From IMG/VR virus record IMGVR_UViG_3300031087_000514: 64,000 nucleotides of DNA. One strand, 5' to 3'. Each line of letters starts with the position of its first letter. Positions within the stretch are counted from its first letter, which is position 1. The notes under the pieces are model-generated. The model saw nothing but the letters and a program-made list of their open reading frames with translations. It did no database searches and had not been told where the DNA came from. Positions 1 through 64,000 of the stretch are shown here, piece by piece. This DNA is from a virus. Lineage: Duplodnaviria > Heunggongvirae > Uroviricota > Caudoviricetes. The translations under genes were made by a program, and so were the position numbers.

Positions 1-510
1 ATGAACCAAATTATTACGATTCGTCGGAATCGTAATGAAATTCTTAGGTTTCTTTCTGGCTTGACATTAGCCATGCTGGGTTTCTATGTTGGACGTAACC
101 TTTTCAATCATGGGCATTGGTATGTTACGTTACTTATTTGTTTATGCATCCTTGTTGAATTGTTGGTTATTACGAAATTTCGCGTTTTCAATGTGGGAAC
201 AGGCGATAGCATTCGCATACTGACTAAGGACAGGATTCCAGTTGCTTTTGCATTGGATGATGACAATGTTTCGGAAATCCCAAGCGTTCCTCTTTCAGAA
301 GTAACAGGTATTCTCATGCATCGTAAAAGCGGCCATAATGTGCTCACTTTTCAGGCGGGTCAAAACACTTTCACTCTTCCTGCTTTCACAAAAATGAAAC
401 CAGATCGGTTGAAATATGATGAGCAAGATTTCTTTGCAGAGTTTATTGATGCTTGTCATGTGCCAAATGCTTTACCCGTAAAAAAACAGATGACGGATTT
501 ATTTATTTAG
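1..510 (+). CDS. hypothetical membrane protein (2 predicted TM helices followed by a possible bacterial PH-like region); may be 5'-truncated by the window edge
   Basis: ORF of 169 aa with a hydrophobic N-terminal third; no recognisable catalytic motif. Confidence 0.4.
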   Translation: MNQIITIRRNRNEILRFLSGLTLAMLGFYVGRNLFNHGHWYVTLLICLCILVELLVITKFRVFNVGTGDSIRILTKDRIPVAFALDDDNVSEIPSVPLSEVTGILMHRKSGHNVLTFQAGQNTFTLPAFTKMKPDRLKYDEQDFFAEFIDACHVPNALPVKKQMTDLFI

Positions 511-601
511 GTAAAAAAGAAGCGAAGCAGTACTTGAAAATCACTGCTTTGGATGTCATCCGCCCGAAGGACTGAAACTGCTGAGTTGTTAGATATAGAG
601 T

Positions 602-1630
602 ATGTCTACTGCTACTGTTACGAAATGCTCTAAGCCTAAGGGAGCTTATTGTCGTTTGCATAACCCTGAGCCAAAAGGATATCAGTCAGCTGAGCAGGCT
701 TTGCAGAAGGCGGAGCAAGATTTTCATAAAACACATCCTGGTATTTCCTTTCAGAAGACCGATGAAACTCGTCATTTACCTGAGGGTGTTCCTGAGAAGA
801 TCGCTGACCATATTGCGTTGAGCAACAAGCAGTTAGCTCATTTAAGCGATGAGCAGAAGAAAGCTTTGAATGGTTATACTGGTTTTGCCGCTGGTGTGTG
901 CAATAGTATTCTCATTTCAAACGAATTCTCTTATGAATACTATGATGAAGCTCCATTATGGAAAGAAGCTCCTGGTGGAGCGTGTGACTTTGTTTCTCGT
1001 GAAGACTTAGTTGACTATATGGAAACAATTGACACTATCCTTGCTCCTCGTCAAACAGAACAACGAGTCGTATACCGAGGCATCCCAATTTATTCATCTC
1101 TTCATGATGAGATTGGCGCAAAGATTGGTAAGAAGCTCGCTTTTTCTGATGAAGAAGGGTTGATGGAAGGACTGAAAGCCTATTACAAGCCTGGTACTGT
1201 TATCAAAAACGAGACCTATTTATCTACGACTCATTCTGCTTTCTACGCTGCTGATAGGGCAGGTAATGAAACTGATACTAAAAATGATTTTTACCAGAGA
1301 AAGAAAGTTCCTCTGGGTATTATGTTTGAGCTAAAAACGAACGCTGGGTTAGATGTTACAGGAGCTGCCCGACATAATGCTTATGAACGCGAAGTCGTGT
1401 TACCTCGTGAAACATACTTCAAGGTTGTGAGCGTAGAAGTAAAGCCTGCGAAGTATGATACAGTTTCAGGCTTCGATCACATCAATGACCCTAATGACCG
1501 TGAGGCGGAGACTTTTACAAACCTTGCTGCTGTTGTGCAGATGGTGGAAGTTGACAAGAACGGTAAAGAGATTCACTCGACCCGTCCTCATCATCCAGAA
1601 CGTCAGATTCGTGACATTATCCCTGAGTAA
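602..1630 (+). CDS. ADP-ribosyltransferase, R-S-E class (Alt/Mod-like), with N-terminal C-x7-C-x2-H motif
   Basis: Arg (VVYRGIP), STT (YLSTTHS) and ExE (YEREVVLPRE) ART triad; N-term MSTATVTKCSKPKGAYCRLHNP; GTTAG box at 588-601. Confidence 0.7.
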   Translation: MSTATVTKCSKPKGAYCRLHNPEPKGYQSAEQALQKAEQDFHKTHPGISFQKTDETRHLPEGVPEKIADHIALSNKQLAHLSDEQKKALNGYTGFAAGVCNSILISNEFSYEYYDEAPLWKEAPGGACDFVSREDLVDYMETIDTILAPRQTEQRVVYRGIPIYSSLHDEIGAKIGKKLAFSDEEGLMEGLKAYYKPGTVIKNETYLSTTHSAFYAADRAGNETDTKNDFYQRKKVPLGIMFELKTNAGLDVTGAARHNAYEREVVLPRETYFKVVSVEVKPAKYDTVSGFDHINDPNDREAETFTNLAAVVQMVEVDKNGKEIHSTRPHHPERQIRDIIPE

Positions 1631-1660
1631 TAGCTGAGTGCCATTTGTTAGGGATACAGT

Positions 1661-2692
1661 ATGACTTCCGCTGCTGATTCTCAATGCTCTAAAGCTCCTG
1701 GTGAACATTGTCGTTTACATAATCCTGCATTTCCAGGAGGTTTTCAGCCGTTTAATCAAACGAGAAAACTGGCAGGCAATGTTCCATATCGTTTGGTGGA
1801 GCACGCTAAGGAAAATAGAGAACGGGCCAAGCATTCGCTCAATGAAAATGAAAGAATTGCAGTAAGTCATTACCCGCATGGCTCTACGGGTAACTTCATA
1901 TCAAAGCTATTACGTAACCCTAATATGGACGTTACTTACCAAAATGAGCGTCCTTCATGGTTAGTCGAACATAGAAGCGTTGAAGCTTTCAATTCCAGAG
2001 AAGAGTTAGTAAGTTATATAGAAACAATGGACACAGCTTTATCTCAACGCACAGAGAATAATCGTATTGTATATAGAGGAATTGATTTTGAATCGGTACG
2101 AGAGCAAATCATAGCAGAGTATGGTAATCCTATTACTGATAACAAACAAGAATGGGATAAAGCTGTTAGCAACTTTTATCACAAAGATAGACTGTTCGCT
2201 TTTTCTAATTACACATCAACAACCTTAGCTCCTACTTATGCCGCTGGATGGATGCCTCCCGGAGAAGATAATAAATCTTATCGTGGAGTTGTTTTTGAAC
2301 TGAGTACTAATGCAGGTCTTGATATTACAGGGCTTGGAGAAAACAGTAGCTATGCACATGAGCGAGAAGTGTTACTTCCTCGTGACGTTTATTTCAAAGT
2401 AGCCAATGTGCAAATAGCTCCTCCGAAATACGATACCCGAGCAGGTATAGAAACTATGCATGAATTAGGGGCCGAATTACAAGAGCATAAGCCTTTTTGG
2501 GGAGATATCGCTGCTGTCATTCAAATGGTAGAAGTTGATAAGCATGGTAACCAGCTCACTCCTGAGGCAAGAGTTCAAAAACACGTTCCTGAAAGAACCT
2601 CTGAGCAGTCTGTTCCTGTTGAGAAACCAGCATCTTCAGAGATTTTCTTCAAAGAATGGCTAAAAGGCTTGAAAAAGCGAAAAAATAAATAA
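1661..2692 (+). CDS. ADP-ribosyltransferase paralog (tandem duplicate of 602..1630)
   Basis: IVYRGID, YTSTTLAP, HEREVLLPRDVYFKV motifs; N-term CSKAPGEHCRLHNP; GTTAG box 1647-1660. Confidence 0.7.
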   Translation: MTSAADSQCSKAPGEHCRLHNPAFPGGFQPFNQTRKLAGNVPYRLVEHAKENRERAKHSLNENERIAVSHYPHGSTGNFISKLLRNPNMDVTYQNERPSWLVEHRSVEAFNSREELVSYIETMDTALSQRTENNRIVYRGIDFESVREQIIAEYGNPITDNKQEWDKAVSNFYHKDRLFAFSNYTSTTLAPTYAAGWMPPGEDNKSYRGVVFELSTNAGLDITGLGENSSYAHEREVLLPRDVYFKVANVQIAPPKYDTRAGIETMHELGAELQEHKPFWGDIAAVIQMVEVDKHGNQLTPEARVQKHVPERTSEQSVPVEKPASSEIFFKEWLKGLKKRKNK

Positions 2693-2702
2693 TGAAAACA
2701 AA

Positions 2703-2748
2703 ATAAGGGGCGAGACTCGAATGAAGTCTCGCCCCTTATTTTGTTTTT
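2703..2748. terminator. bidirectional rho-independent terminator
   Basis: 13-bp GC-rich stem aaggggcgagact/agtctcgcccctt followed by ttattttgttttt. Confidence 0.8.
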
Positions 2749-2974
2749 AGCTTCGTATTTTCCGCTTGTTGGCTTTGTCTACAAGCTTGTTGTATTCAAC
2801 GACTTGTAATAACGCTGCGCGGAGAGCGTCTTCCAGGAATGCGCCGTCCTGGTTGCGGTAGTCTGTGGTGACTGTGATGTGCTCACCATTCACAGTGAAA
2901 CGAATGAAGTTCGCCTCTGGACGCTGTGAAGCGGGAGCGGTCTTGCCGAGATGGAGTGTTACGTTTTTTGACAT
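2747..2974 (-). CDS. hypothetical protein (75 aa)
   Basis: ORF between two terminators/intergenic regions; no motif. Confidence 0.45.
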   Translation of the reverse strand: MSKNVTLHLGKTAPASQRPEANFIRFTVNGEHITVTTDYRNQDGAFLEDALRAALLQVVEYNKLVDKANKRKIRS

Positions 2975-3179
2975 GGTTATCCTTTCAGTTGGTGGTAATT
3001 GACTGAAAAGATAAATTTGTTATCACATGTCGTTTATTGTAGCACTTTCTGTAAGGACTCGTCAAGAGTCATCCAAAAGTATCGGCAAGAATTCTTAAAC
3101 TTAGTACAGTGTAAGCTTTCTCTCCTGAAAAAGATTCTTGCGATACGATAGATAAAGTACACGTCAAAGGAGAACTGAC

Positions 3180-3449
3180 ATGACTTATCAAGGATTACAT
3201 AACGCCGAAGCATACGAACGTGCAAAAGAAGCTGAGGAGAATGCCGCTCGAGATGCTTTAATTGCAGCTGCTCGTAGTGAACTGACGTGGGAACCGATTT
3301 CGCTGGAACAGTTTTTGTTCAGAGTGGCAAAGCATGCGCAGGTTGATTTACTTGCTGCGAAACGAGCTTTATCGTACCTGAGAAGCTACAATGAGGCTGA
3401 CTACGTGTTCGGTGTTGGAGTGACCAAGAAAGTCCGTCAGAATGGCTGA
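3180..3449 (+). CDS. hypothetical protein
   Basis: ORF with AAAGGAG RBS 8 nt upstream. Confidence 0.5.
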   Translation: MTYQGLHNAEAYERAKEAEENAARDALIAAARSELTWEPISLEQFLFRVAKHAQVDLLAAKRALSYLRSYNEADYVFGVGVTKKVRQNG

Positions 3450-4035
3450 GAGCAAAAAGGTAAAAATTCCTACTGCTGGGTATTCATCTGAACTGATTCC
3501 TAAAATCTTCTTAGTTTTCTCTGCTGTGCTTCTTCTTATCGCAGCATCTATAGGGCACCCTTTTGACCTTGGCTGGACTATTGTTGCTGCTCTGAACTTC
3601 GCTTTGCAAGCAGGGATGCTCATTTGGACATTGTTTTTCAAGTCCACACTTACTGTTGAAGTCGTTGACGGTAAACCTGTTGCGGTGCGGGAGAAGAAAC
3701 AGCGGATTCTTTTGTCAGAGGTTACGAACATTCAATGGAAGAAGATTGGTCGTTCTTTCCAATTACATCTTACTAAACCTGGTTCAGATGATGAGATGAC
3801 AAGTAAAGCAGTTATCTATTTGAGTGGTGAATCAGGTGCACATTTGGTTCGCAAGAATAAGCTTTCGTTACTGAGTGAAACAATGCAAGCTACATCAGCT
3901 CCTCGTTCTGGCATTGAATATAAGCATGAGAAGCCAGCGTATTTCTTCCCTGACCAGGCTGATTATCAGTGGGGACAGACAGCTTCTCTTGGAGCAAATG
4001 AAGCGATAACCGAGCTGGGTCGGTACGTCAAATAG
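3442..4035 (+). CDS. membrane protein (2 TM + soluble PH-like C-terminal domain)
   Basis: Start overlaps the previous stop; two hydrophobic helices near the N-terminus. Confidence 0.5.
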   Translation: MAESKKVKIPTAGYSSELIPKIFLVFSAVLLLIAASIGHPFDLGWTIVAALNFALQAGMLIWTLFFKSTLTVEVVDGKPVAVREKKQRILLSEVTNIQWKKIGRSFQLHLTKPGSDDEMTSKAVIYLSGESGAHLVRKNKLSLLSETMQATSAPRSGIEYKHEKPAYFFPDQADYQWGQTASLGANEAITELGRYVK

Positions 4036-4065
4036 TCAGAACTTTTGGGTTCTCTGATAGAATAG

Positions 4066-4479
4066 ATGATTATGATAGATTTCAAAGACATCAATGTAGG
4101 CGATAAGATTGAACTGGTGTTCAATAATGGAGACCGTATTAGTGGCGAAGTCACAGTGCGAGTAATTTCAGATACTATGCGCTTACAGACATTATTCGGT
4201 GGTGACACGTTCATCTCTGTTCGTGAAGTTAAAGAAATCAATGTTCTGACTCCTCGGGTGAATAAGGAACCTTTTGAGCCAGAAGGCGAAGGCTACATTT
4301 GGGGATACGTAGACTTAGGAAATGTTCGCCATGCCGTCTACCGTTCTCCTGATAAATGGTGGAGCTACAAAGGCAAGATGGGTTCATGGGAGCGTCTGTA
4401 TGACAAGGTAACGGATGACAACTACGATAAGCCGTTTACTTTTGTTCGTCTGATTGAAGCTGAACCTGACACTGAATAA
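4066..4479 (+). CDS. hypothetical protein
   Basis: ORF, terminator immediately downstream. Confidence 0.5.
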   Translation: MIMIDFKDINVGDKIELVFNNGDRISGEVTVRVISDTMRLQTLFGGDTFISVREVKEINVLTPRVNKEPFEPEGEGYIWGYVDLGNVRHAVYRSPDKWWSYKGKMGSWERLYDKVTDDNYDKPFTFVRLIEAEPDTE

Positions 4480-4492
4480 GTTATGTCGATGA

Positions 4493-4538
4493 AGCGCTTA
4501 ATCCAGCAGCTTGTTGGATTAAGCGCTTTTCTCTTTTC
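4493..4538. terminator. rho-independent terminator
   Basis: 14-bp stem aagcgcttaatcca/tggattaagcgctt followed by ttctcttttct. Confidence 0.8.
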
Positions 4539-4601
4539 TGAGGTGTTTCACAGAACATTGCTATGGTTTATATACGTACAAAAACAAGTTAGGGGAAAAC
4601 C

Positions 4602-5543
4602 TTGGTAGGTTTTATCATCTTCGCTATCCTCGCAGTCGTTGCGGTGGTTGTGTGGCTTAGATCAGCAAAGAAAAGCAACAAGCTTCAAACACGTGTCTCA
4701 GGTGGTGTCGCAGCAGCCTTAGGATTAACAGCATTCGGTATCCTGTTTGCTCATAGCGCATACACACAGGACCCAGGTGAGGCTGTTGTTCAGCGTGACA
4801 CTATTACAGGTAAGATTGTTGGTCAGACCGTTACAGAAGGTTTGTACTTCAAAGCTCCTTGGGTTGACACAGTGATGTTCAACATCCGTAATCAGAAAGT
4901 TTCCTTCGCTGGTAACGCTCAGTCTGGTTATGCTGACAATACTGGTGGAGCTGCTGACGGTTCACAGATTACTGTTCAGGACGCTGATGGTGTTTCTTCT
5001 AACATTGATATCACTTTACGTTACTCTATCAAGGGTGACTCTGTAACTGAGATTTACCGTCAGTTCAAAGATGAGGAGAACTTCAAGAACTCTTTCATCA
5101 CGCAGGACATCCGTTCAGTGGTACGTAACGTCCCAACGAAGTTCAGCACTCTTGACTTGATTACTCAACGTGGCAAGATTGAGAAGCAGATTCTTGATTC
5201 CTTGGAAGACCGTTGGAAGAAAGAGGGAGTTGTCATTGACTCCATCAGCTTGCAGGAAATCCGTGTCCCTGACAGCGTTCGTGAAGCATATGCGAAAGCA
5301 CAGGAAGCTCAAATCAACGTTGAGAAAGAACGCTCTAACCTTGAAGCAGCGGAAGTCTCCGCCCAGCAGAAAGTTGCTAACGCAACAGCTGAAGCGAAAG
5401 CTAACAAGATTCTAGCCGCTTCCTTATCTGACCCTGTTTTGAAGCAGCGATACCTTGACGCTCTTTCCGAACTTGGTAAAGACGGTAATGTCGTGGTTGT
5501 TCCTGAAGGATTCAACGGAATGTTGAACCTTAACAAGAAGTAA
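4602..5543 (+). CDS. SPFH/band-7 (prohibitin/HflC-like) membrane protein
   Basis: N-terminal TM helix, SPFH-like core, C-terminal coiled-coil Ala/Glu/Lys-rich region; TTG start with AGGGG RBS and GTTAG box at 4588-4601. Confidence 0.6.
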   Translation: MVGFIIFAILAVVAVVVWLRSAKKSNKLQTRVSGGVAAALGLTAFGILFAHSAYTQDPGEAVVQRDTITGKIVGQTVTEGLYFKAPWVDTVMFNIRNQKVSFAGNAQSGYADNTGGAADGSQITVQDADGVSSNIDITLRYSIKGDSVTEIYRQFKDEENFKNSFITQDIRSVVRNVPTKFSTLDLITQRGKIEKQILDSLEDRWKKEGVVIDSISLQEIRVPDSVREAYAKAQEAQINVEKERSNLEAAEVSAQQKVANATAEAKANKILAASLSDPVLKQRYLDALSELGKDGNVVVVPEGFNGMLNLNKK

Positions 5544-5556
5544 GTAAAACGTTATA

Positions 5557-5600
5557 GAAAATGGCAGAACCTGTAAATTCAGGTTCTGCCATTTTCTATA
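5557..5600. terminator. bidirectional terminator
   Basis: 18-bp stem agaaaatggcagaacctg/caggttctgccattttct. Confidence 0.8.
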
Positions 5601-5613
5601 AACTGTATCGTTA

Positions 5614-6194
5614 TCAACGTCTACGTGGTGTACGCCGAGTTCTTCTCCGAGACTTCACTCTGGTTGACTCAGCGGCGAAGGCTCTCCATGCGAAGTATTT
5701 CATCATAGTAGGAGGGAACGGTTCAGGGTTTGGATTTGACCGGCATTTCTTCACAACAGTAATAACGCCATTATCGTACTCCCAAAGCCCACATCCCTCA
5801 GGTATTTCTTCAGGAGTGAGCAAACCTTTCGGAGTTAAGTACACAAATCTGTTCACAACAGATTTCCATGCTCGTCTTTTATCTTCGGTATCACGCCGAA
5901 AATCCGCTTTGGAAACTTTCATTTCAATAGCAGTGATAGCTTGACCTTCAAACATGAGGAAGTCAATTCGTCGTGTGAGTTTCGCATCCTGCCAGTTGTA
6001 TCCATCAGGAACCTCAGCATCGTAATCAAGCCCTGACTTGTCATAAATGCGCTTCATTCGTGGGTTACTCAACGCATGGGCAGCTCGGGAAAGTCTTTCA
6101 GCATGTAAATCAGGCATTGTTACTTCTGTAAGAATAGCTGCTTTGTTATGTTTCGCGCGAAGTGCTGCGTAGAAAATCTCTTCTTGTTCTCTCA
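5614..6194 (-). CDS. putative PD-(D/E)xK-family nuclease-like protein (MmcB-like)
   Basis: D...E-x-K pattern (IDFLMFEGQAITAIEMKVSKADF); Arg-rich C-terminal tail; start chosen at ATG (MREQEE) downstream of the terminator of the preceding gene. Confidence 0.4.
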
Positions 6195-6198
6195 TTAA

Positions 6199-6243
6199 CC
6201 TAAAAATCCCGATAGTTGCGTATACTCTCAACTATCGGGATTT
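6199..6243 (-). terminator. rho-independent terminator for minus-strand gene 6257..6883
   Basis: 15-bp stem aaatcccgatagttg/caactatcgggattt; U-run on minus strand (plus taaaaa). Confidence 0.7.
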
Positions 6244-6256
6244 AGGCTGCCTGTGA

Positions 6257-6883
6257 TTAGGCGTTGTAAATCTTGTCGTATTCTTTCTCAATGATGTTCT
6301 GGTGCTCAAACTCATCGTATCCGCGTTCTTCCCAAGCCTGCTTGACATCCTCAGCAGTGATGGTCTCTTTCTGTGGGAGAAGATGTCCGAAGCAGTAATC
6401 AAGTCCACCGTCTTCATCGTTTGAGGTGAGTTCGTCAAACTTCTCACCGTAATGCCATGCTCCATCCGTGTACCAAAGAACTAAGCTCGTCGCAAAGACG
6501 TTAGTCCCGTCAGGGAGTTCAACATTCAAGCCCCAGTAATTCTCTTCCTGGTTAGTAGCAAAACGAAGCAAATGCTCAGGGGTTCCTTCATACAGCGCTT
6601 CCTGCTGAGGAGCCTCCTCATCAGTGCCGTAGAAGTTTGTTGAGACTTCGTGGTCATAAACAAGAACCAAAGCGTCATCGTCAACAAAGAACATCTGCAA
6701 TGTCTGCCCGCCACCGTCATCCCAGTGAGCAACAGTAGCGCCTTCAACAGTAGTGAACAGCTCATCAAAGCTGTATGAGCTACCAACTTGGCTGTCAATA
6801 GCGGCTGTCAGTTCAGCTCGCTTTTTCAGTTCAGCTGGAGCTGGAAGGGTTTCAAGAAACTTTGCAATTTTTGTCTCAGTCAT
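6257..6883 (-). CDS. hypothetical acidic protein
   Basis: ORF with AGGAG RBS on minus strand. Confidence 0.55.
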   Translation of the reverse strand: MTETKIAKFLETLPAPAELKKRAELTAAIDSQVGSSYSFDELFTTVEGATVAHWDDGGGQTLQMFFVDDDALVLVYDHEVSTNFYGTDEEAPQQEALYEGTPEHLLRFATNQEENYWGLNVELPDGTNVFATSLVLWYTDGAWHYGEKFDELTSNDEDGGLDYCFGHLLPQKETITAEDVKQAWEERGYDEFEHQNIIEKEYDKIYNA

Positions 6884-6939
6884 GTTGCTCCTATCGGATG
6901 TTTTTCGGTATGTCTATAAAGCTATGGTATCATACTTAC

Positions 6940-7215
6940 ATGAGATTCTTACTCCCACTTATTTTCGTTATCGTTGTAGCATTCCTGGCTTGGGCTGCTT
7001 TCAATTTCATTCGTGGTTCTTCATCTGGTTCAGGTGGGAACAGAGGTGCAGGCGGTTCGGATGGAGGAACCTACACGAATAACTTTACCAGTGATTCCTC
7101 AGACAACCATCACAGCGGCCATTACGGAAGCTCTGGCGGTGGTGACTTCGGCGGAGGAGATTCAGGCGGTGGAGACTCTGGTGGGGGCGACGGTGGTGGC
7201 GGAGGAGGCGACTAA
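6940..7215 (+). CDS. small membrane protein with Gly/Asp-rich repetitive tail
   Basis: MRFLLPLIFVIVVAFLAWAAF TM helix then (GGGD/S) repeats; start uncertain (6862/6910/6940 in frame). Confidence 0.45.
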   Translation: MRFLLPLIFVIVVAFLAWAAFNFIRGSSSGSGGNRGAGGSDGGTYTNNFTSDSSDNHHSGHYGSSGGGDFGGGDSGGGDSGGGDGGGGGGD

Positions 7216-7229
7216 GCTTCTCACCATTA

Positions 7230-7282
7230 AATAGTTGAAGGCGGTAACAGCGTGATGTTGTTACCGCCTTCAACTATTTAAT
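7230..7282. terminator. bidirectional terminator
   Basis: 20-bp stem aatagttgaaggcggtaaca/tgttaccgccttcaactatt. Confidence 0.75.
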
Positions 7283-7742
7283 ACTCAGTGCGAGTTGTGC
7301 TTTCTTTCCACACATTGAAAGGACTTACAGCATTTTCAATTCTCAGATGCTCAGCAACATCTCCAGCTGCAAGCTTCTCGTAGAACGCTGCGTCATCAAA
7401 GCCAGCATCAGCTGCATCATGGCGGTCAGCAGCGAACACAATGCGGTCAACACGTGACCACAATGCAGCGCCTAAGCACATGGGACATGGCTCACAGGAA
7501 GAGTACAGAATGCATCCTTCCAGACTAAACGTTTCCAACTGACGGCATGCTTCACGAATAGTATTCACTTCTGCATGCGCAGTCGGGTCATTCGTTGTCG
7601 TAACCGAATTACCGCAAGCGATTACTTTGCCAGACGGAGTGACAATAACTGCTCCGAACGGCCCACCATTACCTGAATAGACGTTATCCATTGCGATACG
7701 AATAGCAAGCTGGATGTAGTAACCATCGTAGTCGTCATTCAT
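7278..7742 (-). CDS. CDA-fold nucleoside/nucleotide deaminase (TadA/guanine deaminase-like)
   Basis: HAE ... PCxMC zinc-binding motifs; start ATG overlaps the ligase stop as ATGAATGA (alternative in-frame ATG at 7766). Confidence 0.65.
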   Translation of the reverse strand: MNDDYDGYYIQLAIRIAMDNVYSGNGGPFGAVIVTPSGKVIACGNSVTTTNDPTAHAEVNTIREACRQLETFSLEGCILYSSCEPCPMCLGAALWSRVDRIVFAADRHDAADAGFDDAAFYEKLAAGDVAEHLRIENAVSPFNVWKESTTRTEY

Positions 7743-8865
7743 TGTCATCACTCTCCACTTTGCCATTCAGGTTCCAGAAAGGCTTTTCAAACTCGGGCTG
7801 GATAAGCTTCCAGATGCTGTCAGAAATCTTCTTCTCAGAAGACTCATTGTAGTGACCACCGCTATGACGGCTGAACAGCATACCTACAAGCTTCTTATCC
7901 TGCTGCTGCACTGCAAAAGCATAGTCCTTCTGAGTGAAGTCATCAGGAAGAGAAGTAATTACGCTGTTATACGTGTTCTCTACTTCCTCACGCAGAGCAG
8001 CGAACTCTGCCAGAAGGTTGTCACGGGTGCGCTCAACGAAGTCAATGAACTCCTCAGGAAGGTCCTTCAACCAGCTGTCAAAGTCGTTACCACTGACAAG
8101 CATCTCCCAGATACGACGTGAAGATGCGCCAGTGATGATGCGATGAAGCTGAACGTAGTCGGCCTGCTTAATCTTCACACGAGTGTCAGTGTTCAGGAAG
8201 TGCACAACCAGACCCTCAGCGTTCTCACGCGGAGTTGCAGCAAGCGCCTCAGCAAGGTTCGTGTACTGGAACTGCTCAACCTTGTTCCACTTCCACTCAT
8301 CAATCTGAGATGCAGGCTCGCTGATACCAGTCTCAATGTTTACACGGGCAATCAGGATAAGGTCATCCATCTCACCATAGTTCAGCACAATACGGTTGGT
8401 CGGGTAGATAATCTCCCAAATGTACGTGTAGCCCTCAGCAGGCTCCCACTGACCGTCATACAGCTCCAAGTAACGCGCTGTTGCATGCTGAGCCTGCTCA
8501 GAAGCAAAGGAACCACGAGTGGAGATGTTCAGCGTGCCATCAGGAGTGCGGTAAGAGATACCCATGCTACCGTCAGCCTTATCGGAGACAACAGCAGGGC
8601 CAGTCAGAAGAGCCTGGTCAACATCAGGCTCGTTGTGGTTGAAGAACTTACCCAGAGGACGGGAAACAATTTCCTTTGTCTCAGCGTCAACAATAAGACC
8701 ACGTGCTGCCAAAGTTGCAGGGTTCCAAGCGCGCTCAAACTGAGCGACCTGTGAGTAGTCGTAAATCTCCAACGGCAGAGTAGGGTGTACCTGCTTATTG
8801 ATGTGCTTTGCTGCGAATGCTGCATCCCACATTTCCTTTGGAGCAATGTCATAGATAGTTGACAT
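7735..8865 (-). CDS. RNA ligase (nucleotidyltransferase superfamily)
   Basis: Motif I KADGS, downstream EGhVhK-like motifs; paralog of 18503..19741. Confidence 0.7.
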   Translation of the reverse strand: MSTIYDIAPKEMWDAAFAAKHINKQVHPTLPLEIYDYSQVAQFERAWNPATLAARGLIVDAETKEIVSRPLGKFFNHNEPDVDQALLTGPAVVSDKADGSMGISYRTPDGTLNISTRGSFASEQAQHATARYLELYDGQWEPAEGYTYIWEIIYPTNRIVLNYGEMDDLILIARVNIETGISEPASQIDEWKWNKVEQFQYTNLAEALAATPRENAEGLVVHFLNTDTRVKIKQADYVQLHRIITGASSRRIWEMLVSGNDFDSWLKDLPEEFIDFVERTRDNLLAEFAALREEVENTYNSVITSLPDDFTQKDYAFAVQQQDKKLVGMLFSRHSGGHYNESSEKKISDSIWKLIQPEFEKPFWNLNGKVESDDNE

Positions 8866-8959
8866 GAAATAGTGTCTTTCTGTGTTTCTTCAATGGATCA
8901 ATTCGTACTGATAATAGCAGATATAAGCATCTTCGTCAACTGGTAGGAGGTCTTTCCTG

Positions 8960-9046
8960 CTTTGACAATGCCTGAACTGATATACTTTAGTAGCAGTAGT
9001 GATGTGACAATATTGTCACATTGGCCTCATGCAACAATATTGTCAC
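8960..9046. promoter_or_regulatory. divergent intergenic region with repeated palindromic operator-like sites
   Basis: Perfect 16-bp palindrome GTGACAATATTGTCAC at 9004-9019, second copy gcaACAATATTGTCAC at 9032-9046, half-site TTGACAATG at 8962-8970. Confidence 0.4.
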
Positions 9047-9070
9047 TTGCAACCTATTGGAAAGGCTATC

Positions 9071-9562
9071 ATGTCCTTAGCAGAAGATGAACGAACACAA
9101 CGATCCCGCGAAGCTGCCAGAGAGCGTTCTCGAGCGAAATCGATAAAGTTTGCAAAGATGAATGCAGAGGCTCGTCGTCTTTCGCAGGAAATGCCAGAAG
9201 AAGGATTGCCTCTCAGTATTTGGGCAGAAGAAATCAAACGGCGTTCAGGAGAACACGAGTACATTCTTCACATCCTTCATAATCTTGAAGGGGAAGTTCA
9301 TTACTCTTTGTCTAATGTTACAAGACTTCCAGGCTTGCAAAGCGCAGACCCTCAGTATCTTTCAGAATACACGCCTTACTCCATCCCTGAGAGTGTTGAA
9401 CTTGACGAAGAAGTACTACGCCAGTACAATAAGTGGTCAATACTGAATACTCAGCGTGCATATGCTACACAAGCTTACATCCAGTCACAGCTTGATTCAG
9501 GAAACGAGATTCTCGTACGTAAGCCTGACGGAACAGTCGAAGTAGTTCGGTTTTCCTCATGA
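9071..9562 (+). CDS. hypothetical protein
   Basis: GGAAAGG RBS; Arg/Glu-rich N-terminus. Confidence 0.5.
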   Translation: MSLAEDERTQRSREAARERSRAKSIKFAKMNAEARRLSQEMPEEGLPLSIWAEEIKRRSGEHEYILHILHNLEGEVHYSLSNVTRLPGLQSADPQYLSEYTPYSIPESVELDEEVLRQYNKWSILNTQRAYATQAYIQSQLDSGNEILVRKPDGTVEVVRFSS

Positions 9563-9915
9563 GCGGAGAAGAGACGACTACGTTATGGAGACCAGTGGGT
9601 CCAAAGGAGTTAGCTCTTATCGCTCAGTCAGGTTACCAAAGTTTTCCTCCTAGATTGCCAGACCAGCCGATCTTTTACCCCGTTCTCAATGAGGATTATG
9701 CGAGTAAGATAGCCTCAGGATGGAACGCCAAACATGATGGTGGCGGGTTCGTAACGCAATTCCAAGTAGAAAAACAATTCATTGACCGCTACAAGGTCCA
9801 GCAGGTTGGCGGAGCAACAATTTTGGAATACTGGATACCTGCTGAAGACTTAGATGACTTCAACGAACATATCGTCGGATTCATTGAAGTCATCGCTGAA
9901 TACCCTTCGGTTTAA
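9559..9915 (+). CDS. hypothetical protein
   Basis: ATGA start/stop overlap with upstream gene. Confidence 0.5.
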   Translation: MSGEETTTLWRPVGPKELALIAQSGYQSFPPRLPDQPIFYPVLNEDYASKIASGWNAKHDGGGFVTQFQVEKQFIDRYKVQQVGGATILEYWIPAEDLDDFNEHIVGFIEVIAEYPSV

Positions 9916-9946
9916 AGTTGAGCTGAGTCCACTCAACTATTTTTCG
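9916..9946 (+). terminator. weak rho-independent terminator
   Basis: 7-bp stem agttgag/ctcaact followed by atttttcg. Confidence 0.5.
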
Positions 9947-10014
9947 TCAAAATGACCTCTATTGAAAAAATGGTGTATGCTGTCATCATAAGTTCAACGA
10001 AAGGGTAACATAAA

Positions 10015-11868
10015 ATGGCTCGTACAATTGGTATCGACCTTGGAACCACAAACTCAGCTGCTGCAATCCTTGAAGGTGGAGAAGCGACAGTCATTGCAAA
10101 CGCGGAAGGTGTTCGCACCACCCCATCCATCGTCGCATTCACAAAAGATGGTGATACGCTCGTCGGTGAAACCGCAAAACGTCAGGCAGTCACCAACGTT
10201 GACCGCACCATCCGCTCTGTAAAGCGCCACATGGGTACCACTTGGTCAACCACCATTGAGGGCAAGAAGTACACTGCTCAGGAAATCTCTGCCCGTATCC
10301 TCATGAAGCTCAAAAAGGATGCAGAGACCTACCTTGGTGAAGATGTTGACTCCGCTGTCATCACCGTTCCTGCCTACTTCAATGACGCTGAGCGTCAGGC
10401 AACCAAAGAAGCTGGCGAGATTGCTGGACTGAAAGTTCTCCGTATTGTCAATGAGCCTACCGCCGCAGCAATTGCGTACGGTCTTGACAAGGTAAAAGAA
10501 TCCGAAACTGTTCTCATCTACGACCTCGGTGGTGGAACCTTCGACGTGTCCCTTCTTGACATTGACAAAGACTCTGATGATGGCTTCGCAACCATTGAGG
10601 TACGCGCAACCGCAGGTGATAACCGACTCGGCGGCGATGACTGGGACAAGGCCCTGGTTGATTACATCAACGAGCAGTTCAAGGCTGCTTCTAGTGTTGA
10701 CATCACAGGTGACAAGATTGCTCAGCAGCGTATCCGCGAGGGTGCAGAGCAGGCTAAGAAAGAGCTTTCCAGCGGTAGCAGCACAAGCGTTCAGCTCCCG
10801 TATATCTCTCTCACCTCTGAGGGTCCTCTGAACTTGGATGTTACTATTACCCGTGCGAAGTTTGAAGAGTTGACCAAACCTCTCCTTGACCGCACTAAGA
10901 AGCCATTTGAGCAGGTTCTTGCCGATGCTGGTATTACCACAAGTGACATTGCGAACGTTATTCTTGTTGGTGGTTCAACTCGTATGCCTGCTGTTGTTGA
11001 CCTGGTGAAGTCTTTGACAGGCAAGCAGCCCTCCCAGAATGTGAACCCTGATGAGGTTGTTGCTCTCGGTGCAGCTGTTCAGGCTGGTGTTGTGACTGGT
11101 GAGCGTAAGGATATCCTCCTGATTGACGTTACCCCGCTGTCTCTTGGTTTGGAGACTGCGGGTGGAGTTATGACGAAGCTCATTGAGCGGAACACTGCCA
11201 TTCCTACTAAGCGTAGTGAGACCTTCACTACTGCGGTTGATAACCAGCCGTCTGTTGCTGTTCAGGTCTTCCAGGGTGAGCGTGAGTTTACTCGTGATAA
11301 CAAGAAGCTCGGTCAGTTTGAGTTGACAGGTATCGCTCCTGCTCCTCGTGGCCTTCCTCAGATCGAGGTAACTTTCGACATTGACGCAAACGGTATCGTT
11401 CACGTCTCTGCGAAGGATAAGGGTACTGGCCGCGAGCAGAAGATTACCATCACAGGTGGTTCTTCCCTTTCCCAGGCTGACATCGACCGTATGGTCCGTG
11501 ACGCTGAGGAGCACGCTGCTGAGGACAAGGCTAAGCGTGAGTCCCAGGACCTTCGCAACCAGGCTGAGCAGTTGACCTACTCTGCTGAGAAGGTTCTTGT
11601 GGACTACGCTGACCAGGTTCCTGCTGATGTCAAAGAGGAAGTCACTAACGACATCAACGCTTTGAAGAAGGCTCTAAATGAGGGTTCTGATGATGACGTG
11701 AAAGCTGCTGTGGAGCGTTTGAACCAGTCTCAGCAGAAGGTTGGTCAAAGCGTCTACGGTAACCAGGCACAGGCTGACACAGCCCCTTCTGAGGAAGCTA
11801 ACCAGGCTCCTGCTGGTGGTAGCGAGGATGAAGATGTTGTTGACGCAGAAATTGTTGACGAGGACTAA
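10015..11868 (+). CDS. dnaK: molecular chaperone DnaK (Hsp70)
   Basis: [29 protein letters not shown] Hsp70 signatures; full length 617 aa. Confidence 0.95.
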
Positions 11869-11877
11869 AACTATATA

Positions 11878-11930
11878 AATGAGAAGCGGGACAAACTATT
11901 CGGTTTGTCCCGCTTCTCATTTGCATTTTA
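11878..11930. terminator. bidirectional terminator
   Basis: 19-bp stem aatgagaagcgggacaaac/tttgtcccgcttctcatt. Confidence 0.8.
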
Positions 11931-11955
11931 TCTATAAATCCGTTATCATGAAGCC

Positions 11956-12390
11956 ATGGCTGATCTAACCACGTCGAAATATTCTCGTTTTGTCCTCCCT
12001 GCTGTCGCTGAGAACATTGAGAAGCTTCTGAATCTTCGGTTTACTGATGAAGACGAGGATGAGTATTCTCTCGCTGATATGGCTGACCCGGTGAAAGCAT
12101 CAGGGCATTGCTACGATTCAGCATTGCTAGTCCAGCAATCAGGTCTTGTATTTAACGATGGTCCTACTGGCGAGATTCTGAGGGTCATTCCTGAGGGAGA
12201 AAATGACCCTGACGGTTGGTGGCATGCAGCGTTCTCTGTGCCAGACCATATCGGGGAGGACATTGTGTATGATTTCACTATGCGTCAGTTCCATCCTGAC
12301 CTCCCGTTCCCCTATGTAGGGTTCGCTGACCAGTGGGCTAGCACTATTGAAAAATACGCAGGTCATGGCCCTGTTGAGTTTCTTTGGTAG
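11956..12390 (+). CDS. hypothetical protein
   Basis: ORF 144 aa. Confidence 0.5.
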   Translation: MADLTTSKYSRFVLPAVAENIEKLLNLRFTDEDEDEYSLADMADPVKASGHCYDSALLVQQSGLVFNDGPTGEILRVIPEGENDPDGWWHAAFSVPDHIGEDIVYDFTMRQFHPDLPFPYVGFADQWASTIEKYAGHGPVEFLW

Positions 12391-12423
12391 TATTACGAAT
12401 GATTAAGAAAGAAGTGAATAATA

Positions 12424-12888
12424 ATGGTTGAAACGCCTGTCCTCAAACTTGGTAACGAATTTGATGTACGTGATTTACAGAAGAAGGTGGCTGAGCTGCG
12501 TACAATTATGGTTGAAAGCATTGAGACTCCTGATGATATTCGTTTACAGTTGCTGATTCTGAATGCTGGGTTGGAAAACTTCTTAGAAGGCGAATACGCC
12601 GCGGAAGAACCTTCCCGTGACCGTGATGAGGAAATTCGGTTTGCAGATGAAATCAGTGCAGGCTTTGCCGCTGTGGGAGACAACTATGATGTGAAGTTCA
12701 TTCACTCATCTATGGTAGAAGAGGTTCTCCAAGAGCAGGCTGCATCTATGGGTTTCCTGGATTCTCTTCCAGATGTTATTGCGGATGCCATTGACTGGGA
12801 TAAAGTTGCTGATGTTGCAGCCGCCTCCGAGGATGTTCAGGAAATGTTCATTGATACAGAAGTGTACATTTGTAACCTGTACCTGTGA
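12424..12888 (+). CDS. hypothetical acidic protein
   Basis: ORF with GAAGTGA RBS. Confidence 0.5.
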   Translation: MVETPVLKLGNEFDVRDLQKKVAELRTIMVESIETPDDIRLQLLILNAGLENFLEGEYAAEEPSRDRDEEIRFADEISAGFAAVGDNYDVKFIHSSMVEEVLQEQAASMGFLDSLPDVIADAIDWDKVADVAAASEDVQEMFIDTEVYICNLYL

Positions 12889-12908
12889 TAATCCGATAGA
12901 ATTCTCTC

Positions 12909-13433
12909 ATGAGCAACAAATTAGTTATCGCCTGTGATGGTTCGTGTTTGAAGAACCCCGGCGGTGAAATTGGATGGGCTTGGGCTGACAATAAAGGTCG
13001 TTGGCAATCTAACGGTGCAGCCACTGGTTCTAACCAGAAAGCTGAGCTGTTAGGTTTACTGTCAGTCTTCTATGCTTTCCCAAATACTAGCATGCATATC
13101 CAACTGGATTCTCAGTATGTGTTGAATATCGCAACCAAATGGATGTTCACATGGAAGAAAAACGGTTGGTATCGTGATGCTGAGAAAACGCAGGTTGTGA
13201 GTAATCTCAACTATGTCCAAGCTATCTATGAGGCGCTTCGTGTTCGGAAGCAGAAGAAGCTTGTCACTACGTTTGAATGGGTAAAAGGCCACGCCTCAAA
13301 CGGTTTGAATAACATAGCTGACAAGGAAGCCCAGGCTGCTGCTCGTCGCATAAAAGCCAGTAAACCAGGGTATGCGGACTCTGCAAAGAACACTTCCTCA
13401 GAACGCCAAAACAGAATGCTTGAATCCTTGTGA
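12909..13433 (+). CDS. rnhA: ribonuclease HI
   Basis: ACDGSC, AEL, KGH..N..AD RNase H catalytic motifs. Confidence 0.8.
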   Translation: MSNKLVIACDGSCLKNPGGEIGWAWADNKGRWQSNGAATGSNQKAELLGLLSVFYAFPNTSMHIQLDSQYVLNIATKWMFTWKKNGWYRDAEKTQVVSNLNYVQAIYEALRVRKQKKLVTTFEWVKGHASNGLNNIADKEAQAAARRIKASKPGYADSAKNTSSERQNRMLESL

Positions 13434-14227
13434 ATTCTACAATCGTATCCTACAACATTCAAATCCCAGCAGCAAAAGAGGAGCTACATCCTTGGGCTGG
13501 GAGAAAGCATGAAGTACTGGAATGCTTACCTCTTCTTGGCGACCTTATAGGTTTGCAAGAAGTGGATTACAATACTTCACAAGGACGTGAAGTATCTGAA
13601 CGTCTCGCGGAGGCTGGATTTAGTAGTTTTCAACCAGGGTACGGTGATTCAGAGTACACGGATGAGTACCATACTCGTATCCCTGTGTTCTGGAAGAAAG
13701 AGCATTTCAAACTGATTCGCCAGGAAGTGCGAATGCTCACAACAGGAACAGTTGAGCAGCAAAAGATGCTACCAAACATTGAAGCTCGGTACACTACATA
13801 TGTACAGCTTGAATGCAAAGGGAGACCGTTACATTTTTTCAACCTGCATCAACAGCATGTCCCTATGGAGCTGTCCGATCAGAAACTTATTACAGGGTAT
13901 CAAGCTGTCCAAAGTGCAGGGCTTCAATCCTTGCATGACTTCATTCGTGAACTCAATCCAAATGGGGATAGAACATTCGTTGTTGGTGACTTCAACGCCA
14001 CTGATCCTCATGTGAATGGTTATCAAGACGCTTACCGTGTTGCACAGCATACTGAGCATTCAGAATACAACAGCTACCATGGATATCAACCAAGCGGCGG
14101 CAGCGAAGGCGGGTACATCATTGACCATGTGCTTACAAACCTCACTCAGGCGAACGTGTTGAATGCTGAGACACTTATACAAGAAAGAGGCAGTGACCAC
14201 TACCCGATAAGAGTCACCGTTACCTGA
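13430..14227 (+). CDS. endonuclease/exonuclease/phosphatase (EEP) family protein
   Basis: VSYNIQ, VVGDFNAT, GSDHYPI motifs; GTG start overlapping rnhA stop (GTGA). Confidence 0.7.
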   Translation: MNSTIVSYNIQIPAAKEELHPWAGRKHEVLECLPLLGDLIGLQEVDYNTSQGREVSERLAEAGFSSFQPGYGDSEYTDEYHTRIPVFWKKEHFKLIRQEVRMLTTGTVEQQKMLPNIEARYTTYVQLECKGRPLHFFNLHQQHVPMELSDQKLITGYQAVQSAGLQSLHDFIRELNPNGDRTFVVGDFNATDPHVNGYQDAYRVAQHTEHSEYNSYHGYQPSGGSEGGYIIDHVLTNLTQANVLNAETLIQERGSDHYPIRVTVT

Positions 14228-14272
14228 AAATATGGTAGGCTTACTCGTTCAACTTACCTTTGTATTGGAATC

Positions 14273-14968
14273 ATGAGAATCGTCGTCGCATCCTGCTCTG
14301 TCATCTACACCGGCCGTGGAGATACTAAACTCCCGCAAGCCGTGCGAGCTATCATCCTCAAAGATGACGGATGTATCTCAATCCATAATGATAAGAGCAA
14401 CAAGCCGCTGAATTACATGGGTAAAGGCAACGTTCACACTGAAACAAAGAACGGCGAAATTACGATGTGGACATTTGACACCCGTAAAGAGAGTCTACAA
14501 ATTACCATGCATGAAGTTCTCTCAGACACCAGCTTTGAGATTGACTTGAATGACGCTGGTTTGATCCGTGACGGCACAGAAAAACATTTGCAGGCATGGT
14601 TGGCAGAACACCCTGAAAGCCTCGGAGAAGGCTTTACATTCGTTGCCCGTGAGCATCAGACAGGTGCAGGGCCTGTGGATTTACTGCTGGCTGACAAAGA
14701 TGACAACCTTATCGCTGTTGAAGTGAAACGAATTGCAATGACAGCTTCCGTAGACCAGATTCGTCGTTATGTTGAAGCGTTGCAGCAGGACGGTATGGAG
14801 AATGTCCGTGGAATGATTGCAGCTTTGGATGTTCGTCCAAATACAGTCAAAATGGCTGAAAGACGCGGCATTGACTGGGCTATTATCCCAACCTACTGGC
14901 GTGAAACTGCCTTCATTAATGAAGAAGCAGAATCCGACGAATCAGATTCTGCTTCTTCCGACGAGTAA
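14273..14968 (+). CDS. nucS: endonuclease NucS (EndoMS-like mismatch nuclease)
   Basis: N-terminus MRIVVASCSVIYTGRG...KPLNYM and C-terminal RecB-like GPVDLLLADKDDNLIAVEVKR closely match NucS. Confidence 0.8.
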   Translation: MRIVVASCSVIYTGRGDTKLPQAVRAIILKDDGCISIHNDKSNKPLNYMGKGNVHTETKNGEITMWTFDTRKESLQITMHEVLSDTSFEIDLNDAGLIRDGTEKHLQAWLAEHPESLGEGFTFVAREHQTGAGPVDLLLADKDDNLIAVEVKRIAMTASVDQIRRYVEALQQDGMENVRGMIAALDVRPNTVKMAERRGIDWAIIPTYWRETAFINEEAESDESDSASSDE

Positions 14969-14969
14969 A

Positions 14970-15461
14970 TTACATCGTATTGTCAGGATTCTTCAAATCT
15001 TGAGGAGCTACCTTGTATGCATACTCGCTGTTCGCTGATAGGTAGTAGACATACTCTACGTTTTTGTCTTTCGGATCAGTGACAAGAATGTAATGCCTGC
15101 GAGCATCCACATCAAGGTAGCCTGCGGTATCCATGATTTCTTTAGCCTCAGTGTCAGTAAGATTCAGGTATTCATAATGCTTGTGGAACCAGTTCAGATA
15201 GTTGTTCTGAACAGCTTCCACCCGCATCTGAGGCTGCACGAAAGCAATTTGCGTGAAGCTAACAACTGCACCAACAACTAAAAGGGCGGCTCCACCAAAA
15301 GAAATCAGTGCAGGGATACGACGAAACGCAGGTAGAGCTAACCCGAGAATGAGCAGAGCCAGTGGAATGGCGAAAAGCCAGTAGTTGAAATCCTCTAAAC
15401 CTGTCGGATTGGATGGTACATGCCAACCATTGAGGTCAGAGAGTTTGATTTCGTTGTTCAT
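14970..15461 (-). CDS. membrane protein
   Basis: Two TM helices; internal ATG (MNNEIK) chosen because the upstream start would overlap the divergent pnk start codon. Confidence 0.45.
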   Translation of the reverse strand: MNNEIKLSDLNGWHVPSNPTGLEDFNYWLFAIPLALLILGLALPAFRRIPALISFGGAALLVVGAVVSFTQIAFVQPQMRVEAVQNNYLNWFHKHYEYLNLTDTEAKEIMDTAGYLDVDARRHYILVTDPKDKNVEYVYYLSANSEYAYKVAPQDLKNPDNTM

Positions 15462-15552
15462 AACGTGTAGGATTCCTTTTGTGTTTCTGTTCGCAACTTG
15501 ACCATTGAACTTTCCTATGGTACCCTGTTTTAGTAAATGAGTAAGGAAAATC

Positions 15553-16455
15553 ATGTCTCAGCATATTAAAGTGTTACGCGGTGTTCAGGGTTCTGGTAAA
15601 TCAACCGAAGCCTTGAAGTGGGTTCGTCAGGACCCTCTGAATCGCGCCCGCGTAAACCGAGATGACATCCGTTTGACTAACTTCGGCTCATATGACCTTC
15701 CTCAGGAGTTGGAGTATGCTGTTACGAAGATTGAACATCAGCTGATTCGTACACTGTTGAAGGCGAAGAAGAGCGTTGTTGTTGACAACGTGAACTTGCG
15801 TGCAAAGTACGTGAAAGAGTACTTGCTGATTGCTGATGAGTTCAATGTTCCTGTTCTGTATCAGGATTTTCCTGTGGAGCTGGAAGTTGCATTAGCTCGT
15901 AATGCTGCTCGTGAGCGTAAGGTGCCTGAGGATGTTATTGTCAAGACTCATAAGCGATACATCCAGAGCGGTAAGTTCCCTGAGTTCCCTCAGCTGAGTT
16001 ACGACATGTCTGGGCTGTACGTTCCTGATGAGACCCTTCCGAAGGCTATCCTGTTGGATGTTGATGGCACGGCTATGAAGATTGGCAAGCACCGTGGCCC
16101 TTATGATTTCGATAAGGTCATTGATGATGAGCCGAACTTCCCTGTCATTACCACTGTGCAGTCCCTTGTCGCACATGAAGGCTATAAGGTGATTGTCATG
16201 TCAGGCCGTGATGAGATTTGCAAGCAGGATACTCTGTTTTCTTTGGAAGTTGCAGGGGTTCCTGTTGATGAAATCTACATGCGTCCTCAGGGGGACCGCC
16301 GCCCTGATACTGTTATCAAGCGTGAGTTGTTTGATGCGAATGTTCGTAACCGTTTTAACGTGTTGTTCGCACTTGATGACAGAGATGTTGTGATTGACAT
16401 GTATAGAAAAGACTTGGGCTTGACTGTTTTTCAGGTTGATTACGGGAACTTCTAA
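15553..16455 (+). CDS. pnk: polynucleotide 5'-kinase/3'-phosphatase (T4 Pnkp-like)
   Basis: P-loop GVQGSGKST kinase domain plus DVDGT HAD-phosphatase motif; AAGGA RBS. Confidence 0.8.
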   Translation: MSQHIKVLRGVQGSGKSTEALKWVRQDPLNRARVNRDDIRLTNFGSYDLPQELEYAVTKIEHQLIRTLLKAKKSVVVDNVNLRAKYVKEYLLIADEFNVPVLYQDFPVELEVALARNAARERKVPEDVIVKTHKRYIQSGKFPEFPQLSYDMSGLYVPDETLPKAILLDVDGTAMKIGKHRGPYDFDKVIDDEPNFPVITTVQSLVAHEGYKVIVMSGRDEICKQDTLFSLEVAGVPVDEIYMRPQGDRRPDTVIKRELFDANVRNRFNVLFALDDRDVVIDMYRKDLGLTVFQVDYGNF

Positions 16456-16464
16456 ATCAGTACA

Positions 16465-16530
16465 GATAATGCCAGCATAGGAGACGTTTGACTTTCGTTA
16501 GATTGTCTGTTATGCTGGCATTATCAATTA
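16465..16530. terminator. hairpin terminator
   Basis: 15-bp stem gataatgccagcata/tatgctggcattatc. Confidence 0.65.
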
Positions 16531-16560
16531 AACGTAACTATGTGAATGAATGAAGGTTTC

Positions 16561-16761
16561 ATGCCTGGAATGATGGCTTCCAACAAGAACCGTGCTGTTA
16601 ACCACGTTGATGGTGCTATGTTCGATGATGGTTTCTGGCAGCACCGCCGCTTCAAGGGTAAGCGCAAGGCTGGCGCTCCTACTGGTAGCCGTGGTTGGCG
16701 ACGTGTTCTCCGCGCCAAGGAGAAGGCCGCTACTCGTCGTGACATCGCTGACAACAGCTGA
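16561..16761 (+). CDS. small highly basic protein
   Basis: GAAGG RBS; Arg/Lys-rich 66 aa. Confidence 0.4.
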   Translation: MPGMMASNKNRAVNHVDGAMFDDGFWQHRRFKGKRKAGAPTGSRGWRRVLRAKEKAATRRDIADNS

Positions 16762-16889
16762 TTTCAAAATACCTTATTTTCCCTGGTCAGAATGGGTTTA
16801 AGTACTCCATTTTATTGTAAAATGTCAGTACTTCATGATACAATTATGTAGTAACAAACACACAAACAGACAACGTTGGAGATAGTATT

Positions 16890-17777
16890 ATGAGTTTAGG
16901 TTTTCGTTCAGAGGTTCACTATGATGCAAAGAAGGATACAACTTTCTTGACATCAGATTCACCCGACTTTAGCAATCAGTTACGTGTTGATTTTCCGCGT
17001 GGTTCAGAGCAGGACACAGCTGTCCGTTCGCTTCTTAAAGACCAGGGTGAAGTTTCTTTCGTGAGTGACACAGTGCGGCTCTCAACCATGGGTCGTGCAG
17101 GGCAGTTCGGCGTGTTGGGTGATGGCACTGAGTCTGAGTGCACGTACGATAACATCAAGAATCTTTTCCTTATTGGTAAGGAAGGTTCAGGCATTCTGAA
17201 TCTGGTTCGTAATTATCTTTTGCGCGCAGTCGTAAACCAGGCTAAGGTCTACGCTATCAACGCTCCTGCTGACTTCTACGGCGCAGAAGAGTACTTTGAC
17301 ATGGATGAAGATGTTGTCCTCGTCAACTCTGATACGTACACTGATTGGACTGGCCTCAAAGAGTGGATTGAAGTTGACCTGGATACTGATGAAGAGGTCT
17401 TACTCCTTGTCCATCAGAACAAGGCGTGGGATGAGCTTTCCTTTGAGGCTAAGAGATTCTTCAGCACCCTGGAAGGCCACCGAAACCTCCGCATGCTAAC
17501 ATTCTCAAATGAGGTTGATTACGGGAACATCTTCTCTGATGTGAACTCAGAGGAACAGTTTTGGTTTATTGGTTCAACTGCTGACCTGGATGAACGAGTA
17601 ACAGGATTCATCGGAAGCGTTGAGCATCACGTTGCTAAGTTCTTCATGAACGACCGCACAGACATTCCTCACCAGAACCCTCGGGGCGTGCTTTGGCTGA
17701 GCCGTGACGAGGACGATTACGAGCGTATTGTTACGTACCTTGTTCCTCGTACGATGTGGAATGTAGCTGTTCAGTAA
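16890..17777 (+). CDS. hypothetical protein
   Basis: GGAGA RBS; GTTGG-N10-ATG box variant. Confidence 0.5.
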   Translation: MSLGFRSEVHYDAKKDTTFLTSDSPDFSNQLRVDFPRGSEQDTAVRSLLKDQGEVSFVSDTVRLSTMGRAGQFGVLGDGTESECTYDNIKNLFLIGKEGSGILNLVRNYLLRAVVNQAKVYAINAPADFYGAEEYFDMDEDVVLVNSDTYTDWTGLKEWIEVDLDTDEEVLLLVHQNKAWDELSFEAKRFFSTLEGHRNLRMLTFSNEVDYGNIFSDVNSEEQFWFIGSTADLDERVTGFIGSVEHHVAKFFMNDRTDIPHQNPRGVLWLSRDEDDYERIVTYLVPRTMWNVAVQ

Positions 17778-18444
17778 TTGAAGCAAGGCGTTGAAGGAGT
17801 TCAGGTTTGTTCACATTTGTGAAACCTGAACTCCTTTGCTTTTCCCAGATAGAGTTCAATTGGTTCACCACAGTTTCAGTAGGGATGCGTGTTTTGTTGA
17901 GAAGAAGAAAGTTTGTGTTCACACTACGGTCAGTTCCACCAACACCAGCTTTACCTGCATTGCGCCCAGTTCTTTGTACGAAAAAATCAGAATGAGCTGT
18001 GCAGAAGTAGAATCCTTTCACCCTGTTGACAAGTTCAACAGAGCGAGTATCTTCTTGGTATGACCATAGTTGGAAAAGCTCTTCGCTGTACTTCCACGAT
18101 TTGGTTAAATGTAGATGCGGATGCACCTTGCTTAACAAGGAAGGGCGATCAAAAGTCTTAGGGAGAAGAAAAGCAACTGCGTCAGCGAATTCAGCTGCAT
18201 GTTTGAAGTACTTGATCGTGGTGTGATGATGTGCAAGCTTTGGTGGTTCACCTAAGACTAATGTTTTTGCATCATCTCTGACCCATGTATTTCTGAGAAA
18301 ATCAAGAGGTTCAGGTACCCAAATTTCAGCATCAGGGAAGAAAGGTTTGTCATAACTGACATCAATAATGCGATCATAGTCTGCAATGTGAATACGGCTG
18401 AGACCTTCTTCTGGGTCCCATTGCTCAATGGGTTGTAAGTTCAT
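17731..18444 (-). CDS. hypothetical protein
   Basis: Start set at MNLQPIEQ (AAGGA RBS) rather than the longer ORF. Confidence 0.5.
   Translation of the reverse strand: MNLQPIEQWDPEEGLSRIHIADYDRIIDVSYDKPFFPDAEIWVPEPLDFLRNTWVRDDAKTLVLGEPPKLAHHHTTIKYFKHAAEFADAVAFLLPKTFDRPSLLSKVHPHLHLTKSWKYSEELFQLWSYQEDTRSVELVNRVKGFYFCTAHSDFFVQRTGRNAGKAGVGGTDRSVNTNFLLLNKTRIPTETVVNQLNSIWEKQRSSGFTNVNKPELLQRLASITEQLHSTSYEEQGT
17794..17846. terminator. hairpin terminator
   Basis: 15-bp stem aaggagttcaggttt/aaacctgaactcctt followed by tgcttttcc. Confidence 0.7.
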
Positions 18445-18502
18445 CGTTTCGTATCCTTTTTCACATGCGTTTCGTAACTTCTTCTTCGTTAGATATATCA
18501 GC

Positions 18503-19741
18503 ATGACTACCACTCGTAAACCACCTTATTTGCATGCTGACGGTTCAAATTGTTGGACAAAGCATTGCTCCCGCCGCACCAAGGAAAGCAATGATCGTGC
18601 TTCCTTCTTCAAGCAGGTTGAAAAGACCCCAGCTGCGAAGCTTCCTACCAACCTTCCTCCACTGTCAGCGTTCCAGAAAGCTCACGCTGAGGGCCGTATT
18701 GAGAAGTCTGAACACCCAAATTACCCTTACGTGACCTACAAATACGCGCGTACTACGCAGTTCGCTTCTGACTGGGATGATGTCACACTTGCTTCTCGTG
18801 GAATCATCTTTAACAAGGAAACCGGAGAAGTTGTTGCACGTCCATTTGCAAAGTTCTTCAACTACAATGAACCTTCCGTGCCTACTGATAAACTTCATGG
18901 TCGTGTGAGCGTCACTGACAAACTTGATGGTTCATTAGGTATTGGTTACGTTGATGAGGACGGTAAGTTCAACATTGCTACTTCTGGTAGCTTTATCTCT
19001 GAACAGTCTAAACATGCTACTCGTATATACCAAGAGAAGTATGAAGGTAAGTGGAATCCAAATCCAAACATGACATACATGTGGGAAATCATTTACCCTG
19101 AGAACCGTGTTGTTGTCAACTATGGCGATGAGGACGACTTGCACCTTATCGGTGCTGTCAATAAGCGCACTGGTAAGAGCGTCCCATTAGGTGATATCAA
19201 AGAGTGGAAGTGGAAGCGTGCAGAAGAGTACAAGAATATTTCTTCTCTTGACTCTGTACTTGCCACTCCTGACCGTGAGAACCGTGAAGGTTTCATTGTC
19301 CACTACATTGATACTGACACTCGCGTAAAGTACAAGCATGAGCAGTACTTGAACATTCACCGTGTTGCTACTGGTGTTACTTCTAAGACTATCTGGCGCA
19401 AGATGTCTTTGGGTGAAGATATGGACAGCTGGAAGAGTGGAATTCCTGAGGAGTTCACTGACTTCATTTCTGAACGTCAGAACAAAATTCGCGCAAACTA
19501 CGATAATGAAGTCAGTAAAGTTGTTGCTGACCACGCGAAGTTCAAAGCTTCTATGCCTGCTTCATATGAACGTAAAGACTTCGCTGTTACATTGAAGAAT
19601 TCTTCTGTAGTTCCAGCTGAGAATAAACCATTCATTATGAATTATGAATTCAACGGTAAAGTAGCAACAAACGAGGTGCAAGCTCGTAAAATTTGGGAGC
19701 GCATCAAGCCTACCGATGAGGATACTTTCTGGAACATGTAA
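18503..19741 (+). CDS. RNA ligase paralog with about 60-aa N-terminal extension
   Basis: Motif I KLDGS; homologous to 7735..8865 from residue about 60; GTTAG box at 18488 (N10 spacing) supports the 18503 ATG. Confidence 0.7.
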   Translation: MTTTRKPPYLHADGSNCWTKHCSRRTKESNDRASFFKQVEKTPAAKLPTNLPPLSAFQKAHAEGRIEKSEHPNYPYVTYKYARTTQFASDWDDVTLASRGIIFNKETGEVVARPFAKFFNYNEPSVPTDKLHGRVSVTDKLDGSLGIGYVDEDGKFNIATSGSFISEQSKHATRIYQEKYEGKWNPNPNMTYMWEIIYPENRVVVNYGDEDDLHLIGAVNKRTGKSVPLGDIKEWKWKRAEEYKNISSLDSVLATPDRENREGFIVHYIDTDTRVKYKHEQYLNIHRVATGVTSKTIWRKMSLGEDMDSWKSGIPEEFTDFISERQNKIRANYDNEVSKVVADHAKFKASMPASYERKDFAVTLKNSSVVPAENKPFIMNYEFNGKVATNEVQARKIWERIKPTDEDTFWNM

Positions 19742-19742
19742 A

Positions 19743-20027
19743 TCATCGGTGGAATAGGTAGTACACTGCTAAAACGATAATTCCAATAGCATTCAAAGAC
19801 ATCAGCCCGTATCCAATGTATTTCGCTGGACGGGCTGATGTCTTTTGGTATGACCAGCTGGATAATGTTATGAGAAGAGCCATCAGGTAGCCCGCTCCGC
19901 TGATGATCCATTCCTGGGTAGAGAATCCTACAATGGTGAAGAAAAGAAGCGCATCAGCGTAGAGGAAGCTTACCCAATACAAGGTTCTGTCAGGATTGAC
20001 TGTTTCTACTTCCTTTACTGTATTCAT
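19743..20027 (-). CDS. small membrane protein (2-3 TM)
   Basis: Hydrophobic 94-aa ORF. Confidence 0.45.
   Translation of the reverse strand: MNTVKEVETVNPDRTLYWVSFLYADALLFFTIVGFSTQEWIISGAGYLMALLITLSSWSYQKTSARPAKYIGYGLMSLNAIGIIVLAVYYLFHR
19796..19850 (+). terminator. rho-independent terminator
   Basis: 15-bp stem aagacatcagcccgt/acgggctgatgtctt followed by ttggta. Confidence 0.65.
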
Positions 20028-20133
20028 GTAAGTATTAATCGGCTAATTTTGAAAAAGGGGTCAATTTATCGTCGTTATGACGATAAACATGTTAGAATAT
20101 CCTCAGAAGATAATAACAAAGGACACCTTCCTC

Positions 20134-21087
20134 ATGAAAGTATACAACGACACAGTTGTAATGACTGACTCCCTGATCCGCATGCTTGATAGATATCGCG
20201 CTGAACGAGGTTTTAACGCCTCAGAATGGGTTGAGCGTAAAGTTGCTCTCATCAACGCTTATTTCACGCAGAGTGGCCTGTCAGGGGCTGTTGTAGGGGT
20301 CTCAGGAGGTATTGACTCCGCTGTTGCTCTTTCTCTTGTCGTGAAAGCATCACAGGTGGAAGACAGTCCAATCAAGAAGATTGTTCCGATTCTTCTCCCC
20401 GCATTTTCTTACACAGGAGCTACCCGTCAGAACGAAGCTACAAACCGAGCAGAAAGCCTGTGCACAAAACTTGGACTCGAAGCAGTCATCTTCCATCAGC
20501 TCACACCAATGGCTGAAATGATGAATGCAGAATTAGAGAACGTTTTGGGAATTCGGGCAACCCCTTGGGCAAAAGGCCAGTTAGTTGCATACACCCGAAC
20601 CCCAATCCTGTACAGCACCTGCTCCATTCTCACGGACGCAGGATATCCAGCCTTAGTCATTGGAACTACAAATCTGTCAGAAGGTGGATACTTAGGTTAT
20701 GTCGGTAAAGCCGCTGATGGCATGGTTGACTTGCAGGTAGTGAGTGACTTGTACAAATCAGAAGTGTACCAAGTTGCGGAACTGCTAGAAGTACCAAACC
20801 TCATTATGAAAGCAACACCAACAGGAGACATGTTTGACGGTCGGGATGACGAAACAGTGTTCGGAGCTTCCTACGACTTCGTGGAACTCTACCACCTCTG
20901 GCTGCAAAATGGCTCCGACCCTGAACTTCTGAAGGATGAAACATTCGCAGCAGGAGCGGCGAACCTTGAAAAGATGCACGCTTACAACGGTCATAAATAT
21001 CTGTACGGTACACCATCAGTTCATTTGGATATACTTCGTGCAGACATCCCTGGTGGTTGGAATAACAAAGCTTGGAGCGCTGAATAA
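20134..21087 (+). CDS. NadE-like PP-loop amidotransferase/NAD+ synthetase family protein
   Basis: SGGIDS PP-loop motif; AAAGGA RBS for the 20134 ATG; first gene of a 3-gene overlapping operon. Confidence 0.7.
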   Translation: MKVYNDTVVMTDSLIRMLDRYRAERGFNASEWVERKVALINAYFTQSGLSGAVVGVSGGIDSAVALSLVVKASQVEDSPIKKIVPILLPAFSYTGATRQNEATNRAESLCTKLGLEAVIFHQLTPMAEMMNAELENVLGIRATPWAKGQLVAYTRTPILYSTCSILTDAGYPALVIGTTNLSEGGYLGYVGKAADGMVDLQVVSDLYKSEVYQVAELLEVPNLIMKATPTGDMFDGRDDETVFGASYDFVELYHLWLQNGSDPELLKDETFAAGAANLEKMHAYNGHKYLYGTPSVHLDILRADIPGGWNNKAWSAE

Positions 21088-21827
21088 TGGCGACCAAATT
21101 TGTCAACCAAATTGACTTCACTATTCCAGCTATCCAACATGAAGTTGAAGTGGAGCCACTTCCTGAGTTAGACCGTTCAGCAGTGGTTATCCCTAACCTT
21201 ATCCCAAGCAAAGAACGAGCTCATATTCTCCAAGAACTCAGTAAAGCGAACTGGCAGCCAGTATCCATCACCGGAATGTCAGGTAACTGGAAGCCAGGGG
21301 ATGAAATTGGGTCTTACCGAGCCTCAAACTACACACCAGAATATGCCACTGTATTATGGGACAGAATCAAACACGCTTTCCCAACAGTTCGAGTGTTCAA
21401 TCAGGAAGACAACACTGATTTTGATGACCACGAACTCTGGGAACCTGTTGGAGTTTCTCCACTGCTTCGTTTCATCAAATACGAAGATGGAGGCTGGCTT
21501 GTTGTTCACTATGACGCTCCATATGTTGAAGATGAGGACACCAGGACACTGCAAAGCTTTGTTATTTACTTAGAACAGAGTCCCACGATTACAGGTGGAG
21601 CAACTCGATACCTGCAAGACCCGCAAGCAGGGATTCCTATTGCTCAACGTATTTTAGATGACCAGAAACGTGCAGCAACCGAGGATGAAGTCCGTCTTCG
21701 TTTCATCCCTGAAAATGGAACAGGTGCCATCTTTGACCACAGACTTCTTCACGATGCTGAGCTCGTTCAGGGCGAAGGTCACAAAATTATTATCCGTACC
21801 GACATTATGTACAGGAAAGTCCGATGA
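21087..21827 (+). CDS. 2OG-Fe(II) oxygenase (prolyl-4-hydroxylase-like)
   Basis: HYD ... H facial triad (VVHYDAPY; IFDHRLLHDAE) and RTD Arg; TAATG/ATGA overlaps with neighbours. Confidence 0.6.
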   Translation: MATKFVNQIDFTIPAIQHEVEVEPLPELDRSAVVIPNLIPSKERAHILQELSKANWQPVSITGMSGNWKPGDEIGSYRASNYTPEYATVLWDRIKHAFPTVRVFNQEDNTDFDDHELWEPVGVSPLLRFIKYEDGGWLVVHYDAPYVEDEDTRTLQSFVIYLEQSPTITGGATRYLQDPQAGIPIAQRILDDQKRAATEDEVRLRFIPENGTGAIFDHRLLHDAELVQGEGHKIIIRTDIMYRKVR

Positions 21828-23335
21828 AAACAGACCGCTATTTTGATGCGTTATACGAACGCACTCACAGTGAACAGGATTTAACAACAGCTGGTTGGTT
21901 AGAAAAGCCAACGCAAGTGAACCAGCAGTTACGGTATTACACAACGCCAGTTGATGCTATCCGTGATGCAGGCAAGGAAGAAGTCTCTGTTCTGTTTTAC
22001 CCAGGATGTTTCGCCCCAGTGCATGAAGGTCATATCACTGCAATGCGCTTAGCCAAGGAAGCTGTCGAAGCGACAGGCGAAACAGTGGTCGCTGGTTTCT
22101 TCACACCAGACCATGATGACTACATTATGCGTAAAACGCATGATGAACGTTTCACAGCAGCGAACCGGGTAGAGCTGCTACATGCAGTAACTAAAACAGA
22201 AACATGGATGCAGGTAGACCCTTGGGCTGCTCAGTATGCTCCTACTGATTTGAACTTCACCACATTGTATGATCGTTTGAATCAATACCTCAAACGTTGG
22301 GTACCAAACGTCAAAGTAAAGCTCTACATGGTGTTTGGTGGAGACAACTACATGTTCGCTAATGCTTTCACTGAATATGGGTATGGGGTTTGCGTTCCTC
22401 GTGAAGGAGTTTCTATTGACTGGACCACAGTCCATCCTGATGCTCAAAAGCGTGTAGTTCTCAGTACGAAAAGCAGCACAAATCATTCATCCACAGCGGC
22501 CCGAGCAATGTACTCAAACCCTGCTGAAAAAGGTGGTCGGAGTACGATGGGTAAGCGCTACGTCCTTCGCAACGATTTAGATGCAGCATTTGAGAACACT
22601 ACGGAGTACCCGAATTATCTTATCGCTCAGACTCTGCAGATTCTCTTCCACTCACATCTTCCAGAGGATATCAGTGTCCAAACAGTTGATATTCATGACC
22701 AGTTCCAGCATCATCAGGAAAAAGCTGGGATCATTTCAATGGATTCATTTTGGAAAGCTGAATACAATCTTGACATTACCAGACTCTTCAATGCAGCAGG
22801 TGGCCAGAATCATCCGTTACGGTACATCAACCGCCCAGGTTCCGATGATTTGCAAACACAAATCAAACGAATCCCAGAAGGTGAATATGTACTTGCAGAT
22901 GACGACATCGCTACTGGTGAAACCATGAAATTTGTTTCCAATGTGTTAGGCACTCACGGCATCAGAATTGTGGACACTCTAAGTCTTATCAATGAACTCA
23001 ACACTGACCTGTACGATTTAGCTGACATGAGAGACTATGTGTTAGGGGCAAAGAATGGTGGGTTGACCGTTGTTGCTCCAAACGGTCAAGTGACACGAAT
23101 GCCGTACTTTGCTTCCTATGTGAACGTTTCAGCAAGAACACGTATTCAGCCTAATAAAGCTCGCAGTTTCTCTATTGAAATTTGGAAGCTCAATCGCTCT
23201 TTGTATAAGAACAGTAGCCTTACCGTAGGAGACATTAAAGAGCATCAAGATTTCACCCTCTTTGGGTTCTCAGAGCAGATGCGGCTTGTTGAATTATGTG
23301 AGAAGCATTTAGAGCTGTTAGGTGTGCAAAGCTGA
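21824..23335 (+). CDS. bifunctional nicotinamide/nicotinate mononucleotide adenylyltransferase fused to type I phosphoribosyltransferase-like domain
   Basis: N-terminal FYPGCFAPVHEGH (H/T)xGH nucleotidyltransferase motif; C-terminal YVLADDDIATGETM PRPP-binding loop. Confidence 0.65.
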   Translation: MKTDRYFDALYERTHSEQDLTTAGWLEKPTQVNQQLRYYTTPVDAIRDAGKEEVSVLFYPGCFAPVHEGHITAMRLAKEAVEATGETVVAGFFTPDHDDYIMRKTHDERFTAANRVELLHAVTKTETWMQVDPWAAQYAPTDLNFTTLYDRLNQYLKRWVPNVKVKLYMVFGGDNYMFANAFTEYGYGVCVPREGVSIDWTTVHPDAQKRVVLSTKSSTNHSSTAARAMYSNPAEKGGRSTMGKRYVLRNDLDAAFENTTEYPNYLIAQTLQILFHSHLPEDISVQTVDIHDQFQHHQEKAGIISMDSFWKAEYNLDITRLFNAAGGQNHPLRYINRPGSDDLQTQIKRIPEGEYVLADDDIATGETMKFVSNVLGTHGIRIVDTLSLINELNTDLYDLADMRDYVLGAKNGGLTVVAPNGQVTRMPYFASYVNVSARTRIQPNKARSFSIEIWKLNRSLYKNSSLTVGDIKEHQDFTLFGFSEQMRLVELCEKHLELLGVQS

Positions 23336-23352
23336 TACGATAGAACTTACTT

Positions 23353-23946
23353 ATGTTCGCTGTACTCACCGCCTTAGGCTTATCTGTTTCCGCAGGACTC
23401 AACGCGTACCTGCCGTTACTTGCTGTTGGTCTTCTCACCAAATACACTGATGTGTTTCAGCTTCCCAACGGATGGTCCTGGCTGAATCAAGATTGGGTGC
23501 TGATTCTATTCGGGTTACTTGCATTAGCTGAGTTTGTCGCAGATAAAGTTCCAGCGATTGACACATTCAACGACATTATTCAAACAGTAGTACGCCCTTC
23601 ATCAGGAGGTGTCGTATTTGCAGTAGGAATAGGTTCACATACTACTCCTATCACAAATTGGGATGCGTTCATTCATTCACAAGCGTTTCCTAGCATTGTT
23701 GTAGGTGTGGTGATTGCATTGATTCCACATTTGATGAAGATGCTCATCCGTCCAGTCTTAAATGCAACAACTGCTGGGTTAGCTACCCCGTTAGTGAGTT
23801 TCGGTGAAGATGTCATTTCGGTAGCATTGATTGCATTATCCATTTTCCTTCCTATCCTTGTCCCAGTAGCAGTAGTGCTACTCTTCATCATCGCTGTACG
23901 AGTTATCAAACGGTTGCGTAGTAGGACGCAGGTGCAAACAGCATAA
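23353..23946 (+). CDS. polytopic membrane protein
   Basis: 4-5 hydrophobic segments. Confidence 0.5.
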   Translation: MFAVLTALGLSVSAGLNAYLPLLAVGLLTKYTDVFQLPNGWSWLNQDWVLILFGLLALAEFVADKVPAIDTFNDIIQTVVRPSSGGVVFAVGIGSHTTPITNWDAFIHSQAFPSIVVGVVIALIPHLMKMLIRPVLNATTAGLATPLVSFGEDVISVALIALSIFLPILVPVAVVLLFIIAVRVIKRLRSRTQVQTA

Positions 23947-23996
23947 GAGCATGTCAAGCTAAAAATCCAGAGACCTGTAAATACCACGGCTATGCT

Positions 23997-24617
23997 GTGT
24001 ATGAGCAAAAACGGAATATGCAATCTCCTTCATGGACTACAGAAGAATCTTATGATTTCTTGACGATGCATGGAGTAAATCTTCTTCCTCTTGGAACAGT
24101 GAAGAAGTGGAACTCAGAGCAGGATTATAAAGCATCATTCTATGAAGTTGAAAATGAATTAACTGGATTATTCTCTGGTGGTGGGAGTGGTGAAGAGAAG
24201 ATAGCTCTTATCGACAAAGACCTTCCTTTTGTTGTGAAATTCGCTGGAGACCCAGATTACCAGAATGGTGCAGATGGATTATCCTCCACCTTCCAAGAGT
24301 ATGCCGCAAGCCGCGATGGTTTGAACGGTCAGGATGTAATGGCAAGAACTGAACTATTCTGGCATAAGAATGGTTTCCCTATTATTGTTCAAGAAAAGCT
24401 GACCCACTTGACCCGTAGAGTGATAACAGAGCTTGCTGAGCAATTGCCCTGGTTGCCGAAATCTTTCCACTCGTATGCTCAGATAGGACAAAATGGTTCT
24501 GGTAAATGGCGTATTTACGATTTGGATGCGGGAACGCTTATGGACTTCTACCCTGAAGAAACAGGTCAGAAAGTTCTTGACCAAGTATGGGATGAGTTTT
24601 TCCAATTGAAGAAATAG
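23997..24617 (+). CDS. hypothetical protein; family Cys motif (ACQAKNPETCKYHG) encoded in frame upstream at 23949-23990 without any start codon
   Basis: Only a GTG at 23997 is available; in-frame upstream codons encode the conserved motif but contain no ATG/GTG/TTG. Confidence 0.45.
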   Translation: MYEQKRNMQSPSWTTEESYDFLTMHGVNLLPLGTVKKWNSEQDYKASFYEVENELTGLFSGGGSGEEKIALIDKDLPFVVKFAGDPDYQNGADGLSSTFQEYAASRDGLNGQDVMARTELFWHKNGFPIIVQEKLTHLTRRVITELAEQLPWLPKSFHSYAQIGQNGSGKWRIYDLDAGTLMDFYPEETGQKVLDQVWDEFFQLKK

Positions 24618-24717
24618 CACTAAATTGGTCCATTGCCGATAGACTGGGTAAGCATGTACTCATGTCTGCCCTGGCAGTAAACCAGTTTATTCTATTTAGA
24701 CAGTAAGGAAAACCCTC

Positions 24718-25974
24718 ATGGTTTCAAAACCAGAACGGGGTCGATACTTGACCCTAGAAGATGTCCGTGTTTCATATAAGCACAAAGATGACACCATCCA
24801 TCTCACCTCAGCTGACCCAGATATTCCAAACGGGTCATTCTACATTACGTTGAATCGTGATACTCCAACCGAAGAAGCTCTCAGAGAACTACTGATTGAG
24901 CGCGGTTATATCAAAGAGAATGATGCTGTCTCTAAGCCAGAAGACACTCAACTGGATTCTATTTACTCATACCGCCCACGGAACCCATTACAGGATTTGC
25001 TTGTGGATAGTTTAGTAGGGAGAGGTAACGTCAACTTCCCTCGTTATGTCCATATTTCAGGACAGCCAGGATGTGGAAAAACATTTTTAGCGGCTCAAAC
25101 CGTGGAAGAAGCTTCTGCTATGGGAATCAATACATATATCATCTCTGCAGATGTACAAGCTTACCTTCCCAAAGTTCAAGGTACTTGTACAACTATAAAT
25201 TTACCAGATTTACCAGAAGGCTCTCTGAACCCTTTTGCTTTAGGTTTGAATGTAGATGAGATACTGAATTTTTTGATTAACTTTATTCTACCTTTGAATA
25301 TTGGGAATATTGATACGCCAGATGGTGCTTATTTTTACGCACAGTATCGTGATCTACTACGAAAAAGTATTGGTCTTGTAGCTACTTACGAGGAGCCTTC
25401 TTTAGATAAAATAGTAGAAAATTTAGAGTCAAAAGTTACATTTGATAGTAAAGTTCAGCTACAAACTTCATTAAAAAGGCTAAAAAAGACAGAATTCGGA
25501 CATCTTCTTTTTGGTACATCACTATACGTAAAAGATATGATTGTAGATAAACACATAATAATTGATACTGGGGCTTTGCCTTATGTTAGTGTGTCACTTT
25601 TGCCTGATACATACACCGTTGAACAATTGGCAGCTGTCCTTATCAAGAAAATAATTGTCAATATTCTCAATAAGAAAATAAACAATTCAAGTCGTCCCAG
25701 TTTGTTCATTATTGAAGAGTCGATAGATTTAGCTGAGGAGATGATTCCTATAATTCGTTCAAAAAATATTACGCTTATTACAATAAACCAAGAACCTATT
25801 ACCCAGTCTAATCTCCGTTTAAGTTCTTCTGCAAATCAGATGATTGGTCGTTCGTCCGACCGAAGCACCCAAGATGCAGTAGATTTGCCCTTAGACAAAC
25901 TGAGCACAGGAGAATTCTTTTGGTACGACATCAACACAGGGAACACTGAGTTTTATAAATCTGCTATTGATTAA
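24718..25974 (+). CDS. P-loop NTPase (Walker A GQPGCGKT, Walker B LFIIEES)
   Basis: AAGGAAAA RBS; C-terminal two thirds strikingly AT-rich. Confidence 0.6.
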   Translation: MVSKPERGRYLTLEDVRVSYKHKDDTIHLTSADPDIPNGSFYITLNRDTPTEEALRELLIERGYIKENDAVSKPEDTQLDSIYSYRPRNPLQDLLVDSLVGRGNVNFPRYVHISGQPGCGKTFLAAQTVEEASAMGINTYIISADVQAYLPKVQGTCTTINLPDLPEGSLNPFALGLNVDEILNFLINFILPLNIGNIDTPDGAYFYAQYRDLLRKSIGLVATYEEPSLDKIVENLESKVTFDSKVQLQTSLKRLKKTEFGHLLFGTSLYVKDMIVDKHIIIDTGALPYVSVSLLPDTYTVEQLAAVLIKKIIVNILNKKINNSSRPSLFIIEESIDLAEEMIPIIRSKNITLITINQEPITQSNLRLSSSANQMIGRSSDRSTQDAVDLPLDKLSTGEFFWYDINTGNTEFYKSAID

Positions 25975-25977
25975 TGA

Positions 25978-26030
25978 GTAAAGGCGGGTCAGAGTAAATA
26001 TATACTCTGACCCGCCTTTACTTTCATTTG
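25978..26030. terminator. bidirectional terminator
   Basis: 18-bp stem gtaaaggcgggtcagagt/actctgacccgcctttac. Confidence 0.8.
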
Positions 26031-26516
26031 TTACATCGTAGCAACAAACTCCTTATCAAACGCCTTTGCGTCAGCTTCGCTGATGCCATGAGCCTTCAAC
26101 CATTCCAGGCGAGCTTCCTTACCGTTCTCAACAGAAACCACGGCCTGCTTGGAAAGCGCGAACAGACCACCATCACGAAGGCGAATGACATGGTAACGGC
26201 TACGGTTGACCTGAGTGACCCGGTATCGCTCGCCACCACGGACTGTCACAATGTCCCCCTCACAAGCCCACGGGGCCATTACCACAGGGGTAGGAACAGG
26301 GGCAGAAACCTGAGCATTGGTACCAGCAGGCTCAACCTTCTCAATCATTTCATAAGGAACGTTGAACCGCTTGTTCGTTCCCCGCTCAATCACAATAACG
26401 TTCTTCGGGTTCGGCTTCTCAATGGTGCCAATGATACGCTTGCCACCTCGGCTCGGAGCGCTGGTAAGAACCTGGTGCTTTTTAACAGTCTTCTGAGTGT
26501 AAATAGTTGCAGACAT
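26031..26516 (-). CDS. hypothetical protein
   Basis: ORF 161 aa. Confidence 0.5.
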   Translation of the reverse strand: MSATIYTQKTVKKHQVLTSAPSRGGKRIIGTIEKPNPKNVIVIERGTNKRFNVPYEMIEKVEPAGTNAQVSAPVPTPVVMAPWACEGDIVTVRGGERYRVTQVNRSRYHVIRLRDGGLFALSKQAVVSVENGKEARLEWLKAHGISEADAKAFDKEFVATM

Positions 26517-26628
26517 AATTTTCTCTCTTATCTCTCAATGAAGTGTTCTGTAACACGAACAAACACCACTATACAAAACCCCACTGACATTTGTCAAGCT
26601 TGAGATAACAAGATGATATAGTGGGCCT

Positions 26629-27405
26629 ATGAGTTATATTAGTCTGAGTACACGAGAAAACGAAACCATCGCCTACGGCACAGGATCAGATAGGGCGAAT
26701 TTTAGCTTTCTTGCTGAGCGAATGTTCGTAGGATTGTTTGCTATGGACGACCCGTATATCTGGGAGAAGATTGCTCCTCACGTCAAAAATGACCCATATG
26801 TGGACAAACGAACTGCGCTCATGAATGATATCAAAGGGTACAGTTTTGAAAGTTCAGTTTTGCATGTGGATGGAGAGCCTATTGACCTGTTTACTGCAAA
26901 ATTGAATACAGCTCTTCGATACGGTTCTGATGCGATGAAGCTTGCTGCTCGCCTGCATGGGCAAAGCGAACTACATTGTTGGGTTGCGGGTAAAAACCGT
27001 GCATGTCTTGCTGACATCATGGAAAATGCTCCAACCACAGTATTCCGCGTCAATACTGAAACAGGTGAAAGCTACTGGAAACCCATCATTGATGCTCTCC
27101 GTGAAACAGATGAAGGGGATGCGGTTTTCTCCTATTCCGTTAGTTCTGGCTTCCCTCTTGTTCAATACGATAAGAAGTTCCTTGCTTCGTTGAAAGAAAT
27201 TGAAGATGAAGAAGATTACGACGAAGGAGAAGCGCGATATCTGTGGAATGAGAAACCTCTTGAAGAACGCTGGGAGAATACCATTGAAGTGTTCAAAGAG
27301 GAAACAGAGTCGCAAATGTTAGAGCTGACTCCTGATAATTGGGACTCGTACTACTTTGGTCAAGGCGCAGATGCTTTGAGCATCCTTGAAAAACTGGGTG
27401 TTTAA
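26629..27405 (+). CDS. hypothetical protein
   Basis: ORF 258 aa. Confidence 0.5.
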   Translation: MSYISLSTRENETIAYGTGSDRANFSFLAERMFVGLFAMDDPYIWEKIAPHVKNDPYVDKRTALMNDIKGYSFESSVLHVDGEPIDLFTAKLNTALRYGSDAMKLAARLHGQSELHCWVAGKNRACLADIMENAPTTVFRVNTETGESYWKPIIDALRETDEGDAVFSYSVSSGFPLVQYDKKFLASLKEIEDEEDYDEGEARYLWNEKPLEERWENTIEVFKEETESQMLELTPDNWDSYYFGQGADALSILEKLGV

Positions 27406-27498
27406 ACTGGTTGAAAAATAAAATCGCAAAATCTGACCTTTTTCGTCATTTTGACGATATAATAAGTTAGGAAAGGTTTTAGGAAGGAAACCAACATC

Positions 27499-28344
27499 AT
27501 GACCACTTTACAGAAGCACATCATTGAAACCCTCGGAGTGAAAGCGAAAGTCAACCCAGAGGAAGAGTTCCGCACTCGTGTAGACTTCCTCAAAGCTTTC
27601 ACTAAAAATGCAGGAACACGTGGATTCGTCCTCGGGATCAGTGGAGGGCAGGATAGTGCTCTGGCTGGATACGTTGCTCAGACAGCTGTTCGTGAGCTCC
27701 GTGATGAAACAGGCAAAGACTATGAATTCCTTGCCCTGCTCCTTCCATACGGTACACAGCGGGACGGGGATGAAGCAGTAACCATCGCAAAAGACTTCAT
27801 CAAAGCCGACCAGGTAATTGAATACAACATCAAAGACACTGTAGATGCTTTCGCAAACACCTTCAACACTATTGCAGATGCTGACCCTGCAAACGGTGAC
27901 AACCTTGCCGACTACCACAAAGGTAACGTCAAAGCACGTGTCCGCGCCATCACACAGTACGCATATGCTGGACAGCGCCAGCTTCTTGTTGTGGGGACCG
28001 ACCATGCAGCAGAAGCGGTCTCGGGATTTTTCACGAAGTTCGGGGACGGTGCTGCTGATGTTTTGCCTCTTAGTGGTTTAAATAAACGCCAGGGTAAAGA
28101 AGTTCTCCGTTTCTTGGGTGCTCCTGAATTTGTCATCACCAAAGCCCCTACTGCTGACCTTTTGGACACTAACGCAGGTCAGGCTGATGAGACTGAACTT
28201 GGCATCACCTACGATGTGCTGGATGACTACCTTGAAGGCAAGACTGTCGCAGAAGCTGCTCAGCAGAAGATTGAACTTCGTTACCTGGTGACTGAACACA
28301 AGCGTCAGCAGCCTGTTGACCCTTTTGCTGACTGGTGGAAGTAA
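27499..28344 (+). CDS. nadE: NH3-dependent NAD+ synthetase
   Basis: Canonical 281-aa NadE with SGGQDS PP-loop; AGGAAGGAA RBS. Confidence 0.85.
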
Positions 28345-28354
28345 AATTCAGTAA

Positions 28355-28395
28355 GTGAAGAAAAACTCTCATACTCGAGAGTTTTTCTTCACTTA
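28355..28395. terminator. hairpin terminator
   Basis: 16-bp stem gtgaagaaaaactctc/gagagtttttcttcac. Confidence 0.7.
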
Positions 28396-28433
28396 AGCGG
28401 ATTTATAAGGTCATCTGATAAAGGAGACCTCTC

Positions 28434-28757
28434 ATGACTACTTTCTACAAAGTGTTAGGGCCAGAAAATGAACTTACCTGGATTGCCGCTATCCGGGATG
28501 AACAACGGAATCAAATAGTTGTCTGGGTAACAGATACTGCTCAATGGCATCACCATGTCATGTTGGAAAGCGATTATTACTCTCTTGGACCGTTTGAACC
28601 ATTCATGCATTTCGTTGAAGTACATGCTGATGAAGTTGACCAGCTGTTGGAGAATGTTCCCAGCATTGTAGGAACCTTCTCGGAGCAGTACCTTCGGGAT
28701 GCAAAAACTTGTTCCAGTGAAGAGCTTGGGTTAGGCAAAACCCCTATCCTTGCTTGA
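28434..28757 (+). CDS. hypothetical protein
   Basis: AAAGGAG RBS. Confidence 0.5.
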   Translation: MTTFYKVLGPENELTWIAAIRDEQRNQIVVWVTDTAQWHHHVMLESDYYSLGPFEPFMHFVEVHADEVDQLLENVPSIVGTFSEQYLRDAKTCSSEELGLGKTPILA

Positions 28758-28793
28758 ATGAGAAGTTTTCCTTCTCTGTGATACACTTCCGAG

Positions 28794-29582
28794 ATGCTTC
28801 GGAAAGTCATTATTCGCACCCTGCTGTCCATCGGTGTAGTCTATTTACTCAACGCTGCCATTTTGTTCTTCTTCCAGCCTGTTGATGTTCAAACAGGAAC
28901 TGCCTCCGTTGTCAAAACGCAGGAGTTCGGTGGGTTTAAAATTCTCACTGTTCCTCATCTGCGTTCAGGCGGAATCGGGGGTTGGTCAGCGGAAGCAGGA
29001 GGTTATGTAGATATGCTTTCTCCTGACGAAACCGCATACGTGAATCCTCATATTGCTGGGGACAACCTCACGCAAACATCGTACTTATACCGGCATGAGT
29101 TTACTCACGTGTTACAGAAACAATTAGTTGCAAAAGTATCTGGCGGATATCCAAGTGCATGGAATCCTGTCCGATCCACTATTTACTATGTGAATCTTAT
29201 TCGTTTGAATAATGATTTGGAAAAGCTGATGCCAAAGATGAATGAAGATCAGCAAGTTGTTGCAAAAGGGTTGGAATCTGCTGCAGAATGTTACGCTCAA
29301 CCGTATTCAGAGAAGAGCGAAGAAGCTGTTTACTATAAAGCCCCTTATATCTTTCCTCGATACTGCAATGCTGAACAAGTCGCTATTGCAACGAAGCTAT
29401 TCTCAGGAAAATGGCCTAAACCTTTGACTGTTGAGGAGAAGAAAAACCTCACTCCAGTTAACATCACAACAGTAGACCCACAGAAGCTTGCAGAGAAAGA
29501 GCATCAGCAGTTCTTGAAAACTATGAAGCAGCTTATCAATTCAGCGCAAGACCTTGCGGACAAAGCGAAGCAGCAGAAATAG
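28794..29582 (+). CDS. membrane-anchored protein with HExxH motif (putative zinc metallopeptidase)
   Basis: N-terminal TM then YRHEFTHVLQ. Confidence 0.4.
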   Translation: MLRKVIIRTLLSIGVVYLLNAAILFFFQPVDVQTGTASVVKTQEFGGFKILTVPHLRSGGIGGWSAEAGGYVDMLSPDETAYVNPHIAGDNLTQTSYLYRHEFTHVLQKQLVAKVSGGYPSAWNPVRSTIYYVNLIRLNNDLEKLMPKMNEDQQVVAKGLESAAECYAQPYSEKSEEAVYYKAPYIFPRYCNAEQVAIATKLFSGKWPKPLTVEEKKNLTPVNITTVDPQKLAEKEHQQFLKTMKQLINSAQDLADKAKQQK

Positions 29583-29583
29583 C

Positions 29584-29889
29584 TTACGCGTTATCCCAGT
29601 TCTGAACAGCTTTTTTGTCAGTCACACGACGTTCGTGGCGCTTTTGTTCTTTCCCTGAACGGTCTGTGCACATCCAACATCCACACAAACCATGTCCTGT
29701 GTAGGCGAAGTGCCAACGGCAGGTCAAATCGCGCCATTCCTTGTTCGTCAACTTTAACTGGTCAGTAGGAGACTCAGGTAATGTGCATTCACCATTAGCG
29801 TGATCGTGGTCAGCTGTAGCTCCGACTCCTTTATCAGACTTGTCAGCCATTCTTACTTCAATAGGGCGTGTTTTTCTTGTACGACTCAT
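29584..29889 (-). CDS. Cys/His-rich small protein (putative zinc-binding)
   Basis: CRWHFAYTGHGLCGCWMC cluster; start uncertain (29889 or 29849). Confidence 0.4.
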   Translation of the reverse strand: MSRTRKTRPIEVRMADKSDKGVGATADHDHANGECTLPESPTDQLKLTNKEWRDLTCRWHFAYTGHGLCGCWMCTDRSGKEQKRHERRVTDKKAVQNWDNA

Positions 29890-30046
29890 AGTATTTATCT
29901 TATCGGAAAAAAGAAGCTCAGCGAAGAAACAAAACGTTGAGAACATTTGTTTACATAAATGACACACTCGGAAGCAACTGAGTTTGAGTTTCATCACAGA
30001 TGTGTGTTATGATAGGTCAGAACCACGTAGAAAGAAGTAAAGGTTT

Positions 30047-32545
30047 ATGAATAGCCGTTTTACGGATTTAGCTTTGCAAATCGTCCGCCGCGCTGTTGCC
30101 ATTGCAACTGATGCTGGAGCCTCACAGGCAGGAAGTGAGTATTTCCTCTTAGCGTTGGTTGAGAATGACAACACTAAGGCAAAATTTAACAACATTGGTG
30201 TTACAGCTGACAATCTTTCTCGTTTGATTGCCACCTCTTTTCCACCTTCCTCAGCTGATCGTTTCAGTAAAGAAGGGAAGAGTTTCACTGATGAAGCAAA
30301 AAACATCATTGAGAAAGCTTTCCACACTGCTTTGAATGTTGCCACCCAGAAGAAGGTCTCCACTGATGTGTTGATTCTTTCTATTCTTCGGGAAGCGAAC
30401 TCCCACGCTCACCGTTGCCTTGAAATGCTTGCAGTTGACATCCAGCAGTTGGAAACCATCGTCCTTGCCAGCATCAGCTCTTCCAATGGCGAAGAGCGCA
30501 CTTCCGGTGCAGTATCTGAACCTGACATGGCTATGTCTGGTGCGCGTGCGCAGAATGCTAACAGCAAGACTGCTATGTTGGAACAGTTCGCTACGAACCT
30601 TTCCGCTCTTGCTCGTGATGGGAAACTTGACCCTGTAATTGGTCGTTCAAAAGAAATTGAGCGCACCTTGCAGGTTCTTTCACGCCGCACCAAGAACAAT
30701 CCTATTCTGGTTGGTGAGCCAGGTGTTGGTAAGACTGCTATTATTGAAGGTCTTGCACAGACTCTGATTGACTCTGACGTTATCCCTGACTCCATCAAGG
30801 GCCGTGATGTTTGGTCCTTGGACCTGGCTGGCATCCTCGCTGGAACAAAATACCGTGGTGACTTTGAGCAGCGGTTGAAGAAGCTTGTCAAAGAGATTCA
30901 GACTGCAAATGTCATCGTCTTCATTGACGAGATTCACTCCCTCATCACTGCTGGTGGTGGGGAAGGTTCACTGAACGCTGCCAACATCCTCAAGCCTGTA
31001 CTGGCTCGTGGTGAAATGCAGACAATTGGTGCAACCACGTATGATGAGTTCCGCAAGCATTTTGAGAAAGATGCTGCAATGGCACGCCGTTTCCAGCAGG
31101 TTGATGTGGTTGAGCCTACTGTTCCTGATGCTATTCAGATTCTCAAAGGTCTACGTGGAGAGTATGAGAAGCACCACAAGATTACTCTGACAGACAAAGC
31201 TATTGAAGCTGCTGTCACGCTGTCTTCTCGTTACATCAATGACCGTTTCCTTCCTGACAAGGCTATTGACTTGATGGATGAAGCTGGGGCGAAAGCAAAG
31301 ATTTCACGTCTGACTACTCCTGCTCCGTTGAAAGCTCTGGAAGTTGACCTTCTTGACCTTATCGCTAAGAAGGAGAAAGCTATTGAAGCTGAGGATTTCC
31401 TTGCTGCTGCTGACCTTCGCAATGAAGAGTCGAAGCTGAAGAAGGTTCTTGCTGAGGAAACTGATAAGCACCGCTCCTCCGATGACACAACAGTTGTTAC
31501 TGATGTTGACATTGCTGCTGTTTTGACTGCTGCAACAGGCATTCCTGTCACTCTTGTGCAGGATGAAAGCAAGCGTCTTGTTTCCATGGAAACAGAAATT
31601 GCTGCTCGTGTTGTTGGTCAGAAAGCTGCCATTCAGACAGTTGCTCGTAGTGTTCGTCGTCAGCGTGCAGGTCTGAAAGACCCGAACCGTCCAGCAGGTT
31701 CATTCATCTTTGCTGGTCCGACAGGTGTTGGTAAGACTGAGCTTGCGAAAGCTCTTGCCCAGTTCCTGTTCCAGGATGAGTCAGCTCTTATCTCACTTGA
31801 TATGAGTGAGTATGGCGAGAAGCACACAGTTTCCCGTCTGTTCGGTGCCCCTCCTGGATATGTTGGACATGAAGAAGGTGGACAGCTGACTGAGCGTGTT
31901 CGTCGTAAGCCGTACAGTGTTATCCTGTTTGATGAGATTGAAAAAGCTCACCCTGATGTATTCAACCCACTTTTGCAGGTTCTGGAAGAGGGCCGTTTGA
32001 CTGATGGGCAAGGCCGTGTTATTGACTTCAAGAACACCATCATCATCATGACAACAAACTTGGGTGCCAGTAAACTGGCATCAGGCCCAATGGGCTTCCA
32101 GGTGTTTGGCAACGCTGACGCTTCCTACGAAGCTATGAAGAACAAAGTCATGACTGAGTTGAAGCAAGAGTTCAAGCCTGAGTTCCTGAACCGCCTTGAC
32201 GATATGGTTGTCTTCCCTCACCTGACCGAAGAAGACCTCATCGAAATCATCGATGTGTTCATCGCTCGCCTCAATGTTCGCCTTGTGGATAACAACTTCA
32301 CTGTTGACCTTACACCTGCTGCGAAGAAATATGTCGTCAGTGTCGGATACGACCAGACATTGGGTGCGCGACCATTGCGTAGAGCAATGCAGCAGTTGGT
32401 TGAAGATGGTATCAGTGAAATGATGCTCTTCGGAACTGTTGAAAGCGGAGAAAATATTGTTGTTGATTACGTCAACGAAACTCTCACATTCAATGGGCGA
32501 AACAGGGATGAAATTACATTCCCTGCGGAGCCACTGGAAGCGTAA
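30047..32545 (+). CDS. clpC: Clp ATPase, ClpC/ClpB family (two Clp_N repeats, two AAA+ modules)
   Basis: [10 protein letters not shown] and [15 protein letters not shown] Walker A motifs, short middle domain, 832 aa. Confidence 0.9.
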
Positions 32546-32550
32546 AAGAT

Positions 32551-33123
32551 ATGAGCTTAGAAGCCGCAGTGCGTTCTTTGTTGCAGCATCATGACATACC
32601 AGAACAGGTAATCATGAAGCTTACAGCAGGGAACCCTGCGGCTTCTTTGCCGTATCACAACAATGAGCATAACTTCATGCTTGCCGTGAATGCTCATAGC
32701 ATTGGTGAGCAATTAGGTATGGATGACGACCTGTTGAAACACTTACTGGTTGCAGGTATGTTTCATGACTACAATCACACGGGAACAGCATTACCTGATT
32801 CCGTGAACATCCAAAAAGCATTACACTTCTTACATCAGAATAGTCAGGTGTTCGTAGAAGCAGGCTTGTCCGTTCCATTGCTGCAAGTCTTGATTCAAGC
32901 AACAGAGAACCCTCCCGCAGAAAACTATACACTGCCTGAGCAGGTTATGCGTGACGCTGATTTACTTGGCTGGTGTGACCAGGATACAGAAGAACTGATG
33001 CAAGGACTTGCAGAAGAGTTCGGTTCTCCTGTTACAGAACAATCGACCAGAGATTTTTTACAAAACGCTCACATTTATACTGAACCTGCACGCAAAAAAT
33101 TGAGGCTTGCGGGTTGGCTGTGA
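32551..33123 (+). CDS. HD-domain phosphohydrolase (class-I cyclic-nucleotide phosphodiesterase-like H...HD motifs)
   Basis: YHNNEHNFMLAVNAH ... GMFHDYNHTG. Confidence 0.55.
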   Translation: MSLEAAVRSLLQHHDIPEQVIMKLTAGNPAASLPYHNNEHNFMLAVNAHSIGEQLGMDDDLLKHLLVAGMFHDYNHTGTALPDSVNIQKALHFLHQNSQVFVEAGLSVPLLQVLIQATENPPAENYTLPEQVMRDADLLGWCDQDTEELMQGLAEEFGSPVTEQSTRDFLQNAHIYTEPARKKLRLAGWL

Positions 33124-33145
33124 AACGTGATACCATTATCATAAT

Positions 33146-33799
33146 ATGATGAAAGAAATTTATATCTCAGTAGACATTGAAAGCGACGGTCCGATTCCAG
33201 GACCTTACTCCATGACAGCCCTAGGCGCTGTTGTCGCAGGCTACAGGACTGACACTGGTGAAGTGGTCAAGCTTGACGTTACAATCCCTGAGAACCGATT
33301 CTACGCCGAAATCAAGCCTATTTCAGATGACTGGCAACCAGAGGCAATGAAAGTTGGCCTGTTTGCAGGCTTTGGTGCGGCTCAGGCGGAATTGGACACT
33401 GACGGCTCGCTCCGTCGTGCGTACATTTTGGAGCATGGACAGGATCCGAAGGTAGCGATGACAGCATTCGCTGAGTGGGTGGAAGAGAAGAAGAGTCAGT
33501 ACGAGTCTCGTAGTGCAGTCTTTGCAGCATACCCGCTTGGGTTTGACTGGATGTTTACTTACTGGTACTTGGTTGCTTTTGCACAGGTTCAGTCTCCGTT
33601 TGGATTCTCTAAGCACATTGACATCAAGACTTTGTTTGCAGAGAAGGCCGGACGGCTCATTCAGGGAGCCACAAAGCGGAACATGCCGAAGTCTCTGCAT
33701 TCTAAACTTCCTCATACTCATCTCGCTATCGATGACTCGGCAGAACAAGGTGAGCTGTTGATGAACATCTTTGCTTGGGAAGGCTCTGCCCACAAGTAA
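33146..33799 (+). CDS. DEDDh 3'-5' exonuclease (DnaQ/oligoribonuclease-like)
   Basis: SVDIESDGP, FDWMF, H..AIDD motifs. Confidence 0.65.
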   Translation: MMKEIYISVDIESDGPIPGPYSMTALGAVVAGYRTDTGEVVKLDVTIPENRFYAEIKPISDDWQPEAMKVGLFAGFGAAQAELDTDGSLRRAYILEHGQDPKVAMTAFAEWVEEKKSQYESRSAVFAAYPLGFDWMFTYWYLVAFAQVQSPFGFSKHIDIKTLFAEKAGRLIQGATKRNMPKSLHSKLPHTHLAIDDSAEQGELLMNIFAWEGSAHK

Positions 33800-33836
33800 C
33801 CTTGACAAAGAAAGCATTGCTTGCTACTATAACCCT

Positions 33837-34424
33837 ATGATTATGACTATGCAGGATGCTTTCGGAGGCGCACTTCCCTACGGGAAGCACCTTGATGAGC
33901 CTTCTAAGACAATTGATAGCAACCTCTTTGCACAGAAACTGTATGAAGAGGTTGCTATCATTCTTGAATCGTATCGAATCGCACTTCCTGACCTTGACAT
34001 TACCTTCAATACTGAGGAAGGTAGCGAGGTTCTGGACGCTACTTTGCAGCGCACGTATGCGTACCGTGATGACATCACAAATCATCTCCGTCTCGCTCGT
34101 AAGGACTTGGAGAAGACCCAGCGCGAACTTGGCCAGGCTTTGGAGTCCAAGAATCCGAACTTCAAACGTATTGAGGCGCTTACAGCTACACTTGTGGAGC
34201 AGCAGGATTTCCAGCACCAGATTTACGTGAATGCGCATATCCCTCTGCTACTTGAGAAGCTGTTACAGGCTATCCAGTACGGCTATAACGAGAGTACAGT
34301 TGAGGGATGGGCATGGACTGCTCGAACCATTTTCAGGGCCTCTCTGAGCCTTACAGGGTCAAACGCACTGTACTCCCGTGTCCTTATCTGGACACATAAA
34401 GAGCTTCTGGAAGACGCAAAGTAG
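33837..34424 (+). CDS. hypothetical protein
   Basis: ATG chosen over the upstream TTG that lies inside the preceding gene. Confidence 0.45.
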   Translation: MIMTMQDAFGGALPYGKHLDEPSKTIDSNLFAQKLYEEVAIILESYRIALPDLDITFNTEEGSEVLDATLQRTYAYRDDITNHLRLARKDLEKTQRELGQALESKNPNFKRIEALTATLVEQQDFQHQIYVNAHIPLLLEKLLQAIQYGYNESTVEGWAWTARTIFRASLSLTGSNALYSRVLIWTHKELLEDAK

Positions 34425-34426
34425 CA

Positions 34427-34699
34427 ATGCGGATTCATGAAGGCAAGTCTCCTCTTGCGAATGGCATTGAAACGGCAGAAGACTTAGATGCTTATATGCA
34501 TTGGCGGTTGGAGATTGCAGCTCAGCGGTTAGCTGAAGTCTTACGTTGTCTCCCTAAGGAGTATATTACAGCTGACGAAGATGGTGTCAGTTCTAACCTG
34601 CATAACCTCATCGGTGATATGAGTAACTTAGCCAGTTGTGTTCGTTTGGGTCCTTCCATGCGAAAGTTGCCGCGGACGAATACTGATATAACCGAATAA
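34427..34699 (+). CDS. hypothetical protein
   Basis: ORF 90 aa. Confidence 0.4.
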   Translation: MRIHEGKSPLANGIETAEDLDAYMHWRLEIAAQRLAEVLRCLPKEYITADEDGVSSNLHNLIGDMSNLASCVRLGPSMRKLPRTNTDITE

Positions 34700-34709
34700 A
34701 TTTTACTCA

Positions 34710-34764
34710 CCTTTGCTCATGTTCTATATTTATCTACCAGTTAGATATAGAACATGAGCAAAGG
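34710..34764 (+). promoter_or_regulatory. 20-bp perfect inverted repeat sequestering the GTTAG box and start codon of the ART gene
   Basis: cctttgctcatgttctatat / atatagaacatgagcaaagg with 15-nt loop; ATG 34754 lies in the 3' arm; no U-run. Confidence 0.5.
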
Positions 34765-35662
34765 CATTAAACAAGCAGATGGAACACTCTGTTACGCAAA
34801 GAATCCAGATACCTGCAAAAACCATGGATCACCGTCACCTTTTGATCTTTTCGAAGCTGCGATGGCGAAAAAGGATATTGGTGGAAGACTCAATGCGCAA
34901 GTGATGTACAAAAAACACATGCATACCCAATTAGCTGCTCAGTTCCAAAATAACAAGCCTGCCGCAACACAGGTAATTTCGGGTTTTAGGGATTACAGTT
35001 CGCAGTCAGTAGAAGCATTGAAGGAATACAATGAAGAATATCAACAAGCTTCTACTAACTGGTCAGATGACCAAAGAACTGCAATCAAAGACTATACAGG
35101 TTTGAGCTACAAGAATGTAAATGAGTTCCTTCGTAATAAAGAGGAATGGTTAGAAAAAGCTACACCTCAATACAAAGATAAGATGGTAGCACATGTTAAT
35201 GAAGTAATTGAGCAGCTTGATTCTGTCATGGATCAGACATCTAATACGAAATCAAGAACTGTGTATAGAAATGTCTCACAAGACACTACGAAGGCTTTCA
35301 CGTCTTCTGAGGAGTTTGCTCATCGTAATGGCTGGGTTGAAGGTAAAGAGGTAGAATTTCCTTCTTATCTTTCAACATCCTACGACCCACACTACATGGC
35401 TCATCAGCTTGGACAGGATGAAAGCGAGCATACAGATGTTGTATTCGTAATGGAAACGAACAAGGGAGTTCCTGTTGATATGACTGCATTAGATGCCAAA
35501 GGTCACACGTATGTGCAAGACGCAGAGCGGGAGATTCTTCTTCCTCGCAGTATGCGTTTCAGGGTCAGTAAAGTAACTCGCAGTGTTGGTTTTGAACCCT
35601 ATGAAGAAAACAACAATAGTAGAGCTGTTTTCCCTCTGACTGTGTATCTTGAAGAGCTGTAG
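34754..35662 (+). CDS. ADP-ribosyltransferase (R-S-E class), third paralog
   Basis: VYRNVS, YLSTSY, QDAEREILLPR motifs; N-term CYAKNPDTCKNHG; GTTAG box 34740-34753. Confidence 0.7.
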   Translation: MSKGIKQADGTLCYAKNPDTCKNHGSPSPFDLFEAAMAKKDIGGRLNAQVMYKKHMHTQLAAQFQNNKPAATQVISGFRDYSSQSVEALKEYNEEYQQASTNWSDDQRTAIKDYTGLSYKNVNEFLRNKEEWLEKATPQYKDKMVAHVNEVIEQLDSVMDQTSNTKSRTVYRNVSQDTTKAFTSSEEFAHRNGWVEGKEVEFPSYLSTSYDPHYMAHQLGQDESEHTDVVFVMETNKGVPVDMTALDAKGHTYVQDAEREILLPRSMRFRVSKVTRSVGFEPYEENNNSRAVFPLTVYLEEL

Positions 35663-35676
35663 ACATCTCCTTTAAT

Positions 35677-35730
35677 CAAAAGCGGGTTGACTACTCACAT
35701 AAGTAGTCAACCCGCTTTTCTATATTATTT
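35677..35730. terminator. bidirectional terminator
   Basis: 18-bp stem aaaagcgggttgactact/agtagtcaacccgctttt. Confidence 0.8.
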
Positions 35731-36548
35731 TAGCAATCTCCGTATAAAGAGAATGGAGAAGTAATACTACTGACAGTACCGTTATCTCCGTGGACAAGAG
35801 TGCCAGCGATGTTTCCACTGGCTGGGTCAGTCTTTCCATAAGATGGGTCCGTTGTGACCTCTGCTACAAGTGACTGGTAGGTGTGGCCGTTATAACTTAC
35901 AGGGTCGCTTTGAACTGCATTTGGAGCTTTCTGCAAAGCTACTTTCCAGGTGTTACCCACCTGGATTTCGTTTGGTGTTTCAACAACACGTTCATAGTTC
36001 TGGTTAGGTTTCGCCGTGGACACGTAGAAGCTTTTTGCTGTTGCAGGGTCTTTGGTTCCTGAGGTGAATGTGATACTCATGTTATCCCATGCCCAGGTGT
36101 TGAACTGATATGAGCACATTTCCTCAGTTGAGTAATGTTTTGTATCAGGTTGTTTGCCGTACAGCTCGTTGAGTGCTGTGACTGCCGGTGCTGGGCTTTG
36201 ATTGTATGGGAAGGACTTCAACACTGTTCCGTTGAGATTTTCAAAGCGAAGAGTATCAGCCCCAATGACAACCACTGTGGTCTTCACTGTTGGTTTTGGA
36301 GTGACAGTTGGCGTTGCTGGCTTTGTTGTGGCAGGAGTACTAGGCGATGTCGTTGGTTTAGGAGTAGAGCTCGGCGTAAAAGTTTCAGTCGGGGTGGGTT
36401 TAGGCTGCGTAGTCTGTGAGGGAGCAGGTTTAGATGTGCTCGGAGCCTTCGTCGCAGAAGGAGTAGGATTAGGGCTGGAAGAACATCCAGCAAGGAGGAT
36501 TGAACTCAAGGCAACTACTGTGATTGCTATGAAAGGTACGCGTTTCAC
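35730..36548 (-). CDS. lipoprotein with Pro/Thr-rich linker and C-terminal globular domain
   Basis: GTG start giving MKRVPFIAITVVALSSILLAGCSS (lipobox LAGC) with GAGAAAGAAG RBS; long PT-rich tract. Confidence 0.55.
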   Translation of the reverse strand: MKRVPFIAITVVALSSILLAGCSSSPNPTPSATKAPSTSKPAPSQTTQPKPTPTETFTPSSTPKPTTSPSTPATTKPATPTVTPKPTVKTTVVVIGADTLRFENLNGTVLKSFPYNQSPAPAVTALNELYGKQPDTKHYSTEEMCSYQFNTWAWDNMSITFTSGTKDPATAKSFYVSTAKPNQNYERVVETPNEIQVGNTWKVALQKAPNAVQSDPVSYNGHTYQSLVAEVTTDPSYGKTDPASGNIAGTLVHGDNGTVSSITSPFSLYGDC

Positions 36549-36807
36549 CGTTGATACTTCTTTCTCATGTTTGGGCTTAAACGGGGTTATCGGTGGTACA
36601 AACACAGGAGAAACACGTCGTTATCGTTTCGTTGCGGAACATAATACTCTTGGATGATTCCATATTTTTCTTGTAAGAATTGCGCTTTTCGAGACATTTC
36701 TTAAGGTCGTTTTATAGAAATGTCTTACTGCGGGGTGAGACAGTACAATATTTTAAAATACGGGAATGACTGGTATCGTTGTATTGTGTAAACGTTAGAG
36801 ATGGTAC

Positions 36808-37851
36808 ATGCCAAAATTAATCATCCTCAGAGGAATCCCTGCGTCAGGGAAATCAACATACGCTCAAAAATGGGTTATGGAAGACCCTGCAAACCGTGTC
36901 CGCATTAACCGCGATGATATTCGTGAAGCGCTCACAGGTGATGCAACAAACCATAGTCGTGAGAAAGAAGTAACACAGTACCAGGAAGCGCTCATTGAGC
37001 GTGCTTTGAAAGAAGGTAAAGATGTCGCTTCTGACAACACAAATTTGAACACCAAATTCTTACCTGATACGATCAAGAAAGCGCAAGCTGTCGGCGCTAC
37101 AGTTGAGCACAAAGACTTCCCTATTACAGTGGATGAAGCTCTTCGTCGTAATGCTGGACGTGAACGCAAAGTACCAGAAGATGTCATTCGCAGAATGTAC
37201 AAGAGTTTAGGCCCTAAGGGTGAGTTCCCAGTGTTCCCTGGCTCATACCCTACGAAACCTTTTACTGCGCCAAACAGCCGTAAGCCAGCTGTCTGCTTCG
37301 ACATGGACGGCACATTGAACGATGTGTCAGGTGTTCGTCACTTCATTGACCCTCAGCCAGGCGCTAAGAAGCGTTTCAAAGACTTTGACTCATTCCACCG
37401 CATGTCTGAGTTTGAACCAGCTCATGAAGCTGTTTTGCAGTTAGCTAAAGATGCTCATGAATCAGGCTATGCTGTCCTCATCACCACTGCTCGTAGCGAA
37501 CCATATCGTGAGACAACACAGAAGTGGTTGGATGACCATAACGTGCCATACGAGAACATTTTCATGCGCGGTGAGAAAGACTATCGTAAAGACTACGATG
37601 TCAAGAAGGACATGTTCACTGAAATTGACAAACACTATGATGTTGTTCGTTGTGTTGATGACAACCCACAGGCTATTCAAGCGTGGAAGGAAAACAACAT
37701 TGCGGTGACAACAGTGCCGTTCAACTATGACGGACGTGAAACTCCTGTCGTCATCAACAACCCATTCCGTTCGGGTGTATGCATCCGTTGCGGCAAACCA
37801 TTCAAAGGTGAAGGCACATTAGGTCCAACCTGCCGAACAAAAGCTGCGTAG
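36808..37851 (+). CDS. polynucleotide kinase/3'-phosphatase paralog with C-terminal Cys-rich tail
   Basis: GIPASGKST P-loop, CFDMDGT HAD motif, C-terminal CIRCGKPF...GPTC; GTTAG box 36794-36807. Confidence 0.8.
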   Translation: MPKLIILRGIPASGKSTYAQKWVMEDPANRVRINRDDIREALTGDATNHSREKEVTQYQEALIERALKEGKDVASDNTNLNTKFLPDTIKKAQAVGATVEHKDFPITVDEALRRNAGRERKVPEDVIRRMYKSLGPKGEFPVFPGSYPTKPFTAPNSRKPAVCFDMDGTLNDVSGVRHFIDPQPGAKKRFKDFDSFHRMSEFEPAHEAVLQLAKDAHESGYAVLITTARSEPYRETTQKWLDDHNVPYENIFMRGEKDYRKDYDVKKDMFTEIDKHYDVVRCVDDNPQAIQAWKENNIAVTTVPFNYDGRETPVVINNPFRSGVCIRCGKPFKGEGTLGPTCRTKAA

Positions 37852-37860
37852 TAAAAAGTT

Positions 37861-37905
37861 AGGGCTGGAACCACATATCAACTGTGGTTCCAGCCCTATT
37901 TCATT
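37861..37905. terminator. bidirectional terminator
   Basis: 14-bp stem agggctggaaccac/gtggttccagccct followed by atttcatt. Confidence 0.8.
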
Positions 37906-38200
37906 AAAGACTCTTAACCCATTCCCATTCTTGGGGGAGAGTTAGATTACGTTCTGTCGCTCGTTTCTCAGCAACCACAACAGCTGTCTTAACCTGCTTC
38001 TTTCCTGCTTCGCTCAACTCAACCTTTTTCAGATCGTTCACAGCCATTGTAATAAAGGAAGCGCTGACGCTATTGATAACAGGGGACATGTTGACAAAGT
38101 TGACAACAGCTTTTTTCTCAGCTGCTGCATTGCGTTTCTTTTTCTCTGTAGCAGCCTTTTTCTCTGCTGCTACTTTCTTCTTCTCATCTGCATCACTCAT
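37904..38200 (-). CDS. Lys/Ala-rich basic protein (histone-like / HupB-tail-like AKKA repeats)
   Basis: MSDADEKKKVAAEKKAATEKKKRNAAAEKKA N-terminus. Confidence 0.5.
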   Translation of the reverse strand: MSDADEKKKVAAEKKAATEKKKRNAAAEKKAVVNFVNMSPVINSVSASFITMAVNDLKKVELSEAGKKQVKTAVVVAEKRATERNLTLPQEWEWVKSL

Positions 38201-38361
38201 CTTCTCAGTATACCATCGATGAACCAACAAATCCATACTGAGAAGTTCCGATTACGACCGATACCGTTTGCATGGAAAATAAACGCGAATCATATTTTGA
38301 ACACGACTCTTCCTTGCTGCCTGATCGTAAACAGTCGGATAGGGTTGTGTTTTCCACTGTT

Positions 38362-38433
38362 ATGATTCAAGGGTTGATTGTAATAGCGATCATTGTCATC
38401 GTTGCTGGTGCTGCATACATGACAATGGATTGA
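38362..38433 (+). CDS. 23-aa hydrophobic peptide (MIQGLIVIAIIVIVAGAAYMTMD)
   Basis: Single TM-length ORF in an otherwise noncoding 500-bp region; no convincing RBS. Confidence 0.25.
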   Translation: MIQGLIVIAIIVIVAGAAYMTMD

Positions 38434-38477
38434 TTTCCTACTTGCATGCTTAGAATTCTTATGCTATGCTATCTCTT

Positions 38478-38605
38478 GTCGCCAAAGTTCAATCAGGCCG
38501 AACACTCAGTTAGAAAATGCAGGTTGCAAACTGTTCTTTTCTAATCGTCGGAAAGCGCGCTGACGAAAAAATGAGAGGTTGTAGGTTCAAATCCTGCTGG
38601 CGGAA
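38478..38605 (+). ncRNA. tRNA-like small RNA candidate (non-canonical); promoter TTGCAT-17-TATGCT at 38442-38470
   Basis: T-arm GTAGG-TTCAAAT-CCTGC at 38581-38597; acceptor-like pairing gtcgcca (38478-84) / tggcgga (38598-604); D-arm-like gttc..gaac; middle region too long for a standard anticodon arm; terminator follows. Confidence 0.3.
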
Positions 38606-38615
38606 CGAATAAAAG

Positions 38616-38667
38616 AATAGCCTCAGAACCCAGTAAAGTAAAGGGTTCTGAGGCTATTCTTTGTTGC
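38616..38667 (+). terminator. rho-independent terminator
   Basis: 16-bp perfect stem aatagcctcagaaccc/gggttctgaggctatt followed by ctttgttg. Confidence 0.8.
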
Positions 38668-38719
38668 TAAATCAGTGCAGATATGCTATAATTGGTAGTA
38701 ACACAACACACATAACAAA

Positions 38720-38758
38720 AATAAATCAGGCTGAATATCGCAGCCTGATTTATTTTTA
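38720..38758. terminator. bidirectional terminator
   Basis: 11-bp stem aaatcaggctg/cagcctgattt flanked by A/T runs on both sides. Confidence 0.7.
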
Positions 38759-38766
38759 AATCATCC

Positions 38767-39480
38767 TCAATCTTCGCGGATAACACGATTAGGTGAAGTA
38801 ATCGTGTTCGCAGAAGTTGTGACAGTACTAATGGATTCTGTGACTTGACGAATAACAGGGATGGCCTTTGTGCGGATTTTCTCTTGAACCACTGGGATAG
38901 AAGAAGTAATGGTTTCAATCAAGTGAGTATCAACGTTATCAACAGCTGTCTCAGGGATACCATTACGGGCAGCGACTAACAATGTGACTAATGCAATAGA
39001 GTTTGCTACCAGAGTGAAAGACTCTCCTACCATCTGACCATAGAGTCCTGTGTGTAATTCATAACTTAGCCAGATACCACCGCAAACAATCATCAATGCT
39101 TTTGTGATGCTCATACGTTTGAAGAACACAGCCACAGTTCCGACGTAAGCTCCGAATAATGGCAGCATGTTGATGATATGGAAATCATCCCATTTGGCTG
39201 TGAATAAGAAAGCAGCAGTGTGGGCCACTAAGAATCCGACAAGGAAGAACCATTTGTCCAGAATAGGGTATCTTTCAGCTGCAATAGCAACAATGTTGCG
39301 GACAATACCAATGAAGCAAATGATGAGAGCTAATGTAGAATTTGTCATCATGTATTGGGCAGCAACAAGTACGCTGGTGCCTGTCGCAAACAGCAGCATA
39401 CGTCTACGCTGGGTAGATAATCCTGAAATCACTAAAAGAAGTGAAGAAAGAATACCAATAAGAATGACAAGTGAATTCAT
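38767..39480 (-). CDS. polytopic membrane protein (7-8 TM, about 238 aa; size and topology compatible with PnuC-type nicotinamide riboside transporter)
   Basis: Hydropathy only; family assignment not verifiable by eye. Confidence 0.45.
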   Translation of the reverse strand: MNSLVILIGILSSLLLVISGLSTQRRRMLLFATGTSVLVAAQYMMTNSTLALIICFIGIVRNIVAIAAERYPILDKWFFLVGFLVAHTAAFLFTAKWDDFHIINMLPLFGAYVGTVAVFFKRMSITKALMIVCGGIWLSYELHTGLYGQMVGESFTLVANSIALVTLLVAARNGIPETAVDNVDTHLIETITSSIPVVQEKIRTKAIPVIRQVTESISTVTTSANTITSPNRVIRED

Positions 39481-39651
39481 AAGCAAAAAGAAAAGGGTAG
39501 AGGTGAACAGGTTATAGAAACAAAACCACTACAAACGTTTTCGAAAAGAAAAAGCCGCCCGTAGGCAGCCTTGCTTTGGTATGAATAAAATTATCGGTAC
39601 CTAACGTGAAGAAAAGTGCTGTTATCTTGATTTTTCTCCTACTATTATCTT

Positions 39652-39858
39652 ATGAAGTATTCAGCAAATCAGAACGCCATCACTATTGACCTTGATGAAG
39701 CTCGTTATCTTGCAAGGCAGACTCCCAGTTGGAACAACAATACTCTACTGGATGCAAAAATTGCTGCCGCAAAAGCTGTGTTGAAGCTCTATGATGCAGC
39801 GAAAAGTGATTCCAGCATTGGGCGTAAAGTAGCTTATGGTGAGAGCGCTGAACTGTAA
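39652..39858 (+). CDS. hypothetical small protein
   Basis: ORF 68 aa. Confidence 0.4.
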   Translation: MKYSANQNAITIDLDEARYLARQTPSWNNNTLLDAKIAAAKAVLKLYDAAKSDSSIGRKVAYGESAEL

Positions 39859-41340
39859 TTAGGCAGTTGCAATGCGAGCACGAGTGATAACAGTCTGCTC
39901 ATCGCCATTGAATGTGTCCAAGTCTTTGATAGTTGCACTGGATACAGTAAGCATGTCGCCGGCTTTGAACTCTTTCTCTCCGCTTGCCCACCATTTAAGT
40001 TCTTTTCCTTCATCAGTGGTCATAATAAGGAGAGTCTTGTAGCTGTCTCCGACATTAGGGATGTATGTTGGGATGAGCTGAGCTCGCTTTACTGTTACTG
40101 GCACGTTTCTGAGCTTATCGCCAATTTGACCAACATAACCTTGGGCTCTTGGTCGACTTTCACGTTCCTGGCGAGCTTGCTGCTTTTTCGCAGCAGCAAT
40201 AACGGAAACAACGTAGCCAACATGTTTGTAAGAAACATACTCTTGTGAGAGAAGCGTCTTCATGTTACGACCGTAATCATTATCCGTGTCAAAATGAGTG
40301 GTCTCTATTACGGAAGTCGCCGCGGCCTCATGGTCTTCAAGGTTGATATCGTTGTAACGGTTGTTATTGTTGGATGAGAAGAAGAAACTTTTCACTTCGG
40401 AGGCAGTAGAGTCTTGGCCTGTTTCTCTTTCAAGCATACGGGAACGATACTTCTCACCATTGTCTGAAATGGCCAGAGCTGCGGCTACAACGGATTTTGT
40501 TGGCAGCATGCTGTCCTGGCCACCCCAACGACGTTCACCGCGGTCTAAGTAATCGTCACCTTCTTCTGGGTCATAGTTGAGCGCCCACAAAGCTTTCGGA
40601 CGAACTCCTGAAAATGACTCTAAGCAGTTAGAACCGACCTGCTTGTATTCACCTGTGTCTTTGTTGCGAAGCAGGTAAGTTGATGAACGTCTACGATTAC
40701 TTCCACAGTGGTCACATTCAAAATGTTCAGGGGCATAACCGTTGAGTTCCTGACCAGGAACAACACGGGTGAGCATGGCTCCATCTTCTGTTTTGTCTAC
40801 AGCAGCAACAAAATCCCATCCTCCAACATGAAGCTCGGGATAAGTAAGGCTCATACGAACCATGTTAAAACGGTGACCTTCGTTGTCTTCTTCAACGAAG
40901 TGTTCAACTTCATAGTCGAACCGCTCTTCAACTCCTGCGCGGGTCAGTTTTCTGTTCGCAATATCAATACGGTGAACTGCTTCATCTAGCCTGGAAGCAG
41001 GGAAAACTGAAACGCCTTCTACCTTCTCTTCCACTGAGGCACGTAAACGTTCGCCATCTTCTAACAGCTGCTGGTATTTCTCTTTCTCAGTCCAGTCGTT
41101 GGTCTCAGCAACTTTGTTAGTGAAGAACTCTTGACCACTGTCTGTGGCTGCGTACTCTACGGAGGCTTCTTTGAGTTTTTCTGATAGAGTGTAACGATCT
41201 TGGATGTCAGTGGTCTCTTCTAACTGGGAAGATAAAGCACGGAACTTCTCTTCAACGCGATCTAAGTAAGAAGCGTGTGTTGCACCATGGTAGCGGCAGG
41301 CAGCTTTATTGATTGCTCTGCATTCACGTGTAGTAGTCAT
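39859..41340 (-). CDS. large hypothetical protein with N-terminal C-x7-C-x2-H motif and internal CDHCGS zinc-finger-like cluster
   Basis: N-term MTTTRECRAINKAACRYHGATH; GTTAG box immediately 5' of the ATG (plus 41341-41354, minus strand). Confidence 0.55.
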   Translation of the reverse strand: MTTTRECRAINKAACRYHGATHASYLDRVEEKFRALSSQLEETTDIQDRYTLSEKLKEASVEYAATDSGQEFFTNKVAETNDWTEKEKYQQLLEDGERLRASVEEKVEGVSVFPASRLDEAVHRIDIANRKLTRAGVEERFDYEVEHFVEEDNEGHRFNMVRMSLTYPELHVGGWDFVAAVDKTEDGAMLTRVVPGQELNGYAPEHFECDHCGSNRRRSSTYLLRNKDTGEYKQVGSNCLESFSGVRPKALWALNYDPEEGDDYLDRGERRWGGQDSMLPTKSVVAAALAISDNGEKYRSRMLERETGQDSTASEVKSFFFSSNNNNRYNDINLEDHEAAATSVIETTHFDTDNDYGRNMKTLLSQEYVSYKHVGYVVSVIAAAKKQQARQERESRPRAQGYVGQIGDKLRNVPVTVKRAQLIPTYIPNVGDSYKTLLIMTTDEGKELKWWASGEKEFKAGDMLTVSSATIKDLDTFNGDEQTVITRARIATA

Positions 41341-41409
41341 GTTCTATTTCTAACCAGCGAATCTCACAAAAAACCTTGATTAAGGTGTTTCGGTACGATA
41401 TTATAAAGG

Positions 41410-41440
41410 TTGCCGTTATACATTTGTTATAATTATTTCC
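41410..41440 (+). promoter_or_regulatory. extended -10 promoter (TGtTATAAT) upstream of the NlpC/P60 gene
   Basis: ttgttataat at 41425-41434. Confidence 0.35.
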
Positions 41441-41463
41441 AATTATCCCTACAGAAACAATTT

Positions 41464-42177
41464 ATGAGTACCACTTTACTGTCACCTATTTTTGCCATTT
41501 CGACTATTATTTCCACTGCCACTGTTCCGATCAACACTGTTCCAGCCCAGCAAGAAGTACCGACTGTTGATACCAGTGTTATTTACCAGACAACCGAAGA
41601 AGACGCTCAAACATACAACGTCGCTTCAAACGTTACAGAAGAAGACACCTCCCGTGATTCTTATACAGTGAAAGAAGCCCCTAAGCCTGTCACAGCTACT
41701 CCGACAGCCGTTTCTTCCAAAACTACTTCTATTCCTATTCAACACTCAGCGTTGACACAATCTACTGCTGCTCAGCAGACAACCACTGCCGCCTCAGCAT
41801 CTGGTACTACAAAAGAACGCATTGTTCAGTTAGCCCTTCAATATAAGGGAGTTCCATATGTGTTTGGTGGAGAGAACCCATCAGGTTGGGACTGCTCTGG
41901 TTACGTCAAGTGGGTTACCGCTAATGTAACTGGTATCAACTTCTCCCATGGTGTTAGTGCAGAAGCTCACTCTCAGTACACTCACGAGGTAACTCGTGCA
42001 GCTGCACAGCCAGGTGACTTTGTTGTCTTCTCTGGCACCGGTGGTTCTGAATACCACATTGGAATTTACTTAGGTAATGGACGTATGGTACATGCATCCA
42101 AGCCTGGTGATTTCACCAAAGAATCCATCATTGACTGGCCTGGAAGCAGTGTGCGTTTCTACTCATTGAACGGCTAA
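41464..42177 (+). CDS. NlpC/P60 (CHAP-like) cell-wall peptidase with N-terminal signal/TM and Ser/Thr-rich linker
   Basis: WDCSGYVKWV Cys and HIGIYLGNGRMVHAS His motifs. Confidence 0.7.
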   Translation: MSTTLLSPIFAISTIISTATVPINTVPAQQEVPTVDTSVIYQTTEEDAQTYNVASNVTEEDTSRDSYTVKEAPKPVTATPTAVSSKTTSIPIQHSALTQSTAAQQTTTAASASGTTKERIVQLALQYKGVPYVFGGENPSGWDCSGYVKWVTANVTGINFSHGVSAEAHSQYTHEVTRAAAQPGDFVVFSGTGGSEYHIGIYLGNGRMVHASKPGDFTKESIIDWPGSSVRFYSLNG

Positions 42178-42197
42178 CAACTCGTTAGTAATAGTGT

Positions 42198-43100
42198 ATG
42201 AGTACACAAACAAATCGCTGCCGAGCAAAGCACCCAGAAACATGTTGGAAGCACGGAACCGGGTTAGGCTTTGATGCCAACCGTGAAATCCGTCTTGTTA
42301 TGAAACAAGATCAAGCTTTACACAGCAAGCATGACATCTTCATGAAAGCCATGAAAACATATGACAGTACCCATCTGGCATCTGTTCTCATGGCTTTTGC
42401 TGAAAACTCCTCCACCGTCAATACCGAACGTTTCAAGAAAGCATTGCTTCTTGCTACTGATCTTCACAAGACTGACACTCGAGCTAACCGTGCGCATCAC
42501 GACCGCACACCATACATCGAACACCCTCTTCGTAACACTCTTCGTATCGTACGATACGGCTGTAAAGAAGAAAGTGTCCTTGTTGGATCACTCCTCCATG
42601 ACACCGTAGAGGACCATCCTTGGGAAATTGCACGTAACTACGCAAAAGAAGAACCACGTGATGAACACCATGCTCGTGAAATTGCTTACGACTACATTCG
42701 TAAAACATACGGTAAACGAGCTGCAAAAATTGTTGAAGGCATGTCTAACCCAATTATTGAGAACAAGTATATGCCAGCTGGTGAAAAGAACGTCATCTAC
42801 CGTGACCATGTTCTTGAAGCAATTGAAGACCCAGATGTCGCTATCCCAAAGATTTCTGACTTCACTGACAACGCTCTTTCCTTACACCACACCGAAGCTG
42901 GCATGTCAGCTACATCATTGTACAAGAAATCCACTAAGTATTTGATGGTTATTGACGGCATGATTTCACGAGTCAAGCGAGGATATGTAACAAAAGACCT
43001 TCCTATCTCAGAAGAAGGTTATAAGAACATTCTCTTCCAGCTTGAAGAAGGCAAGCTACGTTTGCTGTTCCTTAATAGAAAATATACTCCTGTCAAATGA
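42198..43100 (+). CDS. RelA/SpoT-type HD-domain (p)ppGpp hydrolase (small alarmone hydrolase) with N-terminal C-x7-C-x2-H motif
   Basis: RTPYIEHPL and SLLHDTVEDH HD motifs; N-term CRAKHPETCWKHG; GTTAG box 42184-42197. Confidence 0.7.
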   Translation: MSTQTNRCRAKHPETCWKHGTGLGFDANREIRLVMKQDQALHSKHDIFMKAMKTYDSTHLASVLMAFAENSSTVNTERFKKALLLATDLHKTDTRANRAHHDRTPYIEHPLRNTLRIVRYGCKEESVLVGSLLHDTVEDHPWEIARNYAKEEPRDEHHAREIAYDYIRKTYGKRAAKIVEGMSNPIIENKYMPAGEKNVIYRDHVLEAIEDPDVAIPKISDFTDNALSLHHTEAGMSATSLYKKSTKYLMVIDGMISRVKRGYVTKDLPISEEGYKNILFQLEEGKLRLLFLNRKYTPVK

Positions 43101-43330
43101 TGAGTATACTCCTTCATACAGATGGGCACGGTTCGTTCTGGCAAGAGTTTATCTCAATTGCTACGGACCCTGCCCATCTGTTATTCGAGCTGATCTTCTC
43201 AGTATTATTTGATGTAGTATTAGTCTCAGTCATTTGGGGTGTCATCATCAAGAAAATCATTATCCCCAAATTAAAACGCGATGTTCATCGTGAAATTGAT
43301 GCTGAACATGGGTTGAAGCCTCACGATTGA
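43097..43330 (+). CDS. small membrane protein
   Basis: ATGA overlap; 2 TM. Confidence 0.4.
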   Translation: MMSILLHTDGHGSFWQEFISIATDPAHLLFELIFSVLFDVVLVSVIWGVIIKKIIIPKLKRDVHREIDAEHGLKPHD

Positions 43331-44769
43331 TGAGCAGCTTTACTTCGTATAATTCCCCAGATGAATAAACCTGTGGCAGTAACAGTGAGCAACAATCCAG
43401 TTACTGTAATAGCGGAATGGAATTGCAAATGGATGAGGGTACTTTCCATGGCTTTTCCAGTGAATACGTTAGCTGGGATGAAAGCAGATAAGATAGCTCC
43501 GGCTACTGTAATGCTTACAGCTGCACATATCTGTGAAATGGTATCAACCAGCGCCGAGCCTGTTGATGTGTGAGTATGGGGTAGTCCTCGGAAAACACTC
43601 ATACCAGCAACTAAACCATTCACACGCACTCCTGCTGCGATGAGGATAAGGGATACCGCGATCCAGCCATAGCTGATAGGGCTACCGAACGTGTAAACCA
43701 GCATGCCTACGATAATGGATAGCCCACTGTATAAAGAAGCTTTTTGATTACCGAAACGTTCTACTATTTTGTTGACCAGTGGACCAACAGCCAGCAACGT
43801 AATCACTTGTGGGAGTAGCCCTAATGCAGCGAGTACTGGACTCCAATGATAATCCAGTTGCAGTTGTAACATCACAACATAGCCCAGTCCAGCTGTAATG
43901 ATGCTGGTGCTTGCTTTGTACAGCAATCCACTAGAAACTAATGGTAGTCTCAAAAGACTAAATGGGATTAGAGGGTTTTGAGATTTTTTCTCTTGCTTTA
44001 CGAAAAAGGCTCCAAATAACACTGCGCTTGCTGTGAGACTCCAGAATTCCCATGAGATAGCACCATACTGTGCAGCAGCGTCAAGGAGTAGCAAAACTGA
44101 TACGATTGCTAATGTGCCAAAGGTACCTCCAGCTACATCTAAGGGCTTCCGAATACTTTTTTGATTTCGCCATTCAGGAAGGCTGAGATATAAACTGAGG
44201 AATGCTACAGCTGCAATAGGAATGTTGACCAGTATCAGAAACTCCCATGATGCAACTGCTAACACAGCCCCGCCAATAGTTGGTCCGATGCTCAGTCCGA
44301 CCAACCCGACTGTTGAGATGAAAGTCATCGCACGCATTTGCAGCGATTCACTATTGAACAGCTTGAAGGTTAGCGACAAAGTAAGAGGAGTTGTCATTGC
44401 TGCGGCTAAGCCCATCAGCGCCCTCACCGCTATCAGTTCGTAGATGTTCGTGACATCTACGACGAATAAGCTTGACACTCCGAGAAGTGCTAACCCACTC
44501 AGCATGAGCTTTTTGGGACTGAATTGGTCAGCGATAGACCCGAATAACAGCATAAGACTTCCGAAGATGACAGAGTAGGCACTGGTAGCGAGACTTAATG
44601 AGGAGGTAGAAGCGTTGAGAGTTTTCCCAATAGTCGGTAACGCTACTGTCAATACTGAATTATCAAGCATTTCAAACAGGAACACGATGGATAACCCTGT
44701 AAGAGCAAGCCAGTTCTGTTTGAGAGATTGGGGTTGTTCCACAATAAAATGTTTTTGGAGACGGTTCAT
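43321..44769 (-). CDS. MFS transporter, DHA2 (EmrB/QacA) 14-TM drug:H+ antiporter family
   Basis: MLDNSVLTVALPTIGKTL signature and about 14 hydrophobic segments. Confidence 0.8.
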   Translation of the reverse strand: MNRLQKHFIVEQPQSLKQNWLALTGLSIVFLFEMLDNSVLTVALPTIGKTLNASTSSLSLATSAYSVIFGSLMLLFGSIADQFSPKKLMLSGLALLGVSSLFVVDVTNIYELIAVRALMGLAAAMTTPLTLSLTFKLFNSESLQMRAMTFISTVGLVGLSIGPTIGGAVLAVASWEFLILVNIPIAAVAFLSLYLSLPEWRNQKSIRKPLDVAGGTFGTLAIVSVLLLLDAAAQYGAISWEFWSLTASAVLFGAFFVKQEKKSQNPLIPFSLLRLPLVSSGLLYKASTSIITAGLGYVVMLQLQLDYHWSPVLAALGLLPQVITLLAVGPLVNKIVERFGNQKASLYSGLSIIVGMLVYTFGSPISYGWIAVSLILIAAGVRVNGLVAGMSVFRGLPHTHTSTGSALVDTISQICAAVSITVAGAILSAFIPANVFTGKAMESTLIHLQFHSAITVTGLLLTVTATGLFIWGIIRSKAAHQS

Positions 44770-44897
44770 TAGTATGCACCTTAGAAATTTTGTAAGGTGA
44801 CAGAAATACTTTGACCGTGTACGTGGATGTGCTTTTTCTTCACATCTTTTTACCTTGTAGTTATTATTCTAACATGAATAGTGAAGAGAAATGTAAT

Positions 44898-44921
44898 ACG
44901 CGTGAAAAACGCGTGAAAAAC
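44898..44921. repeat. tandem 11-bp direct repeat (cgcgtgaaaaa x2) in divergent promoter region
   Basis: acgcgtgaaaaacgcgtgaaaaac. Confidence 0.5.
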
Positions 44922-44987
44922 ACAACCTTTGGTTTATATTTTTACCGATAATATTAGCACTTTTAGCAGTGTCGTAAGGGGAAGCGT

Positions 44988-46394
44988 ATGATTGCTAAGC
45001 TTATTAAATCGTCACGAGGTGCTATTGACCTGGCCTCTATACTCGTAGCGGTCATTATTGTTGGCCTTATTTCTGGTGTTGTTTCTGTTAGCGTCTTTGC
45101 TGTCATTCCATGGACTCATGATAACGCCGCTAAGACTCATCTTGGCTCTATCGCTGTAGCGCAAGCTTCTTACAAAGGAGCCTATGAAAAATACGGGGAC
45201 TATAAAGGATTAGTCAAAGAAGAGCTTCTTCCTGTACGAGAAAAAACTTGCTCAGTTACTTCAAACCAAGGTAGAACCTATACCTCAGCCACACAATCAC
45301 CTACAGGCAAAGTCTTCATCAATACGAATACTGTTTCTCAGCCATGGCAAGCAGCGGTCGGTGAAACTACCTGTTTAGGGACAGTGAAAGAAAACAACGA
45401 ATTAGAGCCACTGCCACCAGCTACTGAACCAACTCCTACGGTTCCAACGGTAACTCCGAAACCAGGTACGGAAAGCAGTTTTACACTGCGTTGCGATAAA
45501 ACAACTTCAATGCTTTTACCAACAGCATCAGTAAATGCATCAGCGCAATGGAGTGATGGTGTGGAACAGTCCGCGACAACGGGTTCGTTCAATCAACGAA
45601 CACTTGCCGCAGGCGTGACCTATAAAGTTACGATTACTGGGACGTTTGGGGTGCTGAGTATGCTTCCCCTGAATATTGACCAAAAGAATTGTGTTCGGTC
45701 GATGGATTTATGGGGTTCTGCCAGTGCTACTGTTGTAGCTGATTATGCTTTTGCCGGGGCTAATAATTTGACTTCTATCCCTCAGAACATTCCAGCAACA
45801 GTCACCTCAGTAGCGGGTATGTTCCAATCTAATAAGACATTCAATCAGGATTTGAGTACATGGGATACTGCAAACATCAAAAATATGAGCAATATGTTCA
45901 ATGACTCAATATACACGAAGTCATTGAATAGTTGGAACGTTTCTAATGCTACAAATCTCAGTTTTATGTTTGCAAGTTCCTCCTACAACCAACCATTAGA
46001 TAATTGGAAAACGGCTAATGTTCTTAGCATGGAGGGGATGTTCCAGAACAATCTTGTGTTCAATCAAAATATTTCCAGCTGGAATACCACAAATTTGACT
46101 TCCACTGCATCTATGTTTGCAGGAGCTAAACTGTTCAATCAGCCATTGAACACTTGGACCGTGAATAATGTTGTCAATATGAATAGCATGTTCAAAAATG
46201 CTACAAGCTTCAATCAGCCATTGAACAACTGGAATACATCTAAGGTGACAAACGTCAGTGGTATGTTCTTGAATGCCTCATCATTTAGTCAAAATCTTAG
46301 TGGATGGAAACTCCCTAATATTCTTGTATTCCTTGATTTTGCTCTGGGAAGTAAACTCAACATACTTCAATTACCAAAACTGCCAATCTTATAG
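44988..46394 (+). CDS. membrane-anchored surface protein with about 7 DUF285 (BspA-type) repeats
   Basis: N-terminal signal-anchor, Pro/Thr linker, repeated F-NQ-L--W-T-N---M--MF units. Confidence 0.65.
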   Translation: MIAKLIKSSRGAIDLASILVAVIIVGLISGVVSVSVFAVIPWTHDNAAKTHLGSIAVAQASYKGAYEKYGDYKGLVKEELLPVREKTCSVTSNQGRTYTSATQSPTGKVFINTNTVSQPWQAAVGETTCLGTVKENNELEPLPPATEPTPTVPTVTPKPGTESSFTLRCDKTTSMLLPTASVNASAQWSDGVEQSATTGSFNQRTLAAGVTYKVTITGTFGVLSMLPLNIDQKNCVRSMDLWGSASATVVADYAFAGANNLTSIPQNIPATVTSVAGMFQSNKTFNQDLSTWDTANIKNMSNMFNDSIYTKSLNSWNVSNATNLSFMFASSSYNQPLDNWKTANVLSMEGMFQNNLVFNQNISSWNTTNLTSTASMFAGAKLFNQPLNTWTVNNVVNMNSMFKNATSFNQPLNNWNTSKVTNVSGMFLNASSFSQNLSGWKLPNILVFLDFALGSKLNILQLPKLPIL

Positions 46395-46403
46395 AAATTT
46401 AAT

Positions 46404-46445
46404 TCTCTGCCCCCAGTAGGAGGGGGCAGAGTGTCATTATCTTAT
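46404..46445 (+). terminator. hairpin terminator
   Basis: 10-bp GC stem ctctgccccc/gggggcagag. Confidence 0.55.
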
Positions 46446-46515
46446 GTCGTGCCCGATACTCCAAATATGTGAGCTTCCCTCTATTTTCACTTATCCTTGA
46501 AAGGACCCGAGCACC

Positions 46516-47637
46516 ATGGATAGTGTACCATCCCCAGTTAAAACAATTTCATTAGTATTTCAAAGTTCCCGCGCTGCCATAGACTTAGCCTCCATCATGG
46601 TTGGTGTCATCATCATTGGCCTTATTGGTAGTGTCATTGGCGCAACGGTTTTTGCAGTCATTCCCTGGGCGCAGGACAATGCAGCCCGAGCCTCCCTTTC
46701 CCAAGTCCGAACAGCAGAAGATGCTCAAAGAGGACTCAAAGAAAAATATGCTGGGCATGAAGCACTCAGCGATAATGGATTTTTACAAAGCCAACCAGGT
46801 CTAGCTGTTCGCACTAACGACGCTGGTACCTGCTATGTTGGCGTTATTGTTTCAGCAACAGGAAACATGTTCTGGACTTCGGACAAAACAGGCATAGCTG
46901 CTTATAAGAGCACAGCGCTACCAACCAGTCCTTGCTTAGATGTCACAGGACCAGGTAACTTAGCTGCTGTAACTTCACCTACTACTGGTGGAACAGCTGC
47001 TTCTGTTGCTTCGAAAGTTACAGAAGACGGTGCTGGAAGTTATGAAACAAACGGTTCAGGGGGTTCTTCAACCTCATTATCTGGTCGTGCATGGTATGCC
47101 TACTATCGTGGCTCTTTCAACGAAAAGCAAAATGCTTCTCTTCCCTTACTCAAACAGCTTACTGGAGAACAAGTAACACCAACAACATCAGCTCAGCATA
47201 CAAACTTATGGCTCAACGTCTACCACGTTCATGCTTATGCTGATGGCAAAGAACTGAAAGTATCTGGAGATAATGATGCAGTAGACCATCCATACACAGG
47301 GTTTGACATCAATATTTCTTACGATAAAATCAATAACACCATTTTGTATTACTTCCATAACAACGCAGGGACTTCTGTGATTGGTGATAATAGCGATGCA
47401 ACTATGACCAGGTTATGGAAAAATGGCTATGTTACATTTGAAGTGCCAGGATACACAGGAACAAACGTATTGCACTTCAATGCTCAAAACCCTCGTTCAT
47501 CTGACCCAAGTAACACTAACCGTCTTTCCGATTGGACAGGAACACTCAAATGTGGTGAGGGATACGGTAATGATAATAACTGTGCAAGTTTGAGCAGTTA
47601 CGGATACAACTGGCAGAGCATTATTCCTAAATCCTAA
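46516..47637 (+). CDS. membrane-anchored surface protein, paralogous N-terminus to 44988..46394, different C-terminal domain
   Basis: Shared RAAIDLASIMVGVIIIGLIGSV...AVIPWAQDNAA anchor. Confidence 0.55.
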   Translation: MDSVPSPVKTISLVFQSSRAAIDLASIMVGVIIIGLIGSVIGATVFAVIPWAQDNAARASLSQVRTAEDAQRGLKEKYAGHEALSDNGFLQSQPGLAVRTNDAGTCYVGVIVSATGNMFWTSDKTGIAAYKSTALPTSPCLDVTGPGNLAAVTSPTTGGTAASVASKVTEDGAGSYETNGSGGSSTSLSGRAWYAYYRGSFNEKQNASLPLLKQLTGEQVTPTTSAQHTNLWLNVYHVHAYADGKELKVSGDNDAVDHPYTGFDINISYDKINNTILYYFHNNAGTSVIGDNSDATMTRLWKNGYVTFEVPGYTGTNVLHFNAQNPRSSDPSNTNRLSDWTGTLKCGEGYGNDNNCASLSSYGYNWQSIIPKS

Positions 47638-47644
47638 GCATCTC

Positions 47645-47715
47645 AGCATGTCTTCACTATACTTGACAACTCCAATAACTCTGTGGTATAGTGAAGACAT
47701 GCTGAATGTTTGACA
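47645..47715. terminator. 18-bp inverted repeat (terminator-like, long loop)
   Basis: cagcatgtcttcactata / tatagtgaagacatgctg. Confidence 0.5.
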
Positions 47716-47732
47716 TATTTCTTGATTAGATA

Positions 47733-48265
47733 ACCTCTCCATATAAGAGATGGTTCACTCGCAAACCCTGCGTTGAGGTACCCTCCGCCAGCTCATTGAC
47801 GAAAGTCACAGTTTGCTGGGTGAAGCTATCCCGTTGTTTAACGACAAGTATGCAGATGTCTTAGATGGAATTTTCAGAAAGCAGAAATATCAGAAAGCAA
47901 CAGCATTCTTTGAGTTCTATGGGGAGAACAGCTTCGCAGGATTCCATGAAGATGAGCCTCACGATGTGACACTTTTCGATGTACATATTTATAAGCACGG
48001 TCTGATGTCACCTCAGGAGTTCAACAAGGTCTTCAAGCATGTTGACACCGCGCCCTTACTTTTTCAAGGGAAGCCAACTGCTGAGTTTGTTGAATCTGTT
48101 CAGGAAGGCACCTTAGAAGGCATGACCTTTGAGGGTGTTGTCTGCAAAGCAGGTTATGATAATCGGAACAAGTTAGCTTCATTCAAAATCAAGAATAAAG
48201 CTTGGTTAACTCGCTTGAAAGATAAGTGTGGGAATGATGAGAAAATGTTCACCGCGTTAGCATAA
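47733..48265 (+). pseudogene. decayed nucleotidyltransferase ligase: out-of-frame motif I remnant (IRDGSL, 47733-47753) plus ORF carrying motifs IIIa/IV/V (TLFDVHI, EGVVCK, KIKNKAW)
   Basis: No in-frame start or lysine nucleophile; TTG-only ORF 47813-48265. Confidence 0.4.
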
Positions 48266-48278
48266 AGTTGCTGTGTGA

Positions 48279-48322
48279 AAAGAACCTCTTAGCTCTGGCT
48301 AAGAGGTTCTTTTCTTCTTTTA
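48279..48322 (+). terminator. rho-independent terminator
   Basis: Stem aaagaacctcttagc/ctaagaggttcttt followed by tcttctttt. Confidence 0.8.
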
Positions 48323-48364
48323 CTACTGATAGTATATAGATGGGACATAGAAGAAGGAAACCCA

Positions 48365-49804
48365 ATGTGTAGAAATAAAGAAGAAGGCGGTCGCCGCTGT
48401 ACCGATCACAATGCATTCGGACAGCAGATCAGAAACCTTCAAGCGAAAAAGCAGTATCATGCAAAATATGGTCACACTGACAAAGTAACTTCAGTTGTTG
48501 AAGAAATGGATGCTCTTCGTGACAAGAAGCAGCATCTTTTAGAAGATGGAGGAACTGTTCTTCCATACACGATGCCATTGACCCCGAATGCGGAAAGAGT
48601 CCTCAACCAGCTCCGTGAAGACGGGTATGAGCCTTATGTTGTTGGAGGAAGTGTTCGTGACGCTCTTCTCGGATTAGACTCCAAGGATGTTGACATTGAA
48701 GTCTACAAAGCTACACCAGAAGAAGTCATTGCTTCCCTTCGTAAAATTGGTCAAGTGGATGAAGTGGGTAAATCATTTGGTGTCTTGAAAATCCAAATTG
48801 GGGGAGAAGACTTTGATGTCTCTCTTCCTCGTAAAGACTCTAAAATTGGTGACGGACACAGAGGGTTCACTGTTGAAGTAACTCCTGAACTCTCACTCCA
48901 TGAAGCAACTGCTCGTCGCGATTTCACCATCAATGCTCTCATGTATGACAACGAAATGGGATTCATCGTTGACAAGCACGGTGGTTTGAAAGATTTGGAG
49001 AAAGGTCATCTCCGTCATGTTTCAGAAGCTTTTGATGAGGACCCGCTCCGTGTTCTTCGTGGAGTACAGATGGCTTCACGTTTTGATATGGAACTCCACC
49101 CAGACACAGTAGTCAAAGCTCAAACACTGAAAGACCAGTTCGGTGATTTGGCTCGAGAGCGCGTCCAAACTGAATTCCAGAAGCTGTACCAGAAAGGTAA
49201 AGCTCCTCACAAAGCGTTCAAGCTTTTGCAGGATACAGGTTGGGACGCAAACTTCTCTGGTGTTGCAGAAGTGAATGGAAAATCTCTGCGTCGTAATCTG
49301 CAAAGAACTCAGGAGTTGACTGACCAAGGAGTCATTCCTAAGGAGAAAGGTGCATACATCCTTTCAGCGAACATTGCATCTCATCTGAATGATAAAGATG
49401 CAAGAAACTTCTTGACATACACTACTGTTGGTGATGATTTGAAGAACAAGTCATACAACCTTTCTCGTGTTGAGCTACCAGTGAAGCAAGGAAAAGCTTC
49501 TTTGCGAGCATGGGCAAGAGGCATGCCTCGCCACGTCACCATTCAAGACTGGGTTCTACTCAGTAAAGCCAAAGGTGACAAGGAAGTAGCAGAGCGTATT
49601 GAACGCAAAGCAGAAAAACTTGGCATTTTGCACAGTCCTGAATCTGACATGGTATCAGGAGATGATGTACTTGCTGCTTTCCCTGAACGTAAACCAGGTC
49701 GTTGGATGAAAGAAGCCTTAGATGCAACGCGTAACGCTCAGTACTCTGACGTGTTCCGTGACCGCGAAAAAGGTATTGCCTGGGTCAAAGCAAACATTAG
49801 CTGA
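48365..49804 (+). CDS. cca: tRNA nucleotidyltransferase (CCA-adding enzyme) with about 60-aa N-terminal C-x9-C-x2-H extension
   Basis: VVGGSVRDALLGLDSKDVDIEV head motif; N-term MCRNKEEGGRRCTDHN; AGAAGGAAA RBS. Confidence 0.8.
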   Translation: MCRNKEEGGRRCTDHNAFGQQIRNLQAKKQYHAKYGHTDKVTSVVEEMDALRDKKQHLLEDGGTVLPYTMPLTPNAERVLNQLREDGYEPYVVGGSVRDALLGLDSKDVDIEVYKATPEEVIASLRKIGQVDEVGKSFGVLKIQIGGEDFDVSLPRKDSKIGDGHRGFTVEVTPELSLHEATARRDFTINALMYDNEMGFIVDKHGGLKDLEKGHLRHVSEAFDEDPLRVLRGVQMASRFDMELHPDTVVKAQTLKDQFGDLARERVQTEFQKLYQKGKAPHKAFKLLQDTGWDANFSGVAEVNGKSLRRNLQRTQELTDQGVIPKEKGAYILSANIASHLNDKDARNFLTYTTVGDDLKNKSYNLSRVELPVKQGKASLRAWARGMPRHVTIQDWVLLSKAKGDKEVAERIERKAEKLGILHSPESDMVSGDDVLAAFPERKPGRWMKEALDATRNAQYSDVFRDREKGIAWVKANIS

Positions 49805-49814
49805 CCTAAAAGAA

Positions 49815-49870
49815 TGAACACATGTGGGAGCAACTAAAGCTATACAGTTGCTCCCACATGTGTTATAGTA
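49815..49870. terminator. hairpin terminator
   Basis: 19-bp stem gaacacatgtgggagcaact/agttgctcccacatgtgtt. Confidence 0.65.
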
Positions 49871-49889
49871 GAGTTTTCTATAAGAAAGA

Positions 49890-50378
49890 TTGATCCATAT
49901 GCTTACAGAGTATCTCCGAGGTGAAAACAACGAGGCCGCTCTTGCTGCCCTTGCTATGCAGGAAGCGTTCAAGCTTCCCCGTGATGACGAAGCAATGGAA
50001 GCATTATATACAACAGTAGACCATGATTCACTCATCAAAGGATTAGTGTTCATTAGCTCCTGTATTGCTGTTGCTGTCACTAAAGATGAAACCCCGCATC
50101 GTTTCTACTCATTCTTCCGAGCAGCTCTTAACGGTGGTCCTCCTCTGGAAACTTATGAAGATGATGCTATTACGCTGATGGAAGCTTCCTTAGAGGATGA
50201 CGAAGCAATCTTTGAGTTAGTGCTCTGCTCAGTAACAAGCAAAGTGGAAGTCATTGCTGCATTATGCGCAACGAACGTTCACTTTGTTCAGAACTCTCCG
50301 TATGGTGATTTTAGTCAGAAGGTTTTCGACGCTATTCGCTCAACCCTGATTCAGGATTACCTGAAGGAAGACCTCTAA
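49890..50378 (+). CDS. hypothetical protein
   Basis: ORF 162 aa. Confidence 0.45.
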   Translation: MIHMLTEYLRGENNEAALAALAMQEAFKLPRDDEAMEALYTTVDHDSLIKGLVFISSCIAVAVTKDETPHRFYSFFRAALNGGPPLETYEDDAITLMEASLEDDEAIFELVLCSVTSKVEVIAALCATNVHFVQNSPYGDFSQKVFDAIRSTLIQDYLKEDL

Positions 50379-50395
50379 TCCGTTAGATATAATGC

Positions 50396-51211
50396 ATGGC
50401 GTTGTTCTCTCGGAAACATAAATGCAAAGCAGCTAACCCTGCTGCTTGCACTGATCCTCGTTGCCCAGATAAGAAAGTTCTTTTGCAAGCCTTTGAATCA
50501 GCTTTATCAGAAGGCGATTACCAGAAGATGTTCAACGCAAGGGACGAGATGGAAAAATTCAAGCCTATCTCCATTACTCCTGCGAGAACTCCTGAGGACT
50601 GGGACACGCTTCTTGTCAAGTCAGATGAGAACGAGTATAAAACTGTCAGCATTATGCCAAAGAAGCAAGCTGCTTCCTATGATACCAGTGTCATTCCTCA
50701 GTTCGATTCTTTCTCCGCCATTCAGGAGTACTTTTCCAAGGATAAGAATGTCTTGTTGAAATTGAAAAATTTGGATGAGCAGATGCCAGAAGCACAATGT
50801 ATCTCTCTGAGAGAGTTCTATGTTTCGCCTGCATTGAGAGGGCAAGGAGTCGGCAAATGGATTCTCAATATCATCACAAAGCATGCTGATGACCATGGAG
50901 CTATTCTCTTTTTGACTCCTACCTCGTCAGGTGACAATAAGCTTTCACCTGACCACGTGGATTATGTAAAACGTGCAGTTCAGCATCGTTCTCGTATCAC
51001 AGACTTCTACTCCAAGCATGGTTTCCAACAAAATCCTTTCTGGTTTCCTTGGGGTGGCAAAGATGAACTCACAAACGAACCATGGAATCCTGACAAGCAG
51101 GCTCAAACCCAATTCTCAGAGACCGCAAAAAACTATTTGAGCAACTACACTGTCGCCCAAATGATGAGAAAGCCAGCAGCGGGTTGGCCAAAGCCCTGGG
51201 TAACCCGCTAA
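50396..51211 (+). CDS. GNAT-family acetyltransferase with N-terminal C-x7-C-x-DPRCP motif
   Basis: RGQGVGKWIL motif A; N-term CKAANPAACTDPRCP; GTTAG box 50382-50395. Confidence 0.55.
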   Translation: MALFSRKHKCKAANPAACTDPRCPDKKVLLQAFESALSEGDYQKMFNARDEMEKFKPISITPARTPEDWDTLLVKSDENEYKTVSIMPKKQAASYDTSVIPQFDSFSAIQEYFSKDKNVLLKLKNLDEQMPEAQCISLREFYVSPALRGQGVGKWILNIITKHADDHGAILFLTPTSSGDNKLSPDHVDYVKRAVQHRSRITDFYSKHGFQQNPFWFPWGGKDELTNEPWNPDKQAQTQFSETAKNYLSNYTVAQMMRKPAAGWPKPWVTR

Positions 51212-51250
51212 AAGCTCTTACCATAGCTTATTCCGATAGAATGAGCTGAC

Positions 51251-52711
51251 ATGAGTATCCAGAATTCAGCAGCCGTTAAAACCAGAGTGCTTTCCTTATG
51301 GGAGCAGCCTCGTTTCTTTGTTGGTCTCATCCTTATTCTCATTACTTCATTTAGTTTGATCCGAGCCAGTTATTTCCCTGAAACAGATGTGTTATGGGGA
51401 GCCCGTAATGGGGAAGAACTTGTCAAAAATGGGTTTCATGTTTACATTGCAGATACCTGGAATCTTACAACATTAGGACGAGTCTGGTCACCAAATTCCT
51501 GGCTATGGAATGTTATTCTATTCCTCTTTTACCATGCGTTCGGAACTGTAGGGTTTGTGATCCTCACTGCCATCACAAATTTCTTAACATACCTGTTTAT
51601 TTTTCTGACTGCCAGAAAGCTCAAAGTTCCAGCTACCTGGCAGTTCCTCATTCTCATAGCTTCATGGGTTGTGTTGACTGCGTATATGAACGGTAGATCA
51701 AACGCCGCAGACGTGTTGATCCTGACAGGGTTTGTCTATCTGTCTTCTTTCTTACGCTTCAAAAACCCATTCATTACAGCATCCAGCATTATCGTAGGTT
51801 CTTTCGTCATCCAAGTACTGTGGCTGAACATCCATCTGACTGCAATATTAGGGTTAGTACTTCTTCCTGCTATCACATTTATTCTACAAAAGGGCAAGCC
51901 TTTCTGGAATAAGGCAGGCTTGGCAGTAGCTTCGCTTATTGGAACCGCGTCAGCTATGCTAGTTTCTCCTTTTGGGTTAGAAGGATTAGCGAAGACTCTG
52001 CAGACTCGAAACGAGTCAGTGAACTTCTTTGTAGAATGGTCCAACATTTTCTATACAGGAGAGCCGAACTGGCCAGTTATTATCATGCTGCTCATCGGAG
52101 TTGGGTTGAGTGTATACCTCATTACTCAGAAACAGTATCTTGTTGTAGCACTGTTTGCTGTGTTTATTTATGAATCGTACACCGCTATTCGGTTTGCTCC
52201 GTACCTGCTGGTTCTCTCATTAGCTTGTCTTGTCTACATCAAACGATGGAGTGAACCGAAATGGTTTAGTTTGTTGAAGTTTGTAGGCATTGTTATCTCA
52301 GTGATTATTATGGTGGTTGCGTTGGGTGTTGGGGCAAAAGCTGTTATTAACCCGAATAGTACTGTACCTGTGAATCCTATCCTTTTCAAGGAAATCCCAC
52401 AGAATGCTCATGTTGCAACAACGTGGCGTTCCAGTGCTGAACTTATTTTGTACCGCCCTGATACGAAAATCATTATTGACGGTAGGAATGATTTCATTGG
52501 GAAGAAGCAGTATAAAGAAGCAAATGATGTTTTCGCAAAGACAAGCACATTATACATCAAGAATTGGTTCGCCAAGTATGACATTGATACTGTTTTCGTA
52601 CCTGACTCTTCTTTGCCTGAGTACGAGAATATCATCAAACAGATGAAGAAACTTGGTTGGTCTGAACACCAGTATCAGCAATCAGTTACTTTTGTCGAAG
52701 TAAGCAAGTAA
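51251..52711 (+). CDS. polytopic membrane protein (about 11-12 TM + C-terminal soluble domain; glycosyltransferase/O-antigen-ligase-like topology)
   Basis: Hydropathy only. Confidence 0.5.
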   Translation: MSIQNSAAVKTRVLSLWEQPRFFVGLILILITSFSLIRASYFPETDVLWGARNGEELVKNGFHVYIADTWNLTTLGRVWSPNSWLWNVILFLFYHAFGTVGFVILTAITNFLTYLFIFLTARKLKVPATWQFLILIASWVVLTAYMNGRSNAADVLILTGFVYLSSFLRFKNPFITASSIIVGSFVIQVLWLNIHLTAILGLVLLPAITFILQKGKPFWNKAGLAVASLIGTASAMLVSPFGLEGLAKTLQTRNESVNFFVEWSNIFYTGEPNWPVIIMLLIGVGLSVYLITQKQYLVVALFAVFIYESYTAIRFAPYLLVLSLACLVYIKRWSEPKWFSLLKFVGIVISVIIMVVALGVGAKAVINPNSTVPVNPILFKEIPQNAHVATTWRSSAELILYRPDTKIIIDGRNDFIGKKQYKEANDVFAKTSTLYIKNWFAKYDIDTVFVPDSSLPEYENIIKQMKKLGWSEHQYQQSVTFVEVSK

Positions 52712-52788
52712 ACCCTCTAAAAATCAATGGTTGTGGGTCCGATAGGGATAAGTATAGCTTGTCGAAAAGAAAGATTTTTAGATCATCC

Positions 52789-53985
52789 ATGGTTACTCAC
52801 ACACTAATACAGCAGGACAACTTAGCATTTCTCAATGAAGAGGTTGAGAAGAACGTTTACAAGTTGCAACGCAATGTTGACACCATCTACATTGATCCTC
52901 CTTATAACACAGGGAACCATGAGGCAACAGGCTTCACATACAATGACGATTTTGGTAAAAATGCTGACCGTCATACTGCCTGGTTACAATTCATGAAGGA
53001 ACGCCTCGTTCCAGCTCGCACCTTACTGAAAAACACAGGAGTTGTTGTTATCTCCATTGATGATTCAGAGGTCCATCGTCTTCGCGTTCTCATGGATGAA
53101 ATTTTCGGTGAACAGAACTTTATCGCCCAGATCGTTGTTGATGGTGGAAATCCAAAGAACAACGCTCGTTTCCTATCTACTACTCATGAATACATGCTGG
53201 TATATGCCCGTTCAGCTCATGCGTTATATAAGTCAGGCGTGAAATGGCGTAAACGACGCGAAGGTATTGACAAGCTTCTCAAAGAGTATGAGCGCTCTAA
53301 GAAGCGCTACAAAGAAGACTACGAGCAGGTCACAGCTCATTTGAAGCAGTGGGTCAAAGGTCAGAAGCTTACCAAACGTCTGAAAGTGTTTTATAACGCT
53401 GATGCGAAAGGTTTGTACACCTATGCTGACTTGTCTGCGCCAGGAGCTGGGTTGCGGTACGAAGTTTTGCATCCAGTAACTGGTAAGCCTTCCCAGGTTC
53501 CTTCTCGAGGCTGGGGTTTGAGTGAAACCAAGTTCAAAGCGTTAGACGCTGCTGGTTTAGTACTGTACGGGAAAGATGAGACGGCACAGCCTTTGAAGAA
53601 GTTGTATTTGCAAGATAAGAAAGACCAAGTACAGAAAAGCATTCTTGAATACCCTTCACGCTCCTCAACTCATTTGTTAGAGAAGTTATTAGGTCGTCGT
53701 AGTTCATTCAACAACCCGAAGAATTTGCAGATGATGACAGATTTGATTGACCTCATCACACCTGAAGACGGAACCGTTCTGGACTTCTTCGCGGGTAGTG
53801 GAACAACAGGACATGCTGTTCTTGCATTGAACAATAAAGGTTCAAAGCGTAAGTTTGTTCTGGTTACAAACAATGAGAACAACATTTTCTACGATGTCAC
53901 AAAGCCTCGGTTAGAGAAAGCTGTTGAAGCTCTGAAATCAGAAGATGTTGTTAAAACTGTTGAACACGTCAATCATTTATCCTAA
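52789..53985 (+). CDS. DNA N6-adenine/N4-cytosine methyltransferase, beta class
   Basis: Motif IV DPPY precedes motif I FFAGSGTTG; start could also be TTG 52759. Confidence 0.8.
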   Translation: MVTHTLIQQDNLAFLNEEVEKNVYKLQRNVDTIYIDPPYNTGNHEATGFTYNDDFGKNADRHTAWLQFMKERLVPARTLLKNTGVVVISIDDSEVHRLRVLMDEIFGEQNFIAQIVVDGGNPKNNARFLSTTHEYMLVYARSAHALYKSGVKWRKRREGIDKLLKEYERSKKRYKEDYEQVTAHLKQWVKGQKLTKRLKVFYNADAKGLYTYADLSAPGAGLRYEVLHPVTGKPSQVPSRGWGLSETKFKALDAAGLVLYGKDETAQPLKKLYLQDKKDQVQKSILEYPSRSSTHLLEKLLGRRSSFNNPKNLQMMTDLIDLITPEDGTVLDFFAGSGTTGHAVLALNNKGSKRKFVLVTNNENNIFYDVTKPRLEKAVEALKSEDVVKTVEHVNHLS

Positions 53986-54021
53986 ACCGATTGTAGACAG
54001 GTATATAGAAAGAGAATTATT

Positions 54022-54624
54022 ATGAGTATTATCATCACTCCTAACCAGGTAGCTTCACGAGACAATCGTGCTCCTGCTCCTGCTACAAAGCCAGACGGTT
54101 CAGGTTTCCAATGGCGCATGTTCTACCAAAGCAACAGCATGATTGCTGATGTTGACTCAACCGCTGATGCTCTTGAAGTTCTTAGTTCAGGCTATGCTTC
54201 ATTGAGTACAGAAGAGAAGCTGGAAGACCGTATCCGTTTAGCTCAGACTGTCCAAATCAATGCCCGTAGCATCATCGCTTCACGCATTTCTCAGAAGACT
54301 GCTTCCGAACTCAAAGACTGGGAATGGGAGGTTCTCCTATATCAGGGTGACCCATATGGTTGGGGCAATGGTACAGGTAAACTGGGTGAGCAGGATGATG
54401 AGAGCTTAGATATTTGGTCTTCTGACATTCCATTAGTCCTCGTGTCAACCTCTTATGCGCCTCATACGGATATCATCAAACCCATTTCCATTGAAGGTGA
54501 TTATAAGGAAGTAAAGAACCTTATCTGGCTCCGTCCAGAGTATGAGTTAGAGTTTCTGCAAACACTTTCTCGCATTGGTTATATTACATTTGGCCGTCCA
54601 GCTGTAGAAGACGTTTACGCTTGA
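54022..54624 (+). CDS. hypothetical protein
   Basis: ORF 200 aa. Confidence 0.5.
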   Translation: MSIIITPNQVASRDNRAPAPATKPDGSGFQWRMFYQSNSMIADVDSTADALEVLSSGYASLSTEEKLEDRIRLAQTVQINARSIIASRISQKTASELKDWEWEVLLYQGDPYGWGNGTGKLGEQDDESLDIWSSDIPLVLVSTSYAPHTDIIKPISIEGDYKEVKNLIWLRPEYELEFLQTLSRIGYITFGRPAVEDVYA

Positions 54625-54701
54625 AGCATTTTCTGTAAAAGGACCAAAGTACACGCTTTACTTGATAGCTATAAAGCAAGCTAAACCCAGAAGGAAAATA
54701 C

Positions 54702-57700
54702 ATGTGTAATGCGATCCGTGATGGCGGTCAACGTTGTGCCGTCCACCAACACACAAGCACAGCTGCTATTCGTACAGTAGCAGCTCATACCGGATTAGAA
54801 GTCCGACAGGTTGAAAGTGTCTTCCGTGAACTCCGCCGTGAAGGTGGACGTAACGCTGCACCAGTGCCGCAATCAACCTTAGATGCCATTCAGACAGAGT
54901 TTCGCACCATTGCTGAGGCTTTACCTGTTCACGCTTTATATGAGCGTCAGATGGCTTCTGCTGCAGAAACCAATGAAGAACAGACTCCTCAGACTCACTA
55001 CGCTTTACAGCGTTTACTGACGCGTTCTACTGAACGTGCTGCGAGCTTACAGGATGCTTTCAACGACTTAGCAAACCGGACAGGATATGCCGCTGAGGAA
55101 CTTCGTTACCGGTATCAGACAGAGTATGCTGCTGTTCCAACAGGTAACGGTGTTGACATCCCAGAGGAAATGACCCCCGCAAACCGAGCACGAGCTCGCC
55201 GGTCAGGTCTTCCTTATGACCGTCCATCAGTTGTTGCTTTCGAACGCACTCGTGAGCTTGCAGAGAGAAATCATGTTTACGAGGAAGCTAACCGTCGTAT
55301 AACATCATGGGAATCTCCTAACGCTGAAAACTCAAGCATTGCAGTCATGGGTTATGATGAAGGGCGTTTGGAACTGTATTTCACAAACGCCCCTGAACAG
55401 CTATACTCTTACCAGAATGTTCCAGAAGACTTGTGGAACCGTCTACGTGAATCTCCTCGTCCAGGAATGATTTATTCACGTAGCATTAGTGGTAATGAAG
55501 AGTTCCAGTATGCCTCAGCAGCAGAAGCTGGACGCGATGCTTACCGTGTTCGCTGTGCAGCTTGTGGACAGTTCCGTGCCGCAGTTCATTCCTGCCCAGA
55601 ACGCGCTCATCGTGAGCGCTTAGTCCGCGCTGGATACACAACTGAGGAAATCGTTGAAGCTTTGGCCAACGGCACTGATGTTGTAGAAGAATCAGTTGCT
55701 TCTGAAACTTCTCATGAATTATTTGCTCGTATTCCTCAGGCCGATTCTGCCGATGAGTCGTCTGTCAGAGAGTTTATTGCTTCTGAACACTTCCAGGAGA
55801 GAATGCCATTCGGTCAAGCTGTCCAAACTGAAAATGGCCGTTGGGTCGTTGATTTAGTTGACTACTCAAACGAAGAGCAATCTGAGAACCCCTTCGGCGA
55901 CAATCGTTTCTTTGACTCTCGTTACAGCTCTATCAATAACCGTGGAACGTCTCGCTGGACTCATGACTTTGCAGACCGTGATAATCCTACCTCAGATGAA
56001 CTCATGGAAATTAGCCAGTACCATACTGCGTACAGAAGTTTATCTGGTGTTAGAACACTGCATTATGTTAACGTTGTGCGCGATAATTTACAAAGCATGG
56101 ATTTCCGCATGCCAGTTCAGGCAAGTTTCACAGGACTTAACTCTCCTGATGATTCAGGCCGCTACCTTCCCTCAGGTACAGTAACTGGGTCTTTGACTCT
56201 TGGACGTTTAGAAGAAGGAGAACGTCTTGAAGATGCTGTTGCCCGTGAGCGGAACTTGCGTTGTGATTGTGTCGACTACCAGGAAAATTACGACTGTATT
56301 CATGTTCGTACAGTAACTCGTAACCCTTATGTCTTCTTAGCAAACCGCAGTAACCAGTTTATTGAAGGTGAACACCTGCGCGATTACCGTTCAGGTTTCA
56401 TCACTGCGATTTCTGAAGAAGAAAGTATGCGCAGTTACATGCGTGATAACGGCATGACTCGTGAAGAAGCATCGGCAGCGATTGAAGCCGAACGCGCTGA
56501 GCGTCGCCGTATTGAAGAAGAGCAGCAAGCATATTACCAGGCTTCTCTTGCTGACCGTCGCCGTATTGACATGGAACGTGGTACTCGTAATGCACAACGT
56601 TTAGCTACAACTAATGCTGCGGTTATTGCTGAGAATGATGCTCATCGTGCTCGTATGGCTGCTCGTTGGGAAGAAGTTGAACCAGGTTACTCTGATAACG
56701 TGGATGCTTTGTACGAAGACTATGTGACCACTATGCGTCGTCGTCGTGCAGGTGAAGAAGTTCTTGATTACCGTACTGAGAATGTCACTGATGGTATTTG
56801 CTCTCCAGAACCTGGTGGACGTGCGTTTGGTGTTGAGTTAGAGTTCGATATTGACCCAAACACTAACCGTTATCAAGCTCTGCAAACAATTGCTCGTGAA
56901 CTCCACGAAGCAGGTCTTACTGAAAATGACTACCAGACCAGCTACCATTCTGCTCGCAGAAGTGGATGGGGTTCTTGGTCATTTGAAGAAGACTCCACTG
57001 TTTCAGGTGAACTCGTTTCTCCTATCATGCGAGATACTCCTGAACATTGGCAACAGTTGCAGACAGCTCTTGAAATCATCAAGCGTAATGGTGGAATCTC
57101 AACAACACGTACTGGTTCCCACGTTCACATTTCAACAGCATCATACGAATCCTCACCAGCAAAGCACATGGAACTTATTCGTCAGGTAAATGCTAACGAA
57201 GAAATGATGTATCGTTTAGCTTCTAGTCCCGAGCGTGGAAATCACCGTGGTATGCAATGGTGTGGTCCTAACGTAAATACAGGTGTAGATGATATCTCAG
57301 CTGATGTTTCCAGTGCGCATAACGTTATGCATGACCATGTTGGACATGGCTATGCTATGAACTTCGAGTCCACATATCAGCAGGATTACCGTCGTTCAAA
57401 CGTTGAATTCCGTATGTGGGACGGTACCCTTGATGCAGCTGTTATCCAGCGTCAAGTTATGGTTTCTGCTGCTATGACAGACTACGCTGAGCGTAATGTC
57501 ATTGAAAACGGTAGAACTTCTGCTGTTCCTCGTCAAACTGTCGGTGGAGAAAGAGAAGTTCAGCGACAGATTCATACTGGACGTGGACGGTTAAGTCGTG
57601 AACACTTTGAACAAACAATGGGAAACGCTCCTCAATTTATGGACAACCTATTCCGTCGTCAAGAGGACCGTCGTCGTGTTGCTGAGCTGTTCTCCATTAC

Positions 57701-57749
57701 CAATTGGGCTGATTACAGTGACAATTACGAGGAAGACTACGATTACTGA
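54702..57749 (+). CDS. 1015-aa multidomain protein: N-terminal C-x9-C-x2-H motif, internal C-x2-C...H-x-C cluster, C-terminal amidoligase-like (GS-like, GVELEF start) domain
   Basis: MCNAIRDGGQRCAVHQH; FGVELEFDID...RTGSHVHIS; AGAAGGAAAA RBS. Confidence 0.55.
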   Translation: MCNAIRDGGQRCAVHQHTSTAAIRTVAAHTGLEVRQVESVFRELRREGGRNAAPVPQSTLDAIQTEFRTIAEALPVHALYERQMASAAETNEEQTPQTHYALQRLLTRSTERAASLQDAFNDLANRTGYAAEELRYRYQTEYAAVPTGNGVDIPEEMTPANRARARRSGLPYDRPSVVAFERTRELAERNHVYEEANRRITSWESPNAENSSIAVMGYDEGRLELYFTNAPEQLYSYQNVPEDLWNRLRESPRPGMIYSRSISGNEEFQYASAAEAGRDAYRVRCAACGQFRAAVHSCPERAHRERLVRAGYTTEEIVEALANGTDVVEESVASETSHELFARIPQADSADESSVREFIASEHFQERMPFGQAVQTENGRWVVDLVDYSNEEQSENPFGDNRFFDSRYSSINNRGTSRWTHDFADRDNPTSDELMEISQYHTAYRSLSGVRTLHYVNVVRDNLQSMDFRMPVQASFTGLNSPDDSGRYLPSGTVTGSLTLGRLEEGERLEDAVARERNLRCDCVDYQENYDCIHVRTVTRNPYVFLANRSNQFIEGEHLRDYRSGFITAISEEESMRSYMRDNGMTREEASAAIEAERAERRRIEEEQQAYYQASLADRRRIDMERGTRNAQRLATTNAAVIAENDAHRARMAARWEEVEPGYSDNVDALYEDYVTTMRRRRAGEEVLDYRTENVTDGICSPEPGGRAFGVELEFDIDPNTNRYQALQTIARELHEAGLTENDYQTSYHSARRSGWGSWSFEEDSTVSGELVSPIMRDTPEHWQQLQTALEIIKRNGGISTTRTGSHVHISTASYESSPAKHMELIRQVNANEEMMYRLASSPERGNHRGMQWCGPNVNTGVDDISADVSSAHNVMHDHVGHGYAMNFESTYQQDYRRSNVEFRMWDGTLDAAVIQRQVMVSAAMTDYAERNVIENGRTSAVPRQTVGGEREVQRQIHTGRGRLSREHFEQTMGNAPQFMDNLFRRQEDRRRVAELFSITNWADYSDNYEEDYDY

Positions 57750-58379
57750 TTAGCGTAGGGTGGTTTCCAACGCTGACACAGAGTTCAGGTATTCTTCAAC
57801 ATCGGAGAACAAACCATCTGTGAACGCTGCGGAAACCATCCTTGCTTGTAATTGCAGCCCCATCTCGTCACCTGAAAGCTTTTTTGCTAACCCTGTCAGA
57901 GTGTAATCCTCTTTTGAAGGCACGCCCAAGTTGTGGATCAATTCTACTGCTGCTTGAATCTGTTTTTCATTGAGAGCTTTATCCTCTGACAGGGTTTTGT
58001 GCATCCATGAGGTGACATCAGCTTTCAATACGGCGTTTTGCTCGATGTAGTCTTCTTCTGTGGTAAGAAGCCAAGAGAAGCTACCTTCATTCTTCCACTC
58101 ATTGAGATTATGCTGGACTCCGATTGTATCAAGTCGCTCAATGAGTTCCGCTCCTGCAATGATGACAACATCGTTGATTGTTCCTGCTGGCTCAACCTCA
58201 GGCTGCCAAACGTACAGGTCTTCGCCTGGTTGCAATTCAGCTACTTCCCCGTTGTCGCCTTTGTAGATTGTTGTTCCATCTTCTTCTTTGTAGAAGGGTA
58301 CTGCGGTAACGAACGTGCCTACATTTGCAACTTGATTTGGAACGAACCCGTAAAGTGGGCGAGTGGTTGTATCTGTCAT
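57750..58379 (-). CDS. hypothetical protein
   Basis: ORF 209 aa convergent with and abutting the 1015-aa gene. Confidence 0.5.
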   Translation of the reverse strand: MTDTTTRPLYGFVPNQVANVGTFVTAVPFYKEEDGTTIYKGDNGEVAELQPGEDLYVWQPEVEPAGTINDVVIIAGAELIERLDTIGVQHNLNEWKNEGSFSWLLTTEEDYIEQNAVLKADVTSWMHKTLSEDKALNEKQIQAAVELIHNLGVPSKEDYTLTGLAKKLSGDEMGLQLQARMVSAAFTDGLFSDVEEYLNSVSALETTLR

Positions 58380-58546
58380 GAGAGAAGACTACCAAACTGT
58401 TGATGTTTAGAGGATTTTGAGAACTTTAATTATTTTTCGTCAATTTGACTGAAAAACTTGCCGATACTCTTTAAGAGTGATACACTAAGAACATAACGAA
58501 CGGGGTTACTTGAACGCCCGAGAAAAACAACAAGGAGCAAAAATTA

Positions 58547-59169
58547 TGTGGTACATCATCCACACCAATTATGACCTCACCGAAGGTCGCGGCTGGGAAA
58601 TTCCCACCACTATTACTCAGGACCGTAACGTCGCCCTCTGGTACGCTCACACCTATCGCCCATTCTACGGCCAGGTGCAGGGCATCCACACTGTACATGG
58701 TGCCGACAAGCTGACTTATGACCGTGAGCATGAATTCTTGAAGACCTACCCTCGTGGTGAAATTGTTGACCCTGAGTTGAACGCTCAGTGGAAGCAGTAC
58801 GAAAAGACTTTCACTGACCAGGGCAGGAAGTTGCCTGAACCTCCCATGAACCCTCAGACAGTGTATGTCGTCGGTTACGTAACGGACCCAGGTATTGGTG
58901 GGACAGTCATTCGGAACCAGTTCATGCCTGCCCAGTTCTTCACGGATTATAACGAAGCACAGCAGGCAGCTATTGCAGGCGCTGACGCAGGTAATAAAAT
59001 CTGGAACATCATTGCGTTGGAAACAGACACCTACTGTGGGACTCGTGCTATGGCGAAGGAACGTATCTTCACCTACCCTGTTCCGAAGCCTGCTATTGTT
59101 GAAACTGAACAGATTCAGCAGTATGATATTGATGAATTGACAGACCTGTTCACAGTAGGGGCGAAGTGA
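58547..59169 (+). CDS. hypothetical protein
   Basis: AAGGAG RBS before MWYIIHTNYD. Confidence 0.5.
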
Positions 59170-59170
59170 C

Positions 59171-59374
59171 ATGGCAAACAATAACGAATTCACAGTTGAG
59201 AATCTGCAACGGATTATCAACTTGATGAATCACGGAAAAACTGACTTGACAGGTGTGTCGGAAATGAACATCAAGTTCGCTCCGAATGTTTCAGGGCGAA
59301 TTGTCGCTAAGAATGATGACACATTTGTTTTCGTTCCCAACAGTCACCAAGACATTGACCAATTCGGTCGCTAA
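59171..59374 (+). CDS. hypothetical small protein
   Basis: ORF 67 aa. Confidence 0.4.
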   Translation: MANNNEFTVENLQRIINLMNHGKTDLTGVSEMNIKFAPNVSGRIVAKNDDTFVFVPNSHQDIDQFGR

Positions 59375-59390
59375 GATTTAGGAGAATATC

Positions 59391-59978
59391 ATGACAAAGG
59401 GTTTGCTTATCGTTGACGTGCAGAACGATTTTATTGAAGGGGGTAGCCTGGCAGTCGCAGGAGGCGAGAAAGTCGCTCTAACGCTCGCAGAGCACCTCCT
59501 GGATGCTGATTACCATGCGCTCATCACCACTCAGGACTGGCACATTGAGCCTGGAAACCATTGGGCAGAAACTCCCGACTATGTGGACACCTGGCCTGTG
59601 CATTGCGCTGCAAACACTGCTGGTGCATCGGTACGCCCTGAGCTGGCGGCTGCCATTGTTTCCAAGGTCAGCGAACAGCGAAGCCTTCGGTATTTGCGCA
59701 TTGTCAAGGGTGAGTATGAAGCAGCTTACTCAGGTTTTGAAGGCCGCGACTTCCTTGGAGGGAATGAGAAGGTTCCTACCCTTATCCGTGAGCTTGGTGT
59801 AGATGAGCTGGACATTGTAGGACTGGCAACAGACCATTGTGTTCGCGCTACTGTTCTGGACGCTCTGAAAGCGGGATTCAAGGTAAACGTCCTCACCGAC
59901 TACGTTGCAGGTGTCGACCCTGAGCGCTCCAAAGCAGCTCTTGCTGAAATGGAAACAGCAGGCGCAACTCTCGTCTAA
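59391..59978 (+). CDS. pncA: nicotinamidase PncA (isochorismatase family)
   Basis: LLIVDVQNDF, K, ATDHCV catalytic D-K-C triad context; TAGGAG RBS. Confidence 0.75.
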   Translation: MTKGLLIVDVQNDFIEGGSLAVAGGEKVALTLAEHLLDADYHALITTQDWHIEPGNHWAETPDYVDTWPVHCAANTAGASVRPELAAAIVSKVSEQRSLRYLRIVKGEYEAAYSGFEGRDFLGGNEKVPTLIRELGVDELDIVGLATDHCVRATVLDALKAGFKVNVLTDYVAGVDPERSKAALAEMETAGATLV

Positions 59979-59989
59979 ATCAAGATAAC

Positions 59990-60035
59990 GAAGAAGCTGA
60001 CTGGTATGAAATACGCCAGTCAGCTTCTTCGCGTT
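59990..60035 (+). terminator. hairpin terminator
   Basis: 15-bp stem gaagaagctgactgg/ccagtcagcttcttc. Confidence 0.55.
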
Positions 60036-60046
60036 AGGAATGAATT

Positions 60047-60886
60047 ATGGTCCAAATACAAAAATGCCGTTCAAAAAAGCACTCATTCGGTGGTTGCGGT
60101 GATCCTCGTTGCCCAGAAGGTCTTTCTATTCAAGCCAACATGGATGCCGCTCTCGCAGACAAAGATGTCATGGCATACATTGCAGCAAAACAGCTGAAAG
60201 ATATTGAACCAAACATGGTCTTCGCCAATAAAGGTTTTACTGAACTCCACATTACACATAACAAAGGTACCCATGTTGATGTGTTGAAGTTCATCAACCC
60301 CAGAAAAGAAGCACTTGAATACGTTGAATCCTTAGATCGTACCCATATTCCTTCTTTTGGAACCGTGAAAGACCTTCAAAACTACATCAACGACACGTAC
60401 AATCCATATGCTTCTATGTTTGTTCGTGAATACAAAGGCTACGGTCCGAAGAAAACTATTACACGGTTGAGCGTAGCAAACATGGATGTTGATGCGGATT
60501 TACGTGGAGCAGGAATCGGTTCCTATTTTAGAAAAGTTCTTCTGAAACACTGTGACGAAAAAGGATACATTGTTTCAGGGACTCCAACAAACTCAGGTGA
60601 TGGAAGTATTGAACACCATGACCACAATCATGAAGAGTTCAAACAACATGCGTTGCATCATCGTGCGCGGTTAGAGCATTTTTATGAGCGAAACGGTTAT
60701 GAGCGTAACTACGGCTCTGAACCTGTTATTCATGGCGACCAAGACTTTTGGACAAAACAACAGTTAGAGCAGAACCAATCTTGGGTTGATAAGTTCAACA
60801 AACATGGCCAGGATTTGCTGTACGATGCTGGTGCTTTCGTCCGCTGGCCAAATAATACAGTACCCAAAGAATTGCTTGCTAAATAG
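60047..60886 (+). CDS. GNAT-like paralog of 50396..51211 with N-terminal C-x9-C-x-DPRCP motif
   Basis: LRGAGIGSYF motif A; N-term CRSKKHSFGGCGDPRCPEG; GTTAG box 60033-60046. Confidence 0.5.
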   Translation: MVQIQKCRSKKHSFGGCGDPRCPEGLSIQANMDAALADKDVMAYIAAKQLKDIEPNMVFANKGFTELHITHNKGTHVDVLKFINPRKEALEYVESLDRTHIPSFGTVKDLQNYINDTYNPYASMFVREYKGYGPKKTITRLSVANMDVDADLRGAGIGSYFRKVLLKHCDEKGYIVSGTPTNSGDGSIEHHDHNHEEFKQHALHHRARLEHFYERNGYERNYGSEPVIHGDQDFWTKQQLEQNQSWVDKFNKHGQDLLYDAGAFVRWPNNTVPKELLAK

Positions 60887-61225
60887 CGTTCATCCGATAG
60901 GAATAGGGCAAGCAGTAAACTCTACAAAAGAGAAGAACCTGCTATACTTATTATACGAAACGCACGAATTTATACGGAACTGATGATGATTAACGAACGA
61001 CTCTTTACTGACCCATTTTACCAATACCAGTTGAGCTTTTCTGCTCCTTATTGGTTTTCTTAGACCAAGTGTTAGAGATACTTCTGATTTCGCACTCCTA
61101 TCCAAAGTTCGTGTTTTCAACTACTCATAGCGTGTTGTGAGTATACTCAACGATAACCGATAGCTGATTTCAGAAGTGAACATCAAATCACAAACGCAGA
61201 CATTTCAGGACGATAAAGAAAACTT

Positions 61226-63331
61226 ATGGTAACTAAGAAACAACCCCAAGCCCCAGTAGAGTATGATGAGAACTCTCTTATCTCTCTAACTCCTATTGAA
61301 CACATTAGGAAGCGACCTTCTCTTACATTAGGCCCGTATGACCACATGCAGTTAGTTGCATTGCGAGAGCCTATTGACAACTCTATTGACGAGTTCAAAA
61401 CAGGACACGGTAAGGTTATCAAGATCACCTTACACGCAGACGGAGCAGCTTCCGTAGAAGACTCTGGACGTGGTGTACCAACAGGTATCAACAAGCAGAC
61501 CGGTGAAAACGGTATCTTCATGGCCTTCGGTAAAGTTGGTTCAGGAGGTAAGTTCGGTGCTGCCGGTAGCGGATATGCTGCAACTGCATCCTTAGGTTTG
61601 AACGGTGTGGGAACAACCGCAACAAACGCCACTTCCACTCGCTTCGACACAATCGTATACAAGAAAGATGGAACCGTCCACCGTCTTTCTTTCCAACGAG
61701 GCTTACCAGGCCACTTCGCTGATGACAGTGGACCTGAGGCTAGATTCACTCCTTCCATGGAAGTGAAAATTGAAAAAGATACACGTAGCGCCAAAGAGAA
61801 GAAAGAGCGTCCAACAGGAACTACTATCAAGTTCTGGCCAGACACTGCAATCTTTGGCTCTGAATCATCTTTCCGTGTAGAAGAGCTTCGTGAGACTCTT
61901 CGCTCAACAGCCTTCCTTGTCCCAGGTATTCGTATCATTGTTGATGACAAGATTCCTGGCGAAGAACAGTACGATGATTACGAGTTTGATGGTGGACTAC
62001 CTGAAATGGTTGAAACCTTCGCTAAAGACAAAGCAATCACAAAGACTGTTCACATCCAGACTTCTGGTGAGTTCACTGAACGGGTACCTGTTCCACAAGA
62101 AGACGGAACAATGAAAGACCAGGACGTTGTTCGTAACGTAGAGATTGACTTTGCGTTCCGTTGGGGTGACGGCTATGATAATGAAATTCGTTCTTACGCT
62201 AACACACTGTACACCCCTCTGGGTGGAACGCATCAGGCTGGTTTTCAGCGTGCTATGTCCAAAGTATTCCTTGACTACATCAAGTCAAGCAGAGGAATGC
62301 TGAAAGCGAAAGAAGAGCCTCCTAACCTTGATGACATTCAAGAAGGAATCACCGCTATTATCAGTATTTCACAATCTGAACTTTCCTTCGTTGGACAGGA
62401 CAAACAGCGCCTTGGTGGAACTGAAACAGGTAAAGTTGTTGTCTCTGCTCTGACCAAAGAGTTAAACCTTTGGATTAACGATAAGAAAAACGCCACCGCT
62501 GTGAAAGCTATGGCTGCAAAAATCGTTGAGTCTATGCGTGTTCGTGTTGCATCCCGAGAGCAGAAAGAAACTGCACGTAAAAAATCAAAGCTTGAATCCT
62601 CAGCAAGTCTTCCATCCAAGTTGGTAGAATGTCGTGAGGCAGGAGTTGGTTCACAACACACTGAACTCCTTATTGTTGAGGGTGACTCTGCGTTGGGAAC
62701 GATGAGAGCTTCACGTGACGCTCGCTATCAGGCCCTTCTACCTATCCGAGGAAAGATTCTCAATGTGCAGAAGGCTTCTACTTCTGACATGCTTGCAAAC
62801 CAAGAATGTTCTTCTATCATTCAGACACTTGGAGCAGGGTCAGGGAAGACTTTTAGTTTGGATGAAATCCGTTACAGCAAAGTCGTTATCGCAGCTGACG
62901 CTGACGTTGACGGAAACCACATCCGAAGCTTGCTCATCACTTTCTTCTGGAAGTACATGCGCGATTACATTTTAGATGGTCGTTTGTATTCAATTATTCC
63001 TCCACTGTTCCAGATTGCATTGTCTGCAAAAGATGAAGTTATTTACGCTTCTGACCAAACTGACTTGGACCGAATTGTAAAAGAGCTGGAAAAGAAGAAA
63101 CAAAAAATCAAGCTTATTTCCCGTAACAAAGGTTTGGGAGAAATGGACCCAGACCCAACTTGGGAAACTATGTTAAACCCTGAGAATCGTCGGTTGAAAC
63201 AAATTACCGTACATGAAGCTCAAGCAGCAAGTGACATGATTGAACTTGCTATGGGGGATAAGGTTCAGCCCCGTAAAGAGTGGATTACAGCTCAAAGAGA
63301 CAAAATCGACGCAGGAGTATTGGAAAACTAA
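61226..63331 (+). CDS. gyrB: type IIA topoisomerase subunit B (GyrB/ParE-like)
   Basis: GHKL EPIDNSIDE, TOPRIM LIVEGDSALG. Confidence 0.9.
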   Translation: MVTKKQPQAPVEYDENSLISLTPIEHIRKRPSLTLGPYDHMQLVALREPIDNSIDEFKTGHGKVIKITLHADGAASVEDSGRGVPTGINKQTGENGIFMAFGKVGSGGKFGAAGSGYAATASLGLNGVGTTATNATSTRFDTIVYKKDGTVHRLSFQRGLPGHFADDSGPEARFTPSMEVKIEKDTRSAKEKKERPTGTTIKFWPDTAIFGSESSFRVEELRETLRSTAFLVPGIRIIVDDKIPGEEQYDDYEFDGGLPEMVETFAKDKAITKTVHIQTSGEFTERVPVPQEDGTMKDQDVVRNVEIDFAFRWGDGYDNEIRSYANTLYTPLGGTHQAGFQRAMSKVFLDYIKSSRGMLKAKEEPPNLDDIQEGITAIISISQSELSFVGQDKQRLGGTETGKVVVSALTKELNLWINDKKNATAVKAMAAKIVESMRVRVASREQKETARKKSKLESSASLPSKLVECREAGVGSQHTELLIVEGDSALGTMRASRDARYQALLPIRGKILNVQKASTSDMLANQECSSIIQTLGAGSGKTFSLDEIRYSKVVIAADADVDGNHIRSLLITFFWKYMRDYILDGRLYSIIPPLFQIALSAKDEVIYASDQTDLDRIVKELEKKKQKIKLISRNKGLGEMDPDPTWETMLNPENRRLKQITVHEAQAASDMIELAMGDKVQPRKEWITAQRDKIDAGVLEN

Positions 63332-63344
63332 CCATGGTAGCAAA

Positions 63345-64000
63345 GAAAAAAATCAAAGAATTAGAAAATGCTGCTGACTTTTCGGTAATTGCAAGAGAAG
63401 TCGTCAAAGTTAACCTGGCAGAAGAAATGGAAGAGTCGTTCCTTTCTTACACGTATTACGTTATTGGTGAACGTGCAATTCCAGATGCTCGTGATGGCCT
63501 CAAACCAGTACAGCGTCGTATCATGTACACCATGTACCGTGATGGTAACTCTCCTGATAAAGGTCACACAAAATCTGCTCGTATTGTTGGTCAAGTCATG
63601 GGTATTCTTCACCCTCATGGTGATAGTTCTATCTACGACGCAATGGTCCGCCTGGCCCAGCCTTACACTATGAACCTTCCTCTTGTTGACGGTAAAGGTA
63701 ACTTTGGTGACCGTCCAGGTGCAGGAGCCGCTGCGCCTCGTTATACAGAAGCCCGTATGTCTAAAGAAGCATTGGCGTTAGTCAGTGAGTTACGTGAACG
63801 TCCAGTTGACTTCATCCCAAACTATGACCAAACAACTGACCAGCCAGTAGTACTTCCTGTGCAGTTCCCTAATCTTGTAGTGAACGGAACCTCTGGTATC
63901 GCAGTTGGGTTCGCAACAAACATGGCTCCGCATAACCCAGGTGAAGTTATTGATGCAACTCGCTGGTTACTGACACATCCAAATGCTGACACTGAAAAGC
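63345..64000 (+). CDS. gyrA: type IIA topoisomerase subunit A (GyrA/ParC-like), 3'-partial at window end
   Basis: AIPDARDGLKPVQRRIMY and HPHGDSSIYDAMVR motifs. Confidence 0.9.

What the first reader, a model, noticed from the sequence alone, without database searches (positions are those of the whole stretch)
38441..38668. Promoter - tRNA-like RNA - terminator unit that is not a canonical tRNA
TTGCAT-17-TATGCT, then a 128-nt stretch with a textbook T-arm (GTAGG-TTCAAAT-CCTGC), a 6/7-bp acceptor-like pairing and a D-arm-like helix, but an over-long middle section. It is immediately followed by a 16-bp-stem terminator. It could be an intron- or insert-containing or degenerate tRNA, a tRNA-like regulatory RNA or decoy for tRNA-targeting nucleases, or an attP-type tRNA 3' fragment.
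Basis: seen in the sequence. Interest (0 to 1): 0.5.

Follow-up and report, generated by a model that had tools for sequence, protein, structure and literature searches.

The report
Phage tRNA-like RNA with branched insert
A giant, uncultivated phage carries a small, separately transcribed gene for an RNA that has the body of a tRNA, but a conserved 61-base, two-hairpin branch replaces the anticodon loop, so it most likely mimics a tRNA instead of decoding, and no RNA family in Rfam or ARAGORN covers it.

Summary
Window 38478-38605(+) folds into a tRNA frame: a 6-bp acceptor stem plus a G.A mismatch, a D arm with GG, and a canonical T arm. A 4-bp anticodon-stem remnant opens into a three-way junction instead of an anticodon loop. 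The unit has a weak but conserved promoter and a 20-bp terminator.

ARAGORN finds nothing. The Rfam tRNA model scores 26.5 bits, below its cut-off of 29.

The fold is real. Between two diverged lineages of related giant metagenomic contigs (0.5-0.88 Mb, phage-like genes), 15 of 38 pairs show compensatory double changes. The two 8-nt loops (GUUGCAAA and AAAGCGCG, the latter with one variant), an A6 junction strand and the T loop stay fixed. In a third lineage the surrounding DNA is 85.6% identical, while the promoter and RNA are 95-100% identical.

No sensible anticodon can be recovered. Relaxed ARAGORN gives only "Phe-AAA".

My best reading is a non-decoding tRNA mimic or tRNA scaffold whose working end is the insert. 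Its role is unproven. The main rival is an intron-bearing tRNA.

Uncultivated phage contigs hold 27 sequence clusters with the same G-GUUGCAAA-C hairpin 35-65 nt upstream of a T arm. In 31 of 34 cases ARAGORN does not call that T arm as a tRNA. This suggests a wider, undescribed class.

The parts
38442..38470 (+). Promoter-like site: TTGCAT (-35), 17-nt spacer, TATGCT (-10). The predicted start lies at or next to the first base of the RNA (about 38477-38478).
   Evidence: Read directly from the sequence. It matches 8 of 12 consensus positions, so the scan did not list it. The same -35 hexamer and spacing occur in L011. The segment is 97% identical in L132, against 85.6% regionally. Function is inferred, not shown.
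38478..38605 (+). tRNA-like RNA gene, whole unit (128 nt).
   Evidence: Rfam tRNA 26.5 bits, model positions 1-71. The MFE fold is a cloverleaf with a branched anticodon arm. The covariance model recovers orthologues in L011, L014, L016, L017, L132, L133 and L134. No ORF of 40 aa or more overlaps it on either strand.
38479..38484 (+). Acceptor stem, 5' strand (pairs with 38598-38603). G38478 faces A38604 as a conserved G.A mismatch.
   Evidence: 6 pairs, 2 of them with double compensatory changes and 1 with a one-sided change. The G.A mismatch is present in all three lineages.
38487..38503 (+). D arm: 4-bp stem GUUC/GAAC, with a 9-nt loop that contains GG.
   Evidence: The loop sequence varies between lineages (AAUCAGGCC, AUUCAGGUA, AGUUCGGUA), but GG is kept.
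38505..38508 (+). Remnant of the anticodon stem (CUCA), paired with UGAG at 38572-38575. It opens into the three-way junction.
   Evidence: 3 of its 4 pairs show double compensatory changes (CUCA/UGAG against UCUA/UAGA). In addition, a strain variant changes U-A to U-G.
38510..38544 (+). Long arm of the insert: an 8-bp helix (38510-38517 with 38537-38544) capped by a 4-bp hairpin (38519-38534). The hairpin's 8-nt loop GUUGCAAA lies at 38523-38530.
   Evidence: Double compensatory changes occur in 5 of 8 pairs of the helix and 3 of 4 pairs of the hairpin. The loop and its closing G-C pair are invariant. The same G-GUUGCAAA-C hairpin occurs in 27 sequence clusters that include the window's two lineages, the rest being phage contigs.
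38545..38566 (+). Second hairpin of the insert: 7-bp stem with 8-nt loop AAAGCGCG (38552-38559).
   Evidence: The loop is identical in all lineages except one variant, AAAGCGCA, in L134.
38567..38571 (+). A-rich junction strand. Together with A38566 it forms an invariant run of six A.
   Evidence: Identical in all seven aligned sequences.
38581..38597 (+). T arm: GUAGG-UUCAAAU-CCUGC.
   Evidence: 2 of its 5 pairs show double compensatory changes, and the loop is invariant.
38598..38605 (+). Acceptor stem, 3' strand (UGGCGG), then A72 and position 73. No CCA is encoded.
   Evidence: Position 73 is A in the window, G in L132 and A in L011.
38612..38662 (+). Intrinsic terminator: perfect 20-bp stem, 11-nt loop, then a U-rich tail.
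   Evidence: -34.7 kcal/mol. The stem is kept in relatives, while the loop is found in both orientations. The scan missed it because it accepts only loops of 3-8 nt.

Best explanation
**What it is (well supported).** It is a functional, separately transcribed non-coding RNA of a giant phage-like element. The RNA keeps a tRNA frame: acceptor stem, D arm with GG, 5-nt variable loop and canonical T arm. From position 31 to 39 the anticodon loop is replaced by a 61-62-nt three-way junction. That junction displays two invariant 8-nt loops (GUUGCAAA and AAAGCGCG) and an A6 junction strand.

**How it most likely works (inferred).** It does not decode. The tRNA frame serves as a handle. It lets the transcript be trimmed and stabilised like a tRNA: RNase P at the 5' end, 3' trimming, and CCA addition by the phage's own CCA-adding enzyme. 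It also lets the RNA be recognised by proteins that read tRNA shape. The insert is the working end. Its first loop is the tRNA-Cys anticodon loop UUGCAAA with one extra 5' G, held at the tip of a long arm. I think the most likely role is as a tRNA mimic, either a decoy or a cofactor, for an anticodon-loop-directed factor in the phage-host conflict over tRNA damage and repair. The conserved G1.A72 mismatch would keep the RNA away from EF-Tu and the ribosome.

**Shown:** the structure, the conservation, the lack of a usable anticodon, and the gene neighbourhood.

**Inferred:** expression, processing, the binding partner, and the decoy or cofactor role.
For: 1. **Structure.** The cloverleaf plus three-way junction is the MFE fold. 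It is also the RNAalifold consensus.
2. **Covariation.** 97.4% of cells pair. 15 of 38 pairs have double changes, spread over five of the seven helices, against 2-3 in the slid controls and 0/500 shuffles for the covariation score.
3. **Selection.** Against the L132 lineage the 2.7-kb region is 85.6% identical, but the promoter and RNA are 95-100% identical. All four differences lie in the D loop or at position 73.
4. **Invariant single strands.** While the stems diverge, both insert loops, the A6 run and the T loop stay identical. The only exception is one G-to-A variant in L134.
5. **No decoding end.** There is no 7-nt anticodon loop. ARAGORN in intron mode finds nothing at default settings. 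When relaxed it gives only tRNA-Phe(AAA). From general knowledge, that anticodon is not used.
6. **Not an elongator tRNA.** The 1-72 mismatch is kept in every lineage, while the neighbouring pairs covary. Position 73 is free to vary.
7. **A parallel case.** In L110 the frame is clearly tRNA-Asn-like, yet the Asn anticodon loop is gone and cannot be restored by removing any one stretch. So tRNA frames are being reused as carriers for the same hairpin.
8. **Context.** The 64-kb window holds two Rnl1-type RNA ligases, two kinase-phosphatase PNKPs (one ends 627 nt upstream of the RNA), an Rnl2-like ORF and a CCA-adding enzyme.
Against: - There are no expression, end-mapping or binding data.
- Only three lineages carry the RNA, and only one deep split separates them. 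The 15 compensatory pairs therefore come from one evolutionary contrast.
- The link to repair enzymes is not general. None of the IMG/VR loci with the GUUGCAAA hairpin has a PNKP, Rnl1 or CCA-enzyme homologue within the DNA fetched. Related phages keep PNKP but lack the RNA.
- No anticodon nuclease that targets tRNA-Cys is known in this system.
- The loop has 8 nt, not 7, so the mimicry is imperfect.
- The two insert loops could serve splicing instead of an effector role.
Confidence: 0.45

Rival explanations
1. Intron-bearing tRNA. In this reading the 53-55-nt insert is a protein-spliced intron sitting right after U33. An endonuclease cuts at both borders. The phage PNKP heals the ends and Rnl1 seals them, as these enzymes do for anticodon-loop breaks at 33/34. 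The product would be a decoding tRNA.
For: - Relaxed ARAGORN places an intron of 54 nt (window) and 55 nt (L011) at the same spot, and returns the same anticodon in both lineages.
- 'UU' follows the stem remnant in both lineages. With the G before the A run, the joined loop would read UUGAAAAA, one A longer than the tRNA-Phe loop UUGAAAA.
- Two PNKP and two Rnl1 genes lie in the same 64 kb.
- Megaphage tRNAs with 'enigmatic introns' have been reported (PMC6784885).
- From general knowledge, T4 Pnkp and Rnl1 can replace the yeast tRNA-splicing ligase.
Against: - The only 7-nt solution is anticodon AAA. The GAA solution needs an 8-nt loop.
- The 31-39 pair would be a G.A or A.A mismatch.
- G1.A72 is unsuited to an elongator tRNA. 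Position 73 varies between A and G, which argues against a fixed charging identity.
- ARAGORN finds nothing at its default threshold.
- No intron-less allele exists. Relatives lack the whole gene.
- There is no bulge-helix-bulge motif.
- In the parallel case L110, the Asn anticodon is not recoverable.
Confidence: 0.22
2. Self-associating structural RNA. Both insert loops carry self-complementary cores: UUGCAA in the first, and GCGC in the second (GCGCGC if the closing C is counted). These could form loop-loop 'kissing' contacts between copies. The result would be dimers or larger assemblies, in the manner of the HIV-1 dimerisation loop or the phi29 packaging RNA, which also has a three-way junction and two interacting loops.
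For: - Palindromic cores sit in both invariant loops.
- The second hairpin of the L110 element has a different loop, UGCUAGC, that again contains a 6-nt palindrome, GCUAGC.
- The architecture is a three-way junction with two exposed loops.
Against: - UUGCAA is palindromic simply because it is U33 + GCA + A37, so it need not mean anything.
- The L134 variant AAAGCGCA breaks the 6-nt palindrome.
- Other members of the hairpin class have no palindromic second loop.
- There is no Rfam match to packaging RNA or any other multimeric RNA.
- No tool here can test kissing complexes.
Confidence: 0.08
3. A cis-acting or processing element instead of a trans-acting RNA. It could be the structured 3' end of the upstream small membrane-protein mRNA (38272-38433), or a tRNA-shaped processing signal that separates two transcripts.
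For: - No terminator lies between the small ORF and the RNA.
- The small ORF is conserved next to it.
- In several phage contigs the GUUGCAAA hairpin sits just upstream of an ordinary tRNA, where a processing role is plausible.
Against: - In L046 the small ORF and the downstream CA-rich unit are kept without the tRNA-like RNA, so the ORF does not need it.
- The RNA has its own conserved promoter-like site.
- Invariant loops in a three-way junction are more than a processing handle would need.
Confidence: 0.07
4. A decaying tRNA pseudogene, an attP remnant, or a miniature tmRNA.
For: - The tRNA score is below threshold.
- The Rfam tmRNA model touches the ends of the L011 copy at 15.5 bits.
- The loop contains GCA AAC, the usual start of tmRNA tags.
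Against: - The conservation peak and the compensatory changes exclude decay.
- The full frame and the unit's own promoter and terminator argue against an att fragment.
- There is no G3.U70.
- No stop codon lies in the GCA frame before the T arm.
- There is no ARAGORN tmRNA call, and the tmRNA score is far below its cut-off of 47.
Confidence: 0.03

Closest known systems
Canonical tRNA (Rfam RF00005)
   Same: Acceptor stem, D arm with GG, 5-nt variable loop and a T arm with UUCAAAU. The Rfam model aligns over positions 1-71.
   Different: The score is below the gathering cut-off. There is no 7-nt anticodon loop: 61 nt forming a three-way junction sit in its place. Position 1-72 is a G.A mismatch, no CCA is encoded, and ARAGORN does not call it.
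Megaphage (Lak) tRNAs with 'enigmatic introns' (Devoto et al. 2019, PMC6784885)
   Same: Over-long tRNA genes in very large phages, with an insert in the anticodon region whose removal mechanism is unknown.
   Different: The Lak examples keep a recognisable anticodon ahead of an intron at the 37/38 position, and intron-less alleles exist. Here no natural anticodon is left and no insert-less allele was found. The insert loops are also invariant across lineages.
Phage T4 species 1 RNA (rnaC)
   Same: A small stable phage RNA of 139 nt with a true T arm and an acceptor-like terminal helix around a large non-tRNA middle. Its function is still unknown (general knowledge).
   Different: There is no sequence similarity and no GUUGCAAA hairpin. 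rnaC lies inside the T4 tRNA cluster and is co-transcribed with it. This RNA stands alone with its own promoter and terminator.
Bacterial Y RNA YrlA (partner of Rsr/Ro in RNA-repair operons)
   Same: A tRNA-mimicking non-coding RNA encoded beside RNA-repair enzymes. It is a modular RNA in which one end imitates tRNA and the other binds a protein (general knowledge; PMC7824862).
   Different: In YrlA the RNA termini lie at the anticodon side and the acceptor end is closed by a loop. Here the order is the normal tRNA order, with free acceptor ends. No Rfam Y RNA hit was found, and no Ro/TROVE gene was seen among the ORFs I annotated.
tmRNA tRNA-like domain
   Same: An acceptor stem plus T arm that flank a large non-tRNA middle. 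The loop contains GCA AAC.
   Different: It is 128 nt, not about 360 nt. It has a full D arm, no G3.U70, no pseudoknots and no tag ORF with a stop. The Rfam tmRNA model scores only 15.5 bits against a cut-off of 47.
Engineered 'tRNA scaffold' RNAs (an RNA of interest inserted in the anticodon stem of a tRNA)
   Same: The design is identical. A structured RNA replaces the anticodon loop, while the tRNA body supplies folding, processing and nuclease resistance (general knowledge).
   Different: That is a laboratory device. This would be a natural counterpart, and the function of its cargo is unknown.

Membership tests
tRNA (RF00005) | Score at or above the Rfam gathering cut-off (29 bits) | tested here: not met
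   26.5 bits, E = 0.002. Nothing reaches gathering level.
tRNA (RF00005) | Detected by a dedicated tRNA finder | tested here: not met
   ARAGORN finds 0 genes in the window. It also finds none in intron mode at the default threshold.
tRNA (RF00005) | Seven-nucleotide anticodon loop with U33 on a 5-bp stem | tested here: not met
   A 4-bp stem leads into a 61-nt three-way junction.
tRNA (RF00005) | Acceptor, D and T arms with a T loop of UUCRANY type and GG in the D loop | tested here: met
   The helices are kept by compensatory changes.
Intron-containing tRNA | Removing one contiguous insert yields a tRNA with a natural anticodon loop, the same in orthologues | tested here: inconclusive
   Relaxed ARAGORN gives Phe(AAA) in both lineages, with introns of 54 and 55 nt. 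The solution is consistent between lineages, but the anticodon is unnatural and the 31-39 pair is mismatched.
Intron-containing tRNA | An insert-less allele in relatives, or spliced RNA | tested here: not met
   Relatives either carry the whole unit or lack it entirely. RNA data are not available.
tmRNA | G3.U70, a tag reading frame with a stop, and an Rfam or ARAGORN tmRNA call | tested here: not met
   Position 3-70 is C3-G70. The GCA frame runs into the T arm without a stop. The tmRNA model gives 15.5 bits against 47. ARAGORN makes no call.
Y RNA / YrlA | Permuted tRNA-like module with a Ro-binding stem, and a neighbouring Ro (TROVE) gene | tested here: not met
   The arms follow the normal tRNA order with free acceptor ends. 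There is no Rfam hit. No TROVE domain occurs among the 30 window ORFs scanned. Not every ORF was scanned.
Phage 'G-GUUGCAAA-C hairpin plus orphan T arm' RNAs (class proposed here) | Hairpin with the 8-nt loop GUUGCAAA closed by G-C, 35-65 nt upstream of a T arm that no tRNA finder assigns to a tRNA | tested here: met
   Window loop at 38523-38530, 52 nt before the T arm. The class comprises 51 distinct contexts. In 35 of them the stem is at least 3 bp in the 8-nt register, against 7 in the 7-nt register. 31 of 34 have an orphan T arm. Common descent with the window RNA is not shown.

The most novel reading that the evidence does not exclude
The window RNA would be one member of a widespread, undescribed class of phage RNAs. 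In this class a fixed hairpin, G-GUUGCAAA-C with an 8-nt loop, is grafted onto tRNA frames of different origin. It sits either inside the anticodon arm or directly at the 5' end. This would be a natural 'tRNA scaffold' system whose cargo hairpin is the functional unit. The cargo might act as a decoy or adaptor for a tRNA-directed enzyme, or as a self-pairing module.
Probability: 0.35. Interest if true: 0.75.

Novelty: new variant of a known kind. Interest (0 to 1): 0.58.

Why it matters
Large phages carry many tRNA genes and tRNA-repair enzymes, and much phage-host conflict is fought over tRNA anticodon loops. Over-long 'tRNAs' in megaphages have been noted but never explained, and the T4 species 1 RNA has lacked a function for fifty years (general knowledge).

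This locus gives a clean, small, covariation-supported example. In it the tRNA body is kept and the decoding end is replaced by a conserved branched domain. That makes the question testable: does the RNA get spliced, charged, cut, or bound?

If the recurring GUUGCAAA hairpin defines a class, standard tRNA finders and Rfam miss a whole group of phage RNAs. A natural tRNA scaffold would also interest RNA engineers.

Tried and rejected
**Searches for relatives of the RNA**
- BLAST of the locus against 50,697 deposited phage genomes found no match. A joined-exon query gave only weak hits to tRNAs of mixed identity (Trp, Val, Ile), so no parent isotype can be named.
- A strict three-block DNA pattern found nothing in IMG/VR. 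In JGI metagenomes it found only the two lineages already known.
- A relaxed pattern gave one IMG/VR hit, which lies inside a coding region. In one genome per bacterial and archaeal species it gave 27 hits. The covariance model rejected all of them, and none is in a hairpin context.
- A two-block insert-only pattern found nothing. The second-loop pattern hit only ordinary tRNAs.

**Synteny route**
- Six loci around PNKP homologues of 61-69% identity lack the RNA, even with the model's filters off.

**Alternative identities**
- tmRNA: tag frames from the loop GCA are short, unrelated and often lack a stop. The one true tmRNA found (L107) merely has the hairpin in its promoter region.
- Hammerhead: CUGACGA at 38560-38566 resembles the CUGANGA core, but it is base-paired and not conserved in L011.
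- Repair-gene co-occurrence: there are no PNKP, Rnl1, Rnl2 or CCA-enzyme homologues in the 176 IMG/VR loci tested, with or without the hairpin.

**Other dead ends**
- A literature search for the motif strings returned nothing relevant.
- BLAST of class members against cultured phages found no match beyond tRNA-frame similarity.
Full report
**1. What is in the sequence**

- TTGCAT (38442-38447), 17 nt, TATGCT (38465-38470), then 7 nt before G38478.
- From 38478 to 38605 the Rfam tRNA model aligns over its whole length (positions 1-71). It places 61 nt where the 7-nt anticodon loop belongs. The score is 26.5 bits against a gathering cut-off of 29, E = 0.002.
- ARAGORN finds no tRNA or tmRNA anywhere in the 64-kb window. 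No Rfam family reaches its gathering score.
- The minimum-energy fold of the 129-nt stretch is a cloverleaf whose anticodon arm branches (-36.5 kcal/mol). The energy alone is not remarkable: z = -1.78. The T-loop pattern occurs once, against 0.23 expected.
- The downstream hairpin is a perfect 20-bp stem with an 11-nt loop (38612-38662, -34.7 kcal/mol).
- No ORF of 40 aa or more overlaps the RNA on either strand.

**2. Where it comes from**

The exact PNKP protein encoded 627 nt upstream is found only on metagenomic contigs, some as long as 0.88 Mb, all with the same gene order. Most genes have no Pfam family. Those that do are typical of very large phages:
- DnaK, ClpB-like and GyrB-like proteins, and a DNA methylase.
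- Three ADP-ribosyltransferases (Alt-like in PHROGs), NAD synthase and an NMNAT-like protein.
- A tail-type NlpC/P60 protein and a phage-only family, phrog_2319.

The window is rich in RNA end-healing and end-sealing genes:
- Two Rnl1-type ligases (7735-8865, minus strand; 18428-19741).
- Two kinase-phosphatase PNKPs (15553-16455; 36808-37851).
- An Rnl2-like ORF (47813-48265).
- A CCA-adding enzyme (48365-49804).

I treat the host element as a giant phage. That is an inference from gene content, not a demonstration.

**3. Is the structure real?**

- Strain-level copies are nearly identical. One changes U-A to U-G in the stem remnant, and one adds a U in a bulge.
- A relative whose PNKP is 74% identical (L011, with L014, L016, L017 and L134) carries the RNA at the same place. 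Rfam first flagged it there through the ends of its tmRNA model.
- A covariance model built from the window sequence recovers these copies at 69-77 bits.
- On the model-guided alignment, 97.4% of cells are standard pairs. 15 of 38 pairs have changes on both sides, spread over the acceptor stem, the stem remnant, the long arm, the first hairpin and the T stem. Sliding the partners by 1-3 columns leaves 2-3 such pairs. No shuffle reaches the observed covariation score.
- RNAalifold, run without my structure, returns the same helices: 36 pairs, 15 of them compensatory.
- Caveat: all of this rests on one deep split between two lineages.

**4. Is it under selection?**

A third lineage (L132, L133) has a neighbouring membrane protein that is 84% identical. 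Its RNA is identical at 125 of 129 positions. Three of the differences fall in the D loop and one at position 73. Across 2.7 kb the two genomes are 85.6% identical. The promoter and RNA segments are 95-100% identical, and the flanking genes are 65-90%. Across all lineages the following are invariant:
- the GUUGCAAA loop with its closing G-C pair;
- the AAAGCGCG loop (one variant, AAAGCGCA, in L134);
- the run of six A;
- the T loop;
- the GG of the D loop;
- the G1.A72 mismatch.

This is the pattern of a functional RNA whose single-stranded parts do the work.

**5. Distribution**

- Six loci around more distant PNKP homologues (61-69% identity) lack the RNA, even with the filters off.
- One of them, L046, keeps the small tail-anchored membrane protein gene and the CA-rich unit that flank the RNA in the window, with only 150 nt between them and nothing tRNA-like. 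The whole unit is therefore present or absent as a block. I saw no insert-less version.
- Pattern scans of JGI metagenomes, IMG/VR and one genome per prokaryotic species found no further copies of the full architecture.

**6. Can it decode?**

- The stem remnant has 4 pairs, and the 31-39 position is G.A or A.A.
- ARAGORN with introns allowed finds nothing at its default threshold. At a relaxed threshold it proposes the same solution in both lineages: an intron of 54 or 55 nt after U33, and anticodon AAA.
- That consistency is worth noting. If the preceding G is included, the loop would read UUGAAAAA, one A longer than a tRNA-Phe loop.
- However, AAA is not a natural anticodon, and the alternative needs an 8-nt loop. 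The 1-72 mismatch is unsuited to an elongator tRNA, and position 73 varies between A and G.
- The bases that would be the anticodon under the other reading (AGA in the window, GAU in L011) differ between lineages. They covary with the opposite strand of the long arm, so pairing constrains them, not decoding.
- I therefore rank 'non-decoding tRNA mimic' above 'spliced tRNA', but I cannot exclude the latter. The presence of two PNKP and Rnl1 pairs nearby keeps it alive. From general knowledge, these enzymes repair breaks at exactly the 33/34 position in T4 and can carry out tRNA splicing in yeast.

**7. A wider class**

Searching IMG/VR for GGTTGCAAAC followed 35-65 nt later by a T-arm motif gave 60 loci.
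- In 51 distinct contexts, the bases flanking the motif pair in the register of an 8-nt loop: at least 3 bp in 35 cases and at least 4 bp in 24. The 7-nt register reaches 3 bp in only 7 cases.
- Control motifs in the same DNA show no such stems. The same octamer in bacterial chance hits shows none either.
- Among 34 hairpin-positive cases, the downstream T arm belongs to no ARAGORN tRNA in 31. Half lie inside phage tRNA arrays and half are solitary.
- They fall into 27 BLAST clusters that share little beyond the hairpin and the T arm. That count includes the window and L011.
- Two cases (L110, L120) pass the Rfam tRNA cut-off with a 40-50-nt insert at the anticodon position.
- L110 has the same topology as the window RNA: stem remnant, GUUGCAAA hairpin, second hairpin, single-stranded return. 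Its frame is clearly tRNA-Asn-like, yet the Asn anticodon loop cannot be restored.
- In other clusters the hairpin abuts the 5' end of a tRNA-like gene.
- With closing pairs other than G-C, the enrichment is much weaker. The conserved unit is therefore the 10-mer G-GUUGCAAA-C.
- Rfam has no family at these sites. No cultured phage matches them.
- The search was built around the motif. It shows that the hairpin-plus-T-arm association is real, not that these RNAs share ancestry with the window RNA.

**8. Mechanism**

What is shown: a tRNA-shaped frame, a conserved branched insert with invariant loops, no usable anticodon, and a neighbourhood of RNA-repair genes.

What I infer: the frame gives tRNA-like processing, stability and recognition, and the insert is the effector. 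The first loop equals the tRNA-Cys anticodon loop plus a 5' G. That fits a mimic of an anticodon loop offered to some loop-directed factor, but the partner is unknown.

The repair-gene link is local, not general. A self-pairing role of the loops is possible, because both have palindromic cores and so does the second loop of L110. The L134 variant weakens that idea.

**9. Comparison with known systems**

- The closest published description is the set of 'enigmatic introns' in Lak megaphage tRNAs (PMC6784885). Those keep an anticodon and have intron-less alleles.
- The closest classical analogue is T4 species 1 RNA. It has a T arm and a terminal helix around a non-tRNA middle, and its function is unknown.
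- Y RNAs and tmRNA share the idea of a tRNA-like module joined to another domain, but both fail their defining tests here.
- The design matches the laboratory 'tRNA scaffold'.

**10. Verdict**

It is a conserved, structured, stand-alone tRNA-like RNA, not covered by Rfam or ARAGORN, in a giant phage. It has a plausible link to a broader hairpin-bearing class. Its function is unresolved. I rate it a new variant of a known kind (phage tRNA-like or insert-bearing tRNA genes), with interest 0.58.

Noticed in passing
window 38664-38760 (+): A second tiny transcription unit lies directly after the terminator. It has a strong promoter-like site, TTGCTA-17-TATAAT with an upstream TG (10 of 12 matches). 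That is followed by a CA-rich stretch (AACACAACACACAUAACAAAAA) and a 17-18-bp hairpin that also ends the convergent membrane-protein gene. It is 98% identical in L132. Recognisable copies occur in L011 and in L046, which lacks the tRNA-like RNA. It is probably a small RNA in its own right.
   Followed up: partly
window 38632-38642; L008 3085-3095; L011 about 12340-12354 against L014 and L016: The loop of the terminator hairpin occurs in both orientations among close strains, while the stem is unchanged. The window has AGTAAAGTAAA and L008 has its reverse complement. The same is seen in the L011 lineage. This is a hairpin-loop inversion polymorphism.
   Followed up: partly
window 7735-8865(-), 15553-16455, 18428-19741, 36808-37851, 47813-48265, 48365-49804: RNA-repair genes are unusually dense in 42 kb: two Rnl1-type ligases, two PNKPs, an Rnl2-like ORF and a CCA-adding enzyme. 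The window also has three ADP-ribosyltransferases (602-1630, 1661-2692, 34754-35662), NAD synthase (20077-21087) and an NMNAT-like gene (21824-23335).
   Followed up: partly
contigs behind L002, L003, L011, L012: The element is assembled as contigs of 510-883 kb made mostly of genes without known families. If these contigs are single phage genomes, they would exceed the largest published phage genome that I know of (about 735 kb). I did not check completeness, circularity or structural genes.
   Followed up: no
IMG/VR loci L070-L129, e.g. L110 6747-6864(-), L120 7702-7824(+), L080 about 6250-6365(-), L087 3947-4058(-), L106, L121, L085/L101 groups: A hairpin with the fixed sequence G-GUUGCAAA-C (8-nt loop) lies 35-65 nt upstream of a T arm that ARAGORN does not assign to any tRNA. 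It occurs in 27 sequence clusters (25 besides the window's two lineages). About half are inside phage tRNA arrays. Neither Rfam nor ARAGORN covers these sites.
   Followed up: partly
window 35730-36605 (-): The 291-aa ORF next to PNKP has no Pfam or PHROG family. It is intact, shortened (272 aa) or split into two ORFs of about 129 aa in otherwise near-identical strains. It is therefore variable or decaying.
   Followed up: no
window 38272-38433 (+): A small protein (53 aa) with a conserved N-terminal SYFEHD motif and a C-terminal membrane helix lies just upstream of the RNA. Homologues occur in L011 (60 aa) and L046 (59 aa).
   Followed up: partly
L113 8247-8702 (-): A GOLLD RNA (223 bits) sits inside the tRNA array of an IMG/VR jumbo-phage contig. 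That contig also carries a GUUGCAAA-hairpin element.
   Followed up: no

Follow-up and report, generated by a model that had tools for sequence, protein, structure and literature searches.

What kind of protein is encoded at positions 42198 to 43100 of this stretch of viral DNA (64,000 nt from IMG/VR record IMGVR_UViG_3300031087_000514; the whole stretch is called the window here), what is the short Cys-His segment with which it begins, and what sort of replicon carries it? The explanation that best accounts for the locus as a whole, to which we give a probability of about 0.5, is a small alarmone hydrolase (SAH) that gained an N-terminal tag, is carried by a phage-like replicon, and would remove 3′-pyrophosphates beside a tRNA-repair kit. 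An earlier note, made from the letters alone, had called the gene a phage-encoded SpoT/Mesh1-type alarmone hydrolase carrying a family tag, and the reading frame it gave agrees exactly with both the ORF list and the sequence. The enzyme class is established, as is the idea of phage alarmone hydrolases acting against toxSAS or stringent-response defences, so the hydrolase gene alone would be an expected auxiliary function; the novel parts are the tag and the carrier. The gene and its parts are as follows.

42198..43100, + strand: predicted tagged small alarmone hydrolase, complete ORF (ATG to TGA, 300 aa plus stop)
42216..42257, + strand: tag core R-C8-RAKHPET-C16-WK-H19-G20, residues 7-20 (conservation and motif census)
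42423..42887, + strand: predicted HD (RSH hydrolase) catalytic core, residues about 76-230 (family profile against PDB; TIGR00691)
42504..42530, + strand: motif RTPYIEHPL, residues 103-111 (sequence; HMM alignment to 3nr1 and 3nqw)
42591..42617, + strand: motif LLHDTVEDH, residues 132-140 (sequence; HMM alignment)
42849..42872, + strand: motif KISDFTDN, residues 218-225 (alignment to domain 2 of the Drosophila Mesh1 entry 3nqw)

Pfam and NCBIfam searches returned HD-type matches only, with no synthetase, TGS or ACT domain in the protein, which is thus single-domain. Taken alone, the query stays under the Pfam gathering scores (HD, 20.9 against 22; HD_4, PF13328, 18.1 against 27.2), while many members of its family have a precomputed PF13328 match. 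A profile built from the family matches RSH hydrolases and nothing else in PDB, including Rel (1vj7, 5xnx), with E = 2e-13 for RelH (7qoe) and E = 2e-10 for MESH1 (3nr1, 3nqw); given the first of these values, against a solved SAH, the Pfam shortfall reflects divergence, not a different fold. TIGR00691 matches locally (E = 5e-10), covering the hydrolase part only. The AlphaFold2 model has a mean pLDDT of 94.9, and its best 24 Foldseek matches in PDB are RSH hydrolases without exception, among them Mesh1, SpoT, RelH, Rel, lmo0812, PaSAH and a (p)ppApp hydrolase. Target-normalised TM-scores are about 0.64-0.77 against small alarmone hydrolases, and 0.72-0.77 against Mesh1, RelH, SpoT and Rel.

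The two HD motifs on which the earlier note had based its call are both present and belong to an RSH hydrolase, as judged by profile, fold and invariant residues. In the HMM alignment, H109 of RTPYIEHPL falls on the MESH1 metal ligand H35. Within LLHDTVEDH, the metal ligands H134-D135 and the catalytic pair E138-D139 align with H61, D62, E65 and D66 of MESH1, and further along D221 and N225 align with D122 and N126 in its K-L-A-D-K-L-x-N helix; R95 aligns with R24, the Arg preceding the first His. The His...His-Asp...Asp set of RSH metal ligands is therefore represented by H109, H134, D135 and D221, and the Glu-Asp pair, Arg and Asn by E138, D139, R95 and N225. All eight are invariant among 49 relatives, and the same 49-sequence alignment has H90, Y106, I107, P110, K218 and D224 invariant as well; this invariance shows that the HD-like motifs are no chance string. 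Profile, predicted fold and complete active site together support assignment to the single-domain RSH hydrolases of the SAH type, apparently active, with predicted metal dependence (Mn2+) and predicted cleavage of 3′-pyrophosphate groups. Candidate substrates, among which the sequence does not discriminate, are ppGpp, ppApp, tRNA-PP and NADPH.

A homology search found 222 homologues. The subfamily, about 250 residues long, comprises 427 clusters at E <= 1e-30 and is present in Actinomycetota and their jumbo phages; IMG/VR contigs of 170-214 kb carry relatives, and both jumbo phages and giant viruses encode proteins of SAH-like fold. The HD fold and all metal and catalytic residues are held in common with RelH of C. 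glutamicum (7qoc, 7qod; 7qoe), MESH1 (3nr1, 5vxa) and the P. aeruginosa SAH (6z3n, 6z3o), but sequence identity to these solved SAHs is only 14-20%. They are about 180-200 aa long, whereas the protein here, at about 300 aa, is extended at the N-terminus by the tag and residues 21-75, has residues ~141-160 inserted behind the ED helix, and carries an additional pair of helices (238-295) on the C-terminal side. The closest cultured-phage relative is gp271 of the Microbacterium jumbo phage A3Wally, annotated there as a ‘SpoT-like ppGpp synthesis/degradation protein’ and found also in Cece, Big4 and Zooman, with 39-40% identity over residues 50-231. It belongs to the same subfamily of about 250 aa and is likewise single-domain and free of a synthetase, but it has 255 aa and no tag, and the A3Wally genome measures 195 kb, its sampled loci having about 56-58% GC, against ~880 kb and 44% GC for the carrier here. 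PaSpo of Salmonella phage SSU5 and PbcSpo of phage PVP-SE1 resemble the present protein in being viral single-domain RSH hydrolases without an adjacent synthetase. These stand-alone phage SAHs neutralise every toxSAS tested, and a role in bypassing alarmone- or toxSAS-based abortive infection has been proposed for them (Jimmy et al. 2020, PMC7229694). The present protein differs in falling in a separate, Actinomycetota-linked subfamily, in bearing a Cys-Cys-His tag, and in that its activity is a prediction.

That the hydrolase carries a family tag was the second claim of the earlier note, and N-terminal conservation, a motif census with controls and the unrelated enzymes to which the segment is fused all support it. 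The protein begins MSTQTNR-C8-RAKHPET-C16-WK-H19-G20, giving the pattern C8-x7-C16-x2-H19-G20. Across 69 tagged homologues C8 is conserved in 96%, A10 in 91%, C16 in 100%, H19 in 100% and G20 in 99%; G24, A27 and I31 are conserved downstream of the core, as far as nt 42290. The core is a putative Cys2-His metal knuckle; in its short form the tag shows just three conserved residues that could bind metal.

For the census the strict motif was C.A.{4,6}C.{2,3}HG. The window has four occurrences (in the ORFs at 23943, 34754, 39859-41340 on the minus strand and 42198) and 170 kb of the lineage has eight, none of them further than about 10 residues from the start. With the motif reversed there was no match, and control loci gave two non-N-terminal matches in 1.4 Mb of cellular DNA and none in 1.4 Mb of IMG/VR DNA. 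With a looser N-terminal Cys-Cys-His/Cys pattern, 19 of 135 lineage ORFs (14%) are scored against 24/1214 and 29/1809 ORFs in controls (about 2%; Fisher p = 3e-9 and 6e-11). Bearers of the tag are otherwise unrelated: six ADP-ribosyltransferases, three to four GNATs, three CCA enzymes, NT5C, and a KTSC plus amidoligase protein. Two of those in the window, besides the hydrolase, are these.

34754..35662, + strand: tagged ADP-ribosyltransferase (ADPrib_exo_Tox, E = 3e-19; N-terminus MSKGIKQADGTLCYAKNPDTCKNHG)
39859..41340, − strand: tagged 493-aa protein (phrog_2319, E = 1.7e-57; N-terminus MTTTRECRAINKAACRYHG)

The tag is a genuine shared module. In several forms it stands on about 40% of this hydrolase subfamily, and longer forms, [F/Y]-H-x-N-x2-G-x4-C-x-A-x4-C-P-F-x-H-G ... 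E-E-A-x3-Y, precede the same hydrolase on other contigs of 0.2-0.9 Mb. Ten short and eight long tag peptides gave no Pfam family at E <= 10 beyond noise-level matches to DUF7202 (0.01-0.3) and CCCH fingers (0.03-0.1), a tblastn search with one long-form query found no significant match in 50,697 cultured phage records and 72,556 plasmids, and the polyvalent-protein paper contains no description of it. Tentatively, the short and long forms may make up one uncatalogued family and act as a new sorting or delivery signal on a cohort of takeover and repair enzymes (ADP-ribosyltransferases, acetyltransferases, the CCA-adding enzyme, the alarmone hydrolase and a nucleotidase) in giant phage-like replicons of 0.35 to about 1.0 Mb that are missing from reference genome collections. 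Such a signal might serve, for example, in particle packaging and co-injection or in recruitment to one site, possibilities that we hold with similar reserve. The tag is undescribed and marks about 14% of lineage ORFs; learning what it does could show by what means giant elements deliver their enzymes or keep them organised.

In its most specific form this idea makes the tag a capsid-targeting and co-injection signal, by which the hydrolase and the tagged cohort would be packaged, enter with the DNA and act before transcription. The phrase of the earlier note, ‘virion- or early-delivered’, finds no support in the present evidence and is a hypothesis about the tag. Phage T4 packages its ADP-ribosyltransferase Alt and internal proteins via a short N-terminal capsid-targeting sequence, and the tag is analogous as a short N-terminal signal on unrelated proteins that include an ADP-ribosyltransferase. 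The T4 signal differs in that it is not cysteine-rich, is cleaved off and has no sequence similarity to the tag. The tag stands at the very beginning of many unrelated enzymes of the sort expected in early host takeover, a position that would suit delivery. So would the presence of tagged and untagged hydrolase copies together in lineage genomes (L181 with L225 on a 791 kb contig, L180 with L251 on a 725 kb contig) and the two genes that flank the hydrolase, which have a late or lysis-type look.

41410..42177, + strand: NlpC/P60 cell-wall peptidase with a hydrophobic N-terminus (Pfam NLPC_P60, E = 1.6e-21)
43097..43330, + strand: 77-aa ORF with one hydrophobic helix, a putative small membrane protein (gene call on all four contigs)

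Against delivery, no prohead protease or cleavage motif was identified, the tag resembles no known capsid-targeting sequence and was not found in the cultured phage records with the one long-form query, and it is modelled at high confidence (pLDDT 90-96 at residues 11-40) with a confidently modelled helix, residues 23-35, directly after it. The viral nature of the carrier is itself just plausible. We consider packaging and co-injection unlikely.

What, then, is the carrier? It is a complete-looking, unclassified, low-GC replicon of ~880 kb (44% GC) with mostly orphan ORFs. Genes of the window include T4-type Rnl1 and Pnk (two copies each), Alt-like ADP-ribosyltransferases, RNase H, dCMP deaminase and NAD synthesis functions. 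In relative L086, rIIA and rIIB adjoin the hydrolase homologue, and a relative has 10 tRNAs in 20 kb, five of them near-identical tRNA-Leu copies. The body of the tagged 493-aa protein is a phage-only family: tblastn matched it to large phages alone (Rhodococcus Finch and E3, Gordonia Stormageddon, Vibrio phages), in alignments that never covered the tag. The adjective ‘phage-encoded’ in the earlier note thus keeps its footing in phage-like auxiliary genes, but there are counterweights. Genes for capsid, portal or terminase were seen neither in the 64 kb window and its 20 kb flanks (together <10% of the genome) nor in about 200 kb of relatives; the replicon exceeds the largest accepted phage genome, 735 kb (PMC13282480); and cell-like genes are present. 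The label is plausible, and we take the carrier to be most likely a giant phage or phage-like element, with Micrococcales-type Actinomycetota as the probable host. If it is viral, its ~0.88 Mb would extend the known size range of phages, and if the reading of the tag as a sorting or delivery signal is true, the carriers would be the largest phage-like genomes so far.

The cell-like genes raise another reading, that the carrier is a cell of extreme reduction which lives on Actinomycetota as a parasite or epibiont; the hydrolase would then be a housekeeping enzyme and the tag a lineage-specific feature of the proteome. The lineage has DnaK, ClpC, GyrB, GyrA, DnaG, SPFH, an MFS transporter, signal peptidase I, Wzy and HtrA, a T2SSE ATPase with pilin-like proteins and three aminoacyl-tRNA synthetases (HisRS, GluRS, CysRS), and its contigs of 0.6-1.0 Mb have a size typical of reduced bacteria. 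However, tagged homologues, and the lineage itself, are missing from 185,579 GTDB species representatives, a scan of which gave two distant untagged Saccharimonadales homologues only (28-32% identity). No ribosomal protein or rRNA was seen, the window has no tRNA or Rfam family at gathering score, and the surroundings of the hydrolase showed no gene for a (p)ppGpp synthetase. Just about 37% of lineage genes have a Pfam match and about 63% have none, with 35 mostly tiny orphan ORFs in 20 kb of one relative, and rIIA/rIIB and the redundant tRNA array of the relatives also stand against a cell. So does incongruent divergence: DnaK is 72-74% identical to Micrococcales DnaK, whereas GyrB is only ~34% identical to bacterial GyrB. 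A DnaK identity matrix decided for neither vertical nor horizontal origin. On this evidence a cellular carrier seems distinctly unlikely.

A variant suggested by the 0.6-1 Mb contigs and the 44% GC, that the protein is an effector of a Saccharibacteria/CPR epibiont, was rejected because GTDB has no tagged homologue, the nearest DnaK is that of Micrococcales and the gene content is T4-like; a literature search on Saccharibacteria effectors, ADP-ribosyltransferases and ppGpp returned nothing relevant. Phage and plasmid collections held no near-identical DNA beyond a trivial 350-bp ClpC match.

The neighbourhood of the hydrolase bears on its role. Two further genes are needed here, the second being one of two window copies and belonging with the RNA-repair genes that are linked to the HD gene.

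48365..49804, + strand: tagged CCA-adding / poly(A) polymerase-family nucleotidyltransferase (PolyA_pol, E = 9e-24; N-terminus MCRNKEEGGRRCTDH)
36808..37851, + strand: T4-type polynucleotide kinase/phosphatase, PNKP (Pfam HAD_PNKP plus AAA_33)

The tagged CCA-adding enzyme gene lies 5 kb downstream of the hydrolase, and we propose its product as a functional partner in tRNA 3′-end repair. Of 164 viral or metagenomic loci, 20 have a CCA-enzyme homologue within 10 kb of the HD homologue, against none of 80 cellular loci (p = 3e-4), and PNKP is near HD homologues in 14 of the 164 and 1 of the 80; the CCA/PNKP linkage is recurrent but a minority pattern, at about 12% of loci. Recurrence of the hydrolase beside these two enzymes points to a role in a viral tRNA-repair kit, in the repair of tRNA ends pyrophosphorylated by toxSAS.

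Could NAD metabolism explain the neighbourhood instead? The hydrolase might be mainly a MESH1-like NADPH phosphatase, or another enzyme acting on 2′/3′-phosphorylated nucleotides, that feeds an NAD+ economy for ADP-ribosyltransferases. MESH1 is among the best structural matches, including its NADPH complex 5vxa, and has been reported as an NADPH phosphatase (a report cited in 10.1101/2021.04.30.441581); the window has two NAD synthases, an NMNAT-like enzyme, an isochorismatase and three ADP-ribosyltransferases, and a WGR-PARP gene lies just upstream of it. But identity to MESH1 is about 19%, the NAD genes are 14-22 kb from the hydrolase, and its recurrent neighbours are tRNA-end enzymes, not NAD enzymes, which leaves this reading quite improbable. 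That the hydrolase is the type IV antitoxin of a toxSAS toxin-antitoxin pair on the same element, like C. marina ATfaRel, is highly improbable: SAH antitoxins of such a kind exist (PMC7229694), but neither the +/-10 kb around the hydrolase nor, by precomputed Pfam tables, seven other loci of relatives contain a gene with a RelA_SpoT synthetase domain, and PADLOC gave no defence-system match for the hydrolase or for nine neighbouring or tagged proteins.

We return to the tagged SAH on a phage-like carrier. SAHs reverse toxSAS pyrophosphorylation of tRNA CCA ends, and MESH1 and ATfaRel restore aminoacylation of pyrophosphorylated tRNA (bioRxiv 10.1101/2021.04.30.441581); toxSAS modules are widespread in Actinobacteria (PMC7229694; PMC9712102). 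The predicted fold, the active site with its residues, the modularity of the tag and the linkage between genes lead us to infer a scheme of host, timing, substrates and tag role, in which an SAH of this lineage would have gained the N-terminal Cys-Cys-His knuckle of ~20 residues. During infection the enzyme would remove 3′-pyrophosphates from host (p)ppGpp and/or (p)ppApp, and possibly from the CCA ends of tRNAs to which abortive-infection toxins of the toxSAS or CapRel type have added them. Working with the co-encoded CCA-adding enzyme, polynucleotide kinase/phosphatases and RNA ligases, it could keep tRNA and translation running. The tag would be a small metal-binding module that gives the takeover and repair cohort a common property, be it localisation, partner binding or packaging. 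The suggestion of the earlier note, that such a hydrolase could blunt the stringent response or ppApp-toxin-based abortive infection, is reasonable, and the concept is already published (PMC7229694); reversal of tRNA-end pyrophosphorylation fits the neighbourhood better than blunting of the stringent response alone.

Two features of gene order remain to be recorded. The NlpC/P60 gene ends 20 nt upstream of the hydrolase ORF, and the two are possibly co-transcribed; scans gave a promoter-like site at 41376-41404 and no terminator-like site between the two genes, with counts not above the shuffled background. The start of the 77-aa ORF overlaps the hydrolase stop codon by 4 nt, and the trio of peptidase, hydrolase and 77-aa ORF is kept in relative L174 at 56, 71 and 68% identity. 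In A3Wally, the gp271 gene adjoins genes for a tRNA nucleotidyltransferase and an adenylyltransferase.

The ORF at 42198..43100 (+) encodes 300 aa between an ATG start and a TGA stop. The earlier note had read here the HD motifs of a phage-encoded alarmone hydrolase and a family tag; since RTPYIEHPL (residues 103-111) and LLHDTVEDH (residues 132-140) are read in this exact ORF, and the tag string recurs on three more ORFs, motifs and tag are genuine. The product is a predicted active small alarmone hydrolase (SAH), with a probability of roughly 85% from sequence and model together. Alone, it falls slightly below the thresholds that Pfam sets for HD and HD_4; TIGR00691 (spoT_relA) matches it locally (E = 5e-10). 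Its homologues number 222 in a search of 5.8 billion proteins. In a 49-sequence family alignment the invariant residues are H90, R95, Y106, I107, H109, P110, N113, R116, H134, D135, E138 and D139 in the first half, and N184, Y201, H204, K218, D221, D224, N225, K247 and Y248 in the second.

The profile of this alignment, run against all PDB sequences, matched RelA/SpoT-type (RSH) hydrolases only: RelH (7qoe, E = 2e-13), Drosophila and human Mesh1 (2e-10), Rel (1vj7, 5xnx), SpoT (7qpr), lmo0812 and a (p)ppApp hydrolase. Profile alignments, with MESH1 numbering of our own, equate R95 with MESH1 R24, H109 with H35, H134/D135 with H61/D62, E138/D139 with E65/D66, D221 with D122 and N225 with N126. 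The AlphaFold2 model built on the alignment has a mean pLDDT of 94.9 and a pTM of 0.92; in Foldseek its first 24 PDB matches are all RSH hydrolases, beyond which scores collapse, with target-normalised TM-scores of ~0.64-0.77 for SAHs. In a viral structure library it matches SAH-like HD proteins from jumbo phages and giant viruses. Fold and active site place the protein in the RSH hydrolase/SAH class, which bears out the alarmone-hydrolase identity; no synthetase domain is present in it. Solved SAHs are ~180 aa long, whereas this one carries an extra N-terminal stretch (residues 1-75), an insertion behind the ED helix and two long helices at the C-terminus (238-265, 272-295). It is not a Mesh1 orthologue, because identity is ~19% and the architecture is different.

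When 1.84 billion cluster representatives were searched with a profile, 427 clusters reached E <= 1e-30; most are ~250 aa long and lack the tag, and with the hydrolase they form a distinct SAH subfamily. Members of ~250 aa that lack the tag are found in Actinomycetota (Agromyces, Glaciihabitans, Rhodoglobus, Frondihabitans, Arthrobacter, Micromonospora, Dactylosporangium) and in the Microbacterium jumbo phages A3Wally, Cece, Big4 and Zooman, whose gp271, annotated 'SpoT-like', is 39-40% identical to the hydrolase. A Microbacterium phage record of 191,968 bp holds a homologue at 40% identity. Subfamily relatives are also present on IMG/VR contigs of 170-214 kb. Closer, tagged relatives (40-95% identity) lie on metagenomic contigs only, many of 0.6-1.0 Mb. 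Two genomes, on contigs of 791 kb (loci L181 and L225) and 725 kb (L180 and L251), each hold a tagged and an untagged copy, which suggests that the hydrolase was duplicated and one copy then gained the tag.

All toxSAS toxins tested against the stand-alone SAHs of phages PVP-SE1 and SSU5 were neutralised (PMC7229694), and toxSAS modules are common across the Actinobacteria (PMC7229694; PMC9712102). Several toxSAS, CapRel included, add pyrophosphate to the CCA end of tRNA, a modification that two SAHs, MESH1 and ATfaRel, undo (10.1101/2021.04.30.441581). Since SAHs of phages and their action against toxSAS are thus already described, the core finding is of a known type; what is new is the tag, and with it the carrier, the ~0.88 Mb genome holding the window. 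The best-supported reading of the sequence evidence is that the hydrolase would strip 3'-pyrophosphates off host alarmones, off tRNA ends modified by toxins, or off both, as one component of a kit for tRNA repair and counter-defence. Gene features of the window and of two further loci include:

7735..8865 (-), 18428..19741, 15553..16455, 36808..37851, 47813..48265 and 48365..49804: RNA-repair ORFs, with two T4 Rnl1-type RNA ligases and two polynucleotide kinase/phosphatases (the duplicated part of the set), one small RNA-ligase-like ORF and one CCA-adding enzyme
20077..23335, 27499..28344 and 59391..59978, with 4410..5711 of locus L170: NAD module (two NAD synthases, a 2OG-Fe(II) oxygenase, a cytidylyltransferase/NMNAT-like protein, an isochorismatase) and a WGR-PARP
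10015..11868: DnaK; GrpE and DnaJ are not adjacent
61226..63331: GyrB-like protein, ~34% identical to bacterial GyrB
12109..18289 of locus L169, 3' of the GyrB-like gene: GyrA/ParC-like subunit, DNA methyltransferase, DnaG with a DnaB-binding domain
44988..46394 and 46516..47637: proteins with prepilin-like hydrophobic N-termini (…RGAIDLASI…), the first with a DUF285 match (BspA-type repeats), the second with no Pfam match

The CCA-adding enzyme, itself tagged, lies 5 kb downstream of the hydrolase; in A3Wally a tRNA nucleotidyltransferase is the gene next to gp271. Within 10 kb of hydrolase homologues, CCA-adding enzymes were found at 20 of 164 viral or metagenomic loci vs 0 of 80 cellular ones (p = 3e-4), and polynucleotide kinase/phosphatases at 14 of 164 vs 1 of 80. 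A cellular housekeeping role is down-weighted. So is a MESH1-like NADPH phosphatase role, which would tie the hydrolase to the NAD genes and to the ADP-ribosylation genes (three ADP-ribosyltransferases, and the WGR-PARP just upstream of the window). The NAD module adjoins many NAD-consuming enzymes. A role as antitoxin of a local toxSAS is very unlikely, with no synthetase gene within +/-10 kb and no PADLOC match for the hydrolase.

The hydrolase begins with MSTQTNRCRAKHPETCWKHG, in which C8, A10, C16, H19 and G20 are 91-100% conserved among 69 tagged homologues. A regular-expression scan of all six frames of the window for C-x-A-x(4-6)-C-x(2-3)-H-G found three more ORFs that start with the string: an ADP-ribosyltransferase at 34754, a 493-aa protein (39859-41340, minus strand) and 23943..24617 (tag ACQAKNPETCKYHG). 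The last has no ATG, GTG or TTG between in-frame stops and the tag, its sole candidate start being the ATA at 23943; it may be a gene in decay, or one that initiates at an atypical codon. The strict motif occurs eight times in 170 kb of the carrier's lineage, always within ~10 residues of the start, and its reverse never occurs; 2.8 Mb of control loci gave two occurrences, neither N-terminal. A looser pattern, Cys-Cys-His/Cys at the N-terminus, is present in 14% of lineage ORFs vs ~2% in controls (p ~1e-9 to 1e-10). The forms that recur are listed here, with a separate longer form last:

C-x-A-K-x-P-x-T-C-x-x-H-G
K-G-I-x-Q-x-D-G-T-x-C-Y-x(3-5)-C-x-x-H-G
C-S-K-x-x-G-x-x-C-R-L-H-N-P
M-C-x(3)-P-G-P-R-C-S-x-H
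C-x(6-9)-C-x-D-P-R-C-P
[F/Y]-H-x-N-x2-G-x4-C-x-A-x4-C-P-F-x-H-G ... E-E-A-x3-Y (long form)

The long form replaces the short one in orthologous hydrolases on other contigs (0.35-0.9 Mb, GC 34-61%), and in those of two IMG/VR contigs of ~200 kb; among the subfamily's 150 best cluster representatives, ~40% bear one form or another. Eight further window ORFs carry variants of the tag:

602..1630, 1661..2692, 34754..35662, 39859..41340 (-), 48365..49804, 50396..51211, 54702..57749 and 60047..60886: three ADP-ribosyltransferases, a phrog_2319 protein, the CCA-adding enzyme, two GNATs and a 1015-aa KTSC plus amidoligase protein

Tag partners other than the hydrolase comprise ADP-ribosyltransferases (6), CCA-adding/poly(A) polymerase enzymes (3), GNAT acetyltransferases (3-4), a 5'-nucleotidase, an HTH protein, an RNA ligase, the KTSC plus amidoligase protein and ~25 proteins without a Pfam domain. 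The body of the tagged 493-aa protein has homologues in large phages only, all untagged; from these and the varied partners we conclude that the tag moves between proteins as an N-terminal module. The short form offers only three conserved metal-ligand candidates, the long form one His more, and residues 11-40, at pLDDT 90-96 in the model, form a loop that includes a single helical turn, and then a helix (23-35). Ten short and eight long tag peptides matched no Pfam family, and tblastn with one long-form query found the tag in none of 50,697 cultured phage records or 72,556 plasmids. The delivery idea of the earlier note is a hypothesis compatible with the distribution of the tag among proteins; that the tag is a signal of a new kind, by which phage-like genomes of record size sort or deliver their proteins, is a speculative proposal that we think rather unlikely.

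The identical hydrolase protein was found in independent samples on contigs of 878,479, 880,603 and ~883,000 bp, at differing gene offsets, as expected of a complete circular or permuted genome. We lean towards a phage or phage-like virus as the carrier. A relative (L086, 532 kb contig) has an rIIA/rIIB pair directly downstream of the hydrolase homologue (11001..15141; rIIA-like HATPase_c_3, 764 aa; rIIB PF26926, 595 aa), and relatives encode thymidylate synthase, DHFR and ribonucleotide reductase. Another has 35 small, mostly orphan ORFs in 20 kb. The 725 kb relative (JAAIGE0101188732.1, assembly GCA_011800935.1) carries ten tRNA genes in 20 kb amid small orphan ORFs (L087/L180, 750..15115), including five near-identical tRNA-Leu copies (UAA x3, CAA x2) plus two atypical tRNAs called with 4-base anticodons; only one of the ten encodes its CCA end. 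By our count ~37% of called genes have any Pfam match, and no tagged homologue was found among 185,579 GTDB species represented by one genome each. DnaK is 72-74% identical to Micrococcales DnaK and 61% to that of the 725 kb relative, which suggests host capture or uneven evolutionary rates. Phage-like genes, few Pfam matches, absence from GTDB and the DnaK and GyrB identities together give the expected look of a very large virus of Micrococcales-like hosts.

That the carrier is a cell is improbable, and another giant mobile element still more so. Against a virus stand the lack of capsid, portal or terminase genes in the 64 kb window, 20 kb of flanks and ~200 kb of relatives, a size of ~880 kb when the largest known phage genome is 735 kb (June 2026 review, PMC13282480), and cell-like lineage genes: an MFS transporter, signal peptidase I, Wzy, HtrA, three aminoacyl-tRNA synthetases and a T2SSE ATPase with pilin-like proteins. 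With our preference divided in this way, 'phage-encoded' is plausible only, the T4-type, rIIA/rIIB and tRNA-array genes favouring it. The prepilin-like proteins, with the T2SSE (PilB/GspE-type) ATPase and DsbA-like gene of a relative (L253, 1..1129), are unusual for a phage. RNase H, dCMP deaminase, NucS and ClpC are encoded in the window, flanks or related loci. The ORF at 24718..25974, with a weak AAA_10/KaiC-type P-loop match (E = 7e-5, below cut-off), is the larger of a pair whose N-terminal segments are alike (…TFLTSDSPDF…, and …IHLTSADPDIP… at 16890..17777).
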